The notes under the pieces are model-generated. The model was not told where the DNA came from and did no database searches. It worked only from the letters and a program-made list of their open reading frames with translations. The translations under genes and the position numbers were made by a program. A stretch of DNA of 64,000 nt from a virus (Duplodnaviria > Heunggongvirae > Uroviricota > Caudoviricetes). Where the stretch lies: IMG/VR virus record IMGVR_UViG_3300031760_000013, positions 2,458 through 66,457 of that record; one strand, written 5' to 3'. How positions within the stretch are numbered: the first letter of the stretch is position 1; the number at the start of each line of letters is the position of its first letter. Below, piece by piece: positions 1-64,000 of this stretch.

Positions 1-222
1 TTCCCGTCTATACAATGCTCGTCCATCGCGCACGATTTTCGGTTTGCCGTCTTCAATCGTTGTGTGATAATGATACGAAAGCCCGTAGTCAACAGTGAGA
101 CATTTCTTCGCTTTGTATCTTATCTGCGTCGTCAGGAAAGCCATGCTTGCATGACTGACCTGAGCGGCGAGTTTACCAGGAGACATATTTAAGTCTTTAC
201 GGGCTATGATAATTTGTTTCAT
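1..222 (-). CDS. Peptidyl-tRNA hydrolase, PTH2 family (partial; C-terminus lies beyond window start)
   Basis: Minus-strand ORF with ATG at 220-222. Translation MKQIIIARKDLNMSPGKLAAQVSHASMAFL... matches the PTH2 N-terminal signature (R.DL.M..GK.AAQ..HAS). Not in the ORF track because it is truncated. Confidence 0.5.
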   Translation of the reverse strand, partial: MKQIIIARKDLNMSPGKLAAQVSHASMAFLTTQIRYKAKKCLTVDYGLSYHYHTTIEDGKPKIVRDGRALYRRE

Positions 223-225
223 ATA

Positions 226-447
226 TTAGATTGCGGTGTGCGCCCAAGCGATATCACTAAGCTCCTCTACCCATTCGTCTGGGATACTTCTGCCTGAGGC
301 AAGGTACCGATGGATCGCATCTGCGATTTCGACGAATCTTTCCATGTCATGGACATGTCTCGGCTTAAGACCGAGAGGTGGCTTCTCAGCCTCATGCTTC
401 TCCGGTGCTTCGGGCATCTTCCTCGTTATCTCCATCTCGACAAACAT
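226..447 (-). CDS. hypothetical protein (73 aa; start may be internal)
   Basis: ORF in the minus-strand gene array; overlaps 392..676, so true boundaries are uncertain. Confidence 0.3.
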   Translation of the reverse strand: MFVEMEITRKMPEAPEKHEAEKPPLGLKPRHVHDMERFVEIADAIHRYLASGRSIPDEWVEELSDIAWAHTAI

Positions 448-676
448 CTGTGTTATCCTCCGTCAAATATGTAATACTACGGTACTCCGCATCGAACGCT
501 TTCATTTCACGATCGAAGATCTTACTTGATACTTCGTTGTACTCACGAACGATCTGCTGGTACTCTTCCATTGGGATTTCGTCTCTCAAAACTTTCTTGT
601 TGAACTCGGCGAATTTATTTCCAGCTTCTACGCTGGTCATTGATTCACTGAAGTACGCCATAGAAATACCTCGCAT
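392..676 (-). CDS. hypothetical protein (true start probably at an internal Met, about 640)
   Basis: ORF co-oriented with neighbours; overlaps both flanking ORFs. Confidence 0.3.
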   Translation of the reverse strand: MRGISMAYFSESMTSVEAGNKFAEFNKKVLRDEIPMEEYQQIVREYNEVSSKIFDREMKAFDAEYRSITYLTEDNTDVCRDGDNEEDARSTGEA

Positions 677-860
677 ATGTAGTAGATTTACCGAATCGGT
701 TATTTTCAGTCTCCATCTTCACAGAGATCGGATGCCCTTGCCGTTTAAGATCGTAGATACGAGCGCCGAGCCTCATAATCCCATATTCTCTTTCGGCATC
801 AAGAGGAGTGATTGACCCATGAGTTTGGAGATGATCCAGAACCATTTCGCACTGGGTCAT
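645..860 (-). CDS. small winged-helix/HTH DNA-binding protein
   Basis: 71 aa. The GSITPLDAEREYGIMRLGARIYDLKRQGHPI pattern is typical of small phage wHTH proteins. Confidence 0.4.
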   Translation of the reverse strand: MTQCEMVLDHLQTHGSITPLDAEREYGIMRLGARIYDLKRQGHPISVKMETENNRFGKSTTYARYFYGVLQ

Positions 861-862
861 AT

Positions 863-1075
863 TTACTCCTCTGTAGCAGTAGCGCAGAGATTAATAAAAT
901 CGGGTTTTGATTTTTCGTGAATAATCTTCTGCATCTTCTCAGTGGCCAGCTCCCAAGTTTGTACAGGTCTTCCGAGCAACTCTTCAAGGTACTTATAGGC
1001 CTCATTTTTCTTGTCTTCGGTGAGCATGCAATAACCTGTATATGCCTCAACTATTGCGCATTCTCTAATTGTCAT
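863..1075 (-). CDS. hypothetical protein
   Basis: 70 aa ORF, tightly packed. Confidence 0.35.
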   Translation of the reverse strand: MTIRECAIVEAYTGYCMLTEDKKNEAYKYLEELLGRPVQTWELATEKMQKIIHEKSKPDFINLCATATEE

Positions 1076-1099
1076 GTTATTTCCTCTTATCCAATCGTA

Positions 1100-1357
1100 T
1101 TAATTTAGTTCATATCCAAACGTGGTAACGAGTTGCTTAACGCTGTCGTCGAACAGATATGACTCTAAAGCGACACATACATCGCCGTCGAGATTGTAGA
1201 TACCAACCTTGTCGATGCCAATGTCGAACACTTCATCTCGCTTTTCGTAACCATGATCTAAACAGATATATACCTCTGAGTCACCATGGCCTGCGTCAAC
1301 AACCCCGCCGAGGAACCCAGCGAGTTCCTCGACAGTCATCTTATTTGATTTAGACAT
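1100..1357 (-). CDS. hypothetical protein
   Basis: 85 aa ORF; RBS-like sequence upstream. Confidence 0.4.
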   Translation of the reverse strand: MSKSNKMTVEELAGFLGGVVDAGHGDSEVYICLDHGYEKRDEVFDIGIDKVGIYNLDGDVCVALESYLFDDSVKQLVTTFGYELN

Positions 1358-1390
1358 TTTATTATTTAGTTAAAAGTTCCCTTTAATCCT

Positions 1391-1984
1391 TTAATTATTT
1401 GTGCTAGAACCATACAGTTCTACGAGATGCTTCATAATATCGTCGAAGCTTTCGAAATCCCCGTTCACCGCTGTATAAAGGACCATCCCATAGAGCAGCT
1501 GGTTGATACTGAAGCTCCTGCGCCAGCCCTTTTCGTTGAGCTGCGTATTACGAATATCGAAATAGTGGAAGAAATCTTTCTTGTTTGCGATCCGCGCGAT
1601 CTCTTCTACAAGGTGATTCAGCGTATCCTGCTCATCGCCTTTCTCATTGTTAACGATGTCGAGCAGTTTTTGCGCCATCCACTTCCAACCGAAGAGGCAT
1701 CCTGTTTCGCACATTGAACCGATTGCGCTCTGCTCTGGAGACATTACTACGAAGTCACTATTCCAGAGACGCTCAATGTCGGCTTCTGTAATTTTCTCTG
1801 CAAGCTTGTTGTTCTCTTCTTCGGTTACAGAGTTCTTGTCGTTAATAGATTTATTTTTTACGGGACTGTATACTTCAACATCCAGCCCGAGTTCGTTGAA
1901 TTTGTCGTATTCATACTGTCTGGCAAGGTTTGAACCGAAGCTCATGATATCCCCGCCAAGATAGCCAAGAGGTTTTTTATCCAT
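1391..1984 (-). CDS. nucleoside 2-deoxyribosyltransferase-like / deoxynucleoside 5'-monophosphate N-glycosidase-like protein
   Basis: 197 aa. N-terminal YLGGDIMSFGS and overall size resemble the nucleoside 2-deoxyribosyltransferase/Rcl fold. Assignment is by motif only. Confidence 0.45.
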   Translation of the reverse strand: MDKKPLGYLGGDIMSFGSNLARQYEYDKFNELGLDVEVYSPVKNKSINDKNSVTEEENNKLAEKITEADIERLWNSDFVVMSPEQSAIGSMCETGCLFGWKWMAQKLLDIVNNEKGDEQDTLNHLVEEIARIANKKDFFHYFDIRNTQLNEKGWRRSFSINQLLYGMVLYTAVNGDFESFDDIMKHLVELYGSSTNN

Positions 1985-2177
1985 TCAATTCCCTTTCAAA
2001 TTCCTGCATTGCATAATTCTCAAATTTTTCTGAGTTTTTGTATTTGGTTGCCTGTTTTAGTCCACAGAATGGGCAGTAATCAAATAGTTGCTGCCCACAT
2101 TCCGTGTCCCAATAAGCTTCGTGATGACAACGGGAACATTCCCAAAAGTCATGATGCTTCGGATTCGTTCGCCACAT
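1977..2177 (-). CDS. small zinc-ribbon protein
   Basis: 66 aa with four Cys/His in a C..C..H...C..C arrangement. Confidence 0.35.
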   Translation of the reverse strand: MWRTNPKHHDFWECSRCHHEAYWDTECGQQLFDYCPFCGLKQATKYKNSEKFENYAMQEFERELNG

Positions 2178-3417
2178 TATCTTTCAGCAGAATGTTGATG
2201 ATAACACCAAATACAAGCCCAAGTGCTGTTCCGCTAAGTGCAAATGTTGTACCACCGACAGCAAGCCCGCTGATGCCGAGCGAAAGTACACTTGAAACCA
2301 TGATCAGATTCTTCTGATTGTTTAGGTCGATCTTCTGCAGCATCTTAATACCGCTACATGCGATATAACCGTACAGGATAAGTGCAGCTCCAGCAAACAC
2401 ACAGCTCGGAATTGACGCTATAAATGCCTGAATCGGTCCGATAAATGCAAGCAGCATAAGCATTATCGCTGCGACATCAGTTACAATCGTGGATGCTACC
2501 CTAGAAAAACCAACACATGCTACACCTTCACCATAGCTACATATACCGAGGCCGCCGAGTACAGACCCAACGAGATTAGCGACACCCTCTCCGATGAAAA
2601 TCTTTCCGAGCCCAGGGTTTTCGTATAGATCTACGCCGATAATCCCGCTAAGTGCTGCATGGTCAGAAAGACTTTCCATCATAGCGCTTACTGTGTAAGC
2701 TATGTACATTATAATAACTGGCAGATAATTAATCGCAGGAGATTCTGTCCAGTGTGACAGCGCAAGATCTGGCCACGAGAAGAGCTTCATATTCTGGAAC
2801 ACACTGAAATCAATAATCTCACACACCCCAGTTAGTGTAAGGATGAGTGCAAACGCATACCCTGCTAGCGTACCAAGCAAGAACGGCAAGATTTTTGCTA
2901 AGCCTTTTGCGTAGTGGCTAATTAATGCGATTACTACCGTTGTGAACAGAGCAACTGCCACGCCATACATATTAGTTACACCATTAATCTGTACGTACGT
3001 TCCGATAAATCCCATTAGAGTTATACCGATTACCGCTGTTACTGCGCCGATCAGCGCCTTCGGGAACACCTTGTATATTTTATCGACTGCAATTTTGGTG
3101 AAGATCAGACCAAACAGGCAATACACAATACATGTTGTAAGGCCACCAACTGCTACAGCTTTATATCCGCCTGCGGCGAGAGCGAACATAACCGGCGCAA
3201 CGAAAGCGCCAGAGTTTGACAAGAACATTGGGGATTTATATCGTGTTATAAACAGGTACACAATTGTTGAAAAGCCCGCCCCAAACAGAGCACCACTTAC
3301 ATTTACACCACAAATATTTGCAATGAGAAGTGAGGCGACAAAAACTGCTAAAAGAATCTGTACGCCATACAGGAGAAGTTCTCCAAGCGGCGGTGTATCA
3401 TCGACTTTATAGATCAT
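2149..3417 (-). CDS. NCS2-family nucleobase permease (uracil/xanthine permease-like)
   Basis: 422 aa polytopic membrane protein. N-terminus PLGELLLYGVQILLAVFVASLLIANICG matches the uracil/xanthine permease start. Glycine-rich TM helices run throughout. Confidence 0.7.
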   Translation of the reverse strand: MIYKVDDTPPLGELLLYGVQILLAVFVASLLIANICGVNVSGALFGAGFSTIVYLFITRYKSPMFLSNSGAFVAPVMFALAAGGYKAVAVGGLTTCIVYCLFGLIFTKIAVDKIYKVFPKALIGAVTAVIGITLMGFIGTYVQINGVTNMYGVAVALFTTVVIALISHYAKGLAKILPFLLGTLAGYAFALILTLTGVCEIIDFSVFQNMKLFSWPDLALSHWTESPAINYLPVIIMYIAYTVSAMMESLSDHAALSGIIGVDLYENPGLGKIFIGEGVANLVGSVLGGLGICSYGEGVACVGFSRVASTIVTDVAAIMLMLLAFIGPIQAFIASIPSCVFAGAALILYGYIACSGIKMLQKIDLNNQKNLIMVSSVLSLGISGLAVGGTTFALSGTALGLVFGVIINILLKDNVANESEAS

Positions 3418-3595
3418 ATTTCTTTTCCTTCTTTAAAAGTTTATTCCAAAGTGCTTCACGGTTTCTCGTGACATAATTTTTCCACTCAAAGTAGCGGCGC
3501 ATCTTATTGTTGAGATAACCGAGAAACTGAATCCGTCTTGCGGCTTCTTCTGGTGTTAAAAATACTTCCTTTTCTTCCAAATAATCACCTTCTAC

Positions 3596-4075
3596 TTAAC
3601 TTATACGCTCTCCATACTGGTTTGGAGAAGCGAGAAAGACACCTAAAACTTTGTCAAAATGTTTGTCGTAGTTCGGTAAGAACCGGCCATACTTCATGAC
3701 AATGTTTTCGTATTGCTGCAGCTGTGAGACTTGGTCTTCTACCTCAGCTTTAGTATAACCGGTGTAAATTACCAGATCATCTTTACATTTGAACTTCTTT
3801 CGGAGCGTTTTTGTAAAGGCAAGAACTTCATCGAATGTGTCCATCGGTTCTAGGCCAGCAAGCACGATTGCGTGAGTGATGCCATTAGATAGATATCGAT
3901 TGATGATCATCTCGTCATCCAATGTGACTGTTTTTTGCGTGGCTAAGGCGCTGTTCTGGCACCATTTGCCGTTGCTTTCTTTATCACATTTGAATGTGCA
4001 TGTGCTTGTGGCTATGTACATAGATGGAGTTTTGTAGTTGATGAAGTCTTCGTCGATCAATCCTTTTAACCGCAT
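3596..4075 (-). CDS. nrdG: anaerobic ribonucleotide reductase activating protein (NrdG-like radical-SAM activase)
   Basis: 159 aa. CTFKCDK...C cysteine cluster near the N-terminus, LAGLEP (GG[DE]P-like) and TGYTKAEVED parallel phage NrdG. Sits next to nrdD. Confidence 0.55.
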   Translation of the reverse strand: MRLKGLIDEDFINYKTPSMYIATSTCTFKCDKESNGKWCQNSALATQKTVTLDDEMIINRYLSNGITHAIVLAGLEPMDTFDEVLAFTKTLRKKFKCKDDLVIYTGYTKAEVEDQVSQLQQYENIVMKYGRFLPNYDKHFDKVLGVFLASPNQYGERIS

Positions 4076-4362
4076 TCTTCGTCCTGATACTTTTCCTTGA
4101 GCTTACGCAGCGCTTCTTCTCCAAGTGGAGTCAGTGTGAATACCGCGTCGCTAGGGATGTACCCGTCCTGCGCTTCTTTAATTGCCGCACGTACTTCGTC
4201 GTAGCCGAGCGTCGTCTGAACTTTGTGTACGTCGCCATCGTAATAGATTTTCGCCTCGATTCTTACTTCGAGTGTGGATGACGGGATGGCGAGGACTATG
4301 TATTCTTGTTCAAGCTCGATTTCGGTTCCTGGTTTCCATTCGTCTTTTTTCTTTTTTGCCAT
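4066..4362 (-). CDS. hypothetical protein
   Basis: 98 aa ORF between nrdD and nrdG. Confidence 0.4.
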   Translation of the reverse strand: MAKKKKDEWKPGTEIELEQEYIVLAIPSSTLEVRIEAKIYYDGDVHKVQTTLGYDEVRAAIKEAQDGYIPSDAVFTLTPLGEEALRKLKEKYQDEECG

Positions 4363-4402
4363 ATACTAATCTGATACGCCTCTCAATTCTTTTAACTTTT
4401 AT

Positions 4403-6325
4403 TTATTTTGTGCGGTTGACATCTTCCCACTCTCTGAGCTTAAATTCAGCCTTCCGCTCTTTCGAGTATGTTTTTACAGGTGTGTAGAAGCCGACTATTC
4501 TGGTATACTCAGTTTCTACCGGTTCTCCACATTCTGGGCAAATTTTTCCAAAGAACGCATGGTTATGCTTGCACGCTTGTATTTTTGTATTGAAGGCGAA
4601 ATAAGTAACACCTTGGTCAGCAATATAATTTAGCATATCCCACGCTGCTTCATCACTTGAGAACGGAGCTTCGATATTGACATGTAAGATACTGCCACCA
4701 TTACAGAATTTATCAAACATCGCTGCGATTCTAATGCGTTCTTGCATTGTCGCTTTGATCCCGAGCGGTAGAAACTGATTCCCGTACAACGGGAGGTCGG
4801 TTACTGTATCGTTTGGGTAAAAGAAAAGGTCTTTCTTCATAAGTTTTGCAGCAGCTGTTTCGCCAGGGATCTGCTCACAATTGATTTGGTAATCCACGTG
4901 TTTCATGAACTCGTTTTTCACGCTGTGAATAGTATCGAATATCGCCTTGCCAAATCTTTCAGCATCTTCTGTGTAGTAAGTATTACCAAGCTCATCAACA
5001 CGGGTATACCCGAATTTCTTCATTGTCTCATAAACACCTAAGAACCCAATAGTATTGTATAGATGCTCAAAATCTATTAGCCCATTGCTAAAATTCTTAA
5101 GTAGCCCCTTTTCGACATTACGTTTGATAATATCTCTTACAACATCAAGAGCCTGCAGATCTAGCCAAGTGAGATGCGCTAATGCTTCGAGGTATTTTTC
5201 CTCTGTATCATTTTCCAGCGCAAGTCTCGCTAAATTTATAGTGTTCACTTTAACAGAGCCAACCTTTAAAGCTGTCCCGCCGATTGAATTGAAGTACCCG
5301 AGATCTTTTATCGAAGACTTAAGTCTACAGCAGTTTGATAAGCTTGTAACAGATGAGTCCACAAACAAATTGCTATCTTGCCATTTCCGGTTATGAGCGC
5401 TTGCGTATCTAGCGAATTCTTCATCAACAAACTTACCGTTTTGCCTCAAGAGCGAAATAGAATTAACTGGGAACGTCATCATATTCTTCGAGCGGATATC
5501 AGACATAGTTTCGAGGAACATTTTCTGGAAATACATAATTCCTTCTATTTCGTCGATCATCAGTGCCCCATCTGGGAATACTGAACCACCAAACAAAGCC
5601 TCAAGATATGGGTGATCAAATATACTTGTATTCGTAAAGGCAGACTGAATCCCATTCCTGGTGTAGGGTTGATTTAGTGAATAAATTAACCGTTGTATAT
5701 TTTGCTGTGCGTAAACCTCAGGTGATACAGTGTAATATCCATTTTTAACATCTCTATCCCAAAAATAATACATATACGGAATCAGATTGGGCAGACCGCA
5801 AGCGCCAGAAGACCGATTCGAGCAGTAGCTTGTGAATTCCTTGACGAAGTCCACGAATGTTGTTAAATGTTTTGGCGGCTCTGCGTTGAAATTTTCGATA
5901 AAGAACAAGCCTTTCTCAGCTAAATCCTTAAGGTCGTAAGCGAAACAGTAGCTCACAAACGTTGTTGTATTGGCATCATGCATATACAGCTTGCCGACCC
6001 ACTCTGACTGCAGCCACTCATTTGCGACTTTAAACCCATACTTTTTATTTAGTTCATAGAAGATTTTGTTAAATGAAAGAAGCTTCTGATGAGGCTTTGG
6101 CATCTCATTGATCAATGTAACGATGTCTTTTTGGCCAACATTAGCGTTGCCGTCAACAGATGCGTCAGCAACAGTGTCAGAATCAATGAAATTATCTATG
6201 AAATCGGTATAGCTAAGTTGTCTAGGGGAAAACCCATTGAGTGCTGCGATCTCTTCCCCATAATCGTTCTGCATCCTATTATATGCATTAACGAAGTTTC
6301 TATTTAGATCAATGTTTATATTCAT
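4403..6325 (-). CDS. nrdD: anaerobic ribonucleoside-triphosphate reductase (class III RNR)
   Basis: 640 aa. C-terminal Zn-ribbon CKHNHAFFGKICPECG followed by the glycyl-radical motif TRIVGFYTP. Adjacent to an NrdG-like activase. Confidence 0.8.
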   Translation of the reverse strand: MNINIDLNRNFVNAYNRMQNDYGEEIAALNGFSPRQLSYTDFIDNFIDSDTVADASVDGNANVGQKDIVTLINEMPKPHQKLLSFNKIFYELNKKYGFKVANEWLQSEWVGKLYMHDANTTTFVSYCFAYDLKDLAEKGLFFIENFNAEPPKHLTTFVDFVKEFTSYCSNRSSGACGLPNLIPYMYYFWDRDVKNGYYTVSPEVYAQQNIQRLIYSLNQPYTRNGIQSAFTNTSIFDHPYLEALFGGSVFPDGALMIDEIEGIMYFQKMFLETMSDIRSKNMMTFPVNSISLLRQNGKFVDEEFARYASAHNRKWQDSNLFVDSSVTSLSNCCRLKSSIKDLGYFNSIGGTALKVGSVKVNTINLARLALENDTEEKYLEALAHLTWLDLQALDVVRDIIKRNVEKGLLKNFSNGLIDFEHLYNTIGFLGVYETMKKFGYTRVDELGNTYYTEDAERFGKAIFDTIHSVKNEFMKHVDYQINCEQIPGETAAAKLMKKDLFFYPNDTVTDLPLYGNQFLPLGIKATMQERIRIAAMFDKFCNGGSILHVNIEAPFSSDEAAWDMLNYIADQGVTYFAFNTKIQACKHNHAFFGKICPECGEPVETEYTRIVGFYTPVKTYSKERKAEFKLREWEDVNRTK

Positions 6326-6337
6326 TACTCTGCCGCC

Positions 6338-6559
6338 TCACTGCTTATTCGCCCATTTAACGGCATCCGCAAACCCCATCAGCTTCCCGTCAACCATCAG
6401 CCCAGGCGCTTCCATCATCCCAAGCTTCAACATCTCATCCACGTCATTATTCACCGTGAACTTTACGCCCTTCTCATTCAATCTCCCCTCGAGAATCGCG
6501 CATTTTGGGCAATTCGTCGAGTACAACACAATGTCATTCATACAACCACTCCTCTTCAA
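6338..6559 (-). CDS. glutaredoxin-like protein (NrdH-like)
   Basis: 73 aa with a CPKC redox motif at the position expected for glutaredoxin/NrdH; next to the RNR genes. Confidence 0.6.
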   Translation of the reverse strand: MKRSGCMNDIVLYSTNCPKCAILEGRLNEKGVKFTVNNDVDEMLKLGMMEAPGLMVDGKLMGFADAVKWANKQ

Positions 6560-7148
6560 AGTTATCGAAATCCACGTCTATCCGCTTATCACTTCCTGCA
6601 ATCTTCTGGATTTCGTTGTATATCTCAAACCAGCTTTTCACACGAACCATACCGTTTTCTTCAGCTGGGTAGTTAAAGTTATGCGGCGAATTCACAAGGA
6701 TTTTCGCATAATCCCCGCCTTCTAAATTGTGCGGGCCGTCATCAATAAGCACATCGCCGCGAATCATCTGCTTATTACACGTTACAATCACGTGCTCCCA
6801 GTCTATTATTGGAAGGTACTTAAAGATCACTTTCTCAAACTTTACCGGGATCGTCTTGTAGTACGAGCTTGTCACGAGATACACATTATGCCCTTCTGCC
6901 ATCAGCTTTTGGATGATGCCATACGCAAACGGCATAGGCTCGACCATATCCCACAGCTCTTCCTCTTGGAGGGCACCATATATTTGGCCGAACGTGAGGC
7001 TTGGAAACGCCTTACAGATGTCCCAGTCTCTAATCGCAAACCAATCTACATTCAGCCCGTACTTCTTGTTCAGGAACTTGACCCATCCTTTTAGCAGAAA
7101 ATGAATCGTATCGTCTGCATCAACCAGAATTGTTAACTTCTTGGGCAT
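6534..7148 (-). CDS. 5'(3')-deoxyribonucleotidase (HAD superfamily)
   Basis: 204 aa. N-terminal ILVDADDTI (DxDxT HAD motif I); size and layout fit NT5C-type deoxynucleotidases. Confidence 0.55.
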   Translation of the reverse strand: MPKKLTILVDADDTIHFLLKGWVKFLNKKYGLNVDWFAIRDWDICKAFPSLTFGQIYGALQEEELWDMVEPMPFAYGIIQKLMAEGHNVYLVTSSYYKTIPVKFEKVIFKYLPIIDWEHVIVTCNKQMIRGDVLIDDGPHNLEGGDYAKILVNSPHNFNYPAEENGMVRVKSWFEIYNEIQKIAGSDKRIDVDFDNFEEEWLYE

Positions 7149-7855
7149 TATTCCTCCAACTCGTCAGCGTGCTGGCTAATCCACCCACGGTGGTTCGTCT
7201 TCAGTTCGCAAACAGCACACCGCTCATGATCTTTAAAGTGCTCGATATACTTTGCAAAACCGCTCTTGTTTGGATTATCAAGGTCGATCTGCCCAACATG
7301 GCCAATACAGATGACTTTGCATTCAGGCCCGACACGAGTAAGCGTTTTCTTCAACTGGTCAAACGACAGGTTCTGGCTTTCATCCACGATCAGTATCTTT
7401 TTTCCAGTGAACGTTACGCCACGGATGTATGTGTCCGTCATACATGTGATATATCCACCTGTTTTGTCGCCTGTGAGACCGTCCTGGTTAACTGCTGTGT
7501 TTGGATTTACGCCGCAAGCAATCAATGCCTGATAGAGCGGGTCGAAATACACAGAAGATTTACTCTGGATATCGCCAGGGAGATACCCTTGTTTCCTTTC
7601 ACCGTACGGAGACACGACATAAATGATTTCGTCATACAGTCCGAACTGAACCATGATATTTGCGGTGCCTACTGCAACTAAGTCTTTGCCAGTACCGGCG
7701 GGGCTATTACAGAAGACGATGTCAATATCATTGCTGTAAATAGCCTCCGCAAATTCGAGCTGCTCTTTATCAAGCTGATACCCGTAGAACGGGCAATCAG
7801 CCATCTTCTGCGGAGGTTCTTGCGTGAAATCTATTTTCTTTCTCTTGTTTGCCAT
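7148..7855 (-). CDS. phoH: PhoH-family ATPase
   Basis: 235 aa. Walker A is NSPAGTGKDL; overall PhoH-like arrangement, which is common in phages. Confidence 0.65.
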   Translation of the reverse strand: MANKRKKIDFTQEPPQKMADCPFYGYQLDKEQLEFAEAIYSNDIDIVFCNSPAGTGKDLVAVGTANIMVQFGLYDEIIYVVSPYGERKQGYLPGDIQSKSSVYFDPLYQALIACGVNPNTAVNQDGLTGDKTGGYITCMTDTYIRGVTFTGKKILIVDESQNLSFDQLKKTLTRVGPECKVICIGHVGQIDLDNPNKSGFAKYIEHFKDHERCAVCELKTNHRGWISQHADELEE

Positions 7856-7869
7856 CGACGAAAACCTCC

Positions 7870-8508
7870 TTAGATGATCTCGTCAATATCGCAATCTTCC
7901 CCGATTATGTAATCAACGAAACCTTTCTCTTTTGCTTCATCTGCGAACATGTACCATTCAACACGGTACTTGTCTTCGTACTCTTTCTCTGTCACATTGC
8001 TGTGCTCCATTATGTAACGCTTGATACGCTGCTCAGCACGCCGCTGGAACTCCATCTGATCCTGCAGTTTTGCGCTAGAGTCCCATGCAAAGCTGGAGCC
8101 GTCATGCATCAGGAACCGAGCGTTCTTCATTGCGTAACGTTTATGACCTGCGATACCGATCAAAAATCCCATACTGTACTGGAACCCGAGATTGATAGTG
8201 TAGACCGGAGTCTTGCTTGTGCAGATTGCATCAATTACTTCAAAACCTGCGTCAACAGAACCACCATTTGAAGTGACGTACAGAATAATCGGCTGGCGCT
8301 CTTCAATGGGTTTGCCTTTATCCTCTTTGTTGAACTGGAGGATATGTTTCACAACGTCCTCAACATTCCACTGGTCAATATCTGCGTTCAGAAAAAGCTT
8401 TCTCTGCTTGAGATCTTTAACCGCGAAGATGTCGGTCAAAAGCCCGCTTGCAGTGTCCAACTCAAGATCAAGTTCAATATCGTAGTATCCATTTTCTTTA
8501 GTTTCCAT
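7870..8508 (-). CDS. ClpP-like serine protease
   Basis: 212 aa. TSNGGSV and YSMGFLIGIAG (active-site Ser context) resemble the S14 ClpP family. Confidence 0.55.
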   Translation of the reverse strand: METKENGYYDIELDLELDTASGLLTDIFAVKDLKQRKLFLNADIDQWNVEDVVKHILQFNKEDKGKPIEERQPIILYVTSNGGSVDAGFEVIDAICTSKTPVYTINLGFQYSMGFLIGIAGHKRYAMKNARFLMHDGSSFAWDSSAKLQDQMEFQRRAEQRIKRYIMEHSNVTEKEYEDKYRVEWYMFADEAKEKGFVDYIIGEDCDIDEII

Positions 8509-9034
8509 AAACGTTCTCCTTTAAAAACTTTTCTACTTTCTCTCCGAGTGCACTCAGGTCGCCGTCATTCTCAATAATGTAGTCTGGAGCCACATTATCC
8601 AGTGCCGTCTCAGACGGATGGTTTTTCTGTTCTTCCGTGAGTCCATTATCGAAATCTGGACGGATAATCCTTAAATGCGTTACATCAAACCCCTCTGTTT
8701 TTAAAACGTGAATTTCATTTTGAAATCTTGTATCAGGGATGATCACGAAATCCCAATGATTATTGAATAAACTGAGGACCGACACAATGAAGTCAACCCA
8801 GAAATCGGGCTTTTTTTTGCGCACCACGTCAGTTCCGACATATTGGAGTAAAGATCTACCCCTTTCGTCCTTCAAACCGTCCCAATCAAAAAATGTCTTG
8901 CATATGTATTTAACCAGGTCGGCATAATGGGTAATTAACACCTTATACCCATTCCGCCTAATGTTCGCTGCCATTAAATTAGCGACAGTGTCTTTACCAT
9001 TTCTTGCGTGCCCTGAGATTGTGATTACTTTCAA
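8498..9034 (-). CDS. deoxynucleoside monophosphate kinase
   Basis: 178 aa. P-loop ITISGHARNGKDT near the N-terminus resembles T4 gp1-type dNMP kinase. Confidence 0.6.
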   Translation of the reverse strand: MKVITISGHARNGKDTVANLMAANIRRNGYKVLITHYADLVKYICKTFFDWDGLKDERGRSLLQYVGTDVVRKKKPDFWVDFIVSVLSLFNNHWDFVIIPDTRFQNEIHVLKTEGFDVTHLRIIRPDFDNGLTEEQKNHPSETALDNVAPDYIIENDGDLSALGEKVEKFLKENVYGN

Positions 9035-9079
9035 ATAGTATCAATCCCCCTTTGCAGATTATTTAATTAGGCTGACAAC

Positions 9080-9292
9080 TTAAACAATATCAACCTCTTG
9101 GCAGATCGGGCTGATCTTGCACTTTTCAATAAGATTATCCATGCAATTACAGCACAAATCAATTCTCACTGAACTGCCATCATATTTTGACCCATACCCG
9201 ATGCGATAGCTAACGAAAACGCACTCTTCCTGCGTATCCCACTCATCAAACTTCTTGCCGCACATATTGCAAACGCGTTCGACTTTAAGCAT
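9080..9292 (-). CDS. small zinc-ribbon protein
   Basis: 70 aa; CNMCGKK...CCNC cysteine pairs. Confidence 0.35.
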   Translation of the reverse strand: MLKVERVCNMCGKKFDEWDTQEECVFVSYRIGYGSKYDGSSVRIDLCCNCMDNLIEKCKISPICQEVDIV

Positions 9293-9293
9293 A

Positions 9294-9557
9294 TTAGCTC
9301 TCCTTATGTAATTTGAATGATTCGATGAATTCGTCGATCATTTCCCAGCTTTCTCTTTCCCTGGCTTCTGTGATGAAATATTCAATGTTTCTCATTTGGG
9401 CTTCCAAAATATCGACTCTTTCTTTTAATGTCGCAATAGCCTCAGAAGCCCCGTAATCGATATAAGCCATATGACTCCAATCATTTGGTGAGTATATGTT
9501 AGCCGCTGATGTAGTTGTAGTCCCCCATAAACCCTGCTCTATATGTGTTGGCACCAA
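9294..9557 (-). CDS. hypothetical protein
   Basis: 87 aa ORF immediately downstream of the polymerase gene. Confidence 0.35.
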   Translation of the reverse strand: MVPTHIEQGLWGTTTTSAANIYSPNDWSHMAYIDYGASEAIATLKERVDILEAQMRNIEYFITEARERESWEMIDEFIESFKLHKES

Positions 9558-9566
9558 CCCACCTCC

Positions 9567-12500
9567 TTAAAACAGCTGTCTGTACGATTTCATCCTGAAA
9601 TATCCGTTTTTGTCTCGCTCGTACGAAGTACAGTATATTATGTCGCCCTTACCTACTTTGGCATGCTCATAATCCCTGTTGTAAATCGTAAACCGGCTTT
9701 CAATACCGCTACCGATTGACTTCGTTGTGATTGAGTAACCGAACTGCTTGCCGTCTTTCTTTCTTCTGACTGGGTAGATGTCTGTAATGTAGAGCTTACG
9801 TCTGTCCTCTTCTCTACCAGACACATAACCTACATACCCCATCACGTCGTAGAAATTCCTGACTTTCAACAGATCACTCAGATCTTCCAGGTGTGCAGCT
9901 TTGATCGCGTCCTCGATCTCTCTCAGGATTTCTCGTGTGTCGAGCTGCGTATAATTCTTAGATTCCTTTCCAGATTTCGTGAAATCGACGGAATGGCGTT
10001 TGACAATTTCCTCGATATGTGTATTCTTGACTTTCTCTTTGGAGATTTGTTTCGCCTCGCCCTTCTTGAACGTGTCGTAGAACATATCCGTTATGCGAAG
10101 AAGCTCCCGCTGGTTCCCAAAATCGGAGAAGAAATCCAGCTTAATTAAGATATCAAGCTGCCGTGTGTTCATGTGCGTCTTCTGATCTATATCAAACAAC
10201 AGATCGCAAAATCTATTGTACTGGTTATTGTGTGCGAGCTCGTAAAGCTCTTCGGCGATCGCGGCGTTCATAAATTTTACAGATGTGAGACCTTTCGCAA
10301 TAATGTTTTTGTCTTCATCGTAGAAGTACTTGTCTCTGGAAAGCCCCCACTTCGGGTTTGTTACGGCAATTCCGACCTTATGTGCGTATTTCGTAATCTC
10401 TGCCGTCTTGTCGGTATTGTCTTGGAATATATTCAGTGCAGCAGTTAAGAACTGTAGCGGGTGATAGTACCTCAAGTACCCACAAATATACCCAATACAT
10501 GAGTAGCTGTCTGAATGGTTCCACGAAAAGGCGTACGCTGATGCGTCAAGGATAACCTGCAAGAACGGTTTAATAACTTTCTCGCATTCTTCCTCTGACA
10601 TCCCATAGTTCTCAATACAGTAAGCTACGAACCGCTTTTCGATTTCTGGCAACAACTGCTCGGTGCCTTTCTTTTTCGCGATACCTCTGCGGACAAGGTC
10701 GCTCTCAGCGGCTGAATAGCCACAGAACTTTACAAGGAACTGCATTATGGTTTCCTGCATAGCGATTCTCCCGGCTTCTGGGGCAAGAAAATCATTCAGC
10801 GCATCAAAACCATTATCGTAAAATTCCCCTCTCGCAACACTGTCTCGGAAACTTGCACATGCCGGACGGATCAAGCCGTTACCGAACGACATCCATTTGA
10901 TCATTGAGAAATTAGGGATTCTTGATCTGGCTTTTTCAAGTGTCTTTTCCGACATGAATTCTCTTAGGTATGCCTGAGCACTATTAGATTCCCATTGGAA
11001 TATCAGCGTTGTGTCTTTTCGAATGCTGTCCCATACGGCCATATCTTCTAGGTCTGTGTTGTCCGGTGTTAACCTCTCAATGCCAAGCATTTTGCACGTA
11101 TCGTTAATCACACCTATATTGTCGAGCCCTAGGATATCAAGCTTCACGTACATCTGATCATCAAGTTCCTTCATGTTTATCATGGAAACCGGATAATCTG
11201 ATGTTGATATACTGCAAAGCCCCATCATTTCATCTATTGGAAGGTCGCTGATCAACACCCCACTAGGATGTGTACCGATTGATACAATCGTACCGTCAAC
11301 TATATCGGCATACCGAAATACTTCCGGCCACTTCTTTCGTGCATTTTCAACGTCCCGATCAACTTCTTTGCTGATTTCGTTTGAAAGATCTAGGTAGTTG
11401 ATTTTCTCATCGTCTTTATATAAAGCTCTGCATACATCACGCACTGCGCCCTTCGTCGCGATTGTGTTGAATGTGATGATTTCTGCAGAGTTGATTGTCG
11501 GAAGCCCCATTTTATCCTTCAACAAGAACTCTTTTATCCTGTCTCGATCCGCACCTGCGTAGTCTGTGTCTATATCGGCGTTTGTTACTCGAGCGGGGTT
11601 CATAAATCTGAAGAAGTTTAGATTAAACTTGAGGCTATCCATCTGCGTTATACCAAGAATGTAGGCAATCATACTTCCAGAGACAGAGCCACGGCTGTAC
11701 CCGCACTGAATACCGTTTTTCTTTTCCCATTCACGTAAGTAAGTCTGCATCAGCATAAAGTCGATTGACTTTGTGGCCTTGTACACTTCAAACTCTTCAT
11801 CGATTACTTTGTCGAGCTCTTCTCGTGTGTGATTTTTAAGCGCATATGGGTGTTTTACCAATGCATCATCAATCTTTTTGCGGAAAGTTTGCTCTGGGTT
11901 GTCATAAATGTGCGGATATTTCGTGCCACAATCCAGTTTGAATTCTTCGACCATATCGGCAAGTACATTCGTGTTGCGAATTGCCTCCATGTACACATTT
12001 TCTTCTAACGAACCCTGTTTTTTATAAGCTTCTACCAACTCATCGTATGTTTTGAACTTTAAATCCCAGAGTTCCTCGCCGTCGAAGTGTATGTTTTTGG
12101 AAAGCTGTAGTATGCTGCGCCCTTTTTCGTGTTCTTCATTCAATACGTGTGTATCTGTACCGGCGATTAATGGGATTGATGTACTCTGACTAAGCGCTGT
12201 AAGCTTCTCATTGTATACGATCTGTTTCTCATCCATGTGATGACCAATTTCAAAGAAACACCTGCCCCTGTTTCGAAGCATAAAATCCAAAAATCGCTCA
12301 CGTACTTCTTCGTCGCCTTTACCGAAAACACCGCCGACACAAGCGGTTGTTATTATAATGTTATCGGTCGTAGCAAACAGTTCATCGAATGAAATTCTCG
12401 GTACATAATAAAAGTGGTTGTCTTTTCTGTTGAAACTTTGTGTTATTAGCTTATTAAGCTCACGGAACCCATCATAATTTCTGGCGATAAGGCAACAGTG

Positions 12501-12761
12501 ATAGTTGTCTCGAACTTTTTCATCAAGCGATGCGGTGAGGTAAGCCTCGATCGCGTGGATATATTTCATCCCAGCAGCTTCAATGGCGTTCTTCTTATGC
12601 CACCACTCGAACACCGAGCCATGCTCACTAAACGCCAGCGCCTTCATACCACATTCTTGGGCTCGTTTTATGTATTCGCCGTATTTTGTTACTGAGTCTA
12701 CGTTTGTAACTCCGTTAGAAAGGTCACTGTGCAAATGATAAACTACATAATTTTCAATCAA
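9567..12761 (-). CDS. dnaE: DNA polymerase III alpha subunit-like replicative polymerase (DnaE family, N-terminal PHP domain)
   Basis: 1064 aa. N-terminus VYHLHSDLSNGVTNVDSVTKYGEYIKRAQECGMKALAFSEHGSVFEW is a PHP-domain start. Length and architecture match C-family polymerases. Confidence 0.8.
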   Translation of the reverse strand: MIENYVVYHLHSDLSNGVTNVDSVTKYGEYIKRAQECGMKALAFSEHGSVFEWWHKKNAIEAAGMKYIHAIEAYLTASLDEKVRDNYHCCLIARNYDGFRELNKLITQSFNRKDNHFYYVPRISFDELFATTDNIIITTACVGGVFGKGDEEVRERFLDFMLRNRGRCFFEIGHHMDEKQIVYNEKLTALSQSTSIPLIAGTDTHVLNEEHEKGRSILQLSKNIHFDGEELWDLKFKTYDELVEAYKKQGSLEENVYMEAIRNTNVLADMVEEFKLDCGTKYPHIYDNPEQTFRKKIDDALVKHPYALKNHTREELDKVIDEEFEVYKATKSIDFMLMQTYLREWEKKNGIQCGYSRGSVSGSMIAYILGITQMDSLKFNLNFFRFMNPARVTNADIDTDYAGADRDRIKEFLLKDKMGLPTINSAEIITFNTIATKGAVRDVCRALYKDDEKINYLDLSNEISKEVDRDVENARKKWPEVFRYADIVDGTIVSIGTHPSGVLISDLPIDEMMGLCSISTSDYPVSMINMKELDDQMYVKLDILGLDNIGVINDTCKMLGIERLTPDNTDLEDMAVWDSIRKDTTLIFQWESNSAQAYLREFMSEKTLEKARSRIPNFSMIKWMSFGNGLIRPACASFRDSVARGEFYDNGFDALNDFLAPEAGRIAMQETIMQFLVKFCGYSAAESDLVRRGIAKKKGTEQLLPEIEKRFVAYCIENYGMSEEECEKVIKPFLQVILDASAYAFSWNHSDSYSCIGYICGYLRYYHPLQFLTAALNIFQDNTDKTAEITKYAHKVGIAVTNPKWGLSRDKYFYDEDKNIIAKGLTSVKFMNAAIAEELYELAHNNQYNRFCDLLFDIDQKTHMNTRQLDILIKLDFFSDFGNQRELLRITDMFYDTFKKGEAKQISKEKVKNTHIEEIVKRHSVDFTKSGKESKNYTQLDTREILREIEDAIKAAHLEDLSDLLKVRNFYDVMGYVGYVSGREEDRRKLYITDIYPVRRKKDGKQFGYSITTKSIGSGIESRFTIYNRDYEHAKVGKGDIIYCTSYERDKNGYFRMKSYRQLF

Positions 12762-13150
12762 CTATCACCTTCTTCCTGTTTAAATTCCCCTAAGAACTCA
12801 TCCAGCTCTTCTGATTTCCATGATTCTGTAACGGCGTCTCTCTGTTCTAAGATTTCCTTAATTTTCGGTGCATTCAGTGGCCTTAACTCCTCCGAGTAAA
12901 CTTCGGCTATGCTGTGTGGCCTCGTACTTGGAATGCCCCAAAACTGTCCATAATTAGCATGTCCTGGTAATATCGTCCTATTCGCGTAGAGGTCACCCCA
13001 AAAAGCGCTAGCGTCGTAATCTGGTGTAGTTCGCGTTACAGATGATGTCCATACATTGCTAGGAGATTCTGTAGCTAATTTATTTGCCCAAGCTTTTAAT
13101 TCTTCGGTAAAAAGTTTTTCGTCGAATTGAATACCAAGATTATCGCTCAT
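12758..13150 (-). CDS. hypothetical protein with C-terminal acidic EELDEFLGEF tail
   Basis: 130 aa; start/stop overlap (ATGA) with neighbours; C-terminus matches the recurrent W.S..LD.FL..F family motif. Confidence 0.45.
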   Translation of the reverse strand: MSDNLGIQFDEKLFTEELKAWANKLATESPSNVWTSSVTRTTPDYDASAFWGDLYANRTILPGHANYGQFWGIPSTRPHSIAEVYSEELRPLNAPKIKEILEQRDAVTESWKSEELDEFLGEFKQEEGDS

Positions 13151-14139
13151 CTTAACCTCCTTCTATGTAGATACAATGTTTTGAACACATCAAGCCCTTT
13201 GTCTACCGGCGAATCTTTGCTGTCTAGTAGCCCATCTTTGTCGTAGATATAGCTTACATTCACATACCTTTTGAGTTTGTTGATGTTCTTATCCTGAGTT
13301 ATGTCAACATCTTTGTCGAGCGCAAATGTCACTTTAACTCCAAGTTTTGCCAGGATTTTCATCTGGTTCACTGATAAATGTGATGTTAATATGGCTGCTG
13401 TACAATGAATCCCCCATGTATCTGCGAGCAAAACGCTCTTGCAGCCTTCAAAAATGATCACTTCCCCAGCTTTTTTGATCGCTTCCATGTTATCAGACAG
13501 CGCGAATAAGGTATTAATCGTGCCAAAACTGAAGTAGTAGCAGTACTTACGCTCACCTTTCTCTTTCCAGTTTGGTGCGGTGGCTCTTCCGCCGACGTTT
13601 ATGATCTTCCCGTTCAAATCTCGTACTGGATACACCAATCTGTCCGCAAATCCATCGTAATAGACTTGGAACTTGTCCAAAGTTTCTCTTGAGATGCCTT
13701 CATTTTCCCAGATTGCAAGCTTGTCAGCACGTTTTTCGTACCTTTCCATGTAATTATCGGGCAAAATCTTGACTTTTGACTCTTTCTGTGTACTTTTTGG
13801 CTTCTGATACTTCTTACAAACTAGTGTAGCAGACATTTTCTCGTATGGCGTGGCAATTTCCCCGTCAATTCCGGCATATTCTTTGATTTTTTGCACTGCT
13901 TCTGCGCTTGTGCAATTAAAGTATGCTTTTATAAACGTAAATAGGTTGCCGCCACCCTTACTACTGCTGTAATCGTACCAAAATGGAGGACTCTTCTTAA
14001 CTGAGAACGACGGTGTATTCTCTGGCGGATATGTGAATGGAGAAATCCCCCAAAACTCTCCGTTTTTTTCTTCTAAATCAACAAACTGCCCTATATACTC
14101 CACAATATCTATGGAATTTATAATTTCCTCGAGTTCCAT
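13147..14139 (-). CDS. DnaG-like DNA primase (TOPRIM domain; degenerate zinc-binding domain)
   Basis: N-terminal region has the primase zinc-finger layout (TPSFSV....GGGNLFTF) but Ser/Tyr replace the Cys residues. Later IIFEGCKSVLLADTWGIH...ALDKDVD matches TOPRIM. Start placed at Met41 (RBS GGAGTGA) to avoid overlap with dnaB. Confidence 0.55.
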   Translation of the reverse strand: MELEEIINSIDIVEYIGQFVDLEEKNGEFWGISPFTYPPENTPSFSVKKSPPFWYDYSSSKGGGNLFTFIKAYFNCTSAEAVQKIKEYAGIDGEIATPYEKMSATLVCKKYQKPKSTQKESKVKILPDNYMERYEKRADKLAIWENEGISRETLDKFQVYYDGFADRLVYPVRDLNGKIINVGGRATAPNWKEKGERKYCYYFSFGTINTLFALSDNMEAIKKAGEVIIFEGCKSVLLADTWGIHCTAAILTSHLSVNQMKILAKLGVKVTFALDKDVDITQDKNINKLKRYVNVSYIYDKDGLLDSKDSPVDKGLDVFKTLYLHRRRLR

Positions 14140-14152
14140 ATTGTCACTCCGC

Positions 14153-15496
14153 TTAGAAAGGTTCAGTAAGCTGGTGTTGTTTCTCGGCTTGTGCGTATTT
14201 GCAGGTTGATCCGTCAAAACGGAAGTCGATCCACTGGTCTTCTGACATCTGTTCCCCATTTCTGTTAAAGATTACACGAATTTTCTTAGTTGCACCCGTC
14301 CCATCAGTCTCAACTTCTGCGAGATCCTTGTCTGAAATTGCGACAACTGTACTCATTGATCTCGCTATTCTTGCACTATCCGCGATTTTCCCAGTAGATG
14401 TTGCTTGGGCAGCTGTAAGCGCTGCGATGCCGAGTTCCCCGGCGATTTTGTTCTTTAATACGTCAGAGACGTTACCAAGGTCCGCGTAAACCGCGAAGCC
14501 TTCTGACTTTGTATTGTCAGCCTTAAGATAGTCTACAACGATGCAGTCAATATCGATCTGATGTTTCGCTTTTTTCGCCGTGATATACAGCGGGTCAGCT
14601 TTTAAGACTGGCATATAAATATGTATGAACTTTTGTTGCTTTAACCAGTCTATTTGTTCTCTGATCGATGCTTCTTCCTCCTCTGTAAGCGCTGCACCAT
14701 TTCTAATTTTCCAGAATTGAATTCCGGTCAAGTGAGAAAGTATTCGCATTGTAAATAATTCATCAGATATCTCTGAGTCTACGTACAAAACGCTTTTCCC
14801 TTTCTTCAGCATTGAAACAGTGATGGTTAACAGCATTGCAGATTTACCAGCTTTCGGGCCGCCAGTGAAACACACACACTCACCAGGTTCGAGAACTACA
14901 TAATCATTCAAAAGCGGAAATGGGAAGCTGATTGCCTTTGTTTCACCACGCTGGCGAGCTTTTATATGCTCCCATGTACTTTCAACTATCTCAGAATACA
15001 ATGGCATACTGTTTGTGCTAGAGTAGCTAGCCATAACGTCGTCCACGCTGTCATAAATTTCCTTCTGAACGTCGTCAATTTTTAAATCTTTACACTTTTG
15101 GATACATCTTTCCAGACACTTACAAGCATCTCTTCGGAACGCACAATCAATGACATTCCCAGCGAGCATTTCATACTCTTCATACGAATTTCTTGCCAGC
15201 GTGTCACTCATATCGATTAATCCGTTTAGTTTATCGACTGTAAGGAAGTCAAGATAACCCTTTGTCTCATCGGAGGAACCAAGTGCCTCTCGGATATTGT
15301 AGGCATCAACTGTCTGCACATTCCTCTGGGCAAGTTCTCTTATGGCTGTGTATGTATACTCGTTTTCCTTATCTGTAAAATGCTTTGGCAAAAGGTTCTC
15401 TGCTCTGAAGTAAAAATCTGGGTGATGTATTAACGTCGCAATAACGCCAGCCTCACTTTCAAGACTGTTAATGTCTTCTACACGCATTGTTATCAC
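14153..15496 (-). CDS. dnaB: replicative DNA helicase (DnaB-like)
   Basis: 447 aa. DnaB N-terminal domain, then Walker A FTGGPKAGKSAMLL and RecA-like core motifs. Confidence 0.75.
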   Translation of the reverse strand: MITMRVEDINSLESEAGVIATLIHHPDFYFRAENLLPKHFTDKENEYTYTAIRELAQRNVQTVDAYNIREALGSSDETKGYLDFLTVDKLNGLIDMSDTLARNSYEEYEMLAGNVIDCAFRRDACKCLERCIQKCKDLKIDDVQKEIYDSVDDVMASYSSTNSMPLYSEIVESTWEHIKARQRGETKAISFPFPLLNDYVVLEPGECVCFTGGPKAGKSAMLLTITVSMLKKGKSVLYVDSEISDELFTMRILSHLTGIQFWKIRNGAALTEEEEASIREQIDWLKQQKFIHIYMPVLKADPLYITAKKAKHQIDIDCIVVDYLKADNTKSEGFAVYADLGNVSDVLKNKIAGELGIAALTAAQATSTGKIADSARIARSMSTVVAISDKDLAEVETDGTGATKKIRVIFNRNGEQMSEDQWIDFRFDGSTCKYAQAEKQHQLTEPF

Positions 15497-16098
15497 CCCA
15501 TTTCCTTGTACTCACAACTATCGCTGTAGGGACATAGCCACCGGCACGCGAAGTAATCGATATACGGCGGAAAATCCTCGCTATCTTTAAGCAGCTCTAT
15601 GTTTTTATCTGCCCATTCAATTGCCTCGTTATATTTATTTTCAGCAAACGGTTCTTCGATGAAAGTATTTGACTTAAAGCAATTGAAGCATAATGATTTT
15701 GGGAATTTCCCGTACTCCTGTTCGACCGCACCGGCATAAATATAGAGCTGCACCAACATGTCATCTAATTCTTGGTCTTTTACTGTTGGCTTAGCCCGTT
15801 TACTGCGTGGTTTCAAATCTCTCGACTTGTTATCCACAACATACAGTTCGCCATCTTTCTCGCCGAGGAAATCTATATACCCGACGAAATTATTGTCGCC
15901 GATTTTGAACTCCACTTTCTTTTCAACGCCAATTTTGTTATACGGGAACGGCTGAAAATCCTTGAAGTATTGCATTCCTTGCGAGATATACTTTTGTACT
16001 GTACTTTCTTGTGGCCGCTCTCCTTGTACCTCGGTTTGGAAACCAAGGAGAAACTTCATAGGCAGCTCTTCCTTGGCAACCTCGCCGTTGTAGTACAT
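15493..16098 (-). CDS. PD-(D/E)xK nuclease with C-terminal Cys cluster (Cas4/RecB-like exonuclease)
   Basis: 201 aa. The IDFL...VVDNKS arrangement fits a D..(D/E)xK core. C-terminus CRWLCPYSDSC resembles the Cas4 Fe-S cysteine cluster. Confidence 0.5.
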   Translation of the reverse strand: MYYNGEVAKEELPMKFLLGFQTEVQGERPQESTVQKYISQGMQYFKDFQPFPYNKIGVEKKVEFKIGDNNFVGYIDFLGEKDGELYVVDNKSRDLKPRSKRAKPTVKDQELDDMLVQLYIYAGAVEQEYGKFPKSLCFNCFKSNTFIEEPFAENKYNEAIEWADKNIELLKDSEDFPPYIDYFACRWLCPYSDSCEYKEMG

Positions 16099-16309
16099 TT
16101 CAAGTAGCCTGTGTATAAAAGACCCGTATGAGGCGTAGAACTTCGGTTCTTCTGGGTAGTTACGTATGTATTTTAGGAACCAGCCCTAGCGATAGGGGCA
16201 TTCATCAAACGTTTTGATCCTACTATAAGACCAAGTCATTGACTCAATCAACGGTCTGTATGAAACTTCTCCTATCTATATCACCCCCTGGCAGCTGCTG
16301 TTACAGCCA

Positions 16310-16678
16310 TCAGAACGGGAGTTCGCCGTCATCAACTTCCCCGTCATCAACTGCTGGAGCTGGAGATGGTGATGCTGCCTGGTTAACTTCTTCAATTTCA
16401 AAATTGAATACCGTGAAGTTTGTATATGTAACGTTCTTTTCTTTATCATATTTGTTTGTTACATCGACATCGCCAAGCTGGATTCTGTCGCCCTCCTGCA
16501 GCAGCGCTGCTTTCTTCGCAGCTTCGAATCCAGCGAATCGTACAAATCCGCCAAATTCCTGCTCATACTCACCAGTGTTTTTGTTCTTTTTGCTGATGGA
16601 AAGTCTCACGTCTGTGAGAGTATTTGTCACCGGTTTTACTTTCCAGATTTTGGCGTAAGCTCCTTTACGAAACCCCAT
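16310..16678 (-). CDS. ssb: single-stranded DNA-binding protein
   Basis: 122 aa OB-fold-like protein ending in the acidic tail DDGEVDDGELPF (compare the canonical SSB DDDIPF tip). Confidence 0.7.
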   Translation of the reverse strand: MGFRKGAYAKIWKVKPVTNTLTDVRLSISKKNKNTGEYEQEFGGFVRFAGFEAAKKAALLQEGDRIQLGDVDVTNKYDKEKNVTYTNFTVFNFEIEEVNQAASPSPAPAVDDGEVDDGELPF

Positions 16679-16684
16679 GATAGA

Positions 16685-16876
16685 TCACTCCTTAGTTTCT
16701 TTATTTACATTCTCCTCGATGGCATACCCATCTGGATCATGTACAACATAATATTCCGCGCCATCCTTCGGCGCTATAGTCCACGACCAGATTCTTTTCT
16801 TGTTCATTGGCTCTGCCATGTAGAACACTCCGGTCAATGCATCTACATTTCTTGGCATATCAAGCGTGATTTTCAT
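16685..16876 (-). CDS. hypothetical protein
   Basis: 63 aa ORF. Confidence 0.3.
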   Translation of the reverse strand: MKITLDMPRNVDALTGVFYMAEPMNKKRIWSWTIAPKDGAEYYVVHDPDGYAIEENVNKETKE

Positions 16877-17130
16877 TTTAACAACTCTCTTTTCTCATAC
16901 CATTTTTTCTCAGGCTCTACAACTTTCAACTTACCAACAATTATGTCTGCATTCGTTTCGAGATCATACCATCCTACAATTGTCAGATATTTGCTTATCC
17001 CATCAGAAATCTTGCGTGAGATATGCTCTACTGCTGCGACCAGATCGTCCGGATTAATCCCGTCATGAGCGAAGCATTTATATCGTGGTAGCACGCACTT
17101 TGCGGCAAGTTCTTTTGTTTTCCCTTGCAC
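16873..17130 (-). CDS. hypothetical protein
   Basis: 85 aa ORF. Confidence 0.35.
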   Translation of the reverse strand: MQGKTKELAAKCVLPRYKCFAHDGINPDDLVAAVEHISRKISDGISKYLTIVGWYDLETNADIIVGKLKVVEPEKKWYEKRELLK

Positions 17131-17245
17131 ATGTTGTACATATACTGTTTCACAATGTGGCGTCCAACTAATGATCGTCCCGCAGTACGGGCATTTTCCC
17201 GTGTATGTAATCGGCGCTCCGCAATTTGGACAGTTATATTTATCT

Positions 17246-17473
17246 TCAGTAAAGTTTTGCGTTACGATACATCTCCTTTAATTCCTCAATTTTCGCAGCC
17301 TGTTTCTTATATTTTTCGGTATCGGCGATATAAGCTGCCTCGTCTCGGAGATATTTCATCAGCTCAGCTAACTCAGTCATCTGCGCTGGAGTCATGACAA
17401 TTTCCTCCGGGTATATTCTGTGCGGCAATGTGTATCTTTCAAGTAATTTATCTGGAAACATTATCGTACCCAC
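17246..17473 (-). CDS. hypothetical protein
   Basis: 75 aa ORF. Confidence 0.35.
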   Translation of the reverse strand: MGTIMFPDKLLERYTLPHRIYPEEIVMTPAQMTELAELMKYLRDEAAYIADTEKYKKQAAKIEELKEMYRNAKLY

Positions 17474-17720
17474 TTAAAAACGTATCCAAGTCGTCCGAAT
17501 CCCAATTCTCTTCTTCCGGCGCATGGCACCAAAATAAACCATCGCTATCTGTTGATAGGTACTTATATATTTTTTGCGATCCATCATTCTTTGTGAACAT
17601 CATTCTAAAATGGGCACCGTCTTCATCGATACTCGTACAGATATACCAATGCCCTCCATTATCAAAAACTGTGTCCCCGATTTTGAAATGTTTCGCAAAA
17701 TAATCCTTCGCTTCTACCAT
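17448..17720 (-). CDS. small protein of the WDSxDLDxFL C-terminal-motif family
   Basis: 90 aa; TSIDEDG core and C-terminus NWDSDDLDTFLSGY; paralogous to 17724..17936. Confidence 0.45.
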   Translation of the reverse strand: MVEAKDYFAKHFKIGDTVFDNGGHWYICTSIDEDGAHFRMMFTKNDGSQKIYKYLSTDSDGLFWCHAPEEENWDSDDLDTFLSGYDNVSR

Positions 17721-17723
17721 TAA

Positions 17724-17936
17724 CTAGATTCCTCTGTCACTATAGAACTCCCCTAAAAACCTATCGAGATCGCAGGAATCCCAACGTTCTCCGTCGTTTT
17801 CAAAAGTAGATATATCTTCTTCGGTCGCATGTTCGAGATGTATATTATTCCCGTCTATACTTGTAACGACGTATGGTACTCCATCAGTGGATAGAATGTC
17901 TCCAATGCAGTAGCTGAAAAAGGTTCTTAGATCCAC
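17724..17936 (-). CDS. small protein of the WDSxDLDxFL C-terminal-motif family
   Basis: 70 aa; TSIDGNN core and C-terminus RWDSCDLDRFLGEF. Confidence 0.45.
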   Translation of the reverse strand: MDLRTFFSYCIGDILSTDGVPYVVTSIDGNNIHLEHATEEDISTFENDGERWDSCDLDRFLGEFYSDRGI

Positions 17937-18263
17937 TTAATCTTCATCCTCAATCATCACAGCCCCGCAAGACGGGCAAAAGTTTGCAGTTGGTTTCTGT
18001 CCAGCCTGCGTATAATCCCAGCCCGATGAATAAATAGTACGACACACCGAGCAGCCCCACGAATTCCATCTCGTATTATCTTTATTCATCCGCTCCCAAT
18101 GCCCGCACCATCGTTTGCCTTTTGCTGCATCAGGAAATTCCGTCAAGTAAGAAGCCAGTTCTTCTGTAAATTTGTCGAAATCCTCGACCGAATGTATGTA
18201 TGGCGTGACTGCACTCATCGCCAGCATCAACGCATTATCCTTTGGAATATATCCTTCTATCAA
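17937..18263 (-). CDS. zinc-ribbon protein
   Basis: 108 aa; CGHW...CSVC...CPSCG cysteine pairs. Confidence 0.4.
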   Translation of the reverse strand: MIEGYIPKDNALMLAMSAVTPYIHSVEDFDKFTEELASYLTEFPDAAKGKRWCGHWERMNKDNTRWNSWGCSVCRTIYSSGWDYTQAGQKPTANFCPSCGAVMIEDED

Positions 18264-18463
18264 CTTGCCAACACCTCAATACACCAAAAAACCAACCTGC
18301 CAAAAATAAGGTAAAACACCAACCCAAGTAATTCTATTAAGCATACCATAATAAATGCTTCCCCGAATCGCATATCTCCACCATCTGTTGCAACCGAGAT
18401 ACTGACTACAATGATTGTTCCAATAAACCAGAGTATCGCTCCGGCTACTATCTTTAAAAACAT
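18260..18463 (-). CDS. small membrane protein (two TM helices)
   Basis: 67 aa, strongly hydrophobic. Confidence 0.4.
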   Translation of the reverse strand: MFLKIVAGAILWFIGTIIVVSISVATDGGDMRFGEAFIMVCLIELLGLVFYLIFGRLVFWCIEVLAS

Positions 18464-18469
18464 CTTAAA

Positions 18470-18655
18470 TCAGTACTGAGGCTCATAATCCTCGATCTCA
18501 AAATCGTCTGCATAGTCTTCCATCGCGTTCTCAATAGCCTCGTGCAATATCTGGGAACATTTTTCGAGATCTTCCTTGCAATCTATTTTATTTACAGCCG
18601 CAAGATCCATTGCCGTTAGTTCAAACTCAAGAATATCAGTTGCTTTAATACTCAT
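18470..18655 (-). CDS. hypothetical acidic protein
   Basis: 61 aa ORF. Confidence 0.3.
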   Translation of the reverse strand: MSIKATDILEFELTAMDLAAVNKIDCKEDLEKCSQILHEAIENAMEDYADDFEIEDYEPQY

Positions 18656-18951
18656 TCGCCAAGCCCCTTCTTCAATAAAGTAATCGCGTCATCAAAAATT
18701 CTGTCATAATCGCACCACCAGAATGCGTTATCACCACTATCATCCAATTTCCCGTAACCATACGGGCAATTCCTGCATCTATCTCCCGGTACATGAGCCT
18801 CCAGGCAATCGGATGCAGATACTACATTTTCTATGTCTGCGCGTGTCCTCTTCTCTGTACAGAAGACAACTGCTCTACCGACAAACTCGCCGCTCGGCTT
18901 GCACATTTCTCTTTTGGAGTCATAATCTATGCAATCATCACACCATTTCAT
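18652..18951 (-). CDS. cysteine-rich hypothetical protein
   Basis: 99 aa with more than 10 Cys (WCDDCIDYD...CRNCPYGYG). Confidence 0.4.
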   Translation of the reverse strand: MKWCDDCIDYDSKREMCKPSGEFVGRAVVFCTEKRTRADIENVVSASDCLEAHVPGDRCRNCPYGYGKLDDSGDNAFWWCDYDRIFDDAITLLKKGLGE

Positions 18952-19149
18952 ATTCCACCTTCACCTTTTTATTCCGTTTGGTTTGGTTCTTATAGCATTT
19001 CTTACACGCATTTCTTGGATTAATCTTTTTACTTGGGCACCATTGTGGATGATCACAACCTACACAAATCTTCTTATGAAGTTTGCGATATAATCCCTTC
19101 TGCATTAGTTACCTCATTGGATATACTGCCAATTTTTTTCTTGTCATGC

Positions 19150-19473
19150 TTATTTGTCCTCCTTCGGAGTCCAGTGCGACCACTCTACGCATCCTCTTCC
19201 AGTAGGGTCTGGGTCATAGCAGAGGTTCTGTCCCCAATGATCGTTGTAATGAAAAAAATTGCACGTACTGCAATCCTTTTTTGTTTCAGTGTTTACAGGC
19301 TTTTCATCTTCTTCTCCTCTGAGCTTACGACCACATAATGGGCAGAATTTTATGTCGCGGATATAGTCAAACCCGATTCCTCCATCCCAGTCTGAACTTT
19401 CATAAAGCGTATCTCCTTCTTCATGACACCTACAAAATTCACAACCGTCTTGATCGTCTTTCATTATGTTCAT
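19150..19473 (-). CDS. cysteine-rich zinc-ribbon protein
   Basis: 107 aa; CEFCRCHEEG...CPLCG...CSTC. Confidence 0.4.
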   Translation of the reverse strand: MNIMKDDQDGCEFCRCHEEGDTLYESSDWDGGIGFDYIRDIKFCPLCGRKLRGEEDEKPVNTETKKDCSTCNFFHYNDHWGQNLCYDPDPTGRGCVEWSHWTPKEDK

Positions 19474-19482
19474 TCCTCCACA

Positions 19483-19716
19483 TCATAAAAGATCATAAAG
19501 GGCAATATTAAGCGCATCAATACGTTCTACCACTGTTGCGAGTGCGTCTCTTGCTTCTATCAGTGCACCATCCTCATAATCTTTTAGAGTCTGTTTGATT
19601 AATGCTATGTTTTCTTCGTCATTCATTTTTATGTCTTCACTCGAAACGGCAGTATTCATCTCGTAACCACTCATAATTTGGGTCTGTTTCAATTTCATAT
19701 GCGGATAGATAGCCAC
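19483..19716 (-). CDS. hypothetical protein (start probably at an internal Met near 19626)
   Basis: ORF overlaps 19637..19885 by 80 nt as drawn. Confidence 0.3.
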   Translation of the reverse strand: MAIYPHMKLKQTQIMSGYEMNTAVSSEDIKMNDEENIALIKQTLKDYEDGALIEARDALATVVERIDALNIALYDLL

Positions 19717-19885
19717 TCAAAATCTTTCTGGCAACCGCCATGTAATGATTCCTTTGATGATTGTGTTCCAAAATATATGGTAGACTATTTGCCAATCCGA
19801 GTGCCTTTCTGTAATAATAATACTCTGGTTGTTCGAGATCGTCTGTGTCGATATATACGTCTTTTCCGACTTTCACTAAACTCAT
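19637..19885 (-). CDS. hypothetical protein
   Basis: 82 aa ORF. Confidence 0.35.
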   Translation of the reverse strand: MSLVKVGKDVYIDTDDLEQPEYYYYRKALGLANSLPYILEHNHQRNHYMAVARKILSGYLSAYEIETDPNYEWLRDEYCRFE

Positions 19886-19887
19886 GC

Positions 19888-20187
19888 CTATTTCTCCGCT
19901 TTGATTATTGTTCTGGCATTTTTAATGCTTTCCATTGAAATGCCTTGAAAGCTGTAAAGTCCAATACTCTCATTAACAAGTTCTCCGTTTTCTTTTAGCT
20001 CATCTCGGTCTATCAGATCGCCGTGCGGTTCCGGGATTTCTATAATTTCATGCCAATCCGTCAGGCCACCGTAACGATAATGGTAGAATCTCGCGTAACG
20101 CTTTCCGCCCAGATCTTCAGCGAAGTCGATTACAAGTTCCGGCTCTATCTCTTTCGGCATCTCCATGCCTCTCACAAGTACGCTCAT
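19888..20187 (-). CDS. hypothetical protein
   Basis: 99 aa ORF immediately downstream of rtcB. Confidence 0.35.
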   Translation of the reverse strand: MSVLVRGMEMPKEIEPELVIDFAEDLGGKRYARFYHYRYGGLTDWHEIIEIPEPHGDLIDRDELKENGELVNESIGLYSFQGISMESIKNARTIIKAEK

Positions 20188-20207
20188 TTGTTATAACTAC
20201 CTCGTAA

Positions 20208-21431
20208 CTATTCTGATGCTTTGAAGTTATATATTGGTCTGATTACTGAATCAATGTGTACAGTGGGGCCAATATTATTTACGATATCATCAACTCGTTT
20301 GTACGCCATAGGAGATTCATCGAGTGTACTAAGATTCACGGATGTCGTGTATATCCCCTCCATAGCTTGTTCGAATTCCTCCAACGGAATAGTCTCTTTA
20401 GCTTTAGAACGGCTCATAATTCGCCCAGCACCATGCGGAGCTGAATAGTTCCAATCTGGGTTACCTTTCCCAGTGCAGATTAAAGACCCATCTCTCATAT
20501 TGATAGGAATGAGGAGCTTCTCACCTCCACGAGCAGAAACCGCGCCCTTTCTCAATATCATGTATTCTGTATCAATATAGTTATGAATGGTCTCAAATTC
20601 TTCAACTGGTATCCAGTTCATATATTTACAAATCGTATCAGCAATTGCCTTTCGATTTAGGTGAGCAAACTGCTGTGCGATTCGCATATCGTGGATATAA
20701 TCATCAAACAGTTTCCCTTCGCACCAAGCCAATTCTTTTGGTGCAGCCGGATAATCTTTCTTAAGCTTTTTCAGAGCATCAGATATTTCTGACTGTTTCC
20801 CTTGTACTTTTAATGTTTCAATTACTTCTTTTCTGGCATCTTCAGTCGGGCCAGAATGCGACTTAGCAGCGAGGCGCTGGTAATGTGTGCAGATATCGAC
20901 CCCTAGATGCCGGCTACCAGTGTGAATAACAAGGTACACGTCCCCAGTATCATCATTTTTATCTAATTCAATAAAGTGATTTCCTCCACCAAGAGATCCC
21001 AGTGAAAGATATGCCCGGACCAGATCCGCATTATTCTTACAAACAAGGTCTTCAAGCTTAATATTTTTTGTTAAAGGATGTTGTTGAGTACGTATGCTCA
21101 TCCCAGATGTGACAATTGGCTCTGTCTCGTTGTAACCATGAAGTGCAGTATCTAATCTTTCGAAATCCAAGACTGATCCTTTTGAAAGCTTTACAGTCAA
21201 CATCCCACAACCAATATCTACGCCAACCAGATTAGGGCATATTTTGTCTGAAATAGTCATGGTAGTTCCGATTGTGCACCCAGCGCCTGCATGTATATCA
21301 GGCATCATGCGTATGGTTTGATTATGCGCATATGGTTGATTTGCCAGTTGGATAACTTGAGAAATAGCTTCAGGTTCAACCACGTCTGTATATATTTTTG
21401 CATTAGCGTACTTCCCTACTACTTCAAACAT
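20208..21431 (-). CDS. rtcB: RtcB-family 3'-phosphate/5'-OH RNA ligase
   Basis: 407 aa. MPDIHAGAGCTIGTTM and GGGNHFIELD match the conserved RtcB metal-binding and His-rich motifs. Confidence 0.8.
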   Translation of the reverse strand: MFEVVGKYANAKIYTDVVEPEAISQVIQLANQPYAHNQTIRMMPDIHAGAGCTIGTTMTISDKICPNLVGVDIGCGMLTVKLSKGSVLDFERLDTALHGYNETEPIVTSGMSIRTQQHPLTKNIKLEDLVCKNNADLVRAYLSLGSLGGGNHFIELDKNDDTGDVYLVIHTGSRHLGVDICTHYQRLAAKSHSGPTEDARKEVIETLKVQGKQSEISDALKKLKKDYPAAPKELAWCEGKLFDDYIHDMRIAQQFAHLNRKAIADTICKYMNWIPVEEFETIHNYIDTEYMILRKGAVSARGGEKLLIPINMRDGSLICTGKGNPDWNYSAPHGAGRIMSRSKAKETIPLEEFEQAMEGIYTTSVNLSTLDESPMAYKRVDDIVNNIGPTVHIDSVIRPIYNFKASE

Positions 21432-21456
21432 GCCTTACTCCTTTTCTCGCTAGTAT

Positions 21457-21807
21457 TCAGCAATGATTAACTATGTTATGTATCTTCTTGCAAGTTTTGA
21501 GTGCCCTATAGATACTGTCATACCTTTGTTCGTCTTCACAATATGGTTCTCTGAGTGTACGCGGATCGCCCTCGAGAATATGTTCGAGAATCATTTCAAC
21601 TTCATCAATTCTTGATTCAATTTCTTTAGCATCTACAACATTACACGCAGGAATCCTATTAATTAGGTCTGGCAACCCCAATACATCAGCTTCATATTCG
21701 AGCCCTTCGCGCAATTCATTTATAACATCCCCGCGCCTTATGCAATCTGACTCTCCGATGATCGTCATACCTCTCCTTTCTATTCTGGCAGAAGAATGAG
21801 CAGCCAC
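21457..21807 (-). CDS. hypothetical protein
   Basis: 116 aa ORF. Confidence 0.35.
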   Translation of the reverse strand: MAAHSSARIERRGMTIIGESDCIRRGDVINELREGLEYEADVLGLPDLINRIPACNVVDAKEIESRIDEVEMILEHILEGDPRTLREPYCEDEQRYDSIYRALKTCKKIHNIVNHC

Positions 21808-21839
21808 AACATGGCATACCAGTTACTCCACAGATAAAT

Positions 21840-22184
21840 TTAGTAAAATCGATCACCGAAGAACCAAAGTTCTGCGTCATTATCTAAATCCTCCTTCATT
21901 TTCTTTGCAGACTTCTTGAACAGCCACATGATTCCATCGCCAATTGTTTCTAAAACAGCCAGGATAAGTGCCAAGATTACAGACACCACAAGGAGCACTA
22001 GGTAAAATGGCCAAAGAGCTATGATAAATAAAACGAGACTTTTACCGTTCTCAGAATCGTCATTTTTCAGGTCAAATGGTTCTATTTCTGCAAATTTTGT
22101 ACTCAAAAGTTGGCGAAATAGTGCAATTCCGAAACCCACTGAGAAATATCCTAAGATTATAAAGATATTCGTCAAATTAAACAT
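21840..22184 (-). CDS. small membrane protein
   Basis: 114 aa with 2-3 predicted TM helices. Confidence 0.4.
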   Translation of the reverse strand: MFNLTNIFIILGYFSVGFGIALFRQLLSTKFAEIEPFDLKNDDSENGKSLVLFIIALWPFYLVLLVVSVILALILAVLETIGDGIMWLFKKSAKKMKEDLDNDAELWFFGDRFY

Positions 22185-22190
22185 GGTTGT

Positions 22191-22457
22191 TTACTCTTCT
22201 TCCACATCATCAGTGGTATCTTCATCAATCAATTCTCCTCTATCCATCGCACAGGAATAACACGAATAGCTTTCGACACACCTGCCACCTGGCTGCTCGA
22301 ACTCTACTCTGTAAAACCGCTTATTTGGGTGAATATATATTACTTTCCCCGCTACAGGAGAAGATTGGCGATGCGTATCGAAAGTTAAACTCTCCATAAC
22401 AACATCGCCAACCTTAATGTTCTTTAATAGTTCCCTATTTCTGACAAGTATATTCAT
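22191..22457 (-). CDS. hypothetical protein
   Basis: 88 aa ORF. Confidence 0.35.
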   Translation of the reverse strand: MNILVRNRELLKNIKVGDVVMESLTFDTHRQSSPVAGKVIYIHPNKRFYRVEFEQPGGRCVESYSCYSCAMDRGELIDEDTTDDVEEE

Positions 22458-22460
22458 TAA

Positions 22461-23153
22461 TTAACCTGCCATATATGTATTTTTAAAGTCCTCAATCAAC
22501 TTTGAAGCCAATGTAGGCTCTTTAATCGCTAAATAATTTGCGTTCTTCGCATACCTCGTGATAAACTGTTTTACCTCTTCCTTCTTATCTCCATGATCAG
22601 CAAGGTATCGTTTTAACATAGTGTCGAATTCCGCAGTTAATCCTTCTGCTATCGCCTTATCTTCGGATGCCTCGGCAGCCTTTTGTTTGCTACGGTATGC
22701 GTCAACATCAGTGTCCGACTGCGCGATCTGGAAGAATGCCGTCAAGAACTGCCTCATTGTATATGTCAGCCCAGATCCTAGCGCTTGTGACGGATCTGCC
22801 TGCGAGCCAGTCACAAACCATGGTACATCAAGATAATCCTCGGTGTCATCGTCGTTTATCCACCTATATACCATATCTGCTTTAACTAAGATTTCCGAGA
22901 CAGTATTATCATACGCTTTTCCTGTCTTATCCACCTTCGTGTTGACAGTTACGAGTTGCGATACATTTGCCGTCCCAGGCACAATTGATGGGATTAGTGA
23001 GACCCCATATTTCTTCATACCAGCTGTAACATTCGCAAGAATTTCAGTAATGTCTGTGTAAGAATAGTTATACCCTTTCTTCCCCTTCTTTGCGACGTCA
23101 CTAATACTACGGATTTTTGCCAGCTTCTGAATAAGATTAAGTTTTTCTTCCAT
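22461..23153 (-). CDS. ERF-family single-strand annealing protein (putative)
   Basis: 230 aa. N-terminal LIQKLAKIRSISDVAKKGKKGYNYSYTDITEILANVTAGMKKYGVSL follows the ERF pattern (L..L..I.....K......Y.Y..L..I......L...G). Assigned by pattern only. Confidence 0.45.
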   Translation of the reverse strand: MEEKLNLIQKLAKIRSISDVAKKGKKGYNYSYTDITEILANVTAGMKKYGVSLIPSIVPGTANVSQLVTVNTKVDKTGKAYDNTVSEILVKADMVYRWINDDDTEDYLDVPWFVTGSQADPSQALGSGLTYTMRQFLTAFFQIAQSDTDVDAYRSKQKAAEASEDKAIAEGLTAEFDTMLKRYLADHGDKKEEVKQFITRYAKNANYLAIKEPTLASKLIEDFKNTYMAG

Positions 23154-23160
23154 ATAAACC

Positions 23161-23406
23161 TCACTCGTTCATTTTCTCATACACTCTATGCTTCTCACAC
23201 AATTCAATCGGGTCTTTACCCTTCCCGATTTTCTCAAATGTGCCGCCAGCATTTCTGTATAGATAGTAAAGGTCCCTACTGTTATTTTTAGAAGTAATAA
23301 TAAACAGTAGAGACCCGGTTTTATTATAGTAGCCAACCCAAGCGTGTTCGCCCTTCGGCGTTTTAGGTTCAGCAGACTCTGTATATTCAGTTAATCTTTC
23401 TTGCAT
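23161..23406 (-). CDS. hypothetical protein
   Basis: 81 aa ORF. Confidence 0.35.
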   Translation of the reverse strand: MQERLTEYTESAEPKTPKGEHAWVGYYNKTGSLLFIITSKNNSRDLYYLYRNAGGTFEKIGKGKDPIELCEKHRVYEKMNE

Positions 23407-23418
23407 TATACCATCGGT

Positions 23419-24372
23419 TTATTCCATGTGTACAATTTTCCAACGTTCGTAATCTCTTTTAAAATCCTCAACAATTTGTCGTTTTTTGGAATCGATCGTG
23501 TTTCGACCAGAGCCAAGCTTATAAACTTTCCCGTCTATATACTCTGCGGCAGCATCTTCAAAACATGGCGCTTTACCCATTGCCTCAGAAATATAAGTCC
23601 TATAAAAAAGCCCGGACAGCCACACTCTGTAGTAACTTAACGATTGCAGTTCGCCCATTTCCTTGAACGCCATGCGTTTTCTCTTTGAAAACTCAACGCG
23701 AAAAGCCCTGATTGTTGGTATAGCTTTAACACCACTTAGTAGAAACGTCCTATCAAAACGCTGTACTACTATACGTTTTGAATAGTTTGGGTGTGCATAC
23801 ACAAAAGAATCAAGTGTCGATGCAGCGGAAAAGTCCGCAAAAGCCTCCTTATATATTCTGTATGATTTGTTGTCAAAACAAACAGCCATGTTTTTCAAGT
23901 CAACATCTGTGCGTCTGACTAATACCGTTTTTTCTTCTTTTACACCAGAGAATGCCAGCCAATAGTAACATCTGTATATACAATCCACAGTTTGCTCATC
24001 GGATGGCTTAAAGTAAAAATCTAAATATTTCTTCAGCTCTTCTGGGGTTGAGACAGTTAAGCGACGCATCTCGTCTGACATCTCATTGCTGTACATAATA
24101 CTTTCTGCGCATGTTTTTACACCAATATTCTTTTCGCACCAGCGGAGATAATCTTTCAGTGTGCTTAACACGCCCATTGTTGATCTAGACCTCAATGTGT
24201 AAGCACTATCCACCACCGCGCTCAGCTCCTGTTTGCTCATTTCGTAAAGGTCTCGTCCGGCTGCATCTTCATATTTCCCAAACGACTCAAACAAACGATT
24301 GAGATTCCTTGCGGTCATTTTGTTGTTTGTTTTCTGTTCGATATACCTACTCTTGAGTTGAATATTGTACAT
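23419..24372 (-). CDS. hypothetical protein, paralog of 50187..51137 (N-terminal region resembles a recombinase core-binding/SAM-like DNA-binding domain)
   Basis: 317 aa. Same length and parallel motifs as the 316-aa protein at 50187..51137 (LKDYLRWCEKNIG versus VNSYLKWCDRNRV). Strong AGGAGG RBS. Confidence 0.45.
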   Translation of the reverse strand: MYNIQLKSRYIEQKTNNKMTARNLNRLFESFGKYEDAAGRDLYEMSKQELSAVVDSAYTLRSRSTMGVLSTLKDYLRWCEKNIGVKTCAESIMYSNEMSDEMRRLTVSTPEELKKYLDFYFKPSDEQTVDCIYRCYYWLAFSGVKEEKTVLVRRTDVDLKNMAVCFDNKSYRIYKEAFADFSAASTLDSFVYAHPNYSKRIVVQRFDRTFLLSGVKAIPTIRAFRVEFSKRKRMAFKEMGELQSLSYYRVWLSGLFYRTYISEAMGKAPCFEDAAAEYIDGKVYKLGSGRNTIDSKKRQIVEDFKRDYERWKIVHME

Positions 24373-24399
24373 GAATATACCTCCTAAAAAAGTATGTAT

Positions 24400-24834
24400 T
24401 CAAACAGTCGCCGAGTTAAGCGCACTTGCCTTCTTCCAGATAGAATACACGAGATGAGGCGGAATAAACGAGATCATAGATGTAGCCAGAATATAAGCCT
24501 CTGCAATATTTTTCATGTAGGAACTTGGCATTGTCGTAATATAACGTCCTAGCTTGTTTTTAGATATGCATTCTGGGTTCTCGCAAAGAACCATGCTGTC
24601 TTTCTTCAACCCGGAATCGCTGGCTTTTACAACAACATGCGTCGGTTGTGAAGACTTCTTGATCTGGCTTGTGAGCGGTAACACAATAACATTAGGACTA
24701 TGCAAATTCCCAAGGTTATTTTGGATTATCAGGCCAGGACGAATCCCGCTCTGTTCGCTGCCATTACCGGCAAATGTGATCATATAAACATCACCAATAC
24801 GCGGAGTGTGGCCGTCTTTGTTTTGGAAGTTCAC
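24400..24834 (-). CDS. MazF/PemK-family endoribonuclease toxin-like protein
   Basis: 144 aa. GDVYMITFAGNGSEQSGIRPGLII...NVIVLPLTSQ...PTHVVV reproduces the PemK/MazF fold motifs, including the conserved Arg (SEQSGIRP) and Thr (PLTSQ). No antitoxin-sized ORF is adjacent. Confidence 0.65.
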   Translation of the reverse strand: MNFQNKDGHTPRIGDVYMITFAGNGSEQSGIRPGLIIQNNLGNLHSPNVIVLPLTSQIKKSSQPTHVVVKASDSGLKKDSMVLCENPECISKNKLGRYITTMPSSYMKNIAEAYILATSMISFIPPHLVYSIWKKASALNSATV

Positions 24835-24938
24835 TTTTTGTACTCCTTTTATTAATATTATGTATGTTTCTTCTACTATTGTACAAATCGTGAACTGTGC
24901 TTATATTTTAGTACAAATAATTTGTTAGTGCAACTGTG

Positions 24939-26078
24939 TTAAGCGATCCCCATTAGATTTTTCGCTTGTTCAGCGATGCAATGATACGCTGTTGTTATAT
25001 CCCCGATAGTATTATTAGCAGAGACAGATACACGGATTGTGTTTCTCGCATCGTCGCCAGAGACCCCAATCGCTGTAAGGACATGGCTTGGCGTAGAGCT
25101 GCGTGAGTTACATGCGCTACCTGCTGATATTTGAACTTTATCACCAATGGCGAGAATAAGTGTTTGCGCGTCAACATTTGGAATTGTTACGCTGATAATC
25201 TTCTCTCCGTAATCAAAGCAATTAAATATAGCAGATGGTAGCTCTGTTGCGAGCCCTTCCTTGAAAGCCCTGCGCAGAGACGATACTCTAACTCGCGCCT
25301 CACTTAATCTTTCCGCTGTTAATTTACATGCTTCGCCAAATCCTACTATGCCAGCGACATTTTCTGTCCCACCTCTATACCCAAACTCTTGATAAGCACC
25401 GCCGAAAATTATTGGTGAAAGCACCTGTTTCCTTTTAGCGAAAATAGCCCCAACACCTTTCGGGCCATTAATTTTATGGGAAGAAATCGTAGCGAAATCA
25501 CATCCAATTTGTGTCATGTTCAAATCGACGACACCAGCCGCCTGAACACAGTCTGTATGAAACAATACATCATGGTGCCTGCATACGTTACTGATATCAA
25601 CGACCGGGTTTTTTACCCCCGTCTCGTTGTTCATGTACATAACGGAGACTAAGCCAGTACCATTATTAATACCGTTTTCGATTTCTTCCCTTTGAATAAT
25701 GCAGTTCTTGTCTGGGCTCGCTAAATCAGCGGTGAAGCCTTCAAATAACATTAAATTTTTTATTGAGTTAAGGACAGAATCATGTTCAATTTTTGTAGAT
25801 AGTATATGGGTTTTGCCAGAAATCTTCAAATAATGTTTCAACCCATTAAATACAAGGCTATTGCCCTCGCTCCCACCAGATGTAAAGATTATCTGGCTTC
25901 TGTCGCAATGAAGTAAATCAGCTACATTTTGCCTCGCTTCATTAATGGCATCTCTTGCGAAAATTCCTGCTGAATAAATTGAACCTGGGTTTGCGAAATT
26001 ATCTTTTAAAAACGGGAGCATCGCTTCAAACACACGTTCATCCATCTGTGTAGTAGAAGCATTGTCAAGATAAATCAT
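24939..26078 (-). CDS. cysteine desulfurase (class V aminotransferase; NifS/IscS-like)
   Basis: 379 aa. N-terminus MIYLDNASTTQMDERVFEAM. PLP-lysine context ISSHKINGPKG. Active-site cysteine loop SAGSACNS. Confidence 0.8.
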   Translation of the reverse strand: MIYLDNASTTQMDERVFEAMLPFLKDNFANPGSIYSAGIFARDAINEARQNVADLLHCDRSQIIFTSGGSEGNSLVFNGLKHYLKISGKTHILSTKIEHDSVLNSIKNLMLFEGFTADLASPDKNCIIQREEIENGINNGTGLVSVMYMNNETGVKNPVVDISNVCRHHDVLFHTDCVQAAGVVDLNMTQIGCDFATISSHKINGPKGVGAIFAKRKQVLSPIIFGGAYQEFGYRGGTENVAGIVGFGEACKLTAERLSEARVRVSSLRRAFKEGLATELPSAIFNCFDYGEKIISVTIPNVDAQTLILAIGDKVQISAGSACNSRSSTPSHVLTAIGVSGDDARNTIRVSVSANNTIGDITTAYHCIAEQAKNLMGIA

Positions 26079-26092
26079 TAACTCGGCCTTCC

Positions 26093-26416
26093 TTATTTAA
26101 GATATCGTTCTTCGTACATCCCAAGATCGAACTCAAAGTTGCGATCGTCAAATATGTTCTTAAGGTCATTAAACATTTCAGATTTAGTAGGTGATGCTGA
26201 CTTGTGATCACCATATATGTATGCGGATATTCCATCGCTTTCCGGATGCATGCTCATTAGACACATATCGCCCTTCTTTGGGTTATACATATCGACGTAC
26301 ATTCCATCCTCATTGTACCAGACACGGATTCTCCCGTAATCTGTATCGAAGAATAGGCCACCTGAGCGGAGGTACTTCATATCCACACTCGGTGGCCTAA
26401 AAATATGGTCTGACAC
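26093..26416 (-). CDS. hypothetical protein
   Basis: 107 aa ORF. Confidence 0.35.
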   Translation of the reverse strand: MSDHIFRPPSVDMKYLRSGGLFFDTDYGRIRVWYNEDGMYVDMYNPKKGDMCLMSMHPESDGISAYIYGDHKSASPTKSEMFNDLKNIFDDRNFEFDLGMYEERYLK

Positions 26417-26454
26417 TAAACCACCACACTTCCCGGTTCTATATTCTGTTCTTC

Positions 26455-26796
26455 TTAGTCATCCCCAAGCTGTTCGTTTATAAGTTCGAACTCTATATCC
26501 CAATCTCTAGATAGCTCTTCCGCACACTTGTCGCAATATGGACTTATCCATCCCAGAGAGATTTTGGTCGCAGGTTCGCCGCAGCGTATGCATATTCTTC
26601 TGCTGAGTTCTGTATACTTTGGGATGATCTCATTCTGGATCTTATCCGTAGAGTTCCAATCGTACCAGCGGAGCTCAGCGTACTTCTCTTTAATTTCCGT
26701 TACTCTGTACAAATCGACCAGATCGTGTGCTACAAGTTCCTCCATGATCTCCTCACACATCTTCTCACCGAATGCCTTGCGCCACCCGTCCGGCAT
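26455..26796 (-). CDS. zinc-ribbon protein
   Basis: 113 aa; CIRCGEP...CDKCAEE. Confidence 0.4.
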   Translation of the reverse strand: MPDGWRKAFGEKMCEEIMEELVAHDLVDLYRVTEIKEKYAELRWYDWNSTDKIQNEIIPKYTELSRRICIRCGEPATKISLGWISPYCDKCAEELSRDWDIEFELINEQLGDD

Positions 26797-26998
26797 ATCG
26801 TCCAGCTCGGTTGATTCATAGTCGAACTCGGGGTGAGCTTCCTGGTGGTTTGGCCAGAACCCCTCTTCGCCATCCGGGCCGCAGCAGTCGGTGATCCGCT
26901 TGCCGCTCCAGCGGTTGAATGGGATCAGAAATGGATATTTCTTGCATAGCTCGCGGTTCTTTTTCTTTGTCTCATCATTAATCTCTATTTAGATCACC

Positions 26999-27808
26999 TC
27001 AAACCACTAACTGCAGGCTTTCCCCTATATCGCAATTAATATAATTATTTTTCCCACCAAGGTTTAACCCAAGATATGCATTTTCAATCTCCTCTTGTGT
27101 TAATCCAATATAGTCTAGCGTAATTACAAGAGACGAATGCCCAAGCATTTTTGATAGTAACATCAATTTCCGTGGGTCATTGTTGCACATTGCCATTTGA
27201 TGATAAGCAAAAGTTTTTCGTAAAGTGTGTGTACTCATATGAATTCCAAGGTGTAGGTCTTTGTTAATACCCTTTAATAGATATTCGAAAGAATTCCTAT
27301 GCATTGGTTTCCCAGCATCTTTCCCATGGTTCGACTCTGATTGGAACATATAATCGTCCAGTTTAACGCCATCCGAGTGTTTTAGAAATAATGTCACTGC
27401 CTCAATAACAGCGGAATTAATTGTAATATAACGATTCTTTTTATGTTTTCTGGTATTTTTCGTCTTCTTTTCAACAATTGGGAACGTTCTTTTAAAGGTG
27501 AAATCGTCGTTGATTAAATCGCAGAAACGCAATACGCGTAAATCGCTTATACGTAAACCGAAATTAATCCCAACTATAAATATCATATTATCCCTATATC
27601 GATTATTGGCTATCAGATATTGGGATATCTTCTCTATATCTTCAATGCGTTTAATTGGTTCGGCAGCATGCTCATCTACAACATCCCGTTCAACTTTTGT
27701 TTCTGCTTCAGAAATAAGACCGGCGACAGAATTGTTACTCGCCCGCCACAAATCGGACGGAATGACCTTTTCTTTCTTCTTAAAATCAGCATAAATAATT
27801 TCCGCCAT
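26999..27808 (-). CDS. tyrosine recombinase (phage integrase family)
   Basis: 269 aa. HTLRKTFAYH (HxxR) and LGHSSLVITLDYIG (catalytic Tyr context) are near the C-terminus. Confidence 0.7.
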   Translation of the reverse strand: MAEIIYADFKKKEKVIPSDLWRASNNSVAGLISEAETKVERDVVDEHAAEPIKRIEDIEKISQYLIANNRYRDNMIFIVGINFGLRISDLRVLRFCDLINDDFTFKRTFPIVEKKTKNTRKHKKNRYITINSAVIEAVTLFLKHSDGVKLDDYMFQSESNHGKDAGKPMHRNSFEYLLKGINKDLHLGIHMSTHTLRKTFAYHQMAMCNNDPRKLMLLSKMLGHSSLVITLDYIGLTQEEIENAYLGLNLGGKNNYINCDIGESLQLVV

Positions 27809-27842
27809 ATGTTCTCCTTTCTACCGTCGGCCTAAGTTGTTA

Positions 27843-28097
27843 TTAGCCCGGAGGCATCAGCCCGCTCTCTCGTCTAATTTTCAATATTACGCGGTTCCCG
27901 CACTCCTTTGATGATTTATTACCATTATCATCTGTATGCTCAACCATGTTCTCGCAGAGAAGCACATTACTAACACGCTTCATCTTTCCACCACAAATTT
28001 TACAATAGAAATCTTTTTCCCTGCGTTTTTTTGGTCTTAAGCCATACGCCCTTCCAAGCTCTTCAAACGAATTTACCGTCATATGTACTCTCCTCAT
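27843..28097 (-). CDS. zinc-ribbon protein
   Basis: 84 aa; CKICGGK...CEN...ECGN. Confidence 0.35.
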   Translation of the reverse strand: MRRVHMTVNSFEELGRAYGLRPKKRREKDFYCKICGGKMKRVSNVLLCENMVEHTDDNGNKSSKECGNRVILKIRRESGLMPPG

Positions 28098-28221
28098 ATA
28101 GATTTACAGCGAAGACACACCGTAATATGTCTTCGCATTATAAACACTGCATCAGTCTTTCAGCGACGCCGCTAATTTCCGGCCATCTTGAAAATCTATT
28201 TTTTCATTGTTTTTATAAAAT

Positions 28222-28947
28222 TTAGTTTTCATCTCCTGCACACCACTGAGCAGCCATCGCCTCAGCAAACCCAGGAAATGTCTTGCTTCGCTCTTTTGCC
28301 ACCTCTGGATCACCGTATCTTCGCCATGTTCCGTCCGGATTTTTGCCACACGATCCGCCGTACCCACCATAGTGCCCATTTGCGTCAAAAAGTTGATTCT
28401 TCCACCCACTTTCTGGCTTCTCTAACAAATCCGTTGGTGTGAGCTTCGGCAGATTCTTTAACCAAAGGCAAGTGGACTTCGTGAACGGGTGGCCAAACCA
28501 ATATGGCTGCACGATCTGGTCTGGTTTTCGGTAGTGTGTGTTCATATAACCGATTGGATTTTCCACAGCGATCCTTTGACAGTTGGCATTTATAAAAGAC
28601 ATGAAAAAATCCGCTGCCTCTTCCCTCAGCCTGTACCTTTCTCTGGCTTTATCACCGTACTTCTCTATGTTGAAGTACGCATTCCCAGAAACTGTCAGGT
28701 ACGTGCATGGGGGATGAGCAATCAGCAGATCCCATTCACTATCAATTGTATGTATATCGCCATTCTGTACTGTGAATGTACAGTGGCCGTTAATTATAGG
28801 TAAGCAGTCACCGTGTATATGCCACTCTGGATGACCGCCGGAACATTCCTGCACATCGCACGAATAAGCCTCGTGACCACGTTCTCGGAATGCCTTGCAA
28901 ACAGCTTGCGATTCCTCACAAGCAATCAAAACCCTTATAGGCTGCAC
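28222..28947 (-). CDS. DNA (cytosine-5)-methyltransferase-like protein (divergent, short)
   Basis: 241 aa. AHPPCTYLTVSG matches motif IV (the PC motif) and IAVENPIGYM matches motif VI (ENV). Motif I is degenerate (VLIACEESQ, no FxGxG). Short for a canonical C5-MTase. Confidence 0.45.
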   Translation of the reverse strand: MQPIRVLIACEESQAVCKAFRERGHEAYSCDVQECSGGHPEWHIHGDCLPIINGHCTFTVQNGDIHTIDSEWDLLIAHPPCTYLTVSGNAYFNIEKYGDKARERYRLREEAADFFMSFINANCQRIAVENPIGYMNTHYRKPDQIVQPYWFGHPFTKSTCLWLKNLPKLTPTDLLEKPESGWKNQLFDANGHYGGYGGSCGKNPDGTWRRYGDPEVAKERSKTFPGFAEAMAAQWCAGDEN

Positions 28948-29252
28948 CCCATTTGTATGTTATTATTATCAACTCGGGCAAGGATTTGCACCTTGCATAT
29001 CAGAGCATTTCGGGCCGTTCGCTTCGCACATTTTCTAAGGCGTTGTCGCACAACGCTATGCCGCCTCTGACTCCCCTTTAAGCGTCTACCTATTCCGCCA
29101 CCGAGTTGAATTTCATTAACCAAATGTACGTCTACCCCAACTCCAACGTACTGCCCCAGTCGCCCGAAAATTATCACCATGTAGGTTATAGACTGCCGCC
29201 TATAACCGCATGGGCTGAAGTCCCCAATAAATTACCTCATATTTTGTGTCTT

Positions 29253-29477
29253 CTATTTAAAATAATGCTTATACTCGTCGATGACATATAGTTTATTTCT
29301 TCTGTCTAGATAGTAGTCATACTCATCGATAGCATTTAGTAGGAATTCATCGAGGTAACACGCAAGAGCCCCGAAATATTTTCTTGATTTACTTGGTGTA
29401 TCGATGTAATGCCACGTTAAGCGTCTTAACCAGCACAATATTTTCCTGATCTGCTTTGCAACTAATATACAAACCAA
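29253..29477 (-). CDS. hypothetical protein
   Basis: 74 aa ORF. Confidence 0.3.
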   Translation of the reverse strand: MVCILVAKQIRKILCWLRRLTWHYIDTPSKSRKYFGALACYLDEFLLNAIDEYDYYLDRRNKLYVIDEYKHYFK

Positions 29478-29482
29478 CTCCT

Positions 29483-30355
29483 TTAAAACAGCAAGCTTGC
29501 GGTGCTATCCCATTTCGTGTAGAGGTGGCAATTCGGTCTGAGAATTAAATATTTCAGGTCAGATTTCGGTACCGTCGACATACAGTCGTCGTCAAGCACT
29601 GTGGAAATCCCGTCCACATCATATCTCGTCTGCCCGAATTCCAGGACTTCAAGGGCTCGCCCATTATTTTTGATGTATTCTCTTATCGAATCAATCAAAT
29701 TGTCCGCCGCTGTATGGTTTGCTATCCACTTTGCTTGTTCACTCTCGCCACTAGCATACAGAATTCTAAACGTAATCGCATCGGCCTTCATCATCTTTGC
29801 GTAGATGAAAAATTCCTGCGGTGTATCGATCATGTAATCCCACGCATCCGTTAGATTTACAGAAAGCCGAAGATTCATACCGACATTCTTAATTGTGTGG
29901 CACAGTTCCATGATGTTTATCGGCGCACCCTTATGGCCTGTATATACTGCGTTCGTCTCGTCATCTGGAGCACTTATCGATAAGCTTACTGACGTTACTC
30001 CAACCTGATCTCTAAGGAAAACCAAGTAAGCTTCGTCAAGAAAACACCCTGCTGTCTGGATTGAAACCCATCTAAACGGCTGCTCAAGTGAACGGTTCAT
30101 GTCTCCAAACGTAGCAAGGAAGGCCTTGTTCTGTGTCGGCTCGGCGTCGCCAGTCAGCATCACAGTATTGCAGTGGTTGTCTCTCGCAAATGCCATACGT
30201 TTCCGGTACTCTTGGAGTGCGAGAGAATATGCTGGGTTCGAAACGGCAATTTTATTTTTACCGTATTCTTCATGATGCTGTTTGCTTACACAAAAAGCAC
30301 AGTTATTTACACACTTTTCAGTTGGTACAACTATCGAAAGTGATTGAATATTCAC
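29483..30355 (-). CDS. radical SAM domain protein (subfamily unassigned)
   Basis: 290 aa. CVNNCAFC (CxxxCxxC) at residues 15-22 and MLTGDAEP (GGEP-like) further on. Confidence 0.6.
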   Translation of the reverse strand: MNIQSLSIVVPTEKCVNNCAFCVSKQHHEEYGKNKIAVSNPAYSLALQEYRKRMAFARDNHCNTVMLTGDAEPTQNKAFLATFGDMNRSLEQPFRWVSIQTAGCFLDEAYLVFLRDQVGVTSVSLSISAPDDETNAVYTGHKGAPINIMELCHTIKNVGMNLRLSVNLTDAWDYMIDTPQEFFIYAKMMKADAITFRILYASGESEQAKWIANHTAADNLIDSIREYIKNNGRALEVLEFGQTRYDVDGISTVLDDDCMSTVPKSDLKYLILRPNCHLYTKWDSTASLLF

Positions 30356-30368
30356 GCTATCACACTCC

Positions 30369-30689
30369 TTAATTTATCCATGTCGTTGTGTTCTTATGAA
30401 TGAAACCCGAAAAGAATTCTTCGAAACTACCATCGTCTTCTATATCTGCTATATCTGCATCGGTATCACAAGGTATAAGCATTTCGTCATTCCATAGATA
30501 TTCCCCGTTATCTCTATCAATGATGTACTCATGCCCTCCGCCGAGTGTCCTAAACTTTCGGATGATAGTAGCTTCTTCTCCGCGATACGATGACATTATT
30601 GCGTTACAACAAATTACGCCGTATCTTCCGCTCCTTATGTCTGGCCGTATTAAAACCCTTTCGCCAACATCAAACGCGTAATCTGCCAT
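30369..30689 (-). CDS. small protein, GDRV-barrel/WNDEM family with acidic C-terminal tail
   Basis: 106 aa; GERVLIRPDI, LWNDEMLIP and C-terminal EEFFSGF; paralog of 30670..30969 and 39301..39609. Confidence 0.45.
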   Translation of the reverse strand: MADYAFDVGERVLIRPDIRSGRYGVICCNAIMSSYRGEEATIIRKFRTLGGGHEYIIDRDNGEYLWNDEMLIPCDTDADIADIEDDGSFEEFFSGFIHKNTTTWIN

Positions 30690-30969
30690 CTATAAATTCC
30701 TCGTACAATAATTTGAAGTCCTCTTCGTCGTCTACATCTTCATATGGTACCTCGCAGAACATATCATCAGTCCATAACCATCCATTATCCTCAGCTATAT
30801 GATAACAATGTTTATTTTTACCTTTCTGTACACTTGCCAAGATTGTAACTTGTTTCCCGCAGAACTCTAGCATCCCTCTCGTTACGCCAATGTCGTTGTA
30901 GTACTTGCAAATATCAAGGTCATCTCTAACCATCGCGCGATCCCCGGGTCGATAGCACCAACTATCCAT
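30670..30969 (-). CDS. small protein, GDRV-barrel/WTDDM family
   Basis: 99 aa; GDRAMVRDDL, LWTDDMF and acidic C-terminus. Confidence 0.45.
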   Translation of the reverse strand: MDSWCYRPGDRAMVRDDLDICKYYNDIGVTRGMLEFCGKQVTILASVQKGKNKHCYHIAEDNGWLWTDDMFCEVPYEDVDDEEDFKLLYEEFIDGRLRV

Positions 30970-31243
30970 TAACAGCCTCCTTAGAAAATCCAGCTAAAAA
31001 TTCATCAAGATCGTCCGATTTGTCGTACTGGCCAGAATCATCATCGACGAGATAGAAGAAAGATTCTGGGTACCAGATGGTATCTCTATCAATCTTATAT
31101 TGATTCCACTGTTCAAGATCCCAGCTTTCTTGTGCAGCTATGATGGTGACGTCCGTCTCAACCAGATCTTCTCTGCCAAGGCCTTCCATCACATCGTACT
31201 TGCTAGCCTTAATCCTAACTACATCGCCACTGTTAAACTTCAT
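30962..31243 (-). CDS. small protein with C-terminal DDLDEFLAGF motif
   Basis: 93 aa; GDVVRIKASKYD N-terminus; C-terminal family motif. Confidence 0.45.
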   Translation of the reverse strand: MKFNSGDVVRIKASKYDVMEGLGREDLVETDVTIIAAQESWDLEQWNQYKIDRDTIWYPESFFYLVDDDSGQYDKSDDLDEFLAGFSKEAVNG

Positions 31244-31533
31244 CAGTACAGATCCTCCGAGAATAGCTCGTTGCTGTTACGCTGATCTTTTAAGTTCATA
31301 AGCTCAGCCGATATTTGTCCGGAAGAAATGGCGTGAAGATATGCGCATTCACGGTCAAGAAAATCCCCGCGATGAGTTATAAACCCTTGGATAACTTCAG
31401 AGAATTCGTTTGCGTTTACGCCGGTCAGAGCGTGGATTATTTCGAAACCGTTGTGATGTCTGTGACATGGGACGACAAGCTCACCAAATGGCAGACTCCA
31501 ATCTTTAAGCTTGATCGCTGCACATAGGATCAT
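31243..31533 (-). CDS. hypothetical protein
   Basis: 96 aa ORF. Confidence 0.35.
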   Translation of the reverse strand: MILCAAIKLKDWSLPFGELVVPCHRHHNGFEIIHALTGVNANEFSEVIQGFITHRGDFLDRECAYLHAISSGQISAELMNLKDQRNSNELFSEDLY

Positions 31534-32468
31534 TTTTCTAAGCCGCCCAGATCAATCATATAATTCCCGCCATCGCCAAGGACTGTAGTCGGGAGTTTTC
31601 CATCCCACTGTTTGATCCAATAATACCAGATCAAATCATCACTCAGTGCTTCTGAAATTCTCTGGTTCATTTCTGCCTCTCTCTGACCTGCAAACAACGA
31701 AGCCTCTGCCTGGATTTTTACCACTTCAAGATCAGCGTTCGCTGCTATCACAGCTTTGTCAGCCTCGGCGTTTGCAGAAATAACAGCACGTTTAGCAGCT
31801 GCTTCTTCTTCCATTGTTTTCTGTTCCTGCTTCGTCTGTTCTGTAAGCTTTTCCTGCGCAGCTACCTGCTTCGCTTCGACGGCGTTTGTAAATGCATCAG
31901 TGAAATCAATGTCTTCAATTGAGATCGAAACTATTGTGATTCCGTATCGCTTCATGTCGTTCGCTGTGCTTTCCTGCACCTGGTCAGATAACATGTCACG
32001 CTTAGCTATAAGATTTTCTGCCGTGTACTGCGAGAAAACCGCCTTTGTATTCTCCTGAATTCTTGGGAACATAATGTTTTCATAGTAGTTTGTCCCAACT
32101 GTTTTATACAATTCCTGGGCGGTACTCTGATCTATACAATAGTTAACAGCAAGAAGAAGATCTACCTGTTGGATATCGCTTGAGAATGCAGAAGTCTGGA
32201 TCTGTACTTTCTGGGTACGGTTATCCATCTTCACAATGCTTTGCCACGGTGCGATAAAGTTGATTCCTGCACCAATTGTTCTATTTTCAACACGTCCGAA
32301 CGTCGTGAGAATTCCTGTATACCCTGTAGGCACGATTGCGATACAGCTTAAGACAAGGATCACAAGCGCCAACATAACTCCGACGAACGAAATCCATGAT
32401 TTTTTCAGCAGAAATGAGAAAATAATCCCAACAATAATCAACAAAATACCAAGTACAATAGCAAACAT
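31530..32468 (-). CDS. SPFH/band-7 (prohibitin/HflK-like) membrane protein
   Basis: 312 aa. One or two N-terminal TM helices, then ILTTFGRVENRTIGAGINFIAPWQSIVKMDNRTQ and a long coiled-coil/Ala-Glu-rich C-terminal region typical of SPFH proteins. Confidence 0.65.
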   Translation of the reverse strand: MFAIVLGILLIIVGIIFSFLLKKSWISFVGVMLALVILVLSCIAIVPTGYTGILTTFGRVENRTIGAGINFIAPWQSIVKMDNRTQKVQIQTSAFSSDIQQVDLLLAVNYCIDQSTAQELYKTVGTNYYENIMFPRIQENTKAVFSQYTAENLIAKRDMLSDQVQESTANDMKRYGITIVSISIEDIDFTDAFTNAVEAKQVAAQEKLTEQTKQEQKTMEEEAAAKRAVISANAEADKAVIAANADLEVVKIQAEASLFAGQREAEMNQRISEALSDDLIWYYWIKQWDGKLPTTVLGDGGNYMIDLGGLEK

Positions 32469-32472
32469 TTAA

Positions 32473-32661
32473 TCAGTTTATCTCCTTAATTCCATTTATA
32501 TAATAGTCATCGCGGGCTTCCTGTTTTAACCTAAGTCTTTCTGACGATGTGAAGAATGACATCCCCTTAATACCAACGAGCTTATCTTTGAGCGCCGTCT
32601 TATACTGGTAAGAGTTCTTCAGTTTATTCTTTTTCTTTTCGCTTGCCATAAACAACACCAA
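32473..32661 (-). CDS. hypothetical basic protein
   Basis: 62 aa ORF. Confidence 0.3.
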   Translation of the reverse strand: MVLFMASEKKKNKLKNSYQYKTALKDKLVGIKGMSFFTSSERLRLKQEARDDYYINGIKEIN

Positions 32662-32663
32662 CC

Positions 32664-33002
32664 TTAATCAAAATCATGGTCAGGTTCAAAATCCCAGTCT
32701 GGATGTTTTGCAACCCATTGCGGGTATGTATCATTCTCGATCTCGTAGTCAACCGCTTCGGCAAATTCCTCTTCCGTTTTGCCGAGACGCTTGCACGTAG
32801 ATTTGACTACCTCTTGATACGCCAGACTAATATCTTTTGGGTAATGTCCTGCGCAACTTATGTAATCAACCAGCAAATCCCACGGTTCAGCTTTTGCTTT
32901 CAGACAATCTGCGCAGTATGAAACACAGATTGAACCACAAGTCGAACAACAAACCCAAACCTCACCAACGTTTCCGCATACTTCGCACCTACCTATTCTC
33001 AT
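32664..33002 (-). CDS. zinc-ribbon protein
   Basis: 112 aa; CEVCGNVGEVWVCCSTCGSICVSYCADC. Confidence 0.4.
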   Translation of the reverse strand: MRIGRCEVCGNVGEVWVCCSTCGSICVSYCADCLKAKAEPWDLLVDYISCAGHYPKDISLAYQEVVKSTCKRLGKTEEEFAEAVDYEIENDTYPQWVAKHPDWDFEPDHDFD

Positions 33003-33403
33003 TTATTCTCCTCGATCTCTTTAATCGCCTTATCGACATCTTCTTGCCAACACTTTATTAACTGTCTCATACTTTCTGCGGAAGCCTTCTTTATTCGGTT
33101 ACGCTCTTCAGCTTTTGCGAAGAGGGCAAGCCACAAACAATCAATATATGAATTCATATATATTTCTTTCCATTGAGAATATCTCCATCTGTCATTCCAT
33201 ACACAATACTTTGCATGACTAAATGAAAAAATGTAGCGTGAAATCGTCCACAAATGTGGGTTCGCCGAATAGAGCACTTTAAAATCACCAAAACTAATTT
33301 TGCATTTGTTTTTTGTGCGGACTTGGTAAACAATATTTACGAGAGCAAAAGAAGCAAGCAATATAAAAACTACTAAAATAACCGGTGAAAATACTTGGAT
33401 CAT
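32999..33403 (-). CDS. membrane protein
   Basis: 134 aa with an N-terminal TM helix. Confidence 0.4.
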   Translation of the reverse strand: MIQVFSPVILVVFILLASFALVNIVYQVRTKNKCKISFGDFKVLYSANPHLWTISRYIFSFSHAKYCVWNDRWRYSQWKEIYMNSYIDCLWLALFAKAEERNRIKKASAESMRQLIKCWQEDVDKAIKEIEENK

Positions 33404-33645
33404 TTCACGACACCGCTTCCCGTTGTTTCTTCAAGCCAATATTGATCATAAACCCACAATCCATTCCTATCTTCATGCCCAACAGCAACAGCTTCGGCAT
33501 GAGAACCGACAACATCTAAATCGAGCGTATCTATTTGCCCAGCACTTAGCATGCCCTCGAATTTACTGATTGCCTCCTCTTCAGAATCCGCATCTAATAT
33601 ATAGCTACCACATAGTTTCTCTGTGTAGTTTACTTGAAATACCAT
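33400..33645 (-). CDS. hypothetical protein
   Basis: 81 aa ORF. Confidence 0.35.
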   Translation of the reverse strand: MVFQVNYTEKLCGSYILDADSEEEAISKFEGMLSAGQIDTLDLDVVGSHAEAVAVGHEDRNGLWVYDQYWLEETTGSGVVK

Positions 33646-33648
33646 CTG

Positions 33649-34047
33649 TCACCACCACATATACGGGCAAGCTACCGCCCACATTTTTTCTGCTTCACAT
33701 ATGTACTTCACACTTTCATCATCGAGACAACTATCATATCCGTGTTTGAAACAGAATTCCAAACGGTCGAGCATCATATCAATCATCTCAAGCTGGCTGT
33801 ATTTCTGTCCCTCATACTCAATTCTTGGGTATGTCATATCGATGACCTCGATTGCCTGTTCTCTGAACATTTTGAGGTGTTCGTACATCCACATGCGCCA
33901 GGTTGTATCAAGATCATACGTTTCCCGTGGATCTACGTTGTAGAGAAGCTTCTTAAACCAACATTTTATTGTCCTTCTTAACGGTTTGAGCCACCATTCA
34001 GGGCGTTCTCTGCGTTTTATACCAATTCTGTCAAGGTAAAGTCTCAA
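33649..34047 (-). CDS. hypothetical protein
   Basis: 132 aa ORF. Confidence 0.4.
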   Translation of the reverse strand: MRLYLDRIGIKRRERPEWWLKPLRRTIKCWFKKLLYNVDPRETYDLDTTWRMWMYEHLKMFREQAIEVIDMTYPRIEYEGQKYSQLEMIDMMLDRLEFCFKHGYDSCLDDESVKYICEAEKMWAVACPYMWW

Positions 34048-34334
34048 TCATACATCACCGCCATCCCGATCACAAAAGCCTCGAGCATGAGTACAAGTAA
34101 CATGAATGCTCTCAAAAGCCATATTGTAGATCCTGTAATTAAAACCCACACACATAGCGTGGTTGCCAATAAGATAAAAGCTACGTACAGAACAAGGAAA
34201 ATTTTTTCATGCAGTTTGCACTCTTTAAAGAATCCAATAAAATCACTCATCAAAAACCTCTTCAATGTACTCAATTTTTGCATTTTCATATCCGCTTTCA
34301 GCACAAAACGCATTGAAAAGTGACAACATATCAT
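34044..34334 (-). CDS. membrane protein (start probably at an internal Met near 34250)
   Basis: Hydrophobic ORF; overlaps 34243..34458 as drawn. Confidence 0.35.
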   Translation of the reverse strand: MICCHFSMRFVLKADMKMQKLSTLKRFLMSDFIGFFKECKLHEKIFLVLYVAFILLATTLCVWVLITGSTIWLLRAFMLLVLMLEAFVIGMAVMYD

Positions 34335-34458
34335 TTACCATTTCAGTAAACGAAGTCTCTTCAATGTCAAATTGCACATCATCCCAGACAAAATCCTCGG
34401 CTCCACGGCCATCACAGCGGCGAAATTCAATGTTAAATGTGCGTGTTTTTACCATCAT
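34243..34458 (-). CDS. hypothetical protein
   Basis: 71 aa; GGGAGG RBS and ATGATG start; about 190 nt of structured leader upstream. Confidence 0.4.
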   Translation of the reverse strand: MMVKTRTFNIEFRRCDGRGAEDFVWDDVQFDIEETSFTEMVNDMLSLFNAFCAESGYENAKIEYIEEVFDE

Positions 34459-34573
34459 ATACCTCCCTTCTAAGCCTACATCCCAGCGTTTTAATTCTAA
34501 ATGATACCTGCCTTAGATCTGTTCATAATCTCCATCGTCGATGGAGACTTATGAATGCGCGAGAACCCCCGTC

Positions 34574-34599
34574 TTAAATTTCCCGTAAGGGAAATTTAA
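34574..34599. other. perfect 11-bp-stem hairpin ttaaatttccc-gtaa-gggaaatttaa inside the structured leader of 34243..34458
   Basis: Exact inverted repeat read directly; enclosed by a further gagaac/gttctc stem. Confidence 0.5.
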
Positions 34600-34710
34600 A
34601 TTGTTCTCCCTTTTTATCAAACCGTTACTTCCACTTACAGCAAGAAGCAGTTGAATTTATGTAAACCATTTCAACTAATCTACATCATAAGGCAGTGCAA
34701 AAATATTCAT

Positions 34711-34962
34711 TTATTGCATATTTATGAATTTTTTATACTGTTTTTTCGCCTGCTCTTTGTAAAATTCTTCTGCTTTTGCGTTGTCAATTGCAGTTAAAAC
34801 ACCCGCAGCGACCCAAGAAACCACCAGCCACACAATTACGAACTCATAAATTGAAGTCCAACCACTTGCGATTGACTGGAACATGATCGAAAGTGGCAAG
34901 GCTTTGATGAAGATACAGGCATTTTTGTACTTTGGCTTGTATACTTCATCGTTAATGTTCAT
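34711..34962 (-). CDS. small membrane protein (holin-like size and topology)
   Basis: 83 aa with two TM helices and a charged C-terminus. Confidence 0.35.
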   Translation of the reverse strand: MNINDEVYKPKYKNACIFIKALPLSIMFQSIASGWTSIYEFVIVWLVVSWVAAGVLTAIDNAKAEEFYKEQAKKQYKKFINMQ

Positions 34963-35551
34963 TAAACACGACCTGTTCCCCCTTCTTTAAAACCCAGCAA
35001 CCGCTGTCCGTGACTCCACATTCTGTACAATTACCTCCACAAGCATGTGCATCTGCTGATGCTGTTGTAAATCCGTCTTTATATTTCACGTGCGCCTCTG
35101 GAAGGTTATGTGGATTTTGCATAGTAAGTCCTCGCCAAGCGCTAAAGATTATGTGCAAATTGCCAGGGATTTCTACACCAGATTCAATAACCTCATTCAC
35201 ATAGTCGTATCTTTTTGTGAAGCAAAGCATCTCGCAGTGCTTATTCCTCCGCGCAATTTCTATCATCTTGCGGAGGTAATCTTTGCTCGGGATATCGCCC
35301 GAAACATGCCAACGAAAAAATCGAGACACCATAATGGCAGCCTCGACTTCTCTGAAATATGTCTCTGGATCTTTCGTCAGAATCTCCAGATTGTTTTTAT
35401 ATGCATTCCGTACATTCGGTCGCAATCGCTCGATCTTTTTCCCGTAACATTCTTTAGCGCAAGGCACTTTCCCGCATGTCGTTACCGCTGGAAGTGAAAC
35501 GCTTGAGATATTCCCCATCTTAATGTTGCCGCGAGAAATTGATACACTCAT
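34952..35551 (-). CDS. cysteine-cluster protein, function unknown
   Basis: 199 aa; TTCGKVPCAKECYG near the N-terminus and HACGGNCTECGVTDSGC near the C-terminus. Confidence 0.4.
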   Translation of the reverse strand: MSVSISRGNIKMGNISSVSLPAVTTCGKVPCAKECYGKKIERLRPNVRNAYKNNLEILTKDPETYFREVEAAIMVSRFFRWHVSGDIPSKDYLRKMIEIARRNKHCEMLCFTKRYDYVNEVIESGVEIPGNLHIIFSAWRGLTMQNPHNLPEAHVKYKDGFTTASADAHACGGNCTECGVTDSGCWVLKKGEQVVFNEH

Positions 35552-36300
35552 ATAAGCCGCTCAATCCTTTCATAAATGCATTGAAATTGATTAGAACCAT
35601 ACCAATCCCTATGTAAATGGCCATAAACCCATTTTTTAAACTCGGTTTTTGTGGCAATCTCATTGAAGTACAGCGTTTCTATGTCTGGCTCTCTGAAACC
35701 CATACACGAAGCCACTACTTGTGGTGGGCAATGAGTTATAATATAATCTACCTTATTCCCGCATTCGCTAAGTGTTTCCCGCCCACGTTGCATTTCTTCT
35801 TCCGACGGGAGTTCTTCTTTCCACCATGAAACGTGGTTGATACGAAACATTTTCCCTGCGAGAGACCACTGTTTGATAGCGTCATAGAATTCCTTCGCGC
35901 TCCCGAAATCATAGAGGTCAAGAATACCGTCACGAATGTCATGACTCTGTGCCCCTCCGAAACACCAGAATTTCTTTCCGTCAAAATCAAACACATACCC
36001 CCGCATCAAATGAAATACATTAGCTTTAATCTTATGAGCTTTTCCTCCGTGATAATCCACTATAGGAAATTCAGCCAATCTGTCCATATTTTCATGATTA
36101 CCATCAACAAAACAGATTGTGAACTTTTTTCTCGATAACCATTTCAGCCACCATTCTTCTTCGCTACCACCATTCCAAATGCAGCCAAAATCCCCACAAA
36201 CAATTACTGTGTCGTCACGGGTCATCTCTTTTTGCTCTGGAAAATTCTTTGTTGAGAACCGCCTAAAGTCACCATGACAATCGCCAGTTACGTAAACCAA
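35548..36300 (-). CDS. PPP-family Ser/Thr phosphoprotein phosphatase (lambda-phosphatase-like metallophosphoesterase)
   Basis: 250 aa; GDCHGD, GDFG and GNHE motifs in the canonical order. Confidence 0.6.
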   Translation of the reverse strand: MVYVTGDCHGDFRRFSTKNFPEQKEMTRDDTVIVCGDFGCIWNGGSEEEWWLKWLSRKKFTICFVDGNHENMDRLAEFPIVDYHGGKAHKIKANVFHLMRGYVFDFDGKKFWCFGGAQSHDIRDGILDLYDFGSAKEFYDAIKQWSLAGKMFRINHVSWWKEELPSEEEMQRGRETLSECGNKVDYIITHCPPQVVASCMGFREPDIETLYFNEIATKTEFKKWVYGHLHRDWYGSNQFQCIYERIERLI

Positions 36301-36810
36301 TTTGCATCACTCCCTAATTAAAAATCGAAAGCCTTCTGTACAGAGTAGAAGCTAATTTGAAGTTCATTGTTTAAATATAATAGACGGTCAAAAGACCTTA
36401 TGAGTTTAATAATATCAATAAAGAATCACTTTATTTTAGGCTAGCAAGCCGCAGAAATTATTCATTTATTGCCTGTTGTTGACGATTGATGCCTAATGAA
36501 TATTGAATACTGAATATCGTATGACGAATTATGTGTCGTGGCTGTCGAAATGCGTGACGCATCTTCTAGGGTGGAATTTTCAAAATCCCAGAATTTTCAT
36601 TATGTATTCAATGTCAACTTTTGCTATATATCATGGCAAAAAGTAAGCAAATAATTAAGTTTTTGCAATAAATTGCAAACTGATAGTTGACGTACTACCA
36701 AACGTAAACAATAAACAATCTCCTTAATTTCTACTCTGTACAGAGGGCTTTCGCCCTCCGTGTCTGAACAACAACAATGCCTTTATGTAATAGGGTCGTG
36801 TGATACCCTG

Positions 36811-37431
36811 TTACACCTTATTTGCGAATTCCTCGATTACATCTTCGAAGGATTCGTTCACTTCATACGGAGGCGTATAAAAGACCTCCGTGTTTACCAT
36901 AAGCTTGTCAATAGTTTCTGACATCTTATCGGAATCCGCCCTGAGTCTTCTCATTACTGTCTTGTCTGCCTTCCTATCGAACAATTCCTCTTCCGTAATT
37001 TCGATAGTGTAGGTATATCCGGCCTGATTTCCCTCGACATTAAATCTATATCCTGTACCGTATTCATTACGCTTCTTGGGCTTGTTTGTGAGCATATATG
37101 AAATTGCATTACGTGCCCTCTGCCGGAATTTGTTAGCCTCAATTTCTGCGTCTATATCCATGTCAAGAGACTTCTTCGCTTTCCCAATCGCAATGCCCAA
37201 CATCTCTTTCTGATCGATAAGAAACTGGAGAAACTGGATTACCGTATCATTCGGGATGAATTCGTCTACTTCGACTGTTTCTATCATGTCCTCATCGGTC
37301 GAATTTACGACAGACTTTCGATGGTTTTTGATGGTTTTAATTCCATGCTCACGCCTTCCAATGCTCGAGCACGCAGCAGTCATCAAATTGTCGAGATAAT
37401 TCTGGTAACGAAATGACTCTTTCAAATTCAT
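36811..37431 (-). CDS. hypothetical protein
   Basis: 206 aa ORF. Confidence 0.4.
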   Translation of the reverse strand: MNLKESFRYQNYLDNLMTAACSSIGRREHGIKTIKNHRKSVVNSTDEDMIETVEVDEFIPNDTVIQFLQFLIDQKEMLGIAIGKAKKSLDMDIDAEIEANKFRQRARNAISYMLTNKPKKRNEYGTGYRFNVEGNQAGYTYTIEITEEELFDRKADKTVMRRLRADSDKMSETIDKLMVNTEVFYTPPYEVNESFEDVIEEFANKV

Positions 37432-37542
37432 AGGAAATCCTCCAATATAATAATTGTATATATTATCTTATAAGGGGGACACCCCAAGAAGCCCCTTATT
37501 TAGGGCACTCTTGAGACATTTCTGTGCACCCCCCTGCACAAA

Positions 37543-37947
37543 TTAGGCGTGCGATTCGTCTTCGACGATTTCCGTACCACCACACACCCACGAATATGAT
37601 GTATCACCGTCAAGATAAACCGTGATAGAAGCCTGCCTGATCATCAGATTTTCGATTTTGTTCTTAAACCAATTAATGATGCTTTTGTAATCATAGTAAT
37701 CGCGCAGGTCTCCAAAGATAGAAACGGTGTATCTTGCTAGACTATTTTCCTCTGTGGTTTCCCAGACGGACATATTTAGAGAGCCCTCTGTCCCTAATGG
37801 CAGATATTTTTCGGGACATTTTTCCGCGTCTTTCCATGTTTCGATATCCGAGTCAAAGAAAACCTCTTTGCCGAATTCTTTTTCGAAATCCATTTTCCCG
37901 AAGCTATCTACTCTCGCTATTGCAGCAACATGAGTCCAAAAAGACAT
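37543..37947 (-). CDS. hypothetical protein
   Basis: 134 aa ORF. Confidence 0.4.
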   Translation of the reverse strand: MSFWTHVAAIARVDSFGKMDFEKEFGKEVFFDSDIETWKDAEKCPEKYLPLGTEGSLNMSVWETTEENSLARYTVSIFGDLRDYYDYKSIINWFKNKIENLMIRQASITVYLDGDTSYSWVCGGTEIVEDESHA

Positions 37948-37966
37948 GCGTTCTATCTCCTATTTA

Positions 37967-38308
37967 TTATGTAAATTCCTCATCATCTTCAGCTTCTCTA
38001 CTTGGTATGTCCTGGTCACACTCAAAACATGTGAGCTGAATATCACTCAATTTATGGTATTCAATTTCCCCAAATGGTTCGCCCGTGCACTCATCAATCA
38101 GATCAAAACCAAGTAACCATTCTCCATAGCCAAGGTCGATCGCCTCTCTCAGGTATGCGAAGCTGTAATAACTATCCTCAAAAACCGATTCATCAATAGC
38201 TTTAAGCTCCATTTCGTATGGTGTGTATAATTTTCGATACACAAGAAACCGAAAAATTCTGTCGTCCGATTCATCCAGCATAAAAGTTTCCAGATCAGTT
38301 ACTATCAT
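37967..38308 (-). CDS. hypothetical acidic protein
   Basis: 113 aa; preceded by about 300 nt of structured leader carrying the conserved hairpin motif. Confidence 0.4.
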   Translation of the reverse strand: MIVTDLETFMLDESDDRIFRFLVYRKLYTPYEMELKAIDESVFEDSYYSFAYLREAIDLGYGEWLLGFDLIDECTGEPFGEIEYHKLSDIQLTCFECDQDIPSREAEDDEEFT

Positions 38309-38798
38309 TTATATTTCCTTTCATTCCATGTAGTCTATATATGGTATTTGTATGAGCCCGACGACGTCGATCGTTTAGCAGGACATCCTCCGACCGGCTT
38401 GGATGAACTGTTTGGTCAGAGCTTAAGACTCAAGGAAGGCTGTTTTAATTGTGTGATTTGCGTGTGTGGTGGCTAGTGTACTGATAAAATGCCTAACTTT
38501 GAATTTTAATTTGTCTGCCGGTGAGGCTTCCTCGAAACGTTCCAGCGGTATCCGGACGCCCGCGGCGCTCCCGGGACGGCGTCGTGTCCCGCTCAAATCG
38601 TTACTTCCGCTTACAGCAAGAAGCTGTTTCATAAGAAACAAATTGCACTACATGTTTATATTTTTTAGGGGGAAGTTGGCTCATGCACTACCGTCGTAGC
38701 ATTGGAACCAATACCATTACAGCAATATGAGGGAGGGCACATTGCTTTTTCTGGCGACAGCATCTCTGTCATTAAGCATGATTTGATCCTCACTTACG

Positions 38799-38874
38799 TG
38801 GTACCGCTGGATGGAGTTGAACCATCGTCTTTGGCTTATAAGGCCACTGCTTCTAACCATTGAGCTACAGCGGC
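38799..38874 (-). tRNA. tRNA (anticodon loop CUUAUAA, so anticodon UAU, Ile-type), CCA encoded
   Basis: Minus-strand sequence GCCGCUGUAGCUCAAUGGUUAGAAGCAGUGGCCUUAUAAGCCAAAGACGAUGGUUCAACUCCAUCCAGCGGUACCA folds as a cloverleaf: a 7-bp acceptor stem with one G-U, a GG D-loop, T-arm GAUGG/UUCAACU/CCAUC and 3' CCA. The D-stem has one irregularity. Confidence 0.55.
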
Positions 38875-39300
38875 ATATCCTTGCGATCTATACGCCTAAA
38901 AGTCTGAGTTGGCGTATACTATTCTGGCATTTTCGGAGCAAGATAATTTAGATTCACCTGAAAACGTAGAAAATTGAAGATCAAAATCCCTAAGGATTTT
39001 GTCGAAATTTTCGAGGCTTTCAGGTGCAGATGAATTATCTTGTGGAGAAAATGTAGCTACCATTTCAACACTCTCGCTTACAGCAAAGAGCGGCTGTAAT
39101 TATGTATTACCACTTACAACCAATCTGCATCGCAAGGTTACTTGACGTATGTCAAGTATTCCCTTTATTGTAACCGATTAATCGGTCGAGTTCTCTGGCG
39201 ATATCTTCCCGCCTTCTGGACATCATGTCTTTTGGGCTCCTTTTCCTATGCATAAGTCGCCATAAACGAAACGCGTCTTTTAATTCCGCGAATTTCTCAA

Positions 39301-39609
39301 TTACCCACAAAGTAATTCACCCCACAAACTGTTAAATTCATCATCACTGATATCTGGTGGCGGTGAGCACGCTAACTCACTGAACATTTCGTCTGTCCAT
39401 CTGTAATTCCACATATCTACGCTTTCCCCGGAAGATACAAGATATTGGCCATTTAAATAATCAGAGATTTGAACTACTTTTCCTCTAAGCTTGCACATAT
39501 CATCAGTCGCACTATTACTAGCGCTATGGTCTTCCATGCTGTAATGCATACCTTCTATCAAGTCTTCTCTTACAATGACTCTATCGCCTATTTGGTATTT
39601 CATATTCAC
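39301..39609 (-). CDS. small protein, GDRV-barrel/WTDEM family
   Basis: 102 aa; GDRVIVREDL, RWTDEMF and C-terminal DDEFNSLWGEL. Confidence 0.45.
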   Translation of the reverse strand: MNMKYQIGDRVIVREDLIEGMHYSMEDHSASNSATDDMCKLRGKVVQISDYLNGQYLVSSGESVDMWNYRWTDEMFSELACSPPPDISDDEFNSLWGELLCG

Positions 39610-39610
39610 C

Positions 39611-39799
39611 TCATATCCATGCGTCTACTAACGCACCGAGCTGTTTGTTCAGCTCCGCATAATTCCTTCCGTATATTACGGCTTCATCAGAACCCACCTC
39701 ACAAAGTTTATTGTCGAGCCGTACGTTGCGATTGGAAAGAAAATCCTCGAAGACATCAATGATCTGCCCGACAAATTCTTTTCTATCAACTGTGCTCAA
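39611..39799 (-). CDS. hypothetical protein
   Basis: 62 aa ORF. Confidence 0.3.
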   Translation of the reverse strand: MSTVDRKEFVGQIIDVFEDFLSNRNVRLDNKLCEVGSDEAVIYGRNYAELNKQLGALVDAWI

Positions 39800-39812
39800 T
39801 AAATCCTCACTT

Positions 39813-40313
39813 TCATTCCGTCAGAAATTCAAAGAATTCCTCATCTGAGAACACATCTTTAATCTCGGAATCGATAAGCCGGATACTGTCCCATGGTACA
39901 TTCCAACCATGTTTAACATCGCATTCTCCACCGCAAGAATGCCCGTTGATGTTTCTATCCCATCTTACGCCAATCCATTCCCCGCGGTCTTCGCTTTCAA
40001 GATAAACAATTGTTCCGCGGTCTCCGGCCCGTAAGTGTCCACCATCTAATTTAATTAAGCCAGAATACTCTACTCTGTCCCCAACTCTGAAGTCGTCGCA
40101 TATTCCCCTAAGTGAGTCTGGATGGAGGTACCAGCCGTGCTCGTCGTTACACCGGCCATCACATGTATGCCCTCGATGTATCGCCATGTCGAATTCGACT
40201 CCGATTGAGCCGCCACCAAAGGATACACTTACGACTGTTCCTCGATATCCCATTTGGATATCGCCAATTTTTACATCGCTGATGTATTCTACACGATCCC
40301 CAAGATCAAACAT
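39813..40313 (-). CDS. tandem-duplicated GDRV/HGW-domain protein with C-terminal SDEEFFEFL tail
   Basis: 166 aa. Two internal repeats, each GDRVEY...G.RGT.V...GV.....GH.C.G.C...HGW..P.DS. Confidence 0.45.
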   Translation of the reverse strand: MFDLGDRVEYISDVKIGDIQMGYRGTVVSVSFGGGSIGVEFDMAIHRGHTCDGRCNDEHGWYLHPDSLRGICDDFRVGDRVEYSGLIKLDGGHLRAGDRGTIVYLESEDRGEWIGVRWDRNINGHSCGGECDVKHGWNVPWDSIRLIDSEIKDVFSDEEFFEFLTE

Positions 40314-40321
40314 AATTTACC

Positions 40322-40639
40322 TCACAAACCTAAGAACAAGGTAAACTCATCGTCAGAGCATGCATCAAATTCTTCGGATTCCTGCAGTTTTTCCACGTTA
40401 TATTTGTTCGTATTCCAACCATGGCCTACTTCGCATGCCCCATCATTGGAATGCCCGTTCGGCAGTGCCTCATCCCATGCAATGTAAACCCATGTAATAT
40501 CTTCTGGGCAATCTTGCAAAACCGTCCCGGTCATACCGTACTTTAAATGACCGTTATCTTCGGCACGTTCGCTTACAAATATTATCCGGTCGCCCTTACG
40601 TAAAACTTGGCGTTCTCTATCATATTTACACATCTTCAT
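40322..40639 (-). CDS. GDRV/HGW-domain protein with C-terminal DDEFTLFLGL tail
   Basis: 105 aa; KGDRIIFV...GHSNDGACEVGHGWN; single copy of the repeat found in 39813..40313. Confidence 0.45.
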   Translation of the reverse strand: MKMCKYDRERQVLRKGDRIIFVSERAEDNGHLKYGMTGTVLQDCPEDITWVYIAWDEALPNGHSNDGACEVGHGWNTNKYNVEKLQESEEFDACSDDEFTLFLGL

Positions 40640-40741
40640 AAACCTCCATGCTGTTGGCCGTTACAGATTGGAATTGTTCTGGAGTCAATTCGTATGGGTA
40701 TTTCTCTGAAAGTAAAAACACCATTTAATATTCCCATCCTT

Positions 40742-40966
40742 TCACAAACAGAACTGTGGATTACACCCTTCACCCTGATGTGGGCAACTCTTACAGGTAG
40801 AACCTTGGGTTATATCATTTACCTGTGAAGCAAAACCTTCTCTCAATTCTTCTTCTATGTTTTCCCGGTTCTCGTCAGTTCTTAAATCAACCACTGTGAT
40901 ACCAAGCATTTTCCAAATCTCTTCAAAAGTCCCTTCAACATAGACACCCTTAATTTTTGCTTTCAT
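40742..40966 (-). CDS. small protein with C-terminal Cys cluster
   Basis: 74 aa; CKSCPHQGEGCNPQFC; 9 nt downstream of the RT gene. Confidence 0.35.
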   Translation of the reverse strand: MKAKIKGVYVEGTFEEIWKMLGITVVDLRTDENRENIEEELREGFASQVNDITQGSTCKSCPHQGEGCNPQFCL

Positions 40967-40974
40967 ATTAACCC

Positions 40975-42129
40975 CTATCCAGCAAGATCCTCTTTAATCA
41001 GTTTCTTGATGCTCCCGCAACCAAGCTTCTCACCAAGATAACCAACCAGCTCGTCAATTTTTCTGCCTTCAACCATCTTGTAATAATTATAGAGCCCGTT
41101 CATAACTTGGATATCCTCCAAATCCCACGGATTCCCGTTCTGCCTATCTTTCACATAGTTTGTGAGCATCGCCTGAAATCTGCGCTTAGTTTTATGCCCA
41201 ATAGTTATTTCGTTCTGCCCGTTAAGACAGCATCCAAGCAGAAAGTTATGTCCAGAAGAAGAACCGTACCTTGTCTTTGCGGTATTGAGCTGGAACGGCG
41301 CATTAAATGTTGCAAGTGAGCTGATAATTTCCTGCTCGATTTTTCTGAAGTCGAAATCATACCGAGACGAAATGATAAAGTCATCGGCATATCTCGTATA
41401 CACGAAGCGCTGCTTATCGAAATCCCTGAGTTCCTTCGATAGCTTATAGTCGATTGGAATCATCATGATGTTGGTTATCAGCGGAGAGATCGGAGTGCCC
41501 TGCGGAAGCCCGCCATTCAGAATTGCTAACTCAAGAGCAGATTCCAAAGCACTTCTTCCTCTTTCGGTCTTAACCACTTCAGAAAACGGGTATACCATAG
41601 AGAACATCTGCATGATAAATTCCAGAGTTGTGCTACCAAAGAAGTCATGCAGGTCATATTTACAAAACCACTTGCTCTCATTTGACTGATGACGCTTCAC
41701 CGCATCAAGCGTAGACCGTTTCTTGATATACGCAAAAGCCGATGTGTGATACAGCGCCTTACAATCATTCTCAAAAATACCTTTCAGTGTTCTAAGTGCG
41801 CTCATCAAGTCGTCTTCCGGCGCATTAATCTCACGAAGGCCGCCAGATTTTTTAGGAATATAAAACTTATAGTATGATTCCTGCCTTGGCTTAGATTTAA
41901 TTCTAGCCACTACATCTGATGTGTTAAAAGCTTCGAGCTTGAGGATGATGCGTCCAATGCTTATACCAAGTTTTCTTTCTACCCTATCAGACACATACTC
42001 CATTTCATAAGTACGTGTGTTTGTAAGATTCTCATTGATTACGCCTGGCGTAGTCGATGTCTGGAAGAGAAACTCCTCCAAAGTCATCTGGTGATACGTC
42101 GGCGGCATCTTGACAACGACATATACCAT
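40975..42129 (-). CDS. reverse transcriptase (retron-type, no maturase/endonuclease domains)
   Basis: 384 aa. RT motifs YIPKKSGGLREI (motifs 1-2), LPQGTPISPLITNIMM (motif 4, QGxxxSP) and YTRYADDFII (motif 5, YADD). GGGAGG RBS. Confidence 0.85.
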   Translation of the reverse strand: MVYVVVKMPPTYHQMTLEEFLFQTSTTPGVINENLTNTRTYEMEYVSDRVERKLGISIGRIILKLEAFNTSDVVARIKSKPRQESYYKFYIPKKSGGLREINAPEDDLMSALRTLKGIFENDCKALYHTSAFAYIKKRSTLDAVKRHQSNESKWFCKYDLHDFFGSTTLEFIMQMFSMVYPFSEVVKTERGRSALESALELAILNGGLPQGTPISPLITNIMMIPIDYKLSKELRDFDKQRFVYTRYADDFIISSRYDFDFRKIEQEIISSLATFNAPFQLNTAKTRYGSSSGHNFLLGCCLNGQNEITIGHKTKRRFQAMLTNYVKDRQNGNPWDLEDIQVMNGLYNYYKMVEGRKIDELVGYLGEKLGCGSIKKLIKEDLAG

Positions 42130-42157
42130 CTTATGTTCCTCCCTATTAAACTGTTAT

Positions 42158-42480
42158 ATAACTGTAATCTACGTGTGTGTGCCTGCAGGAACCGGGACCG
42201 TCTTCCTGGATCTGGAGTTGTAGTCTGCTGGCGAGCTCGCCATTACTGAGTAGCTTGTCATCGAGAAAGGAGCCTTGTTTTCCAAGATTTCGTATTTCTG
42301 ATGGCTAAGATTTTGCTACTAGGTCTTGATAAGACTCGATGACTGTGACAGCACGAGCAGCTGCTGGGTCATCGCTGCGGCGGAAGGCGTGCCCAGCCAT
42401 CGTTCACGCCTCTGCTCAAATCGTTACTTCCGCTTACAGCAAGAAGCACCATATTACTATGGTCATTGCATTACAGTTAT
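42158..42480 (-). ncRNA. candidate retron msr/msd-like non-coding RNA upstream of the RT
   Basis: A 323-nt non-coding region bounded by 11-bp inverted repeats ataactgtaat (42158-42168) and attacagttat (42470-42480). The downstream repeat lies 28 nt from the RT start, the a1/a2 geometry expected of a retron. The interior has a perfect palindrome tggcgagctcgcca and GC-rich pseudoknot-like stems. Confidence 0.35.
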
Positions 42481-42497
42481 GAAATTAGATTTCTAAA

Positions 42498-42752
42498 TTA
42501 TTCGTTTTCCAAAATCTCAAGCAGATGTTTCCCGTGATCGGTGATTTTCATATGCTTGAGCATAGATTCGCAGTGCTCGCTCTTGAAGAATTCTTTGATT
42601 TCCTTTTTGGAATAACCCCATTCATCGCGAGTTATCCGCGAATCCTTTCCCCTATTGCAAAGGTCGCGGTAATCGTCAGCTGCCTTCTGCAAAATTGCCA
42701 TGGCAAGCTGAGCTGCACCGCGACCCCGCAACACCTCTAACGATTCTGGCAT
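42498..42752 (-). CDS. hypothetical protein
   Basis: 84 aa; between the E1-like gene and the RT leader. Confidence 0.35.
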   Translation of the reverse strand: MPESLEVLRGRGAAQLAMAILQKAADDYRDLCNRGKDSRITRDEWGYSKKEIKEFFKSEHCESMLKHMKITDHGKHLLEILENE

Positions 42753-43423
42753 CAGAATACGTCCAGAATCCCACTAAAGCCATCGATCTGGCCGAACTTC
42801 CAAATACCTTCACCCTTAACAAACTTTATGTAATTGTTCACACACATCGCACAGATGAGGCGGACAGTTGTCACAACTCCGAGTGTAATTCCGCACGCGC
42901 TCACTGGAGTCTCGTTTTTTGCCTCTTCGTGTGAAAACTGCATAGAGTTCAGAAGGTTCTGGCGTGACTGGTAATCACTCCAGTCTGCCCCATACATCTG
43001 CGCTCCCGTTAGAGCCGTTCTCACGTCGAACACCGCTTTTAAGAAAGGGTGATCCATGTGCTGCTCAACAAATTTCCTGCGCAGTTCTATATTGTCCGGG
43101 CAAAGGAACACATACCCCGATAGCATTTTCCCCTGCCACCCTTCCGGTTTGATCTTGATCGAATCTTTTGCTTCCGGATTAATTTCCAGAATAAGATCCC
43201 GCAGCGCCTCGACCTTAAGCCTTCCGATATCCTGCTGTCTGAACATCTGGTTCACGATGTTGTGCTTTTCGACCTTGTCGAAATCATAAAGCGTCATCTT
43301 TGTAATGCCGCACCGAGCAAGATTTTCCGCGATTGTCGAGCCGACTGACCCGCAGCCGATTATATGAATCATCGCGTCATCTTTTTCCGGCTGGAAGAAT
43401 TCATAGCTTTTACTGAGATCCAT
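42752..43423 (-). CDS. ThiF/MoeB-family E1-like adenylyltransferase (minimal adenylation domain)
   Basis: 223 aa. HIIGCGSVGSTIAENLARCGITKMTLYDFDKVEKHNIVNQMF reproduces the E1 Rossmann GxGxxG plus the D.D.VE..N(L)xRQ nucleotide-binding signature. Confidence 0.6.
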   Translation of the reverse strand: MDLSKSYEFFQPEKDDAMIHIIGCGSVGSTIAENLARCGITKMTLYDFDKVEKHNIVNQMFRQQDIGRLKVEALRDLILEINPEAKDSIKIKPEGWQGKMLSGYVFLCPDNIELRRKFVEQHMDHPFLKAVFDVRTALTGAQMYGADWSDYQSRQNLLNSMQFSHEEAKNETPVSACGITLGVVTTVRLICAMCVNNYIKFVKGEGIWKFGQIDGFSGILDVF

Positions 43424-43424
43424 A

Positions 43425-43916
43425 TTACCCTCCGATCATTTCATTTGCTTCACGCAAACCATTACCAAGAGCTTCGAGCTCTTCCTCCGTAAACCTCTGC
43501 ACACAATCCCTGCTTTCGGAAAGCATATCCATCACCGTGCATTCTTCTTCCTCGACCTCGAAAGGATCGTACGGTTCAAATGGCTCTTCCTCTTCGTCAT
43601 CTTCCCAGGCGTCGTTTTCATCCGCCCAATCACGAACTTCGCCTTTCCAGTAATCAAAATCCGCCGGACGCCATTCGCCATAATATTCGTCATACTCATA
43701 GTAATCATAACCACTATTGTCACGATACCTATCAAGTATATTGAACAAATCTTGCCACGTGTTATCTCTGGCAAGATCGACAAGACTTTCATCGATAATT
43801 TCGTCACGCGAATCTGCAGAGATTACATCCTCAAGAAGATAGCAGCCGACATCGTCGCAGAACTGATTCAGGTCATAGAAATCATTAACGTCATCGATAA
43901 ATGTAGAACGATTCAT
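43425..43916 (-). CDS. highly acidic protein ending in Gly-Gly (candidate ubiquitin-like/sulfur-carrier-like partner of the E1-like enzyme)
   Basis: 163 aa with very Asp/Glu/Tyr-rich repeats (DYYEYDEYYGEW, EDDEEEEPFEPYDPFEVEEEE). C-terminus ...NEMIGG followed by the stop codon. AGGAGG RBS. Beta-grasp fold not verifiable by eye. Confidence 0.4.
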   Translation of the reverse strand: MNRSTFIDDVNDFYDLNQFCDDVGCYLLEDVISADSRDEIIDESLVDLARDNTWQDLFNILDRYRDNSGYDYYEYDEYYGEWRPADFDYWKGEVRDWADENDAWEDDEEEEPFEPYDPFEVEEEECTVMDMLSESRDCVQRFTEEELEALGNGLREANEMIGG

Positions 43917-43928
43917 ATTTTCCTCCTA

Positions 43929-44933
43929 TCAATAATAGAACCCGTCACTATACCCGAACGGGCCATACGGGTCGTCCATTTCATCGGCATAGATACCGGA
44001 TGCCCTGTATGGCGATCTGTCGGATTTTTTCTTCTCTTTTTTCTCGGAACGTTTGAATTTCTTCCCGAGATGTTTTTTCTTTGACTCGGGGTACTCCTTC
44101 TTTTCCTGCTTGTCCACTTGTGCCACCTGTACCTGCTTAGGTTGTTCAACCTTTGCGATCGGGGCCACAGGCGCAGGTTTTACCTGTTCTGGTTTCTGGG
44201 TATAATTATTTCTATATACGGACTGCAATTGTTCTTGATTTAAGTTGTACGCAGACCCGTTGTAATTCCCGTACTGCTGGTATGCCGGTTTATTTTCCGT
44301 GATCATTCCCTTTGCTTCACGCAAGAACTTTTCAACTCCGCATTCATCTTCGATCACGTTAACCGTCACGTCGGAAGTATCAAACATGACATTCTTTTTC
44401 ATGTCATAGATCTTATACATACATTCCCCGCGCTTGTTATAGATCATGAATATGTAAAACATCGTATCATCGAGTTGGCCGAGAAGCTTTTCATACAAAT
44501 CATTATCAGTTACCGATGGCGTAACTCCCATATTTACATGGGAATGCCCCTGCATTCTGATATTGTTGAATACCTCATCTTCCTGCTTCATCAACCATTC
44601 CTGGTACTTAATCTGATCTGTGTTGACATTCGCCGCGGAAACTACCTGCGGGTATACCAGAATGTCTGTGATATAATACTCGTCTTTCGTCTCATCTTCG
44701 CCACGATAAGCAAGCCCATGCCAACCAACTTCTTTATCACATTCCCTGATCAATGACGTCATTTTCAGCCATGCAATTTCGGTGAAATAAACCGTACATG
44801 GACGTTTTGTCGCCATCAATGCTCGATGAAAATCGATCTTGCCATCCATCAGCTTTGCAGATTTCAGGATACTTTCAAATTCCTGTCTCCACTGGCTGAT
44901 ATTATCCTCTGTTATCTTAATTGCTTTCGCCAT
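43929..44933 (-). CDS. JAMM/MPN+ family metalloprotease (JAB deubiquitinase-like) with Lys-rich C-terminal tail
   Basis: 334 aa. Exact JAMM motif HSHVNMGVTPSVTD (HxHx7Sx2D) with an upstream Glu (EVGWHG). C-terminal third is low-complexity and Lys/Pro-rich. Confidence 0.65.
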   Translation of the reverse strand: MAKAIKITEDNISQWRQEFESILKSAKLMDGKIDFHRALMATKRPCTVYFTEIAWLKMTSLIRECDKEVGWHGLAYRGEDETKDEYYITDILVYPQVVSAANVNTDQIKYQEWLMKQEDEVFNNIRMQGHSHVNMGVTPSVTDNDLYEKLLGQLDDTMFYIFMIYNKRGECMYKIYDMKKNVMFDTSDVTVNVIEDECGVEKFLREAKGMITENKPAYQQYGNYNGSAYNLNQEQLQSVYRNNYTQKPEQVKPAPVAPIAKVEQPKQVQVAQVDKQEKKEYPESKKKHLGKKFKRSEKKEKKKSDRSPYRASGIYADEMDDPYGPFGYSDGFYY

Positions 44934-46404
44934 TTGCAGTTGCCTCCCCTTCCTGCAGTTTCAGATATTCGATTGCTTCCTTCGGTTTTACTACGCTGCC
45001 ATCCGGCAGTTCAAAGCATTTATTGTTCGTGCTGTAATCGCTTATGCCATAAATCCTCTTGAAGAATTCACGCATAACGGTACCGTCCCCAAAGTTCAAA
45101 CTCTTGCATGATGCGATGCACTGTTCAATCGCGCCGATATAATCCCTATTTCTAAGGAACATATTAATCTGACGTTCGTAATTCCCGAGACAACGATATG
45201 CGTCAATGTGAGTATTCGGCATATAATCTCGGAATTCCGAGCCATACTCATACCCACCCATCGCACTGACATTACCTTCAAGACGGAAATGATATGCTGC
45301 ACAGAATCTGATCTTTATTGTCTGATCAATAAACACTGCACGCATCAGCTTTTCCATGTCTTCTTCCGGAATAATGTTGTTACACCCACGATCGTTCGGG
45401 CGATACATGAGACTGCGCTTATTCCCGATCATGCTCTCAGCAGCATCTTCGTCGAAATACTGGAGATAATCTTTCACAACGAATTCCATCACTGTATCAT
45501 CTACCTTCATTAGTGACAGTTTCCTATTGTTGATAAAGTACTGCATGATCTCAGATTCTTCATCGCCGCTTGCAAGCTTTGTTTCAATCCCCAGAAGAAC
45601 GGTTTCCTGGTCTCTTCTCTTACGCAGATATTCCCCAATTTCTTCGTTCAATCTTTCGATCGTCCTATCGATCTCACCGATATTATTAGCGACTTCCGTC
45701 CTGCGGAGACGCTCATATTTCAACTCAAACCCTCCAAGCATTCCCTTAATGCCTGCGGTTCTGAAATCGTAATGAGATGCGATCTGATCAACACACTCGA
45801 GATATCTGTCCGGCGTTTTCTCTCTGAGAGAATGAATCAGCGACATTTCCTCATCGGATACACCATTTTTCGGATCAAAATACCAAGGTAAGAACGCAAA
45901 TACACCACACTGCAGATAATGCATTCTGCGTGTGTCCATATTATCCGTGAAGATGTAAACGCTGCGTCGCTCAACATTCACATAACACAGAACTTTGAAA
46001 ACTTTCCGGTAAAAATCCGTGACCTTTGTTACGCGATGCCATCCCGCACACATGCTCTCGAGGTTGTTTTCGATCGCGTGGAATACCTTTTCCGACGCTT
46101 CGTCTGAACCAGTCGAGATGTTCTTAATAAACAGGATACCATCACCCATGCGATTAACATGAACACACTGATCGTTCGCAATAGTTTCCTCTGTCTTTGA
46201 CCGAACATCGCTTGGACGCATTGACTGTGAATAATACGAAAAAGTGAGGTTGTCATCCTCTCCCATTCTTGGCGCAACTAATGCACGCAATGTAGATATG
46301 AACGTGCTATCACCATTCACCATATCGCCCCAGATTTTCCCTCTGAAATACTCTTCCGCGAACGGTGTGGTCAGAGACGTTCCACGAATTAAGTCTCTAA
46401 ACAC
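44917..46404 (-). CDS. hypothetical protein (495 aa)
   Basis: Long ORF with no motif I can name. Confidence 0.45.
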   Translation of the reverse strand: MFRDLIRGTSLTTPFAEEYFRGKIWGDMVNGDSTFISTLRALVAPRMGEDDNLTFSYYSQSMRPSDVRSKTEETIANDQCVHVNRMGDGILFIKNISTGSDEASEKVFHAIENNLESMCAGWHRVTKVTDFYRKVFKVLCYVNVERRSVYIFTDNMDTRRMHYLQCGVFAFLPWYFDPKNGVSDEEMSLIHSLREKTPDRYLECVDQIASHYDFRTAGIKGMLGGFELKYERLRRTEVANNIGEIDRTIERLNEEIGEYLRKRRDQETVLLGIETKLASGDEESEIMQYFINNRKLSLMKVDDTVMEFVVKDYLQYFDEDAAESMIGNKRSLMYRPNDRGCNNIIPEEDMEKLMRAVFIDQTIKIRFCAAYHFRLEGNVSAMGGYEYGSEFRDYMPNTHIDAYRCLGNYERQINMFLRNRDYIGAIEQCIASCKSLNFGDGTVMREFFKRIYGISDYSTNNKCFELPDGSVVKPKEAIEYLKLQEGEATANGESN

Positions 46405-46617
46405 TTTTAAATCCTCCCTGATTTAATTTCCTTTTAGAGCCGATATCCGGAGTCGAACCGGACGGTATTTACCGTTCCTCACATCGGCATATAAAAACAA
46501 GTGGCGCGAAAGAAATCCCTTCATTATAGCGTGCCATCAAGCATGCCGGATTCCCAAGCGCCACTTGGAGTTACGATGTGTTATGATTTTCAAAGGCTCC
46601 AGTCGGAGCCTTATGTA

Positions 46618-46845
46618 TTATGCGTTATCCAGCTTCTGGACGTTGTACAGGAAGCCCTTTTCTGTGATGCCGAGCTGGCTGAATGTTTTATCCAGATCGC
46701 CGGGGCCGAGGGTTGCGCCGTCAAGAGTGGACATGCCGTGAGTATAATCAATGTCGTTCTGTTCGAAAACCTGACGCGGAGTTGCATCATCTTCAACGAT
46801 AACCGGAACACGCTTCACATTGTTACCTACAGTGATCTTAACCAT
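46618..46845 (-). CDS. hypothetical protein
   Basis: 76 aa from Met MVKITVG... with RBS AAAGGAGA; the longer track ORF (to 46914) lacks an RBS. Confidence 0.4.
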   Translation of the reverse strand: MVKITVGNNVKRVPVIVEDDATPRQVFEQNDIDYTHGMSTLDGATLGPGDLDKTFSQLGITEKGFLYNVQKLDNA

Positions 46846-46939
46846 TTTTATTTTCTCCTTTAATTCAATAAATATTTTTTTGTTTGAGATTTTGGGAAAC
46901 TGCGGGGCTGCCATTAATTTGACAGCCCCAAACTCAACA

Positions 46940-47341
46940 TCACTGAGTTACAGTAATGTTGCTGAGGATTGCGGCCTCTTCAGCCTCGATTTCCTCGAGA
47001 ATTCCGGGGATCTTTTCCTCGATCTTACCGAGGAGCAGGACAGCGGGACCGAACTTGTCAGCTACATACCCCTTGATATTTTCGGTTTCCACGCCATCAA
47101 GAGTAGTTGTGAGACATGCAAGACCTGCACCGTCACGGGTTTCCTTGCCGAACTCAACACCAGCGGAACGGATGCTACCAGCACCATTCGTCACACCGAC
47201 GCAGAAAATCGGTTCCTTGCCATCCTCACCGCCGAGAAGTGTGAGGGCTTTGGGGCGATACTTCTTTACCTTCTTGTAATCCGCCAGCTTAACGCTGGAA
47301 GTTACAACGACTGCATCCCCTGCGATCACGATTTTTGCCAT
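46940..47341 (-). CDS. hypothetical protein, likely highly expressed
   Basis: 133 aa; strong RBS AGGGAGAAAGAGG; GC-richer codon usage than the rest of the window. Confidence 0.45.
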   Translation of the reverse strand: MAKIVIAGDAVVVTSSVKLADYKKVKKYRPKALTLLGGEDGKEPIFCVGVTNGAGSIRSAGVEFGKETRDGAGLACLTTTLDGVETENIKGYVADKFGPAVLLLGKIEEKIPGILEEIEAEEAAILSNITVTQ

Positions 47342-47466
47342 AAATGACCTCTTTCTCCCTTATATGTAGGGACATTTAAAAAATAGTAGCGTTTGCATTA
47401 CCCGCCATCGCTTGTGCTGTTCGCACGGAAGCCGCCCCGTGATGGCATACCCGTATTTCTACGGGC

Positions 47467-48078
47467 TTATTCCGGCATATAAATCGGGTTATCCTCATCT
47501 TCATAATCCAGAAGCTCATAAGGATATTCCTCGTACGATTCAACGCCATTCTCATCAACCAGATACATCGGTCGATATATAGTCACATCCCATTTCCTGT
47601 ACATATATTCGAGAAAATGTTCCTTGCAATCTTGGAAGAATTTCTTCTTCCTGGCTGAATCGAAATCCCCCATGCTCTCATCAATTGTGAGATTTATGAA
47701 GTCATACAGCGCATAATCGAGATCTTCTTCACGCATCTCGATTTCCTCTTCTTGTGCCTCTTCCTCATCTTCTTCCTCGTCCTCTTCCGGCTCATCGTCC
47801 ATCGCGACTGCGGATTTCCCAGTCGCCCATCGATACATCGTTTTTGCGATATCCTCGCAATCCGCTGCATCAATGCACGTTTCCTCAAAAGCTGGTTCAC
47901 CGCCAACACACATGATGATGTCCGGCAGCTCGTCACCACTTTCCCCCACACTGGTGAGATAAATCACCACATCGCGCTCGATATCTTCAGCGATTTCCAT
48001 GAAATCCTTTTCGAGCTTTGCCTTTTCTTTCTGGAATAAATCCCAGATTTTATTAGCCTCAACGTTAATCCTCAGCAT
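47467..48078 (-). CDS. acidic protein (poly-Glu/Asp tract), paralog of 48274..48570
   Basis: 203 aa; DDEPEEDEEEDEEEAQEEEIE tract; C-terminal YEEYPYELLDYEDE resembles IEYIEYPYERLW of the neighbouring protein. Confidence 0.45.
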   Translation of the reverse strand: MLRINVEANKIWDLFQKEKAKLEKDFMEIAEDIERDVVIYLTSVGESGDELPDIIMCVGGEPAFEETCIDAADCEDIAKTMYRWATGKSAVAMDDEPEEDEEEDEEEAQEEEIEMREEDLDYALYDFINLTIDESMGDFDSARKKKFFQDCKEHFLEYMYRKWDVTIYRPMYLVDENGVESYEEYPYELLDYEDEDNPIYMPE

Positions 48079-48273
48079 GTTTCTGTCTCCTCCTCAAAAT
48101 CGACCATAGCAAGTGGAACGATATCCATATCCCAGTTCATATCAGATGCGCTTTCTGCTCCGACAATTTCAAGCAACTCACCCTGCGCCTTCTCGTTGAG
48201 GCCGCTGAAATAAATGTTAAAAGTTACCACGATTTCACCCCTTTAAAAACATATGATAATTGCATGGGTGGTA

Positions 48274-48570
48274 TTACCACAATCTTTCATAAGGATATTC
48301 TATGTATTCAATTTCCCCGTCTTCGCCGTCTCTGATTACCGGGCGGTAAACAGGCAAGTCATGCTTGTCTGCTATTACATCAATAACATCGCTTAGTATG
48401 TCAGTAATCTCGTCACTGTTGAGGTTGTATAGCCTGTCTGCATCACTTTCCATCACAACTTCAAGAAATTGCCAGAACGCTACCCTCAATTCATCTTCTC
48501 GAATCGAAATTTCCTCTTCCAATTCGGGCCTATCTTTCTCATCCACTTTTAGTTCCTCCAGAATGATCAA
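48274..48570 (-). CDS. acidic protein, paralog of the 47467..48078 C-terminal region
   Basis: 98 aa sharing the YxEYPYE motif. Confidence 0.4.
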   Translation of the reverse strand: MIILEELKVDEKDRPELEEEISIREDELRVAFWQFLEVVMESDADRLYNLNSDEITDILSDVIDVIADKHDLPVYRPVIRDGEDGEIEYIEYPYERLW

Positions 48571-48856
48571 AAACTTTTCTTTTTAAGCCTTCACCAGCCG
48601 TGAAGACTATTCTTGTTGGGGAGATTTTCATCTGCTCACCCTTCAGATTCTTTATTTCTCGTGGTGCTTGCGATACAGCTTCAAACGTGCCAAAGTTAAC
48701 CATCTGCACAATTTTCCCGTCACGCAAACAATCTGTAACCACATCTTTAAATGCCCTTACAGCAGCTCGCGCCTGACTTTCTGTCAGATTTGTTCGGTGT
48801 GCAATTCCATCGATAATATCGGTTGTTAACATTAGCTCTGCATCTCGTTTGAACAT
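48539..48856 (-). CDS. HU/IHF-family DNA-binding protein
   Basis: 105 aa. LTESQARAAVRAFKDVVTDCLRDGKIVQMVNFGTFEAVSQAPREIKNLKGEQMKISPTRIVFTAGEGLK follows the HU pattern throughout (GFGTF, R.GRNP-like arm, proline in the arm). Strong RBS. Confidence 0.75.
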   Translation of the reverse strand: MFKRDAELMLTTDIIDGIAHRTNLTESQARAAVRAFKDVVTDCLRDGKIVQMVNFGTFEAVSQAPREIKNLKGEQMKISPTRIVFTAGEGLKRKVFDHSGGTKSG

Positions 48857-48989
48857 AAAGCGATGGCAAACCTCCTCTCATAATTAACCTCACTCTGCAT
48901 TTCTACGGACTTGTGACCGCCTGTCGGTTGCATTAAGGCGGGCTCACAGTTTTGCCCATGAGCCCATTTATTAGGAGGATAGAACGGAA

Positions 48990-49178
48990 TCAATGTGAAT
49001 AAGATATCAGCGATAGTTTATTGCTATGCCTGACTTTGTTGAGAAACAATTCCATCTTGTATCTCGAATCAAAATCCCTTGTAACCATCTTGCTCGAATC
49101 ACGGACAAGGAAAGTCACCTTGTAATACCCTGGAATTTTTTGCTCTTTATGTAATATCATCTTTAACCACCTACACAT
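48990..49178 (-). CDS. hypothetical protein
   Basis: 62 aa ORF. Confidence 0.3.
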   Translation of the reverse strand: MCRWLKMILHKEQKIPGYYKVTFLVRDSSKMVTRDFDSRYKMELFLNKVRHSNKLSLISYSH

Positions 49179-49373
49179 TCAAAAATACCTGTACACTTTC
49201 GTAATTTCCGGATTTGTTTTCCGCTTCACACCCTGTTTATTGGATGCTTTTTTCATCGCTTGGTATGCGAAGTAATACCCAGCGACCAAAAGGATTGCCC
49301 AGCTTAACACATTGTCTACCATTTCTATCACCTCATTGTTATCATAAAAATGGGGTGGTGCAGCGAACCGCAA
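49179..49373 (-). CDS. small membrane protein
   Basis: 64 aa with one TM helix. Confidence 0.35.
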   Translation of the reverse strand: MRFAAPPHFYDNNEVIEMVDNVLSWAILLVAGYYFAYQAMKKASNKQGVKRKTNPEITKVYRYF

Positions 49374-49412
49374 CCACCCCTATATAAAAAGGAAGGAGAA
49401 AAATGAAAAACC

Positions 49413-49613
49413 TCAGATTTTCACAAGCTCACATTTATTTGGGAACACATAAGAAAGCATTCCGCCGTTCATTGACTCCAAAATCAAGTGGAGCGTTGCT
49501 CTTGTCGAACTCGTTTTCCTGCCCTCAACCTTCCGAACACGAAGCTGAACATTGTTGCATAAGACAATGCTCCCCTGCTTCAGTGACAAAGCCTCTTCTC
49601 TCGTCATCGTCAT
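49413..49613 (-). CDS. hypothetical protein
   Basis: 66 aa; stop/start overlap with 49610..49816. Confidence 0.35.
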   Translation of the reverse strand: MTMTREEALSLKQGSIVLCNNVQLRVRKVEGRKTSSTRATLHLILESMNGGMLSYVFPNKCELVKI

Positions 49614-49816
49614 ACCTCCGGAAGAAGCTCACGTGCTTGGTGACCATCACCCCAGCGATATGTACATAATGCGCTTTCCGAACTGCCAAAGATTTTAACA
49701 ATCCCTGGAATTCTGGCAAAATAATTTTTCCCGCGACATTCAATCACAGGCTCGCTCGAAACATTGAATCTTCTTGCAAGAGCTTTCACCCTTGTCTTAA
49801 ATTCCCTGAACCCCAT
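49610..49816 (-). CDS. hypothetical basic protein
   Basis: 68 aa; translationally coupled to the downstream ORF. Confidence 0.35.
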   Translation of the reverse strand: MGFREFKTRVKALARRFNVSSEPVIECRGKNYFARIPGIVKIFGSSESALCTYRWGDGHQARELLPEV

Positions 49817-49839
49817 TTCATTCTCCTCTTTTCGTTTAG

Positions 49840-49860
49840 ATATTAAAAAGCCGAGAGCAA
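49840..49860. terminator. hairpin gccgagag-caaaa-ccctcggc flanked by A/T runs on both sides (candidate bidirectional intrinsic terminator)
   Basis: 6-7 bp GC-rich stem; ttaaaaa precedes it and aatttt follows it on the plus strand. Confidence 0.35.
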
Positions 49861-49942
49861 AACCCTCGGCAATTTTACTTAGTTATTTACTTTTAACATC
49901 AAATTTGCAACAATATCTCTGCAGGCGGGTAAGGAGTTAGCT

Positions 49943-50200
49943 ATGATATTGTTATTTAAAGACCAGACTTATTTAGCAATCACATCAACCAAGTGGATTA
50001 ATAAAGAAGAGGCTGACATAATCAGCCTCAACGATTTACAGAAATCCAAAGAATTCCACGGGAAATCAGTGGAGTCTGCCGGTATTTGTTTTTACGATTC
50101 CAGTTATTATCTCGTTGTGGAATTTACAAAAACCCTCGAGATTCATAAATGGTGCGGTAATTGCATCGTGAAAACCATTTGGAGAATTATTCCAGATTGA
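49943..50200 (+). CDS. hypothetical protein
   Basis: 85 aa plus-strand ORF with AAGGAG RBS; isolated plus-strand gene in a minus-strand block. Confidence 0.35.
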   Translation: MILLFKDQTYLAITSTKWINKEEADIISLNDLQKSKEFHGKSVESAGICFYDSSYYLVVEFTKTLEIHKWCGNCIVKTIWRIIPD

Positions 50201-51137
50201 AATAGCGTTTATAGGCGCGGTAAGACCACAAGGCTTTACCCGCCGTTTTTGTTCCTTTAAAAACCTCAGTAACTTTACTGGCGTTTTCTTTTGAAAATAC
50301 ATCGAATCCCGCCTGTTCTAATAAGAACAGAGCGTGGAGCCTACCAGATTCCCACACGTTTTTAAAGACAAGCCTATTAGGATTCCCAAGCTCCTGATAG
50401 GCTTCAGCGATTTTGTTTAATGCTGAATTCAATTGCGTTGGTGTATAAGATTCCCCGAACCTGTCGGATTTTGGTGTTGCGAACTTCTTCAAAAACTGTT
50501 TGCAATTCGGGTCTTTTACCACGTTAAAAACCGCCGTCCGATTTTCTCTTTGAGCGATTTTGCAATCTGCATACTCCGTAAGGATTTTAGAAATTTCCGG
50601 AGAATACCATGATGCTATAACATTCCCGTCAACATCATATATTTTCTTGTTAGCAAGATCAACTTGAGAATCCAGCATATTAAATATACTGTTTTTCCCA
50701 ACACCAATCCACGCAAGCGCAAATATCGGTGGCTCTACATACCCGTTATCAATTTCCCGAACCTTTTTAATTTCTGTACACAGTGACGCCGGGTCTTTAA
50801 TGTAGATTTCCCCTGCTTTCGAGAATACATCTGAATTCGGATCAATTGCCGCGAGAATCCAATCTGTCACGTGATCAAAAACCCTATTTCTATCACACCA
50901 TTTCAGATATGAATTCACTATTGAACGGACCGTGTATATGGTTCCCAGAGATTGCATATCTAATTTCCCAGCAACAGATTCCGCTTCCGCTTTATCCATT
51001 TCCGCAATATCCTTACCAAAATCCCGTTCAAGCTCTTCTGTAATTCCAAAGATTTTGAACGCAGTATTCCTGTTGGATTTGGTTGCAATCATTTCCATGA
51101 TAAAGCTATCTTTAATTTCGGCATTATACATTTCCAA
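50187..51137 (-). CDS. hypothetical protein, paralog of 23419..24372
   Basis: 316 aa; shared length and motifs with 23419..24372. Confidence 0.45.
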   Translation of the reverse strand: MEMYNAEIKDSFIMEMIATKSNRNTAFKIFGITEELERDFGKDIAEMDKAEAESVAGKLDMQSLGTIYTVRSIVNSYLKWCDRNRVFDHVTDWILAAIDPNSDVFSKAGEIYIKDPASLCTEIKKVREIDNGYVEPPIFALAWIGVGKNSIFNMLDSQVDLANKKIYDVDGNVIASWYSPEISKILTEYADCKIAQRENRTAVFNVVKDPNCKQFLKKFATPKSDRFGESYTPTQLNSALNKIAEAYQELGNPNRLVFKNVWESGRLHALFLLEQAGFDVFSKENASKVTEVFKGTKTAGKALWSYRAYKRYFNLE

Positions 51138-51520
51138 TCACCTCATACGGATTTTACATAATTCCGCAGGGATTGTCAATTGAGAATTTTCAAAATCCCT
51201 TTTGAACTATGTTATGTATAGGTATGGAAATCCCATGCCGTAATAAACCATTTAGACGGAAACCTGGCCGGGTGGCTAAATGCCCTATGCTATACAGACC
51301 CGACCAGCGTTTCCCCTTGCCCTACACCGATTTCAGAAGCTGCTCAATTTCCATGAGAGAACCTACAAAAATCTCGCAAAGTTCTCTCTCAATCCGGTGA
51401 ATAAGCTTGTTCATTTTTACGCCTCTTTTTCCTTAAAATCCCTCACTCTGCATTACGGGCTTGTGACCGTTTGGGATAAACCCAAGCTGCATTAAGGGCC
51501 TGCAGAAAATCCCTGCAAGC

Positions 51521-51847
51521 TTACCATTCCAATGGTGAGAACCTGGCGCTTACAATGATATCATCTGATATTCCAGCAGTCCCAGCATCATCAAAAATCA
51601 TTGCAATTCCGTCGCCAACCTCCCAGTCTTCAACACTGTAGAATGTCCATAAATTCCCAGTGCCGTCAACAACATAAACCTCATCTTGCGCCCTGTCTAT
51701 GAAGTCTATAATTCCTGCTCTCGGATAATATTCATGGTATGCCCCATCTCTTGCAGAGACAATAAACCCAAGAGCAAAGGCCAAGAGTAAAGCCACGCAG
51801 GCAGAAACAACCCTGTTAAACCCTCTCATAGCATTTACCCCTTGCAT
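51521..51847 (-). CDS. secreted/membrane-anchored protein
   Basis: 108 aa with an N-terminal signal/TM segment (VVSACVALLLAFALGFIV). Confidence 0.4.
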   Translation of the reverse strand: MQGVNAMRGFNRVVSACVALLLAFALGFIVSARDGAYHEYYPRAGIIDFIDRAQDEVYVVDGTGNLWTFYSVEDWEVGDGIAMIFDDAGTAGISDDIIVSARFSPLEW

Positions 51848-52068
51848 CCGAGATCATCACACGCATTCCTGTATGTGAACAATTCCGCAGCACGAACCAT
51901 CATAGTCAGACGGCAGGCAGTTTCATCCAGTGAGCAAAACCCACGATTGTACTGCATAAGAATCATGCGGATTTCCCGATAAACCTTATCAGTTTCCGGA
52001 CGTTCTCCGCCACACGACGGGAAAAGGTTGTAGAATTCCCCAGCGTACACATACCCATTTTCCGGCAT
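51835..52068 (-). CDS. hypothetical Cys-containing protein
   Basis: 77 aa from Met MPENGY... with RBS AAGGAAGGGG; the longer track ORF lacks an RBS. Confidence 0.4.
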   Translation of the reverse strand: MPENGYVYAGEFYNLFPSCGGERPETDKVYREIRMILMQYNRGFCSLDETACRLTMMVRAAELFTYRNACDDLGCKG

Positions 52069-52216
52069 AGTATTTTCCCCTTCCTTAAACTGTACCTCTC
52101 TGCATTTCCACGGGCTTGAGACCGTCAAAGGCTGCATTAGTACAATTCCCAAAAAGAATAGGGCAGGATGTAAAACCCTGCCCATTTCAAGCTTTCACTA
52201 TTGAAGGATGGCGCAA

Positions 52217-53188
52217 TTATGCCGCAGGTGCTACGGTCTCGGCAACCGGAGCTTTTTCCGGTGTTGCAGGAGCTTCCGCCATGTCCTTATTTTCCGCGAC
52301 TCCGTACGGAGTTCCGCCGATGTTGGAATTATCCTGGAAGTCGTACGGAAGCTTGTTCATGCGATGGAAAGCCGCCGTATAAATCCCGTTGATAATGGTT
52401 TCCTCATTCTTCTTGGTATAAGAACCCCTCACACAGCCGTCAGAACCAGTGCCGACTTTTGCCGTGACAAAGATATCCTTGAGGAACTTGATATCAGCGC
52501 TAACAGCGTGAGGGATTTCCACGCCACGGAACATCATTCCCCAAATTTCCGTGAGCTGGTTCTGCAGTTTGGTGCTGGAGAAAGCCCCATCTTTCCCACG
52601 TTCCCAGCATCCACCCTTGGATGCAAGAGCCTCCATTTTTGCCCTGTAGGCATCGGAAACCCACTTTTCCTTGCGAGTAATGCCGTCAGTTCCCACCTTG
52701 TCCATTGCCATGAACTCCGCAAAAATCGTGCAGAGATTGGCAATCCCGTCAGACTCCACAGGATGCACCATCTTGATGAAGTCGTACGCAGAAATCCTGG
52801 AATAGACAGGGATCTCCTGCTTATTCTTGGTCGTCTTGGTCAGCAGCTGCCAACCTGCCTTGGAATCCTTTTTGGCTAAAAAGCCAACAACAGACTGGCA
52901 ACGGAGAAACTCCGCGTCTGCTTCTGCAGAATCCATGGAAGCAAGCTGCTCAAGCCGCTCCGTCTGCATCTCCTCATGGTACAGCTCAATAGCTGCATTG
53001 ACACGCTTGACGGCGGATTTCTCCTCATCGTCAGTATGCCCCTCTTTGCAGTAATCCACAAAGACTTTCCACTCCTGCCCAATATTGGCAAGAAACACGT
53101 CGGCATTGCCCTTGGACTCATCAAGCTGCAGAGCAACACGGATTTTTCCGGCTTCCTCATTCAGCTTTTCACGATTCATTTTCAACAT
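52217..53188 (-). CDS. hypothetical protein with Ala/Pro-rich C-terminus, likely highly expressed
   Basis: 323 aa; GC-richer codon usage; C-terminal AEAPATPEKAPVAETVAPAA. Confidence 0.45.
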   Translation of the reverse strand: MLKMNREKLNEEAGKIRVALQLDESKGNADVFLANIGQEWKVFVDYCKEGHTDDEEKSAVKRVNAAIELYHEEMQTERLEQLASMDSAEADAEFLRCQSVVGFLAKKDSKAGWQLLTKTTKNKQEIPVYSRISAYDFIKMVHPVESDGIANLCTIFAEFMAMDKVGTDGITRKEKWVSDAYRAKMEALASKGGCWERGKDGAFSSTKLQNQLTEIWGMMFRGVEIPHAVSADIKFLKDIFVTAKVGTGSDGCVRGSYTKKNEETIINGIYTAAFHRMNKLPYDFQDNSNIGGTPYGVAENKDMAEAPATPEKAPVAETVAPAA

Positions 53189-55082
53189 TGTAGTATCCTC
53201 CCAAATTTAATATGTGGGTGCAGTACACCCCTACATATCTTACATCACTGCAGGACATGTAGCGACATACTGTCCTGGATACTCTGATTTATAGCGCTGT
53301 CTCCCCCATTACGCCCGTGCTATTCTCTCACGACCGCTGTACCGCTGTGCTCTCTATTGTGCTCCATAACGTTATTCATACTTACCATCCACCGGCAGTC
53401 TATCAGGGCAGATTGACACATGAGTCAAGAGCATGTTTTGTGGATATAGTATCCCCCTGGTTTACTGTTGTCTACTCACATAAGAACATTGTTTCACTAT
53501 TGCTGATGACAGCTCATTACTCCAATTGCAATTATGCTTTTGTCATGTCACGTATGCGCTATGGTTCGGCTATGCACTGTCACTACATTTTTCAATAGTA
53601 ACTACAGCTGTTACCCTACGCTTTTTCGGATATAGACTTTTCAAAGTGCTCCAATAGTGTTTTGGATATTTCACTATTGTCCATAGATATAGTACACCCA
53701 TTGCGTTTAGCGTTACTCTACCAGAGAGCTTGTGCGATACTACCAGAGTATCCTATCACGCTATGGTTTAAACTATATCGGTTTTTCAAGCTGCTGCACT
53801 CTTTCAAGTACATCTACAGTATAGCACATTTTGATTGACTTGTCAAGAGTTTTTTTAAGTTTTTACTTTTGCACTCTAAACAAAAGAATGTAGAATTGTT
53901 TTCACAAGCTAATGTGTTATCTTTCCGCATGTTGTCTTTTGCTTTTTGTGCGTTTGCCTATAGTATCCCCATATTTGCCGAAGCAATTTTTTTTGCTATC
54001 TCAATCCACCGTCCACGCGTATGATTATACTATTGGCATAAGTATAAACTTTTCAATGTGCTTTAGCTGTTTTGTGCTCTCTTTCGATTGCATATACACT
54101 ATAACACATTTTCTTGAGTTTGTCAATAGTGAATTTTGATGATTCACTATTTTTTTCTGCTATCTGTATTCACTTTTCAAAGTGCTACCAAAACGAACCG
54201 AAAGATTTTTGCGGCTGGCTTGTTTTGATGGTGCTATGATAGCACATCAAGTCGTATTTGTCAACAGTTTTTTTCAATTTTTTTGATCACATTTGTTATC
54301 TTTATTCTCACGTCTGTTAACTATTATCTCTCTCACATCTGTTAACTTTTTCTTTCGTCTGTTAACTTTTGCTTTCGATTGTGCATTATGTGATTTTGCA
54401 CAATGGGAAATGGGCGGTGGTTTTGGTTTTCTAATAGTGCCAGGACCGGAAGAGCCAGGTAGTTGCTTTTTCTCCCACACCAACCAAATCTCAAAACTCA
54501 ATCTCACACCACCCAAAATCACCAATCACTCCGCGCAACCAACATTATGCCATAATTTCGCCCATTTAGCAACAGAGGTTAAGCCAAAATATTTTCCAAA
54601 AACAGAAGGGTTGTCTCAACCGCTATCCTGTTTTATTCCTCAACCATGGGTGCATAACCTTTAAATACACTCCCCTTTCGGTATTGGAAAAATTTTCTTT
54701 CTATAGGGATTGACTTTGCCTTTGCCTATTTGGTATACTCAGATCAACCTAAATAAATTACTTGCAGACAGAGGGTTTGACCGCCTCTGTCTCTTGTGTT
54801 ATTGGAGAGAAAACCGGTACATCAAAGTTGCCAAAAAAGTTCCGAATTTTGAAGTGTCATTTTCCATTTTGTACACGGTCTGTGTACAAAACCATTCTGA
54901 CTACCCCAGTAATTACTGGGTTTCTGAGGCTAGCCTTAAAAGAATAAGGAGGGAAGAAAAAGTGAAACCATCAAAAAAGTTCTGAATTCAAAGATTCTTC
55001 ATGGTAGTGTTTACTCAACAGCATAGTAGACCCCGTGAAATCTGTGTACAAAAATTAATAAACGGAGGTTGATAACCGAAAG
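53189..55082. promoter_or_regulatory. about 1.9 kb AT-rich non-coding strand-switch region with iterons and direct repeats (candidate origin and divergent regulatory region)
   Basis: No long ORF with RBS. Genes diverge from here (minus strand to the left, plus strand to the right). Contains three roughly 30-nt direct repeats (53821-53850, 54090-54130, 54238-54268) and three copies of tctgttaact. Confidence 0.55.
54305..54372. repeat. three direct iteron-like repeats C(A/G)TCTGTTAACT(A/T)TT
   Basis: tctgttaact at 54313-54322, 54338-54347 and 54358-54367, with 25 and 20 nt spacing. Confidence 0.6.
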
Positions 55083-56330
55083 ATGACAAACGGGCAGGAA
55101 ACAAATAGAATAAAGCCGATACGAATCATCGATGCCTGTATGGGTAGAGGCAAGACTTCAGCTGCAATAACATATATGGAAGAGAACCGAGGTTCGAAGC
55201 GTTTCCTTTATATTACTCCATATCTTGATGAGACAGAGCGGATATGCGAAGCGTGCGACTTCGAACAGCCGGAGAGCGATCACAGGACAAAGCTTGCTGA
55301 CCTGAAGAGGCTACTTCATCTTGGAAAGAATATATCCTCTACACACGCGCTCTTCTACTTATTGGATGATGCTGCGCTTGATTTGATAAGAGAGAAAGAA
55401 TACAACCTGATACTTGATGAGAGTGTAGAGATGATCCGCAAGGAAAACATATCGCAGAAGGACTTCAACCTGCTGAAAGAGAAGTTCGTATCAGTTGATG
55501 ACGCTGGAAAAGTAATTTGGAGAGACGGCACGTATGAAGGAAGGTTCTCTGATTATATGGAGATGGCGATGTCAGGATCACTGTTTATCAGAGACGGAGC
55601 GTTGATGTATGTTATGCGGCCTGACTTCCTCCAGTCATTTAACGAGATTATAATGATGACATATATGTTTGACGGGCAATACCAGAAGGCGTATCTCAAC
55701 TTCTTTGGATTTGAGTATAAGATATGCGGTATTGATTCCAAGCAGAGAAGCAATGGAAGTATGGAATTCAAGTTCAGTGACCTACCGGATGTCCCGCCGA
55801 ATGTAGACTATCACGGTCTCATCCACATTATAGATGAAAAGAAGTTAAATGAGATTGGCGATGGTAGATACGCCTTGTCGAAAAGATGGTTCGAGCGACG
55901 TGCTGCTGACTCTGATGATATTAAACAGCTTAGGGCTAACATCCGTACATTCTTCCAGAGAAGATGTGGCGCTGCATCATCGGATATCATCTGGACATGT
56001 TTTAAAGGGCAGCATGAGAAGCTGATTGAGAAAGGGCGGTATAGGAATTCGTTTTTGTCATTGACGCTCAGGGCAACCAATAAGTATAAGGATAAACATG
56101 TGGTCGCCTATCTTGCAAATAGATTTGTAGATCCAAACATAGTGAAGTTCTTCGCCGAGAAAGGCGTGTATATAGATAATGACGCATATGCGCTTAGCGA
56201 GATGCTTCAGTTTATTTGGAGAAGCGCCATTCGTGACGGCAACCAGATAACTGTGTACATCCCGAGCAAGAGAATGCGAGACCTCCTTGTTAAGTGGATT
56301 GAAGAAAGGAACAATGGAGGTGAGAGCTGA
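55083..56330 (+). CDS. P-loop NTPase (Walker A/B ATPase), function unknown
   Basis: 415 aa. Walker A DACMGRGKTSAAI near the N-terminus and Walker-B-like LILDES about 90 aa later. First gene of the plus-strand block, directly upstream of the RNAP-like gene. Confidence 0.5.
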   Translation: MTNGQETNRIKPIRIIDACMGRGKTSAAITYMEENRGSKRFLYITPYLDETERICEACDFEQPESDHRTKLADLKRLLHLGKNISSTHALFYLLDDAALDLIREKEYNLILDESVEMIRKENISQKDFNLLKEKFVSVDDAGKVIWRDGTYEGRFSDYMEMAMSGSLFIRDGALMYVMRPDFLQSFNEIIMMTYMFDGQYQKAYLNFFGFEYKICGIDSKQRSNGSMEFKFSDLPDVPPNVDYHGLIHIIDEKKLNEIGDGRYALSKRWFERRAADSDDIKQLRANIRTFFQRRCGAASSDIIWTCFKGQHEKLIEKGRYRNSFLSLTLRATNKYKDKHVVAYLANRFVDPNIVKFFAEKGVYIDNDAYALSEMLQFIWRSAIRDGNQITVYIPSKRMRDLLVKWIEERNNGGES

Positions 56331-56497
56331 TGAAGAAGTCTGAGAACTGGTACGACTACTATGATAATGATATCAATATCGATAAATACATAGAGGCTTG
56401 CCGGAAGGAATATAGAGAGGCCTGGTTCAGTGTGTTTGGAAAAGATGAAGATCTTTATATCTCGGATTATGATGATTACTATGAAGAAATGGAATGA
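56330..56497 (+). CDS. small acidic Tyr/Asp-rich protein
   Basis: 55 aa (MKKSENWYDYYDNDINIDKY...DYDDYYEEME); ATG overlaps the upstream stop (TGATG); below the 60-aa track cut-off. Confidence 0.35.
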   Translation: MKKSENWYDYYDNDINIDKYIEACRKEYREAWFSVFGKDEDLYISDYDDYYEEME

Positions 56498-56690
56498 ATT
56501 TTGCCATATCAACCTAATTAACTTATTTACTTCGTTAATAAACTGTATTTCCATGAGGTGATTTTTTATAAGCAAACAAATAGAACTGCAAAGGTATGTA
56601 TTTAAGATTCACAGCTCGAGGCTGCGTAAGAGTAACTGGAAGCTGACGCTCACTCTGGCTGACGCGCGAAAAAATGAAGAGCTGATATCG

Positions 56691-59291
56691 ATGGGCTCAT
56701 CACAGATCCTTAGATGGATTGACGAGCTGAATGGCATCACTGATGCAGACCAGCGAGCGAGGGACATCCGAGCTGAGATTCAGAGACTACGCAAAGATGC
56801 AAACAGTTCGATTACCAGGCGAGAGATTCGAAGGTTGTATTCGCAGCTCGACTCAATCCAGTTCAAACCTGATTATATGTGCCTTGTGATAGATCGCGAA
56901 AAGGATTACCGGCGTGCATGCAAAGGTTTCTCAATAAATGGTATAAGCTACTCACGCCTTCTTGGTACTGCTGGTGGAATCAAGAACAGCACGATTGTCT
57001 TTGTAAGCGACCGCTATCACGATGAACTTGTCAGGCGTGTAGATAACGGTAGAGATATGTCGCAGGAAATAGTGCCAGCGAAACTGGAGGCTTACAAAGC
57101 TTTGGCGTGCAGCGCGTCCATACCGGTATCTATGCCAAAAGGGATACTTGTAGTACATGACGTTGAAACTACATTCACGGCTGACACAGTCTATCTGGAT
57201 GACGAGAATGATGGCGAGCCTGCAATGAAGTTTGTCCCGGACACAGAGATCACGATGGATGCTACGGACGGGTTCGGTTTAATGCTCCCCTCTCTTGCAG
57301 AACGGTGGAGTGAGGAGTTGCGGCTTGGATATACAATGTCAGGTTGTAACACAAGATTCTCGTTCGAAAAAGGTATGGTGTATGCGTTTGACTTCATAGA
57401 GTTCGCAGAGAATGTCGCGCACAAAAGTATTGTCAAGGATGTCTGGGGTAACGATGTAGATATCCACGAGGTGGAACTTATATTCACTGAGAGCATGCTT
57501 AAGCTCTGGAATGCTTATAAGAGTTGCGACGATTATCTTGAGAACTGTATGGAGAATGGGTACACAATCGGTATACCGAAAACATGTCCAGAGAAACTTG
57601 AGAAGACGAGAACGCTAAACTACCAGTTTATCCAGAGTTATCACTTAGACGACGATGATATTAACGAGCTGATAGCTCCAACTATAAATGAGATTGAAGA
57701 GGTACTGAAGGATGATTGGCGAAAGACAGTGTTGTTTTTACGCGGGGCTGGGTTAAATGAGAGCAATGTCGACTATATTGATAATGGTTTTATCAAAGCA
57801 ATGATGATAGACAGTAGAATTGCTGACGACCCATATGTAAAAAACGCTGTGTATCAGCTGATAAAGAACAGAATCAATGAAGCAAAGATTGGGGTGTTGA
57901 ATGTACACGGGAACTACTCAATGATATCTGGTGACCCGTATACATTGTGTCAAGGAATATTTGGCCTGCCTGTCACAGGTTTATTGAAGGCTGGCGAAAT
58001 ATATAATAAGTTTTGGGTGGATTCTGCTGCAGAGAAGCTTGTTTGTTTCCGAGCTCCTATGAGTACCCACGAAAATATACGTGTGGTAAAAATAAATAGA
58101 GGTGACGATGCGCGGCACTGGTACCAGTATATGCAGACATGTACAGTGCTAAATTCTTGGGACACCATAACAATGGCACTTAACGGCGCGGATTACGATG
58201 GTGACCTTGTCATGCTTTCCGATAACGACGTACTAATCCGAAAGCATCGCGACCTCCCGACCATTATGTGTGTGCAAAGGAAAGCAAAGAAGATGGTCCC
58301 GACAGAACAGGATATTATAAACTCTAACATTGCAAGCTTTGGGAACGAGATCGGGCAAGTAACGAATCGTACGACATCAATGTATGAGGTGCAATCGCAT
58401 TTTGAACCAGACAGCGATGAGTATAGGACATTGAGCTATAGGATTATGTGCGGGCAACTCATTCAACAGAATGTTATTGATAAAACAAAAGGTATTGTTG
58501 CAAAGCCAATGCCAAAGACATGGTATGACAGACATTCTGTAAATCTGATCAGCGACGACGACGAAAGACGTTTTTACAGAAGGATTGTTGCAGACAGGAA
58601 GCCGGCGTTCATGCGGTATATATATCCAGAGCTTATGCGGCAATATAACACATACATAACGAACACGAATAAGAATTCGCTCCGTGAGTTCCAACTGACA
58701 ATTGACGAATTGAAGAGCATCCCATACGATGACCTTACAAGCAGACAGCTCGAGTTTCTACGGTACTATGATATGTATATGCCTGTTGGTACAGGCGATT
58801 GCGTTATGAATACTATTTGCAGGAAGGTCGAACAGAAGTTTGATGGATTTGTTGGCGCTGCATCAAAGAACTCCGAGTTTGATTATACGATTATGAAGAG
58901 CGGCACAAGTTATTTGCAGTGGCAGTATTATGCGATAGAGCGATTGCTCGATGATTATAATAAGAGACTACGCGACTACTCTATATTTTCAATGTATGAG
59001 CGAGAAGATAAGGCAGATAAAATTGATTCTATAAAAGTGATGAATGCACAGTTTGCCCGTGACTGTATGGACATATGCACGAATAGTAAACAGATGTGTG
59101 ACATTTTACTTGATCTTTGTTATAAGAAATCGAAAACGAAAAAATTTGTCTGGGATATATGCGGAGACCAGATAATAGAGAATCTGTTGGAAAAGAATAA
59201 CTGGATTATATCGTATCCGGAGTTAGATGAAAATGGTGAGTTGGCATATGGCGGAGAGCATTTCTCCATGCGAGAAAAGAAGGAGGTCTGA
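56691..59291 (+). CDS. YonO-like single-subunit two-barrel RNA polymerase (putative)
   Basis: 866 aa. Contains ALNGADYDGDLVML. DYDGD is the DxDGD metal-binding loop of double-psi beta-barrel RNA polymerases (compare NADFDGD of the multisubunit beta-prime subunit; shared by YonO of SPbeta and the eukaryotic RNAi polymerases). Confidence 0.55.
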   Translation: MGSSQILRWIDELNGITDADQRARDIRAEIQRLRKDANSSITRREIRRLYSQLDSIQFKPDYMCLVIDREKDYRRACKGFSINGISYSRLLGTAGGIKNSTIVFVSDRYHDELVRRVDNGRDMSQEIVPAKLEAYKALACSASIPVSMPKGILVVHDVETTFTADTVYLDDENDGEPAMKFVPDTEITMDATDGFGLMLPSLAERWSEELRLGYTMSGCNTRFSFEKGMVYAFDFIEFAENVAHKSIVKDVWGNDVDIHEVELIFTESMLKLWNAYKSCDDYLENCMENGYTIGIPKTCPEKLEKTRTLNYQFIQSYHLDDDDINELIAPTINEIEEVLKDDWRKTVLFLRGAGLNESNVDYIDNGFIKAMMIDSRIADDPYVKNAVYQLIKNRINEAKIGVLNVHGNYSMISGDPYTLCQGIFGLPVTGLLKAGEIYNKFWVDSAAEKLVCFRAPMSTHENIRVVKINRGDDARHWYQYMQTCTVLNSWDTITMALNGADYDGDLVMLSDNDVLIRKHRDLPTIMCVQRKAKKMVPTEQDIINSNIASFGNEIGQVTNRTTSMYEVQSHFEPDSDEYRTLSYRIMCGQLIQQNVIDKTKGIVAKPMPKTWYDRHSVNLISDDDERRFYRRIVADRKPAFMRYIYPELMRQYNTYITNTNKNSLREFQLTIDELKSIPYDDLTSRQLEFLRYYDMYMPVGTGDCVMNTICRKVEQKFDGFVGAASKNSEFDYTIMKSGTSYLQWQYYAIERLLDDYNKRLRDYSIFSMYEREDKADKIDSIKVMNAQFARDCMDICTNSKQMCDILLDLCYKKSKTKKFVWDICGDQIIENLLEKNNWIISYPELDENGELAYGGEHFSMREKKEV

Positions 59292-59292
59292 T

Positions 59293-60060
59293 ATGGCAAT
59301 CATTTTAAATGAATACAAATGGGCAGAAAATGCTATACAGGAAAAATCATTAGGGCAGAAACCGATAGAGACTTTAACCCGTATAGCAAAATATTACATA
59401 CAAAATGGTGCAACAAAAAATGATACGAGGAAAATGCTTGATCTGTTCCTGCTGTCATGTGACGCATCTGTATCTCTTGTGAAGTGGGCAGAACGGTTAG
59501 ATAGTATTGTAAAGTATGCAGCAAAGTATCCGCTGATCTCCATTGACCATGTCAGTGTGTCATCTCTGGAGCTTGCCAAAATAAAAGAACTACAGAGTGT
59601 CCAAGTTCAACGCTTGGCGTTCACTCTTTTGTGTATCGCGAAGTTCAATCACATGATAAATGATAAGAACGAATATTGGGTGAATACATCAGATAATGAA
59701 GTGATGAAAATGGCAAATATCGGGACATCTATTAAGCGTCAGAGTCTGATGTATTCCAAGCTTCGTGATGCAGGTATGATTCGCTTTTCCAACAGGGTTG
59801 ATAGCCTAAGTGTACAAGTGCTATTTGTTTGTGGTGACGACGGGGAGATCAAAATATCAGACTTCAGGAATTTGGGGTATCAGTATTTAATGCATGATGA
59901 TGATCGTGGTATATACAAAGTGTGTGAAAATTGCGGGATAACCTTCAAGGCGAGGCAACCGCATACACCCGGGAGACCAAAAAAATATTGTGATAGTTGC
60001 GCTATAAAAGTGAAAATGAAGCAGAACGTGGACTCTATAATGCGTTTAAAATATAAATGA
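59293..60060 (+). CDS. hypothetical protein with C-terminal zinc ribbon
   Basis: Start moved to ATG 59293 behind RBS AAGGAGG (the track ORF starts inside the RNAP gene). C-terminus CENCGITF...CDSC. Confidence 0.45.
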   Translation: MAIILNEYKWAENAIQEKSLGQKPIETLTRIAKYYIQNGATKNDTRKMLDLFLLSCDASVSLVKWAERLDSIVKYAAKYPLISIDHVSVSSLELAKIKELQSVQVQRLAFTLLCIAKFNHMINDKNEYWVNTSDNEVMKMANIGTSIKRQSLMYSKLRDAGMIRFSNRVDSLSVQVLFVCGDDGEIKISDFRNLGYQYLMHDDDRGIYKVCENCGITFKARQPHTPGRPKKYCDSCAIKVKMKQNVDSIMRLKYK

Positions 60061-60201
60061 TGAAATGCATTTTATAAAAAGTAGGAAATAATTAAATACA
60101 GCGATGGCCGGAAATTAGCGGCGTCGCTGTATTTTTGATGTACTGTTAATAATGGAAGGATATATCAGCAAATGTCTTTCTAACAAAAATGAAGAAAAGG
60201 A

Positions 60202-60441
60202 ATGATATTTATAGTACTTATTACAAAGGCCGAAAAGAAGGCGCTGAGCGAAAGATTTCCAAAGGCACAGTTCGTGCGTACTATGGTTCAGAGATCTGAC
60301 CGTGGTCATTATTATTGTGTCGAGGAACCGTACCTTATGAGAGCACTGCGCGATCTGAGACGCGAGAATGTCATAGAGGAGTATCCGCCTCGCAAGAAAG
60401 AAAAGAAGTATTGGGGCAAGAACAATAATGCTAATAGATGA
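60202..60441 (+). CDS. hypothetical basic protein
   Basis: 79 aa ORF. Confidence 0.35.
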   Translation: MIFIVLITKAEKKALSERFPKAQFVRTMVQRSDRGHYYCVEEPYLMRALRDLRRENVIEEYPPRKKEKKYWGKNNNANR

Positions 60442-61636
60442 TCTCTCTAGACGCGCTGGTGAGTCAGAGCTTGAGTATCATAAACGCCTTGTGTACGGGA
60501 AGCTTGTTGATAAAACTCTGTCTGACGTAGACTATCCAGAACTTGCCGAAGCTGTATACGGTAAACAATACTCTAGCGACACGGCGCGTCGTATGTGTTA
60601 CGGGAGTAAATACACTCTTGAGTTAATGGATGATGCGCTCGATAGTGCTATTGCTTCTAAGAGCAGCGCTGATGTGATTGCTGATCTGGAAAGTAAAAAG
60701 ATTGAGCTTGCTAAAGAGCGTCAGAAATTTTTTGATCAGCGCACTGCCTACAATAAACTACTTCGTGATCGTGCGCGTGAGGAAGAGCTCAATGAAATTA
60801 TAGAGCGCTGTATTTCAAATGGAGATCTGCCGGAACTTAACTATGAGAGCCACATAGATGTTTCTGGTAACAATGATTTGCTTGTATCGTTGAATGATAT
60901 TCACTACGGCGCAAACATTGATAATGCATGGGGACGGTATAATTCTGCAATTTGCGCACGAATGATGAATGAGTATCTTGATAGGGTTCTCAAGATAGCC
61001 GATACGCATCAGAGCGAGAACTGTATCGTGTGGTGTGCTGGTGATGCAATTTCTGGGAAGATCCATAGATCTATCCAAGTTACGAATAAAGAGAATATTA
61101 TTGAACAGATTATGGGCGTATCAGAGTTGATCGCTGAGTTTTTGGCTGTTTTGAGCAGGCATTTTAATACTGTCCGTTTTGTGAGTGTCGCTGGGAACCA
61201 TAGCCGGATCGAAGACAACAAAGAGAATGCTGTTACTGGTGAACGGCTTGATAATCTTGTCGAATGGTATCTAGCGGCAAGAATGCAAAACTTTGATAAT
61301 GTGATAATTACAGACGATCACAAACTTGACCAGACGATTTCTGTGTTCCAAGTACGTGGTAAGAACTATGTCATGGTTCATGGAGATTATGACACGCCGA
61401 GCAAAGTTCAAGCATTACAGGCTATGATTAAGGAGCCTATATATGCAGTTCTTTGTGGACACTTGCACCATAATCAGACCGATGTTGTACAGGGTATTAA
61501 AACGATTATGGCAGGAAGTTTTCAGGGGGTAGATTCTTTTTGTGTAGAGAAACGTATTTACGGCACGCCGCAACAGATGGTTTGTGTGTGCGACGAGAAT
61601 GGAGTTGTATGCCACTACGATGTTGAATTTCAGTAA
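60428..61636 (+). CDS. calcineurin-like metallophosphoesterase (SbcD/Mre11-like nuclease candidate)
   Basis: 402 aa. Motifs in order: VWCAGDAISGK (GD), AGNHSRIE (GNH), MVHGDYD, LCGHLHHNQ (GHxH). Confidence 0.55.
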   Translation: MLIDDLSRRAGESELEYHKRLVYGKLVDKTLSDVDYPELAEAVYGKQYSSDTARRMCYGSKYTLELMDDALDSAIASKSSADVIADLESKKIELAKERQKFFDQRTAYNKLLRDRAREEELNEIIERCISNGDLPELNYESHIDVSGNNDLLVSLNDIHYGANIDNAWGRYNSAICARMMNEYLDRVLKIADTHQSENCIVWCAGDAISGKIHRSIQVTNKENIIEQIMGVSELIAEFLAVLSRHFNTVRFVSVAGNHSRIEDNKENAVTGERLDNLVEWYLAARMQNFDNVIITDDHKLDQTISVFQVRGKNYVMVHGDYDTPSKVQALQAMIKEPIYAVLCGHLHHNQTDVVQGIKTIMAGSFQGVDSFCVEKRIYGTPQQMVCVCDENGVVCHYDVEFQ

Positions 61637-61642
61637 AGGAGG

Positions 61643-62680
61643 TTGTGCATAATGGGACGAAAGACAAAAATGACTAGAATCACTAGTCCAGAAAAGATGG
61701 CTTTGATAAACAAAAACAATATCAGGCTCAAAGATGAATTTTTGATGTATCTGAAATCCATCCAACGAAGCCCTGGCACGATCACCGGATACGATAGTGA
61801 CCTGACAATTCTGTTTACATACATACTGGATAATTATGACAACAAAGATTTCCAGCAGCTAAGCAAACGAGACCTGATCGGATTTCAAAACTGGATGGTA
61901 ACGAATGGAAATTCAAGCTCACGAATCAGGAGAGTAAAAGCTGCTATCAGCTCCTTGTCGAATTACTGCGAGAACATATTGGCTGACGACGACCCTGATT
62001 TCGACGGGTTCAGATCTATCGTGAGAAAGATTGAGAACCCTCCTCTTCAGCCGGTCAGAGAAAAGACTGTGCTCGAAGATGATGAGCTTGGGCTTTTGCT
62101 TGACAAGCTTATAGAAAAGAAGCAATACAAGAAAGCTTGTTGCCTTGCACTTGCTATGTATAGCGGTAGACGGAAAGCGGAGCTTCCACGATTTCGCGTT
62201 GAGGATTTTAGCGATGAGCGGCTTGTATGCGATGGTGCACTATATAAAAGCTCACCGATTCAAACCAAAGGGAGGGCAGGTGGAAAGTACCTCGCTTGCT
62301 ATACTCTGGCAAAGAAGTTTAGCCCCTATCTTGATTTATGGATGAAAGACCGAGAAGAGCAAGGGATAGAGAGTGAATGGCTCTTCCCTTCTGCAACTGA
62401 TACTAGCAAACCGATGGGTATATCAACGCTGAATAGTTGGGCAAAGACTTTCTCTGCTATCCTGCAGAATGATTTCTATTGGCATGCCATGAGGCACTAC
62501 TACACAACGTGCCTGACCAGAGCAGGTATCCCAGACGGTGTGATTCAAAGTATTGTTGGTTGGGATTCTGCAGACATGGTCAAGGTCTATAAAGATATTG
62601 ATGCTGATGAAGAGATAGGAATGTATTTTAAAGATGGTGATATCTCCGTTCCGGATAGGAAAGGATTCGGAGATATATAG
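61643..62680 (+). CDS. tyrosine recombinase (phage integrase family)
   Basis: 345 aa. N-terminal core-binding-type domain; C-terminal WHAMRHYYTT (HxxR) and IVGWDSADMVKVY (catalytic Tyr). Confidence 0.7.
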   Translation: MCIMGRKTKMTRITSPEKMALINKNNIRLKDEFLMYLKSIQRSPGTITGYDSDLTILFTYILDNYDNKDFQQLSKRDLIGFQNWMVTNGNSSSRIRRVKAAISSLSNYCENILADDDPDFDGFRSIVRKIENPPLQPVREKTVLEDDELGLLLDKLIEKKQYKKACCLALAMYSGRRKAELPRFRVEDFSDERLVCDGALYKSSPIQTKGRAGGKYLACYTLAKKFSPYLDLWMKDREEQGIESEWLFPSATDTSKPMGISTLNSWAKTFSAILQNDFYWHAMRHYYTTCLTRAGIPDGVIQSIVGWDSADMVKVYKDIDADEEIGMYFKDGDISVPDRKGFGDI

Positions 62681-62696
62681 AATGAAGGGATGATAT

Positions 62697-63161
62697 ATGA
62701 CAAAAAAGGAAATGGCTTCGGCGGTAGCTGGCGTCCTTAGGGAGCGAGGTGTGCGAAAGCCGGTCAGTATTCCAAAACATAAATTCACTATTATCGCTCC
62801 AGATGGTGACAGGGCAGATTTTACAGTCAAGCAAAGCGATATGGAAGTAATATATACCGTAAATGATGTATCGATAATCATCGATGCTATATGTGATACA
62901 ATTGTTGACGCTCTGAAAAGTGGGGACAATATCTCTATTTATGACTTTGGTACATTAAGGTTACATAGGCGCGCTGCACGTAAAGTGAAGCAGCCTGGCA
63001 CTGAGACTTGGTATGATGTCGAGGAAAGACTAGTACCAAAGTTCATTTATGGAAAGAGATTATCTATGGCTGCACGTTCATATGAATTAATTATGAATGA
63101 CTTAGATAAAGAGAAAGAAATAGACAGCGATTTCGACATCGACGAAATTGGTGATGAGTAA
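62697..63161 (+). CDS. HU-like DNA-binding protein with internal insertion
   Basis: 154 aa. N-terminal KKEMASAVAGVL and later DFGTLRLHRRAARKVKQPGTETWYDVEERLVPKFIYGKRL match the HU arm (GFG.F...R.AR.G.NP.TGE...I....VPKFK.GK). An insertion of about 35 aa sits between helix 2 and the arm. Confidence 0.55.
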   Translation: MTKKEMASAVAGVLRERGVRKPVSIPKHKFTIIAPDGDRADFTVKQSDMEVIYTVNDVSIIIDAICDTIVDALKSGDNISIYDFGTLRLHRRAARKVKQPGTETWYDVEERLVPKFIYGKRLSMAARSYELIMNDLDKEKEIDSDFDIDEIGDE

Positions 63162-63163
63162 TG

Positions 63164-64000
63164 GCTGATATAGAAATGAGAGCCTCAACTTCCGTATGCA
63201 GGAAGTGCGGCACTGCGTATTCGCAATTAAAAGGTAACTTTCCTGTTTCGTACGGATATCTTTATAAGGGCGTTGGGTATTTGCCTTACTGCAAAAGGTG
63301 TGTTGAAGGCATTTATGCAGATTATCTATCTGAGTGCAAAGATCCAGAAAAAGCAGCTAGACAAGTATGTAGGAAGCTTGATATCTACTGGAATGCAAAA
63401 ATCTTTGATAACGTATCTAAGAAAGATACAACGAGGTCCGTTATGACAACATATTTGTCAAAAACGAATTCGATGAGCCATGCTGGTAAATCATACGATG
63501 ATACATTGCGCGAAGAAAATTCACTGTGGAAATTTTCATACGCCAAAGAGCGTGGCAAACAAGAATCTATTCCAGTTACAGTTGCGGTCGAAGAACCGAC
63601 AGATGAAGTAATTGCGTTCTGGGGCCCCGGCTATACGCCTGAGATGTATGCGGAATTGGAACAGAGGTTACAGTATTACAGATCGCAGATGGGAGACACT
63701 CAACAGGATATGGGCACAGATGCGCTTTTGCGGCAAATCGTTATGCTTGAGATAGATATTAACAAGGCGCGGGCAGAAGGACGAGACGTCGATAAGAAGA
63801 TGTCGACGTTTAACTCGCTCTTGTCATCTCTCGTGAAGCCGATGCAGAAAAAAGAGGATATGAGTTCCAGTGTTACCAACACTCCGTTCGGAGTATGGAT
63901 TAAACGTTGGGAAGACGAAAGACCTGTCCCAGAAATAGACGACAGTCTCAAGGATGTAGACGGAATCATCAAGTATATCTTGACATGGGTATACGGCCAT
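63164..64000 (+). CDS. hypothetical protein with N-terminal zinc ribbon (partial; runs off window end)
   Basis: Open frame from ATG 63164 to the window end with no stop (at least 279 aa); CRKCGTAY...CKRC. Confidence 0.45.

Follow-up and report, generated by a model that had tools for sequence, protein, structure and literature searches.

A 64,000-nt stretch of a phage genome, referred to here as the window, carries a region that is probably (about 0.6 by our estimate) part of a conserved phage operon for ubiquitin-like conjugation, with the Bil gene order, a ubiquitin-like protein (Ubl) that does not end in glycine and a minimal E1. What was observed, and favours conjugation, is the fold or family to which the Ubl and E1 belong, the catalytic motifs found in JAB, E1 and p495, the shared gene order and the precursor-like C-terminus of the Ubl. 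What we infer is the chemistry of every step, the function of p495 as an E2, the target and the purpose.

The conserved module and its enzymes

The module occupies 47341..40975 on the minus strand and encodes p133, the 75-aa Ubl, p495, a JAB metallopeptidase, the E1 and a retron-like reverse transcriptase (RT), in that order. This order recurs at ~170 related loci from phages or MAGs, in the most distant of which JAB identity has fallen to 31%. Since the loci with the full set all come from one phage lineage, it could reflect descent and not function. The family comprises 374 JAB relatives in IMG/VR, 69 MAG or genome loci, mostly of Clostridia, and 794 representatives of the Ubl. An independent gene caller applied to the source contig gave the same products (495, 334, 163, 223, 84 and 384 aa), and the three minus-strand ORFs of the first-pass annotation, for JAB, a 163-aa acidic protein and the 223-aa E1, were found where it had placed them. 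Spacing between the genes is tight: the end of p495 overlaps JAB by 17 nt, JAB is separated from the acidic gene by 12 nt and the acidic gene from E1 by 1 nt, and E1 overlaps an 84-aa ORF by 1 nt. The 84-aa ORF (42498..42752, minus strand) is a variable accessory present in only a few related loci; it matched phrog_7024 (3e-7) and, weakly, PADLOC WH_III-A. The acidic protein p203 (47467..48078, minus strand) is the usual upstream neighbour of p133. It was found in most of the closer loci and is lost from more divergent ones that retain p133 through RT; its link to the system is uncertain. The window is derived from a gut or rumen phage, and tyrosine recombinases and a MazF toxin are encoded elsewhere in it. 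Phages of this kind have tRNA genes and RtcB, and some relatives of the locus lie within large bacterial contigs.

The E1-like enzyme (42752..43423, minus strand) is a minimal protein of 223 aa with one ThiF domain (Pfam ThiF, 5e-23). Its score of 81.9 bits against a cut-off of 28.1 bears out the ThiF/MoeB-type adenylation domain proposed earlier. Dehydrogenase families of Pfam all remained under their cut-offs on this protein. The signature described in the first-pass annotation was correct in its GxGxxG part, present as GCGSVG, but not in D.D.VE..N..RQ, as the stretch reads DFDKVEKHNIVNQ and its last dipeptide is NQ. Residues G23, G25, G28, D47, D49, N55, Q59, K70, D110, R115, R135 and C177 are at least 99% conserved in 128 homologues. 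C177 (in SACG) is 100% conserved and, from its position, is probably equivalent to ThiF C184, MoeB C187 and the E1 cysteine of Cap2. A separate Cys domain, CxxC zinc motifs and a rhodanese domain are absent from the 223-aa protein. Matches in NCBIfam to ThiF (4e-22, the best) and 6A-MBL cap2_3 (2e-19) were all under the equivalog cut-offs. PADLOC returned Cap2 'E1-E2' (1.3e-17); the Cap2 and cap2_3 matches span only residues 14-89 and are far under the family cut-offs. The nearest solved relatives (UBA5, Uba1, MoeB, TcdA, MccB, Cap2 and ThiF, with PaaA also among the relatives) are all E1-like. The family and residue evidence marks the 223-aa protein as a true ThiF/E1 adenylation domain.

JAB (43929..44933, minus strand) is, by its motif, a JAB/MPN+ (JAMM) metallopeptidase of 334 aa with a low-complexity tail rich in Lys and in Tyr/Gly. 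It contains HSHVNMGVTPSVTD, the exact HxHx7Sx2D motif earlier claimed for it and the sole match in the six frames of the window, where 0.19 are expected. E68, H130, S131, H132, S140 and D143 are 99-100% conserved in 141 unique homologues. HMM searches gave a divided result: the window protein had no Pfam match, no PDB sequence match and a weak PADLOC JAB match (E=0.0023), and 5 of 20 homologues matched Pfam Prok-JAB weakly (best E 0.0027). The protein crAss001 gp77 belongs to the same 'GHSHxNM' JAB family, which also occurs in an Allochromatium prophage.

The proposed modifier and its partner

Between JAB and E1, at 43425..43916 on the minus strand, lies the gene for the 163-aa accessory protein. 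As the first-pass annotation stated, it is extremely acidic (53 D+E, or 32.5%, against 11 K+R) and terminates in Gly-Gly (...EMIGG). That annotation regarded it as the Ubl or sulfur carrier, activated by the E1 and trimmed or deconjugated by the JAB. The location of the gene and its end favour such a role, the prior for one given neighbour ending in GG being ~0.4%, and the terminal GG is unique to this protein among the 92 ORFs of at least 100 aa in the window. However, ~0.23 GG-ending ORFs are expected per window, so that a terminal GG alone is too common to be meaningful. Two homologues, both near-identical (85-88% identity), retain the GG; all the others (~55, under 85% identity) end otherwise, namely 5 from a search of 5.8 billion proteins, 11 from a first set of loci and 41 from a second. 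At one locus, L004, the E1 is 91% identical, yet the acidic protein ends ...MELVAE. Conservation in the family covers roughly the first 100 aa, including a GYDYY motif block, and both the sequence and the length of the C-terminal third differ among homologues; after the acidic linker there remain ~37 residues, too few to form a beta-grasp. About one-fourth of the related loci have the gene between JAB and E1, another fourth have it after RT and the rest lack it, while Ubl, JAB and E1 stay. A search of Pfam, NCBIfam, PHROGs and PADLOC with the 163-aa protein gave no family match, hhalign against the true Ubl family gave a probability of 0.1%, and the operon already holds a bona fide beta-grasp protein. 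Judged by its homologues, the 163-aa protein is not the Ubl; it is a lineage-variable insert with a fortuitous GG. Its role as a modifier was rejected, and the earlier assignment is now hardly credible.

The JAB and E1 had rightly been placed in a prokaryotic ubiquitin-like system, but its real Ubl is a 75-aa beta-grasp protein, not a Ubl-GG. The gene (46618..46845, minus strand) lies outside the coordinates previously given for the cassette and starts at an ATG 8 nt after an AAAGGAG ribosome-binding site. An AF2 model built from a 49-sequence alignment had a pLDDT of 90.4 and the bb-a-bb-b arrangement of a beta-grasp. When this model was compared with the PDB by Foldseek, the top 50 matches were almost all ubiquitin, NEDD8, SUMO or UBL domains (TM 0.52-0.67, probability 1.0), the best of them, to ubiquitin, NEDD8 and SUMO, at a TM of ~0.6-0.66. 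The 75-aa protein is therefore modelled with high confidence as a ubiquitin-type beta-grasp.

The Ubl has neither a Gly nor a Gly-Gly end; it terminates in Asn-Ala (...QKLDNA). The C-terminal consensus of its family is K-x-D-N-A, with variable tails, fusions and tandem copies among the homologues. Among solo homologues, x-N-A is the exact end in 68 of 91 and is followed by 1-3 further residues in the other 23; tails are generally of 0-3 residues and reach ~10 in P0004. In-frame fusions of Ubl to p133 were seen at 7 related loci and in 34 of the 150 top database representatives, in the latter with the junction exactly at KADNA, and two of the representatives are tandem di-Ubls joined exactly at the motif. 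Rare homologues have GG or GA at the motif position (KAD followed by GGIH; GDGA), and a few terminate at K-A-D. Position 74 tolerates Gly, Ser, Cys or Ala; of all tail residues, the penultimate Asn shows the strongest conservation. At the sequence level, these tails, tandems and fusions are the pattern of ubiquitin precursors. We know of no E1 that activates an Asn-Ala end. BilA has short overhangs past the reactive residue that are removed by the JAB DUB (10.1101/2023.09.04.556158; PMC10557695), and E. aridi BilA ends in Gly97-Ala98 (PMC10557695).

The partner of the Ubl, p133 (46940..47341, minus strand), is a conserved 133-aa protein linked to it by synteny, co-duplication and fusion. It precedes the Ubl in 138 of ~160 related loci, and at two of them (L118 and L122) the pair is duplicated as p133-Ubl-p133-Ubl. 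K27, F64 and E108 are invariant in p133, and it has no conserved Cys. It had no Pfam, PHROG or PDB match and no MoaE, ThiG or CysM signal.

The E2 candidate and the reverse transcriptase

It had been stated that no E2 is evident. This requires revision, as p495 (44917..46404, minus strand), encoded immediately upstream of JAB, is a candidate E2 on the basis of its motif, model and fold matches. The protein has alpha/beta domains at both ends and between them a helix of 54 residues (226-279); the C-terminal domain carries P396-N397-x-H399-x5-C405-x-G407. H399 and C405 are 100% conserved in 142 homologues. p495 thus has an invariant Cys ~8-10 residues after an (H)PN-type loop, and C405 is its predicted catalytic Cys. 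In the model, the motif loop comes after a four-strand meander and ahead of three helices, and the fold matches include E2-like ones.

The constant downstream neighbour of E1 is a retron-type RT (40975..42129, minus strand; Pfam RVT_1, 1.7e-18). It follows E1 in nearly all of the ~170 loci, with an E1-RT gap of just 6-18 nt in some divergent ones. Matches were obtained to the NCBIfam retron St85 RT (9e-49; 166 bits, under the cut-off of 235) and to PADLOC RT_II-A (6.5e-46). The non-coding region at 42130..42497 (minus strand) had no Rfam match; its sequence and fold contain a retron-like long-range inverted repeat, ATAACTGTAAT ... ATTACAGTTAT. The geometry of this repeat (8-13 nt, with the 3' arm 7-28 nt ahead of the RT start and the arms ~280-340 nt apart) recurs in 78% of the related loci (91 distinct ones), compared with 25% of shuffled sequences, and the arm variants across related loci are compensatory. 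A retron consists of an RT and an ncRNA bounded by a1/a2; here the likeness lies in retron-model matches under the NCBIfam cut-off and a conserved inverted repeat at a fixed position.

Mechanism, alternatives and known systems

In the proposed mechanism, JAB would cut after the conserved ...D-N-A wherever the Ubl carries a tail, a tandem repeat or a p133 fusion; the Ubl in the window already ends at D-N-A. An E1 dimer would adenylate the C-terminal carboxylate of the Ubl and then load the Ubl onto Cys177. From there the Ubl would be passed to Cys405 of p495 and on to a target lysine, and JAB would reverse the modification. Being fused to the Ubl or duplicated along with it, p133, in which Lys27 is invariant, is the most obvious candidate for a target. 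The purpose could be a function in the phage cycle, or counter-defence or exclusion. A bolder version, quite unlikely as it stands, is that the Ubl is attached to p133, RT or a DNA-protein product so as to control reverse transcription or disarm host immunity, the six genes being a core unit of a deep lineage of Clostridia phages in which the conjugation machinery is coupled in function to p133 and RT.

A sulfur-carrier role is unlikely for the system. The E1 would thiocarboxylate the 75-aa protein with desulfurase sulfur for a cofactor, tRNA or nucleotide, JAB would trim it as QbsD does QbsE or Mec+ does CysO, and p133 would be its partner as MoaE is to MoaD; both the scheme and the analogies are improbable. 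As reported earlier, 24939..26078 does encode a cysteine-desulfurase family protein (class-V aminotransferase, 232.8 bits). In archaea, JAMM proteases trim C-terminal extensions or cut linear fusions of SAMP1 and MoaD-MoaE (PMC4443979), which the Ubl-p133 fusions resemble. A minimal ThiF/MoeB-type E1 with ThiF as its best NCBIfam match, and the tRNA genes and RtcB of these phages, are also in keeping with sulfur transfer. However, the desulfurase gene is 17 kb from the cassette, among MazF-toxin, integrase-like and ERF genes. Gly-Gly is the terminus of all sulfur carriers known to us, against Asn-Ala in this family, and the E1 lacks a rhodanese domain. ThiG, MoaE, CysM and rhodanese are absent among the neighbours, and p133 shows no signal of the first three. 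The operon also contains p495, a protein with invariant Cys and His and E2-like fold matches, and tandem Ubl repeats are typical of modifiers, not carriers. The earlier suggestion of a sulfur-carrier system is thus weakened, although the desulfurase family gene it pointed to exists.

Of similarly low probability is a system without protein conjugation, in which the beta-grasp would be an N-terminal or partner domain of p133 and the E1 would act, like MccB, PaaA or TcdA, on a C-terminal Asn, a small molecule or a nucleic acid, possibly in connection with the adjacent RT and the DNA it would make. A C-terminal Asn is what MccB acts on, no tail residue here is better conserved than the penultimate Asn, and all three enzymes are among the E1 relatives. 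RT is an almost obligatory neighbour that abuts E1 in some loci, and the E1-JAB pair is found in replication or nucleotide-metabolism modules of crAss001, Xanthomonas jumbo phages and the Allochromatium prophage. In those distant phages, however, the pair occurs without RT. Position 74 also varies and some proteins end at K-A-D, and the tails, the tandem copies and the JAB suit a processed modifier. A defence island of a temperate phage, in which the Ubl cassette and the retron protect the lysogen from other phages as bacterial Bil systems and retrons do, is possible though not likely. Anti-phage activity is known for Ubl systems of the Bil type and for retrons (10.1101/2023.09.04.556158; PADLOC matches), and tyrosine recombinases, MazF and the relatives within bacterial contigs would agree with it. 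But essentially all members of a deep lineage have the module at one and the same site, at identities down to ~30%, and it looks like core. Defence islands vary among related phages. This alternative addresses the purpose only and is compatible with the biochemistry proposed for conjugation.

The order in BilABCD is Ubl, E2, DUB, E1 (10.1101/2023.09.04.556158), and the phage order Ubl-p495-JAB-E1 matches it, with three of the four functions accounted for and p495 as E2 candidate. BilD combines an inactive with an active adenylation domain and also has a mobile Cys domain (PMC10557695), whereas the phage E1 is a single adenylation domain of 223 aa that lacks a zinc site, a Cys domain and the inactive adenylation domain (IAD). 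At 495 aa, the E2 candidate has two domains, a coiled coil and a conserved His before the Cys, and the Ubl consists of one beta-grasp that terminates in Asn-Ala instead of Gly. The module adds p133 and the retron-like RT as constant partners, and it is a phage-encoded conserved core and not a bacterial defence operon. The Bil models gave no sequence match. In contrast to type II CBASS Cap2/Cap3 and 6A-MBL cap2_3, E1 and E2-like functions are in separate genes here and the substrate would be a true beta-grasp Ubl; CD-NTase had no PADLOC or Pfam match among 9 neighbouring proteins. With SAMP/UbaA/HvJAMM1, TtuB/TtuC, MoaD-MoaE, CysO/Mec+ and QbsE/QbsD the module has in common an E1 of the MoeB/ThiF type, a JAMM peptidase and a beta-grasp protein of small size, but their Gly-Gly ends, rhodanese domains and MoaE/ThiG/CysM partners are not found here, and an E2-like Cys protein is present instead. 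Ubl genes repeated head to tail and in-frame fusion at the terminal motif recall eukaryotic ubiquitin precursors, from which the phage proteins differ in having no sequence relationship to them, p133 as partner, the motif D-N-A and a cleavage that is predicted.

The E1 profile matched crAss001 gp76 and the ThiF of PhiXhv-12 at 218-220 bits. The crAss001 gp76 (ThiF) and gp77 ('metalloprotease') belong to the same E1 subfamily and GHSHxNM JAB family, in the same order and with a ~445-aa protein upstream of JAB, but gp76 has a 160-aa N-terminal extension. Homologues of Ubl, p133, p495 and RT were not detectable by sequence in the ThiF loci of crAss001, Xanthomonas jumbo phages and Flavobacterium phages. 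The ThiF genes of these phages are annotated solely as 'thiamine biosynthesis protein', and the literature searched contained nothing linking crAss-like phages with ThiF.

A terminal Gly-Gly beside an E1 is insufficient to call a Ubl; comparison with relatives overturned that call here. The unusually large E2 candidate and a retron-type RT as an almost obligatory neighbour are notable features of the module. To our knowledge, complete prokaryotic ubiquitin-like cascades have so far been bacterial anti-phage systems (Bil, Bub and CBASS Cap2/3). In the present case it is the virus that has this logic, in the form of a core module conserved across a large group of uncultured phages, with the E1-JAB pair in crAss001 too. 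The precursor-like Ubl fusions and tandem repeats offer a ready in vitro assay for JAB, and the non-glycine end would put to the test the view that E1 enzymes require a glycine at the C-terminus. If the bolder version with RT were true, it would be the first complete Ubl cascade encoded by a virus in prokaryotes and would connect ubiquitin-like tagging with reverse transcription for the first time.

The JAB, acidic and E1 genes

The three minus-strand ORFs claimed in the first-pass annotation, JAB (44933..43929, 334 aa), an acidic protein (43916..43425, 163 aa) and E1 (43423..42752, 223 aa), are real, and an independent gene caller run on the source contig (ENA ERZ27256908 k141_4604274, 113 kb) agrees. 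JAB carries HSHVNMGVTPSVTD, the exact HxHx7Sx2D motif ascribed to it; the 64 kb translated in six frames gave no other match (0.19 expected). When the three proteins were checked against Pfam, E1 passed ThiF (81.9 bits, threshold 28.1) and no match was obtained with JAB or the 163-aa protein. Dehydrogenase-type Rossmann families, named earlier as the alternative for E1, all scored under their Pfam thresholds. The E1 signature is present as DFDKVEKHNIVNQ, with NQ as the final dipeptide and not the RQ reported. Across Pfam, NCBIfam, PHROGs and PADLOC, the sole match of JAB was a weak one in PADLOC, and nothing was found for the 163-aa protein, p495, p133 or the 75-aa Ubl. PDB sequence and profile searches with JAB, p495 (full length and C-terminal domain), p133 and the Ubl returned chance or coiled-coil matches only.

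The window is phage-like, encoding a DnaE-type polymerase, DnaB, NrdD, RtcB, ERF, integrases and a YonO/crAss-type RdRP-family polymerase. The last is an 866-aa protein (56691-59291, +) matching Pfam RdRP (PF05183, 3e-15), a family to which phage RNA polymerases of the YonO and crAss types belong. When 40900-46500 was searched at near identity against the DNA of GenBank phages, nothing matched, and tRNA-Ile (38799-38874, -; anticodon TAT) was the one Rfam match across the window; in relatives, as many as 11 tRNA genes occupy the corresponding stretch. One gene (2149-3417, -; 170 bits) belongs to the xanthine/uracil permease family and may be an auxiliary metabolic gene. The gene at 24939..26078 (-) is, as annotated, a class-V aminotransferase of the cysteine-desulfurase family. 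The next gene downstream encodes a MazF/PemK-family toxin (24400-24834, -), and integrase-like genes are located at 23419-24372 and 26999-27808.

The acidic protein has the reported composition (53 acidic and 11 basic residues) and Gly-Gly end. Its assignment as the modifier was abandoned, as the Gly-Gly is not conserved, the gene position is variable and there is no profile likeness to the Ubl family. For the comparison, an E1 protein search gave 23 IMG/VR loci, tblastn on GenBank phages contributed a single contig of a faecal phage (MT835544), and a JAB profile gave 374 relatives in IMG/VR (80 were retained) plus 69 genome or MAG loci, mostly from Clostridia. Judged by the MAG bins, the hosts would be Oscillospiraceae, Ruminococcus and Lachnospiraceae. 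Among the 80 loci, the acidic-family gene is placed between JAB and E1 in about 22 and after the reverse transcriptase (RT) in about 20; the remaining loci lack it and have JAB abutting E1. None of the locus homologues ends in GG (0/11 and 0/41). A search of 5.8 billion proteins returned seven homologues: the two of 85-88% identity end in ...EMIGG and no other does, with ...RELIAE or ...MELVAE aligned there in the closest of the others. The first ~100 residues of the family, a block with the GYDYY motif in it, are conserved; the C-terminal third is variable, both in sequence and in length. With about 37 residues past its acidic linker, the protein is too short there for a beta-grasp domain. 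By hhalign, the probability of relationship was 0.1% with the true Ubl family and <1% with the families of p203, p133 and p84 (an 84-aa ORF, 42498..42752, -). As 0.23 ORFs ending in GG are expected per window, a single one is nothing unusual.

The conserved module and its ubiquitin-like protein

The gene order p133 (46940..47341, -), ~75-aa protein, ~490-aa protein (p495; 44917..46404, -), JAB, E1 and RT is retained across ~170 loci, down to 31% JAB identity. Closer relatives also have the acidic p203 upstream of p133. In the window, p203 (47467-48078, -), which contains a run of DDEPEEDEEEDEEE, is likewise strongly acidic; it is unrelated to the 163-aa protein (hhalign 0.6%). With more than 120 unique sequences per protein, conservation of the catalytic residues reaches 99% or higher in JAB (E68, H130, S131, H132, S140, D143), E1 (G23, G25, G28, D47, D49, N55, Q59, K70, D110, R115, R135, C177) and p495 (H399, C405). 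In p495, just four positions in the entire protein reach at least 95% conservation.

The predicted fold identifies the 75-aa protein (46845..46618, -) as the Ubl. The gene's actual start codon is the ATG at 46845, 8 nt past AAAGGAG, and database homologues are 75-77 aa long. The AF2 model from a 49-sequence alignment (pLDDT 90.4) is beta-beta-alpha-beta-beta-beta with a flexible tail. When it was compared with the PDB by Foldseek, nearly all of the 50 matches listed were ubiquitin, NEDD8, SUMO or UBL domains; sequence methods (Pfam, PDB profile searches) gave no match.

The Ubl ends in K-x-D-N-A. When 1.84 billion representatives were searched by profile, 794 family members were found, and C-termini were tallied in the best 150. 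These comprise 102 solo proteins, 34 in-frame Ubl-p133 fusions with the junction exactly at KADNA| and two head-to-tail di-Ubls (P0211, ...RDNA-SETS-M...RDNA; P0242, ...GDGA-M...GDGAAK). The motif could be placed in 91 solo proteins, ending exactly at x-N-A in 68 and carrying 1-3 extra residues in 23. One locus homologue reads KAD-GG-IH, and a few homologues end at K-A-D. Among the loci, p133 is followed by the Ubl in 138 and the fusion stands alone in 7; L016 has the architecture P / UP / UP / U (P, p133; U, Ubl). At the level of sequence this is the pattern of ubiquitin precursors: the terminal motif is constant, and after it comes nothing, a short tail, a second copy or another protein. The reactive residue may be either Ala75 or Asn74. 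p133, with its invariant K27 and its co-duplication and fusion with the Ubl, is the obvious candidate target. The C-terminal pattern matches the overhangs of 2-9 residues documented in BilA homologues; E. aridi BilA ends in Gly97-Ala98, and the Ala is removed by the JAB DUB (10.1101/2023.09.04.556158; PMC10557695).

A stable hairpin (46593-46612) directly follows the Ubl stop codon. The Ubl-p495 interval also holds a tRNA-like remnant (46430-46480, -; GCCGATG...TCCGGTTCGACTCCGGATATCGGC) not called by ARAGORN. At the same spot several relatives have an intact tRNA: tRNA-Leu(TAA) in L004, L049, L107 and L111, tRNA-Lys in L025 and tRNA-Leu(CAA) in L016.

p495, E1 and the neighbouring reverse transcriptase

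The first-pass annotation saw no E2, and this holds for homology searches; p495 is nevertheless a candidate. Its AF2 model (60 sequences, pLDDT 88.4) has an N-terminal alpha/beta domain, a 54-residue helix (226-279) and a C-terminal domain ordered as helix, two strands, two-helix insert, two strands, loop and three helices, which in the model is the UBC order. The loop is P396-N397-T-H399-IDAYR-C405-L-G407, and its Asn-to-Cys spacing of 8 is that of UbcH5. Foldseek of the model against the PDB gave no match under E 0.2, and Pfam and PDB profile searches found no E2. In hhalign of both domains against UbcH5B, Ubc13 and Ubc9, probabilities were <1%, the N-terminal domain aligning in UBC-like order at that level. 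It is an even bet that p495 is an E2. Whether or not it is one, its invariant His/Cys pair speaks for catalysis of some kind through cysteine.

The nearest solved relatives of E1 are UBA5, the Uba1 active adenylation domain, MoeB, TcdA, MccB, Cap2 and ThiF. The nearest defence models, Cap2 and 6A-MBL, match its N-terminal third only, far under their cut-offs. E1 is devoid of zinc CxxC motifs and of a separate Cys domain. Cys177 is kept, at a position presumably equivalent to ThiF C184, MoeB C187 and the Cap2 E1 cysteine.

The RT following E1 (40975..42129, -) is of retron type, matching PADLOC RT_II-A at 6.5e-46 and NCBIfam St85 at 166 bits, under the cut-off of 235. The 368-nt non-coding gap upstream of it (element 40975-42497, -) contains an 11-nt long-range inverted repeat, ATAACTGTAAT / ATTACAGTTAT, and matches no Rfam family. 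An equivalent repeat, with arms ~280-340 nt apart, the RT beginning 7-28 nt past the 3' arm, and with compensatory variants, is present in 78% of 91 distinct loci and 25% of shuffles. E1 and the RT start are 6-18 nt apart in some divergent loci. Distant phages with the E1-JAB pair are without RT, so a functional link between RT and the Ubl module is possible and unproven. Downstream of RT (39301-40639, -) are small paralogous proteins with Xrn1-type SH3-like domains, found as arrays of at least five in related phages (e.g. L001, 9380-12214).

Readings of the module and its distribution in phages

The reading with most support (probability about 0.6, all parts taken together) is that the phage encodes a Ubl-E2-DUB-E1 conjugation system whose genes follow the Bil order. 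Of the defining features of Bil that were tested, two fail here, a C-terminal glycine on the Ubl and an E1 built like BilD, and thus the module is not classed as a Bil member. The desulfurase-family gene in the window would suit a sulfur-carrier system; such a system is improbable, as the Ubl terminus is not Gly-Gly, sulfur-enzyme partners were not found, and the desulfurase lies in an unrelated gene context with no IscU or sulfur-carrier genes among its neighbours. MccB-like or other non-conjugating chemistry, with MccB among the solved relatives of E1, is given a similarly small chance. Two known cassettes were rejected: PRTRC, since PRTRC_ThiF reached 25.8 bits (cut-off 144.75) and no other PRTRC model matches, and the lambda tail-assembly I/K Ubl-JAB pair, since there is no NlpC domain or tail module and the neighbours are of replication/early type. 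Among the papers searched on phage-encoded Ubl/E1/JAB, crAss-like phages with ThiF, and retrons with ThiF/JAB, none describes the module.

The E1 profile scored 218-220 bits on crAss001 gp76 and on a 'thiamine biosynthesis protein' of a Xanthomonas jumbo phage. Among the ORFs of these two phages the E1 match was strong and the JAB match weak, and the Ubl, p133, p495 and RT profiles had no significant match. The E1 subfamily occurs in crAss001 gp75-gp79 (L002), Xanthomonas phage PhiXhv-12 (L003) and an Allochromatium humboldtianum prophage region (L174), in the first and last with the same JAB family; a GHSHxNM JAB motif adjoins E1 in crAss001 (gp77) and the prophage. In these unrelated phages the genes lie in replication or nucleotide-metabolism modules under the names 'thiamine biosynthesis protein' or 'metalloprotease', and gp76 has a 160-aa N-terminal extension. 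The E1-JAB pair is thus widespread in phages and misleadingly annotated. Within the deep lineage studied here the module is present in essentially every member, which favours a core role in the phage over that of a carried defence island.

Follow-up and report, generated by a model that had tools for sequence, protein, structure and literature searches.

A YonO-type two-barrel RNA polymerase in a predicted SPβ-like phage, with a candidate partner protein and a promoter-like element

The 64,000-nucleotide stretch of viral DNA analysed here, which we call the window, changes the sign of its GC skew at about 54 kb. The minus-strand arm that occupies 1–54 kb carries genes for replication and nucleotide metabolism, among them those for a DNA polymerase, NrdD, a DnaB-like helicase and RtcB, and the plus-strand arm that follows carries the gene of interest, whose product we refer to as the RNAP (Table 1). 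An identical RNAP protein is found on a 113-kb metagenomic contig, where the plus-strand arm consists of a YonV_C protein, a 55-aa ORF, the RNAP, a 255-aa protein and, after a gap, a 79-aa ORF, a metallophosphoesterase, a tyrosine recombinase, HU and a YonG_N protein, then proteins of 592 and 509 aa (terminase- and portal-sized) and a YonD_N protein; the terminase, portal and YonD-like genes lie past the window's end. This gene order is kept in relatives at 62–70% identity and is the SPβ arrangement around yonO, and the precomputed Pfam match to YonV_C is present both on the identical contig and in the relatives. The contig is that of an SPβ-like phage of about 113 kb. Relatives of the RNAP occur in genomes and metagenome-assembled genomes of Clostridia (Oscillospiraceae, Acutalibacteraceae, Ruminococcus and an Anaerocolumna xylanovorans isolate). 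This host range and the SPβ-like gene order agree with the description of the source as a Firmicutes-type phage in an earlier reading made from the letters of the DNA (the sequence-only reading). A megablast search of 14 kb against phage records returned no close relative, and the source databases attach no names to the proteins of this locus.

Table 1. Features of the RNAP locus and related sites in the window (barrel bounds are approximate)
Feature	Position	Strand	Basis
Candidate second copy of the bipartite element, TTGATG-GCACGCTAT-AATGAAGGG	46517–46540	−	strict pattern match
Sigma-70-like promoter, TTGACT-18-TATACT with upstream TG	54710–54739	+	consensus scan, 10/12 matches
YonV-like P-loop protein, 415 aa, GRGKTS and LILDES; first gene of the conserved module	55083–56330	+	phrog_2467, E=1e-64
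Small 55-aa ORF of conserved position, 48–57 aa in relatives	56330–56497	+	called genes in four loci (L005–L008)
Shine-Dalgarno GAGGTGA and ATA codon, probable non-canonical RNAP start	56555–56570	+	upstream codons open, in frame, conserved at protein level
First (beta-like) double-psi beta-barrel, ~aa 144–266; D193 at 57267–57269, R222 at 57354–57356, K227 at 57369–57371	57120–57488	+	strand-rich model block
Second (beta-prime-like) double-psi beta-barrel, ~aa 404–527; R454-A-P456 at 58050–58058	57900–58271	+	model, conservation
NGADYDGD, catalytic metal-binding loop	58182–58205	+	aligned to YonO DNDGD and RDR2 GGDLDGD
QQNVIDKTKG motif at the end of a long helix, aa 576–598	58464–58493	+	conservation, model
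255-aa partner: helical N-domain, winged helix ~aa 100–190, C4 zinc ribbon	59293–60060	+	
Intrinsic-terminator-like hairpin CAGCGA...TCGCTG with T-run, ending the RNAP operon	60099–60137	+	hairpins of other sequence at the same place in relatives
Bipartite element TTGATG-N10-AATGGAAGG, candidate phage-RNAP late promoter, heading the late genes	60135–60159	+	conserved position
Hairpin whose 5' arm is box B, GGAAGG	60153–60182	+	−10.3 kcal/mol, z = −4.4
Start of the downstream same-strand cluster: 79-aa ORF, then metallophosphoesterase, tyrosine recombinase, HU, YonG-like	60202–64000	+	
Metallophosphoesterase	60428–61636	+	
Tyrosine recombinase	61643–62680	+	
HU	62697–63161	+	

Counted from its first ATG, the RNAP ORF runs from 56691 to 59291 on the plus strand and encodes 866 aa, with NGADYDGD at residues 498–505 and its aspartates at D501, D503 and D505; translation of the window returns ORF and motif exactly as the sequence-only reading had given them. 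Upstream of this ATG, however, the 43 adjoining codons (56562–56690) are in frame, stop-free and encode FFISKQIELQRYVFKIHSSRLRKSNWKLTLTLADARKNEELIS, which matches the N-terminus of 914-aa relatives. Every sampled relative has at least 41 open in-frame codons in this place, and most have a GTG or ATG 41–44 codons upstream of the RNAP ATG. Within this stretch there is no ATG, GTG or TTG in the window and in at least nine other loci. A strong Shine-Dalgarno sequence, GAGGTGA, lies at 56555–56561, and an ATA codon follows 7 nt further on, at 56568. Because the upstream codons are open and conserved, offer no canonical start and are preceded by a Shine-Dalgarno sequence in front of the ATA, translation probably begins at this ATA, 123 nt upstream of the ATG, which would give a product of about 907 aa (56568–59291). 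Alternatively, a 1-nt error in the T6 run at 56562–56567 may be hiding a GTG start.

It is informative to compare this protein with the eight residues that Ruprich-Robert and Thuriaux listed as common to all two-barrel polymerases, which in QDE-1 are D709, R738, K743, R962, P964, D1007, D1009 and D1011, the last three in a DYDGD loop (PMC2919709). The window RNAP has all eight at QDE-1 spacing: D193, R222 (29 residues on), K227 (a further 5), R454-x-P456 and the D501/D503/D505 triad. R222 is conserved to at least 90%, and the other seven without exception, both in an alignment of 57 sequences, which takes in YonO, PMBT24 and BUCT082, and in one of 86 sequences. The triad is thus invariant among diverse homologs and falls on the DNDGD of YonO, in keeping with the earlier view of DxDGD as the catalytic loop; the 3D>3N mutant of YonO is inactive (PMC5467207). 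Further along the chain, the QQNVIDKTKG motif has a Q592 that is at least 90% conserved and an I596, D597 and K600 that are invariant in the 86-sequence alignment, and its site is the second insertion hot spot among homologs. The helix that ends here may be the equivalent of the bridge helix.

The family to which the protein belongs is readily recognized. Pfam PF05183 (cellular RdRP, QDE-1 family) matches residues 66–567 with 56.2 bits (E=3.3e-15), above the gathering threshold of 23.8, and BLASTP aligns YonO over 509 residues at 26% identity (E=4e-26), so that homology to YonO, as the sequence-only reading had supposed, is direct. With the RNAP as tblastn query, yonO is found in NC_001884 at E=8e-20, and a search of phage genomes recovers yonO of SPβ and of all its relatives (26%, E about 1e-20). 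The same search gives full-length matches at 38.6% identity in Clostridium phage c-st, at about 40% in Enterocloster phages and at 28.8% in Bacillus phage BUCT082. At E<=1e-3 an exhaustive search counts 1,777 family representatives (50% identity level), and at E<=1e-30 it counts 533; a word-indexed search gave scores for over 4,159 proteins. The best PHROG families all carry the label 'unknown function', NCBIfam has no model for the RNAP, and the homologs of PMBT24, TR-TP1 and Perkons are annotated in their records as RdRP. That the c-st gene is YonO-like has already been published (PMC7824862). Given so large a family and this precedent, the RNAP gene, by its sequence, is a further representative of an already known family of YonO-type enzymes and adds a member rather than a new kind.

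Structure prediction and profile comparison point the same way. A search of PDB sequences with the single RNAP sequence gave no match; with the family profile, RDR2 and QDE-1 are found at E-values of 1e-5 to 2e-3, the profile's sDGqG...iRnaFiKG lying on SDGIG...IRYGGYKG and its gaDfDgD on the GGDLDGD of RDR2. The AlphaFold2 model built from the 86-sequence alignment has a pLDDT of 93.0 and a pTM of 0.87. When compared by Foldseek with PDB structures, in a library that held no YonO structure, it places maize and Arabidopsis RDR2 and QDE-1 on top (E 2e-17 to 5e-13, TM about 0.5), followed by the Thermus-phage RNAP 8f72 and then, with weak scores, by subunits of the beta-prime/Rpb1 type; its only strong structural neighbours are RDR2, QDE-1, gp66 of crAss phage phi14:2 and the Thermus-phage RNAPs. 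On this model the RNAP is a protein with two double-psi beta-barrel (DPBB) domains and a member of the two-barrel superfamily. The structure prediction and the alignments with YonO and QDE-1 that the sequence-only reading had proposed as checks both bear it out: the high-confidence model has a two-barrel fold, the DNDGD of YonO falls on DYDGD, and the shared residues keep their QDE-1 spacing.

The closest known system is YonO of the Bacillus subtilis prophage SPβ (PMC5467207). The two polymerases share the position of the D-x-D-G-D loop and both barrel motifs, both are phage-encoded on the same strand as HU and structural genes and upstream of them, and both phages have YonV-, YonG- and YonD-like neighbours. 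They also differ in several respects. The 26% identity is detectable only over residues 78–565, the host is Bacillus for YonO and Clostridia for the window phage, and the window RNAP has a conserved N-terminal arm of about 41 residues with an apparently non-canonical start codon. Furthermore, YonO carries a C-terminal zinc ribbon itself, whereas in the window this falls to the separate, translationally coupled 255-aa winged-helix protein. Among cultured phages the closest relatives are c-st and the Enterocloster phages (PMBT24, CB457P1 and others), at 38–40% full-length identity and with the same RNAP/partner pair. In c-st, 317 nt similar to a group I intron split the gene within the codons for DMD|GD, whereas the window gene is uninterrupted; Rfam gives a sub-threshold group I intron match on 371 nt of the c-st insertion (20.4 bits against 50) and nothing at 4.5 kb. 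What these comparisons show directly is the enzyme class, the fold, the synteny and the conservation of the catalytic residues.

More distant two-barrel enzymes are of different kinds. QDE-1 and RDR2 (PF05183) are RNA-silencing enzymes that use RNA templates and have about 13–15% identity to the window RNAP; the phage context and the biochemistry of YonO would argue against such a silencing role and point to DNA-templated transcription. The sequence searches that we ran detected no similarity to gp66 of the crAss-like phage phi14:2 or to the RNAPs of Thermus phages P23-45 and P74-26, and virion RNAPs of the crAss-like and P23-45-like types have only the fold in common with the window RNAP. Whereas gp66 and gp96 are packaged in the virion as domains of giant proteins, the window RNAP, of about 900 aa, is free-standing and would be made after infection; it is not a module within a giant virion or tail protein, since its 866–907-aa gene stands by itself in a non-structural operon.

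The 255-aa protein has a particularly close association with the polymerase. Its ATG lies 1 nt past the RNAP stop codon, its AGGAGG lies within the 3' end of the RNAP gene, and its gene is directly 3' of the RNAP gene in 100 of 100 loci. The zinc ribbon is formed by C211, C214, C233 and C236 (nt 59923–60000), and hhalign places residues 208–240 on residues 795–823 of YonO, the YonO zinc ribbon, with E=1.9e-4; the window RNAP chain itself lacks a C-terminal C4 ribbon of this type. NCBIfam yields only an insignificant match for the partner, far under the cut-off. Because the ribbon is on a separate protein, the RNAP may not be sufficient as a single chain without its partner, for which we propose the role of a candidate promoter-specificity partner.

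Just past the terminator of this operon lies a bipartite element that recurs at an equal position in 34 distinct relatives, where it consists of box A (TTGATG or a variant), 9–10 nt that include TGy, and WATGRWAG, set within flanks that are not alignable. The strict pattern has 2 matches in the window against 0.09 expected, a count equalled in 2 of 100 shuffles, and of its 18 matches across 106 loci, 16 are at the post-terminator position. As a position weight matrix the element has low information, and only the site at 60.13 kb scores above shuffled controls. Unlike the window's consensus sigma-70 promoters, the element at 60135–60159 has no −35 hexamer at the proper distance. The hairpin that begins with box B reaches −27 kcal/mol in the clade with 47–49% identity and is frequent in relatives with differing stems; it is absent or weak in many others, so that we reject it as a universal feature and make no claim of covariation. 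The other strict match in the window, on the minus strand, lies about 50 nt past a terminator hairpin (46612–46593) and about 115 nt upstream of a gene for 495 aa (44917–46404), and the genes that follow it are not obviously structural.

It is also worth considering this element in light of what is known of SPβ. Forrest et al. 2017 (PMC5467207) showed that YonO is strictly DNA-dependent as an RNA polymerase and that 37 SPβ late genes need it, with a start site upstream of yonK for which the published coordinate is 2225998. The SPβ sequence sought in the genome collection for conversion of this coordinate had no match there, and the start site is therefore placed here by the published primers rather than by an exactly mapped coordinate. 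The P_YonO primer-extension primers lie at 5910–5933 and about 6127–6153 of the SPβ locus (L001), a bracket of 193 nt within which CATTTATGAGGG is found at about 6040; a further copy, CATTTATGAAGG, lies 160 nt upstream of it. We infer from the letters that the element at 60135–60159 resembles CATTTATGAGGG of the mapped YonO start-site interval. BUCT082 has TAGTTATGGTAAG past the terminator of its own partner gene; its polymerase has a separate partner gene and only 25% identity to YonO, and the phage shares the SPβ leader, with about 95% of nucleotides identical along most of the alignment and a mean of 91% for the alignment as a whole. The 515-aa protein encoded upstream in BUCT082 has no homology to the 415-aa YonV-like protein of the window.

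The window also contains promoters of the host type. The sequence-only reading had drawn support for a phage RNAP from conserved upstream elements, and this part of it is not supported if the prominent 44-nt repeats at 53.8–54.3 kb are the elements meant. On the minus strand these repeats are three promoters close to the sigma-70 consensus, in which TTGACA is separated by 17 nt from TATAGT, TATCAT or TATACT and a TG lies upstream in every case, so that they are host-RNAP early promoters and are rejected as promoters of the phage enzyme. By sequence, the element at 60135–60159 is the better candidate for that function, with host sigma-A or a phage sigma-like protein as another possible reader of it. 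The sigma-70-like promoter at 54710–54739 is a candidate for driving the RNAP operon through host RNAP. As a separate observation, weak Sigma70_r4 matches are seen for a protein encoded by one relative (L006).

Taken together, these data lead us to propose, with a probability of roughly 80%, that the gene encodes an active single-chain two-barrel RNAP of the YonO family in an SPβ-like temperate phage of gut Clostridia of about 113 kb, and that this enzyme transcribes the late genes from DNA without host sigma factors. Host RNAP would transcribe the operon of the YonV-like ATPase, the small ORF, the RNAP and the partner from sigma-70-type promoters and would halt at about 60.1 kb, where the terminator lies; the phage RNAP would then initiate just past it and proceed rightward through the structural and late genes. 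Catalysis would depend on D501, D503 and D505 in the beta-prime-like barrel and on D193, R222 and K227 in the beta-like barrel. Both the DNA-templated activity and the late-gene role are drawn by analogy from YonO, and most likely the RNAP is what switches on the late genes of this phage. The likeness to YonO amounts to 26% identity over about 56% of the length, and both the Pfam family and the nearest structures that have been solved belong to RNA-dependent enzymes.

This last point makes it natural to ask whether the protein might instead be an RNA-dependent RNA polymerase that copies or amplifies RNA rather than phage DNA. The matched Pfam family is named 'RNA dependent RNA polymerase', RDR2 and QDE-1 are the best structural neighbours, the loop is identical to the DYDGD of QDE-1, and the PMBT24, TR-TP1 and Perkons homologs bear the RdRP label. 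We nonetheless regard this as quite improbable: those annotations are automatic transfers of the Pfam name, the gene belongs to a dsDNA phage and heads a late cluster as yonO does, and YonO, the only characterised phage member, strongly favours DNA templates (PMC5467207). That DYDGD arose by chance as an acidic patch of some unrelated protein can be dismissed almost entirely, as the entire 64-kb window, translated in six frames, contains a single D.DGD, the three aspartates are invariant columns in the alignments of 57 and 86 homologs, and fold and homology are established.

A two-barrel polymerase might likewise serve some purpose other than late transcription, for example replication priming or the synthesis of a regulatory RNA. 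The module adjoins the replication and early region, the recombinase, phosphoesterase and HU genes precede the structural genes, and the second copy of the element precedes non-structural genes, all of which would suit such a role. However, the DnaB-like helicase and other replication proteins are separately encoded, the gene order around yonO and the SPβ late operon is preserved, and deletion of yonO specifically silences the late genes (PMC5467207); we thus consider a non-late role unlikely and retain late-gene transcription as the preferred reading.

To our knowledge, among the relatives of the ancestral two-barrel polymerase in bacterial viruses YonO alone has been studied biochemically. 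The family around it is large and common in phages of gut Clostridia, with 1,777 clusters at 50% identity, and most of its members either lack an annotation or are wrongly labelled as RNA-dependent polymerases. The assignment of one more polymerase brings by itself no new principle. Since the searchable literature holds no description of a YonO promoter or cofactor, any novelty would lie only in the partner and the promoter-like element, both of which we put forward as hypotheses. Tentatively, and at less than even odds in our estimation, YonO-type polymerases may be two-component machines in which the winged-helix/zinc-ribbon protein acts as a specificity or initiation factor that reads the ~25-bp TTGATG-N9-10-WATGRWAGG element after the operon terminator, with transcription starting at or near the box-B hairpin, and of which SPβ YonO would keep only the fused ribbon. 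The comparative data thus provide concrete candidates for the promoter and the specificity factor of YonO-type enzymes, and a two-component arrangement, if true, would answer the question posed in 2017 of how YonO finds its promoter.

Homologs of the phage RNA polymerase gene, which encodes a YonO-type two-barrel enzyme, carry two interruption hot spots, both lying within the most conserved motifs. The interruption at the catalytic loop of the gene from Clostridium phage c-st (L002) gives a sub-threshold match to group I introns that includes the GGUAUAGUCU core, and one relative, L105, is interrupted at both hot spots. In many database proteins of this family the sequence stops near residue 501 or near 597, or begins at 508, and in PHROGs the family is divided at the first of the hot spots. 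Unlike the homologs of c-st, L098, L100 and L105, the polymerase gene of the window is uninterrupted.

Within window 56555-56690, this gene appears to use a non-canonical start, an ATA codon at 56568 that is preceded by a strong GAGGTGA. Starting there would give the polymerase an N-terminal arm, basic and conserved, which gene callers leave out. The same position is occupied by ATA or CTG in several relatives and by GTG or ATG in others. Weak initiation could hold down the amount of polymerase made.

Features of the window and of the polymerase loci of its relatives (a slash marks the point of interruption).
Feature	Locus	Position	Strand	Detail
First hot spot	c-st, L105	D-x-D/G-D codons		
Interruption	c-st (L002)	7549-7865		317 nt, inside D-x-D/G-D codons
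Interruption	L105			~303 nt, inside D-x-D/G-D codons
Second hot spot	L098, L100, also L105	I596/D597		
Interruption	L098	3616-4784		1.17 kb, at I596/D597
Interruption	L100	4789-5100		312 nt, at I596/D597
First leftward gene	window	52217-53188	-	323 aa
44-nt repeat	window	53818-53846, 54098-54126, 54236-54264	-	three copies; consensus sigma-70 promoters
TCTCACRTCTGTTAAC units	window	54302-54370		three in tandem; divergent control region
Gene cluster	window	40975-46404	-	behind second element
ThiF/E1-like protein	window	42752-43423	-	in gene cluster
Reverse transcriptase	window	40975-42129	-	in gene cluster

The divergent control region (window 53400-54400) is dense with repeats and holds no open reading frame of at least 100 aa. 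Besides the 44-nt repeat, TATAGACTTTTCAAAGTGCT and GATATAGTATCCCC each occur there in three copies, and the tandem TCTCACRTCTGTTAAC units may be operators. A search for family matches to the product of the first leftward gene returned none; at the equivalent position in a related locus (L006, 5618-6490) lies a protein with weak Sigma70_r4 and faint ECF matches. The promoter-like element that is the candidate late promoter for the phage polymerase might instead be read by a sigma-like factor of the phage.

A second terminator and a TTGATG-N9-AATGAAGGG element (46517-46612, minus strand) lie upstream of the minus-strand gene cluster, whose members include unknown proteins of 495, 334 and 163 aa. 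This cluster could be a retroelement or conjugation-like accessory cassette that shares late-gene expression control. On the plus strand, the region after the polymerase module and before the genes for YonG, terminase and portal includes a metallophosphoesterase matching an SbcD-like exonuclease PHROG, a tyrosine recombinase and an N-terminally extended HU-like protein (60428-63161), a trio kept in every relative examined.

It is also worth comparing SPβ with Bacillus phage BUCT082, whose polymerases are only 25% identical and of which BUCT082 has a separate partner gene (winged-helix and zinc-ribbon protein) whereas SPβ does not. Their late-operon leaders (L001 5790-6160 and L004 7400-7775, respectively) are nonetheless ~95% identical over most of the alignment, a likeness that sets in abruptly ~50 nt before the first CATTTATGAAGG. 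That such similar leaders accompany such divergent polymerases indicates modular exchange of polymerase cassettes or else a promoter core common to both phages.
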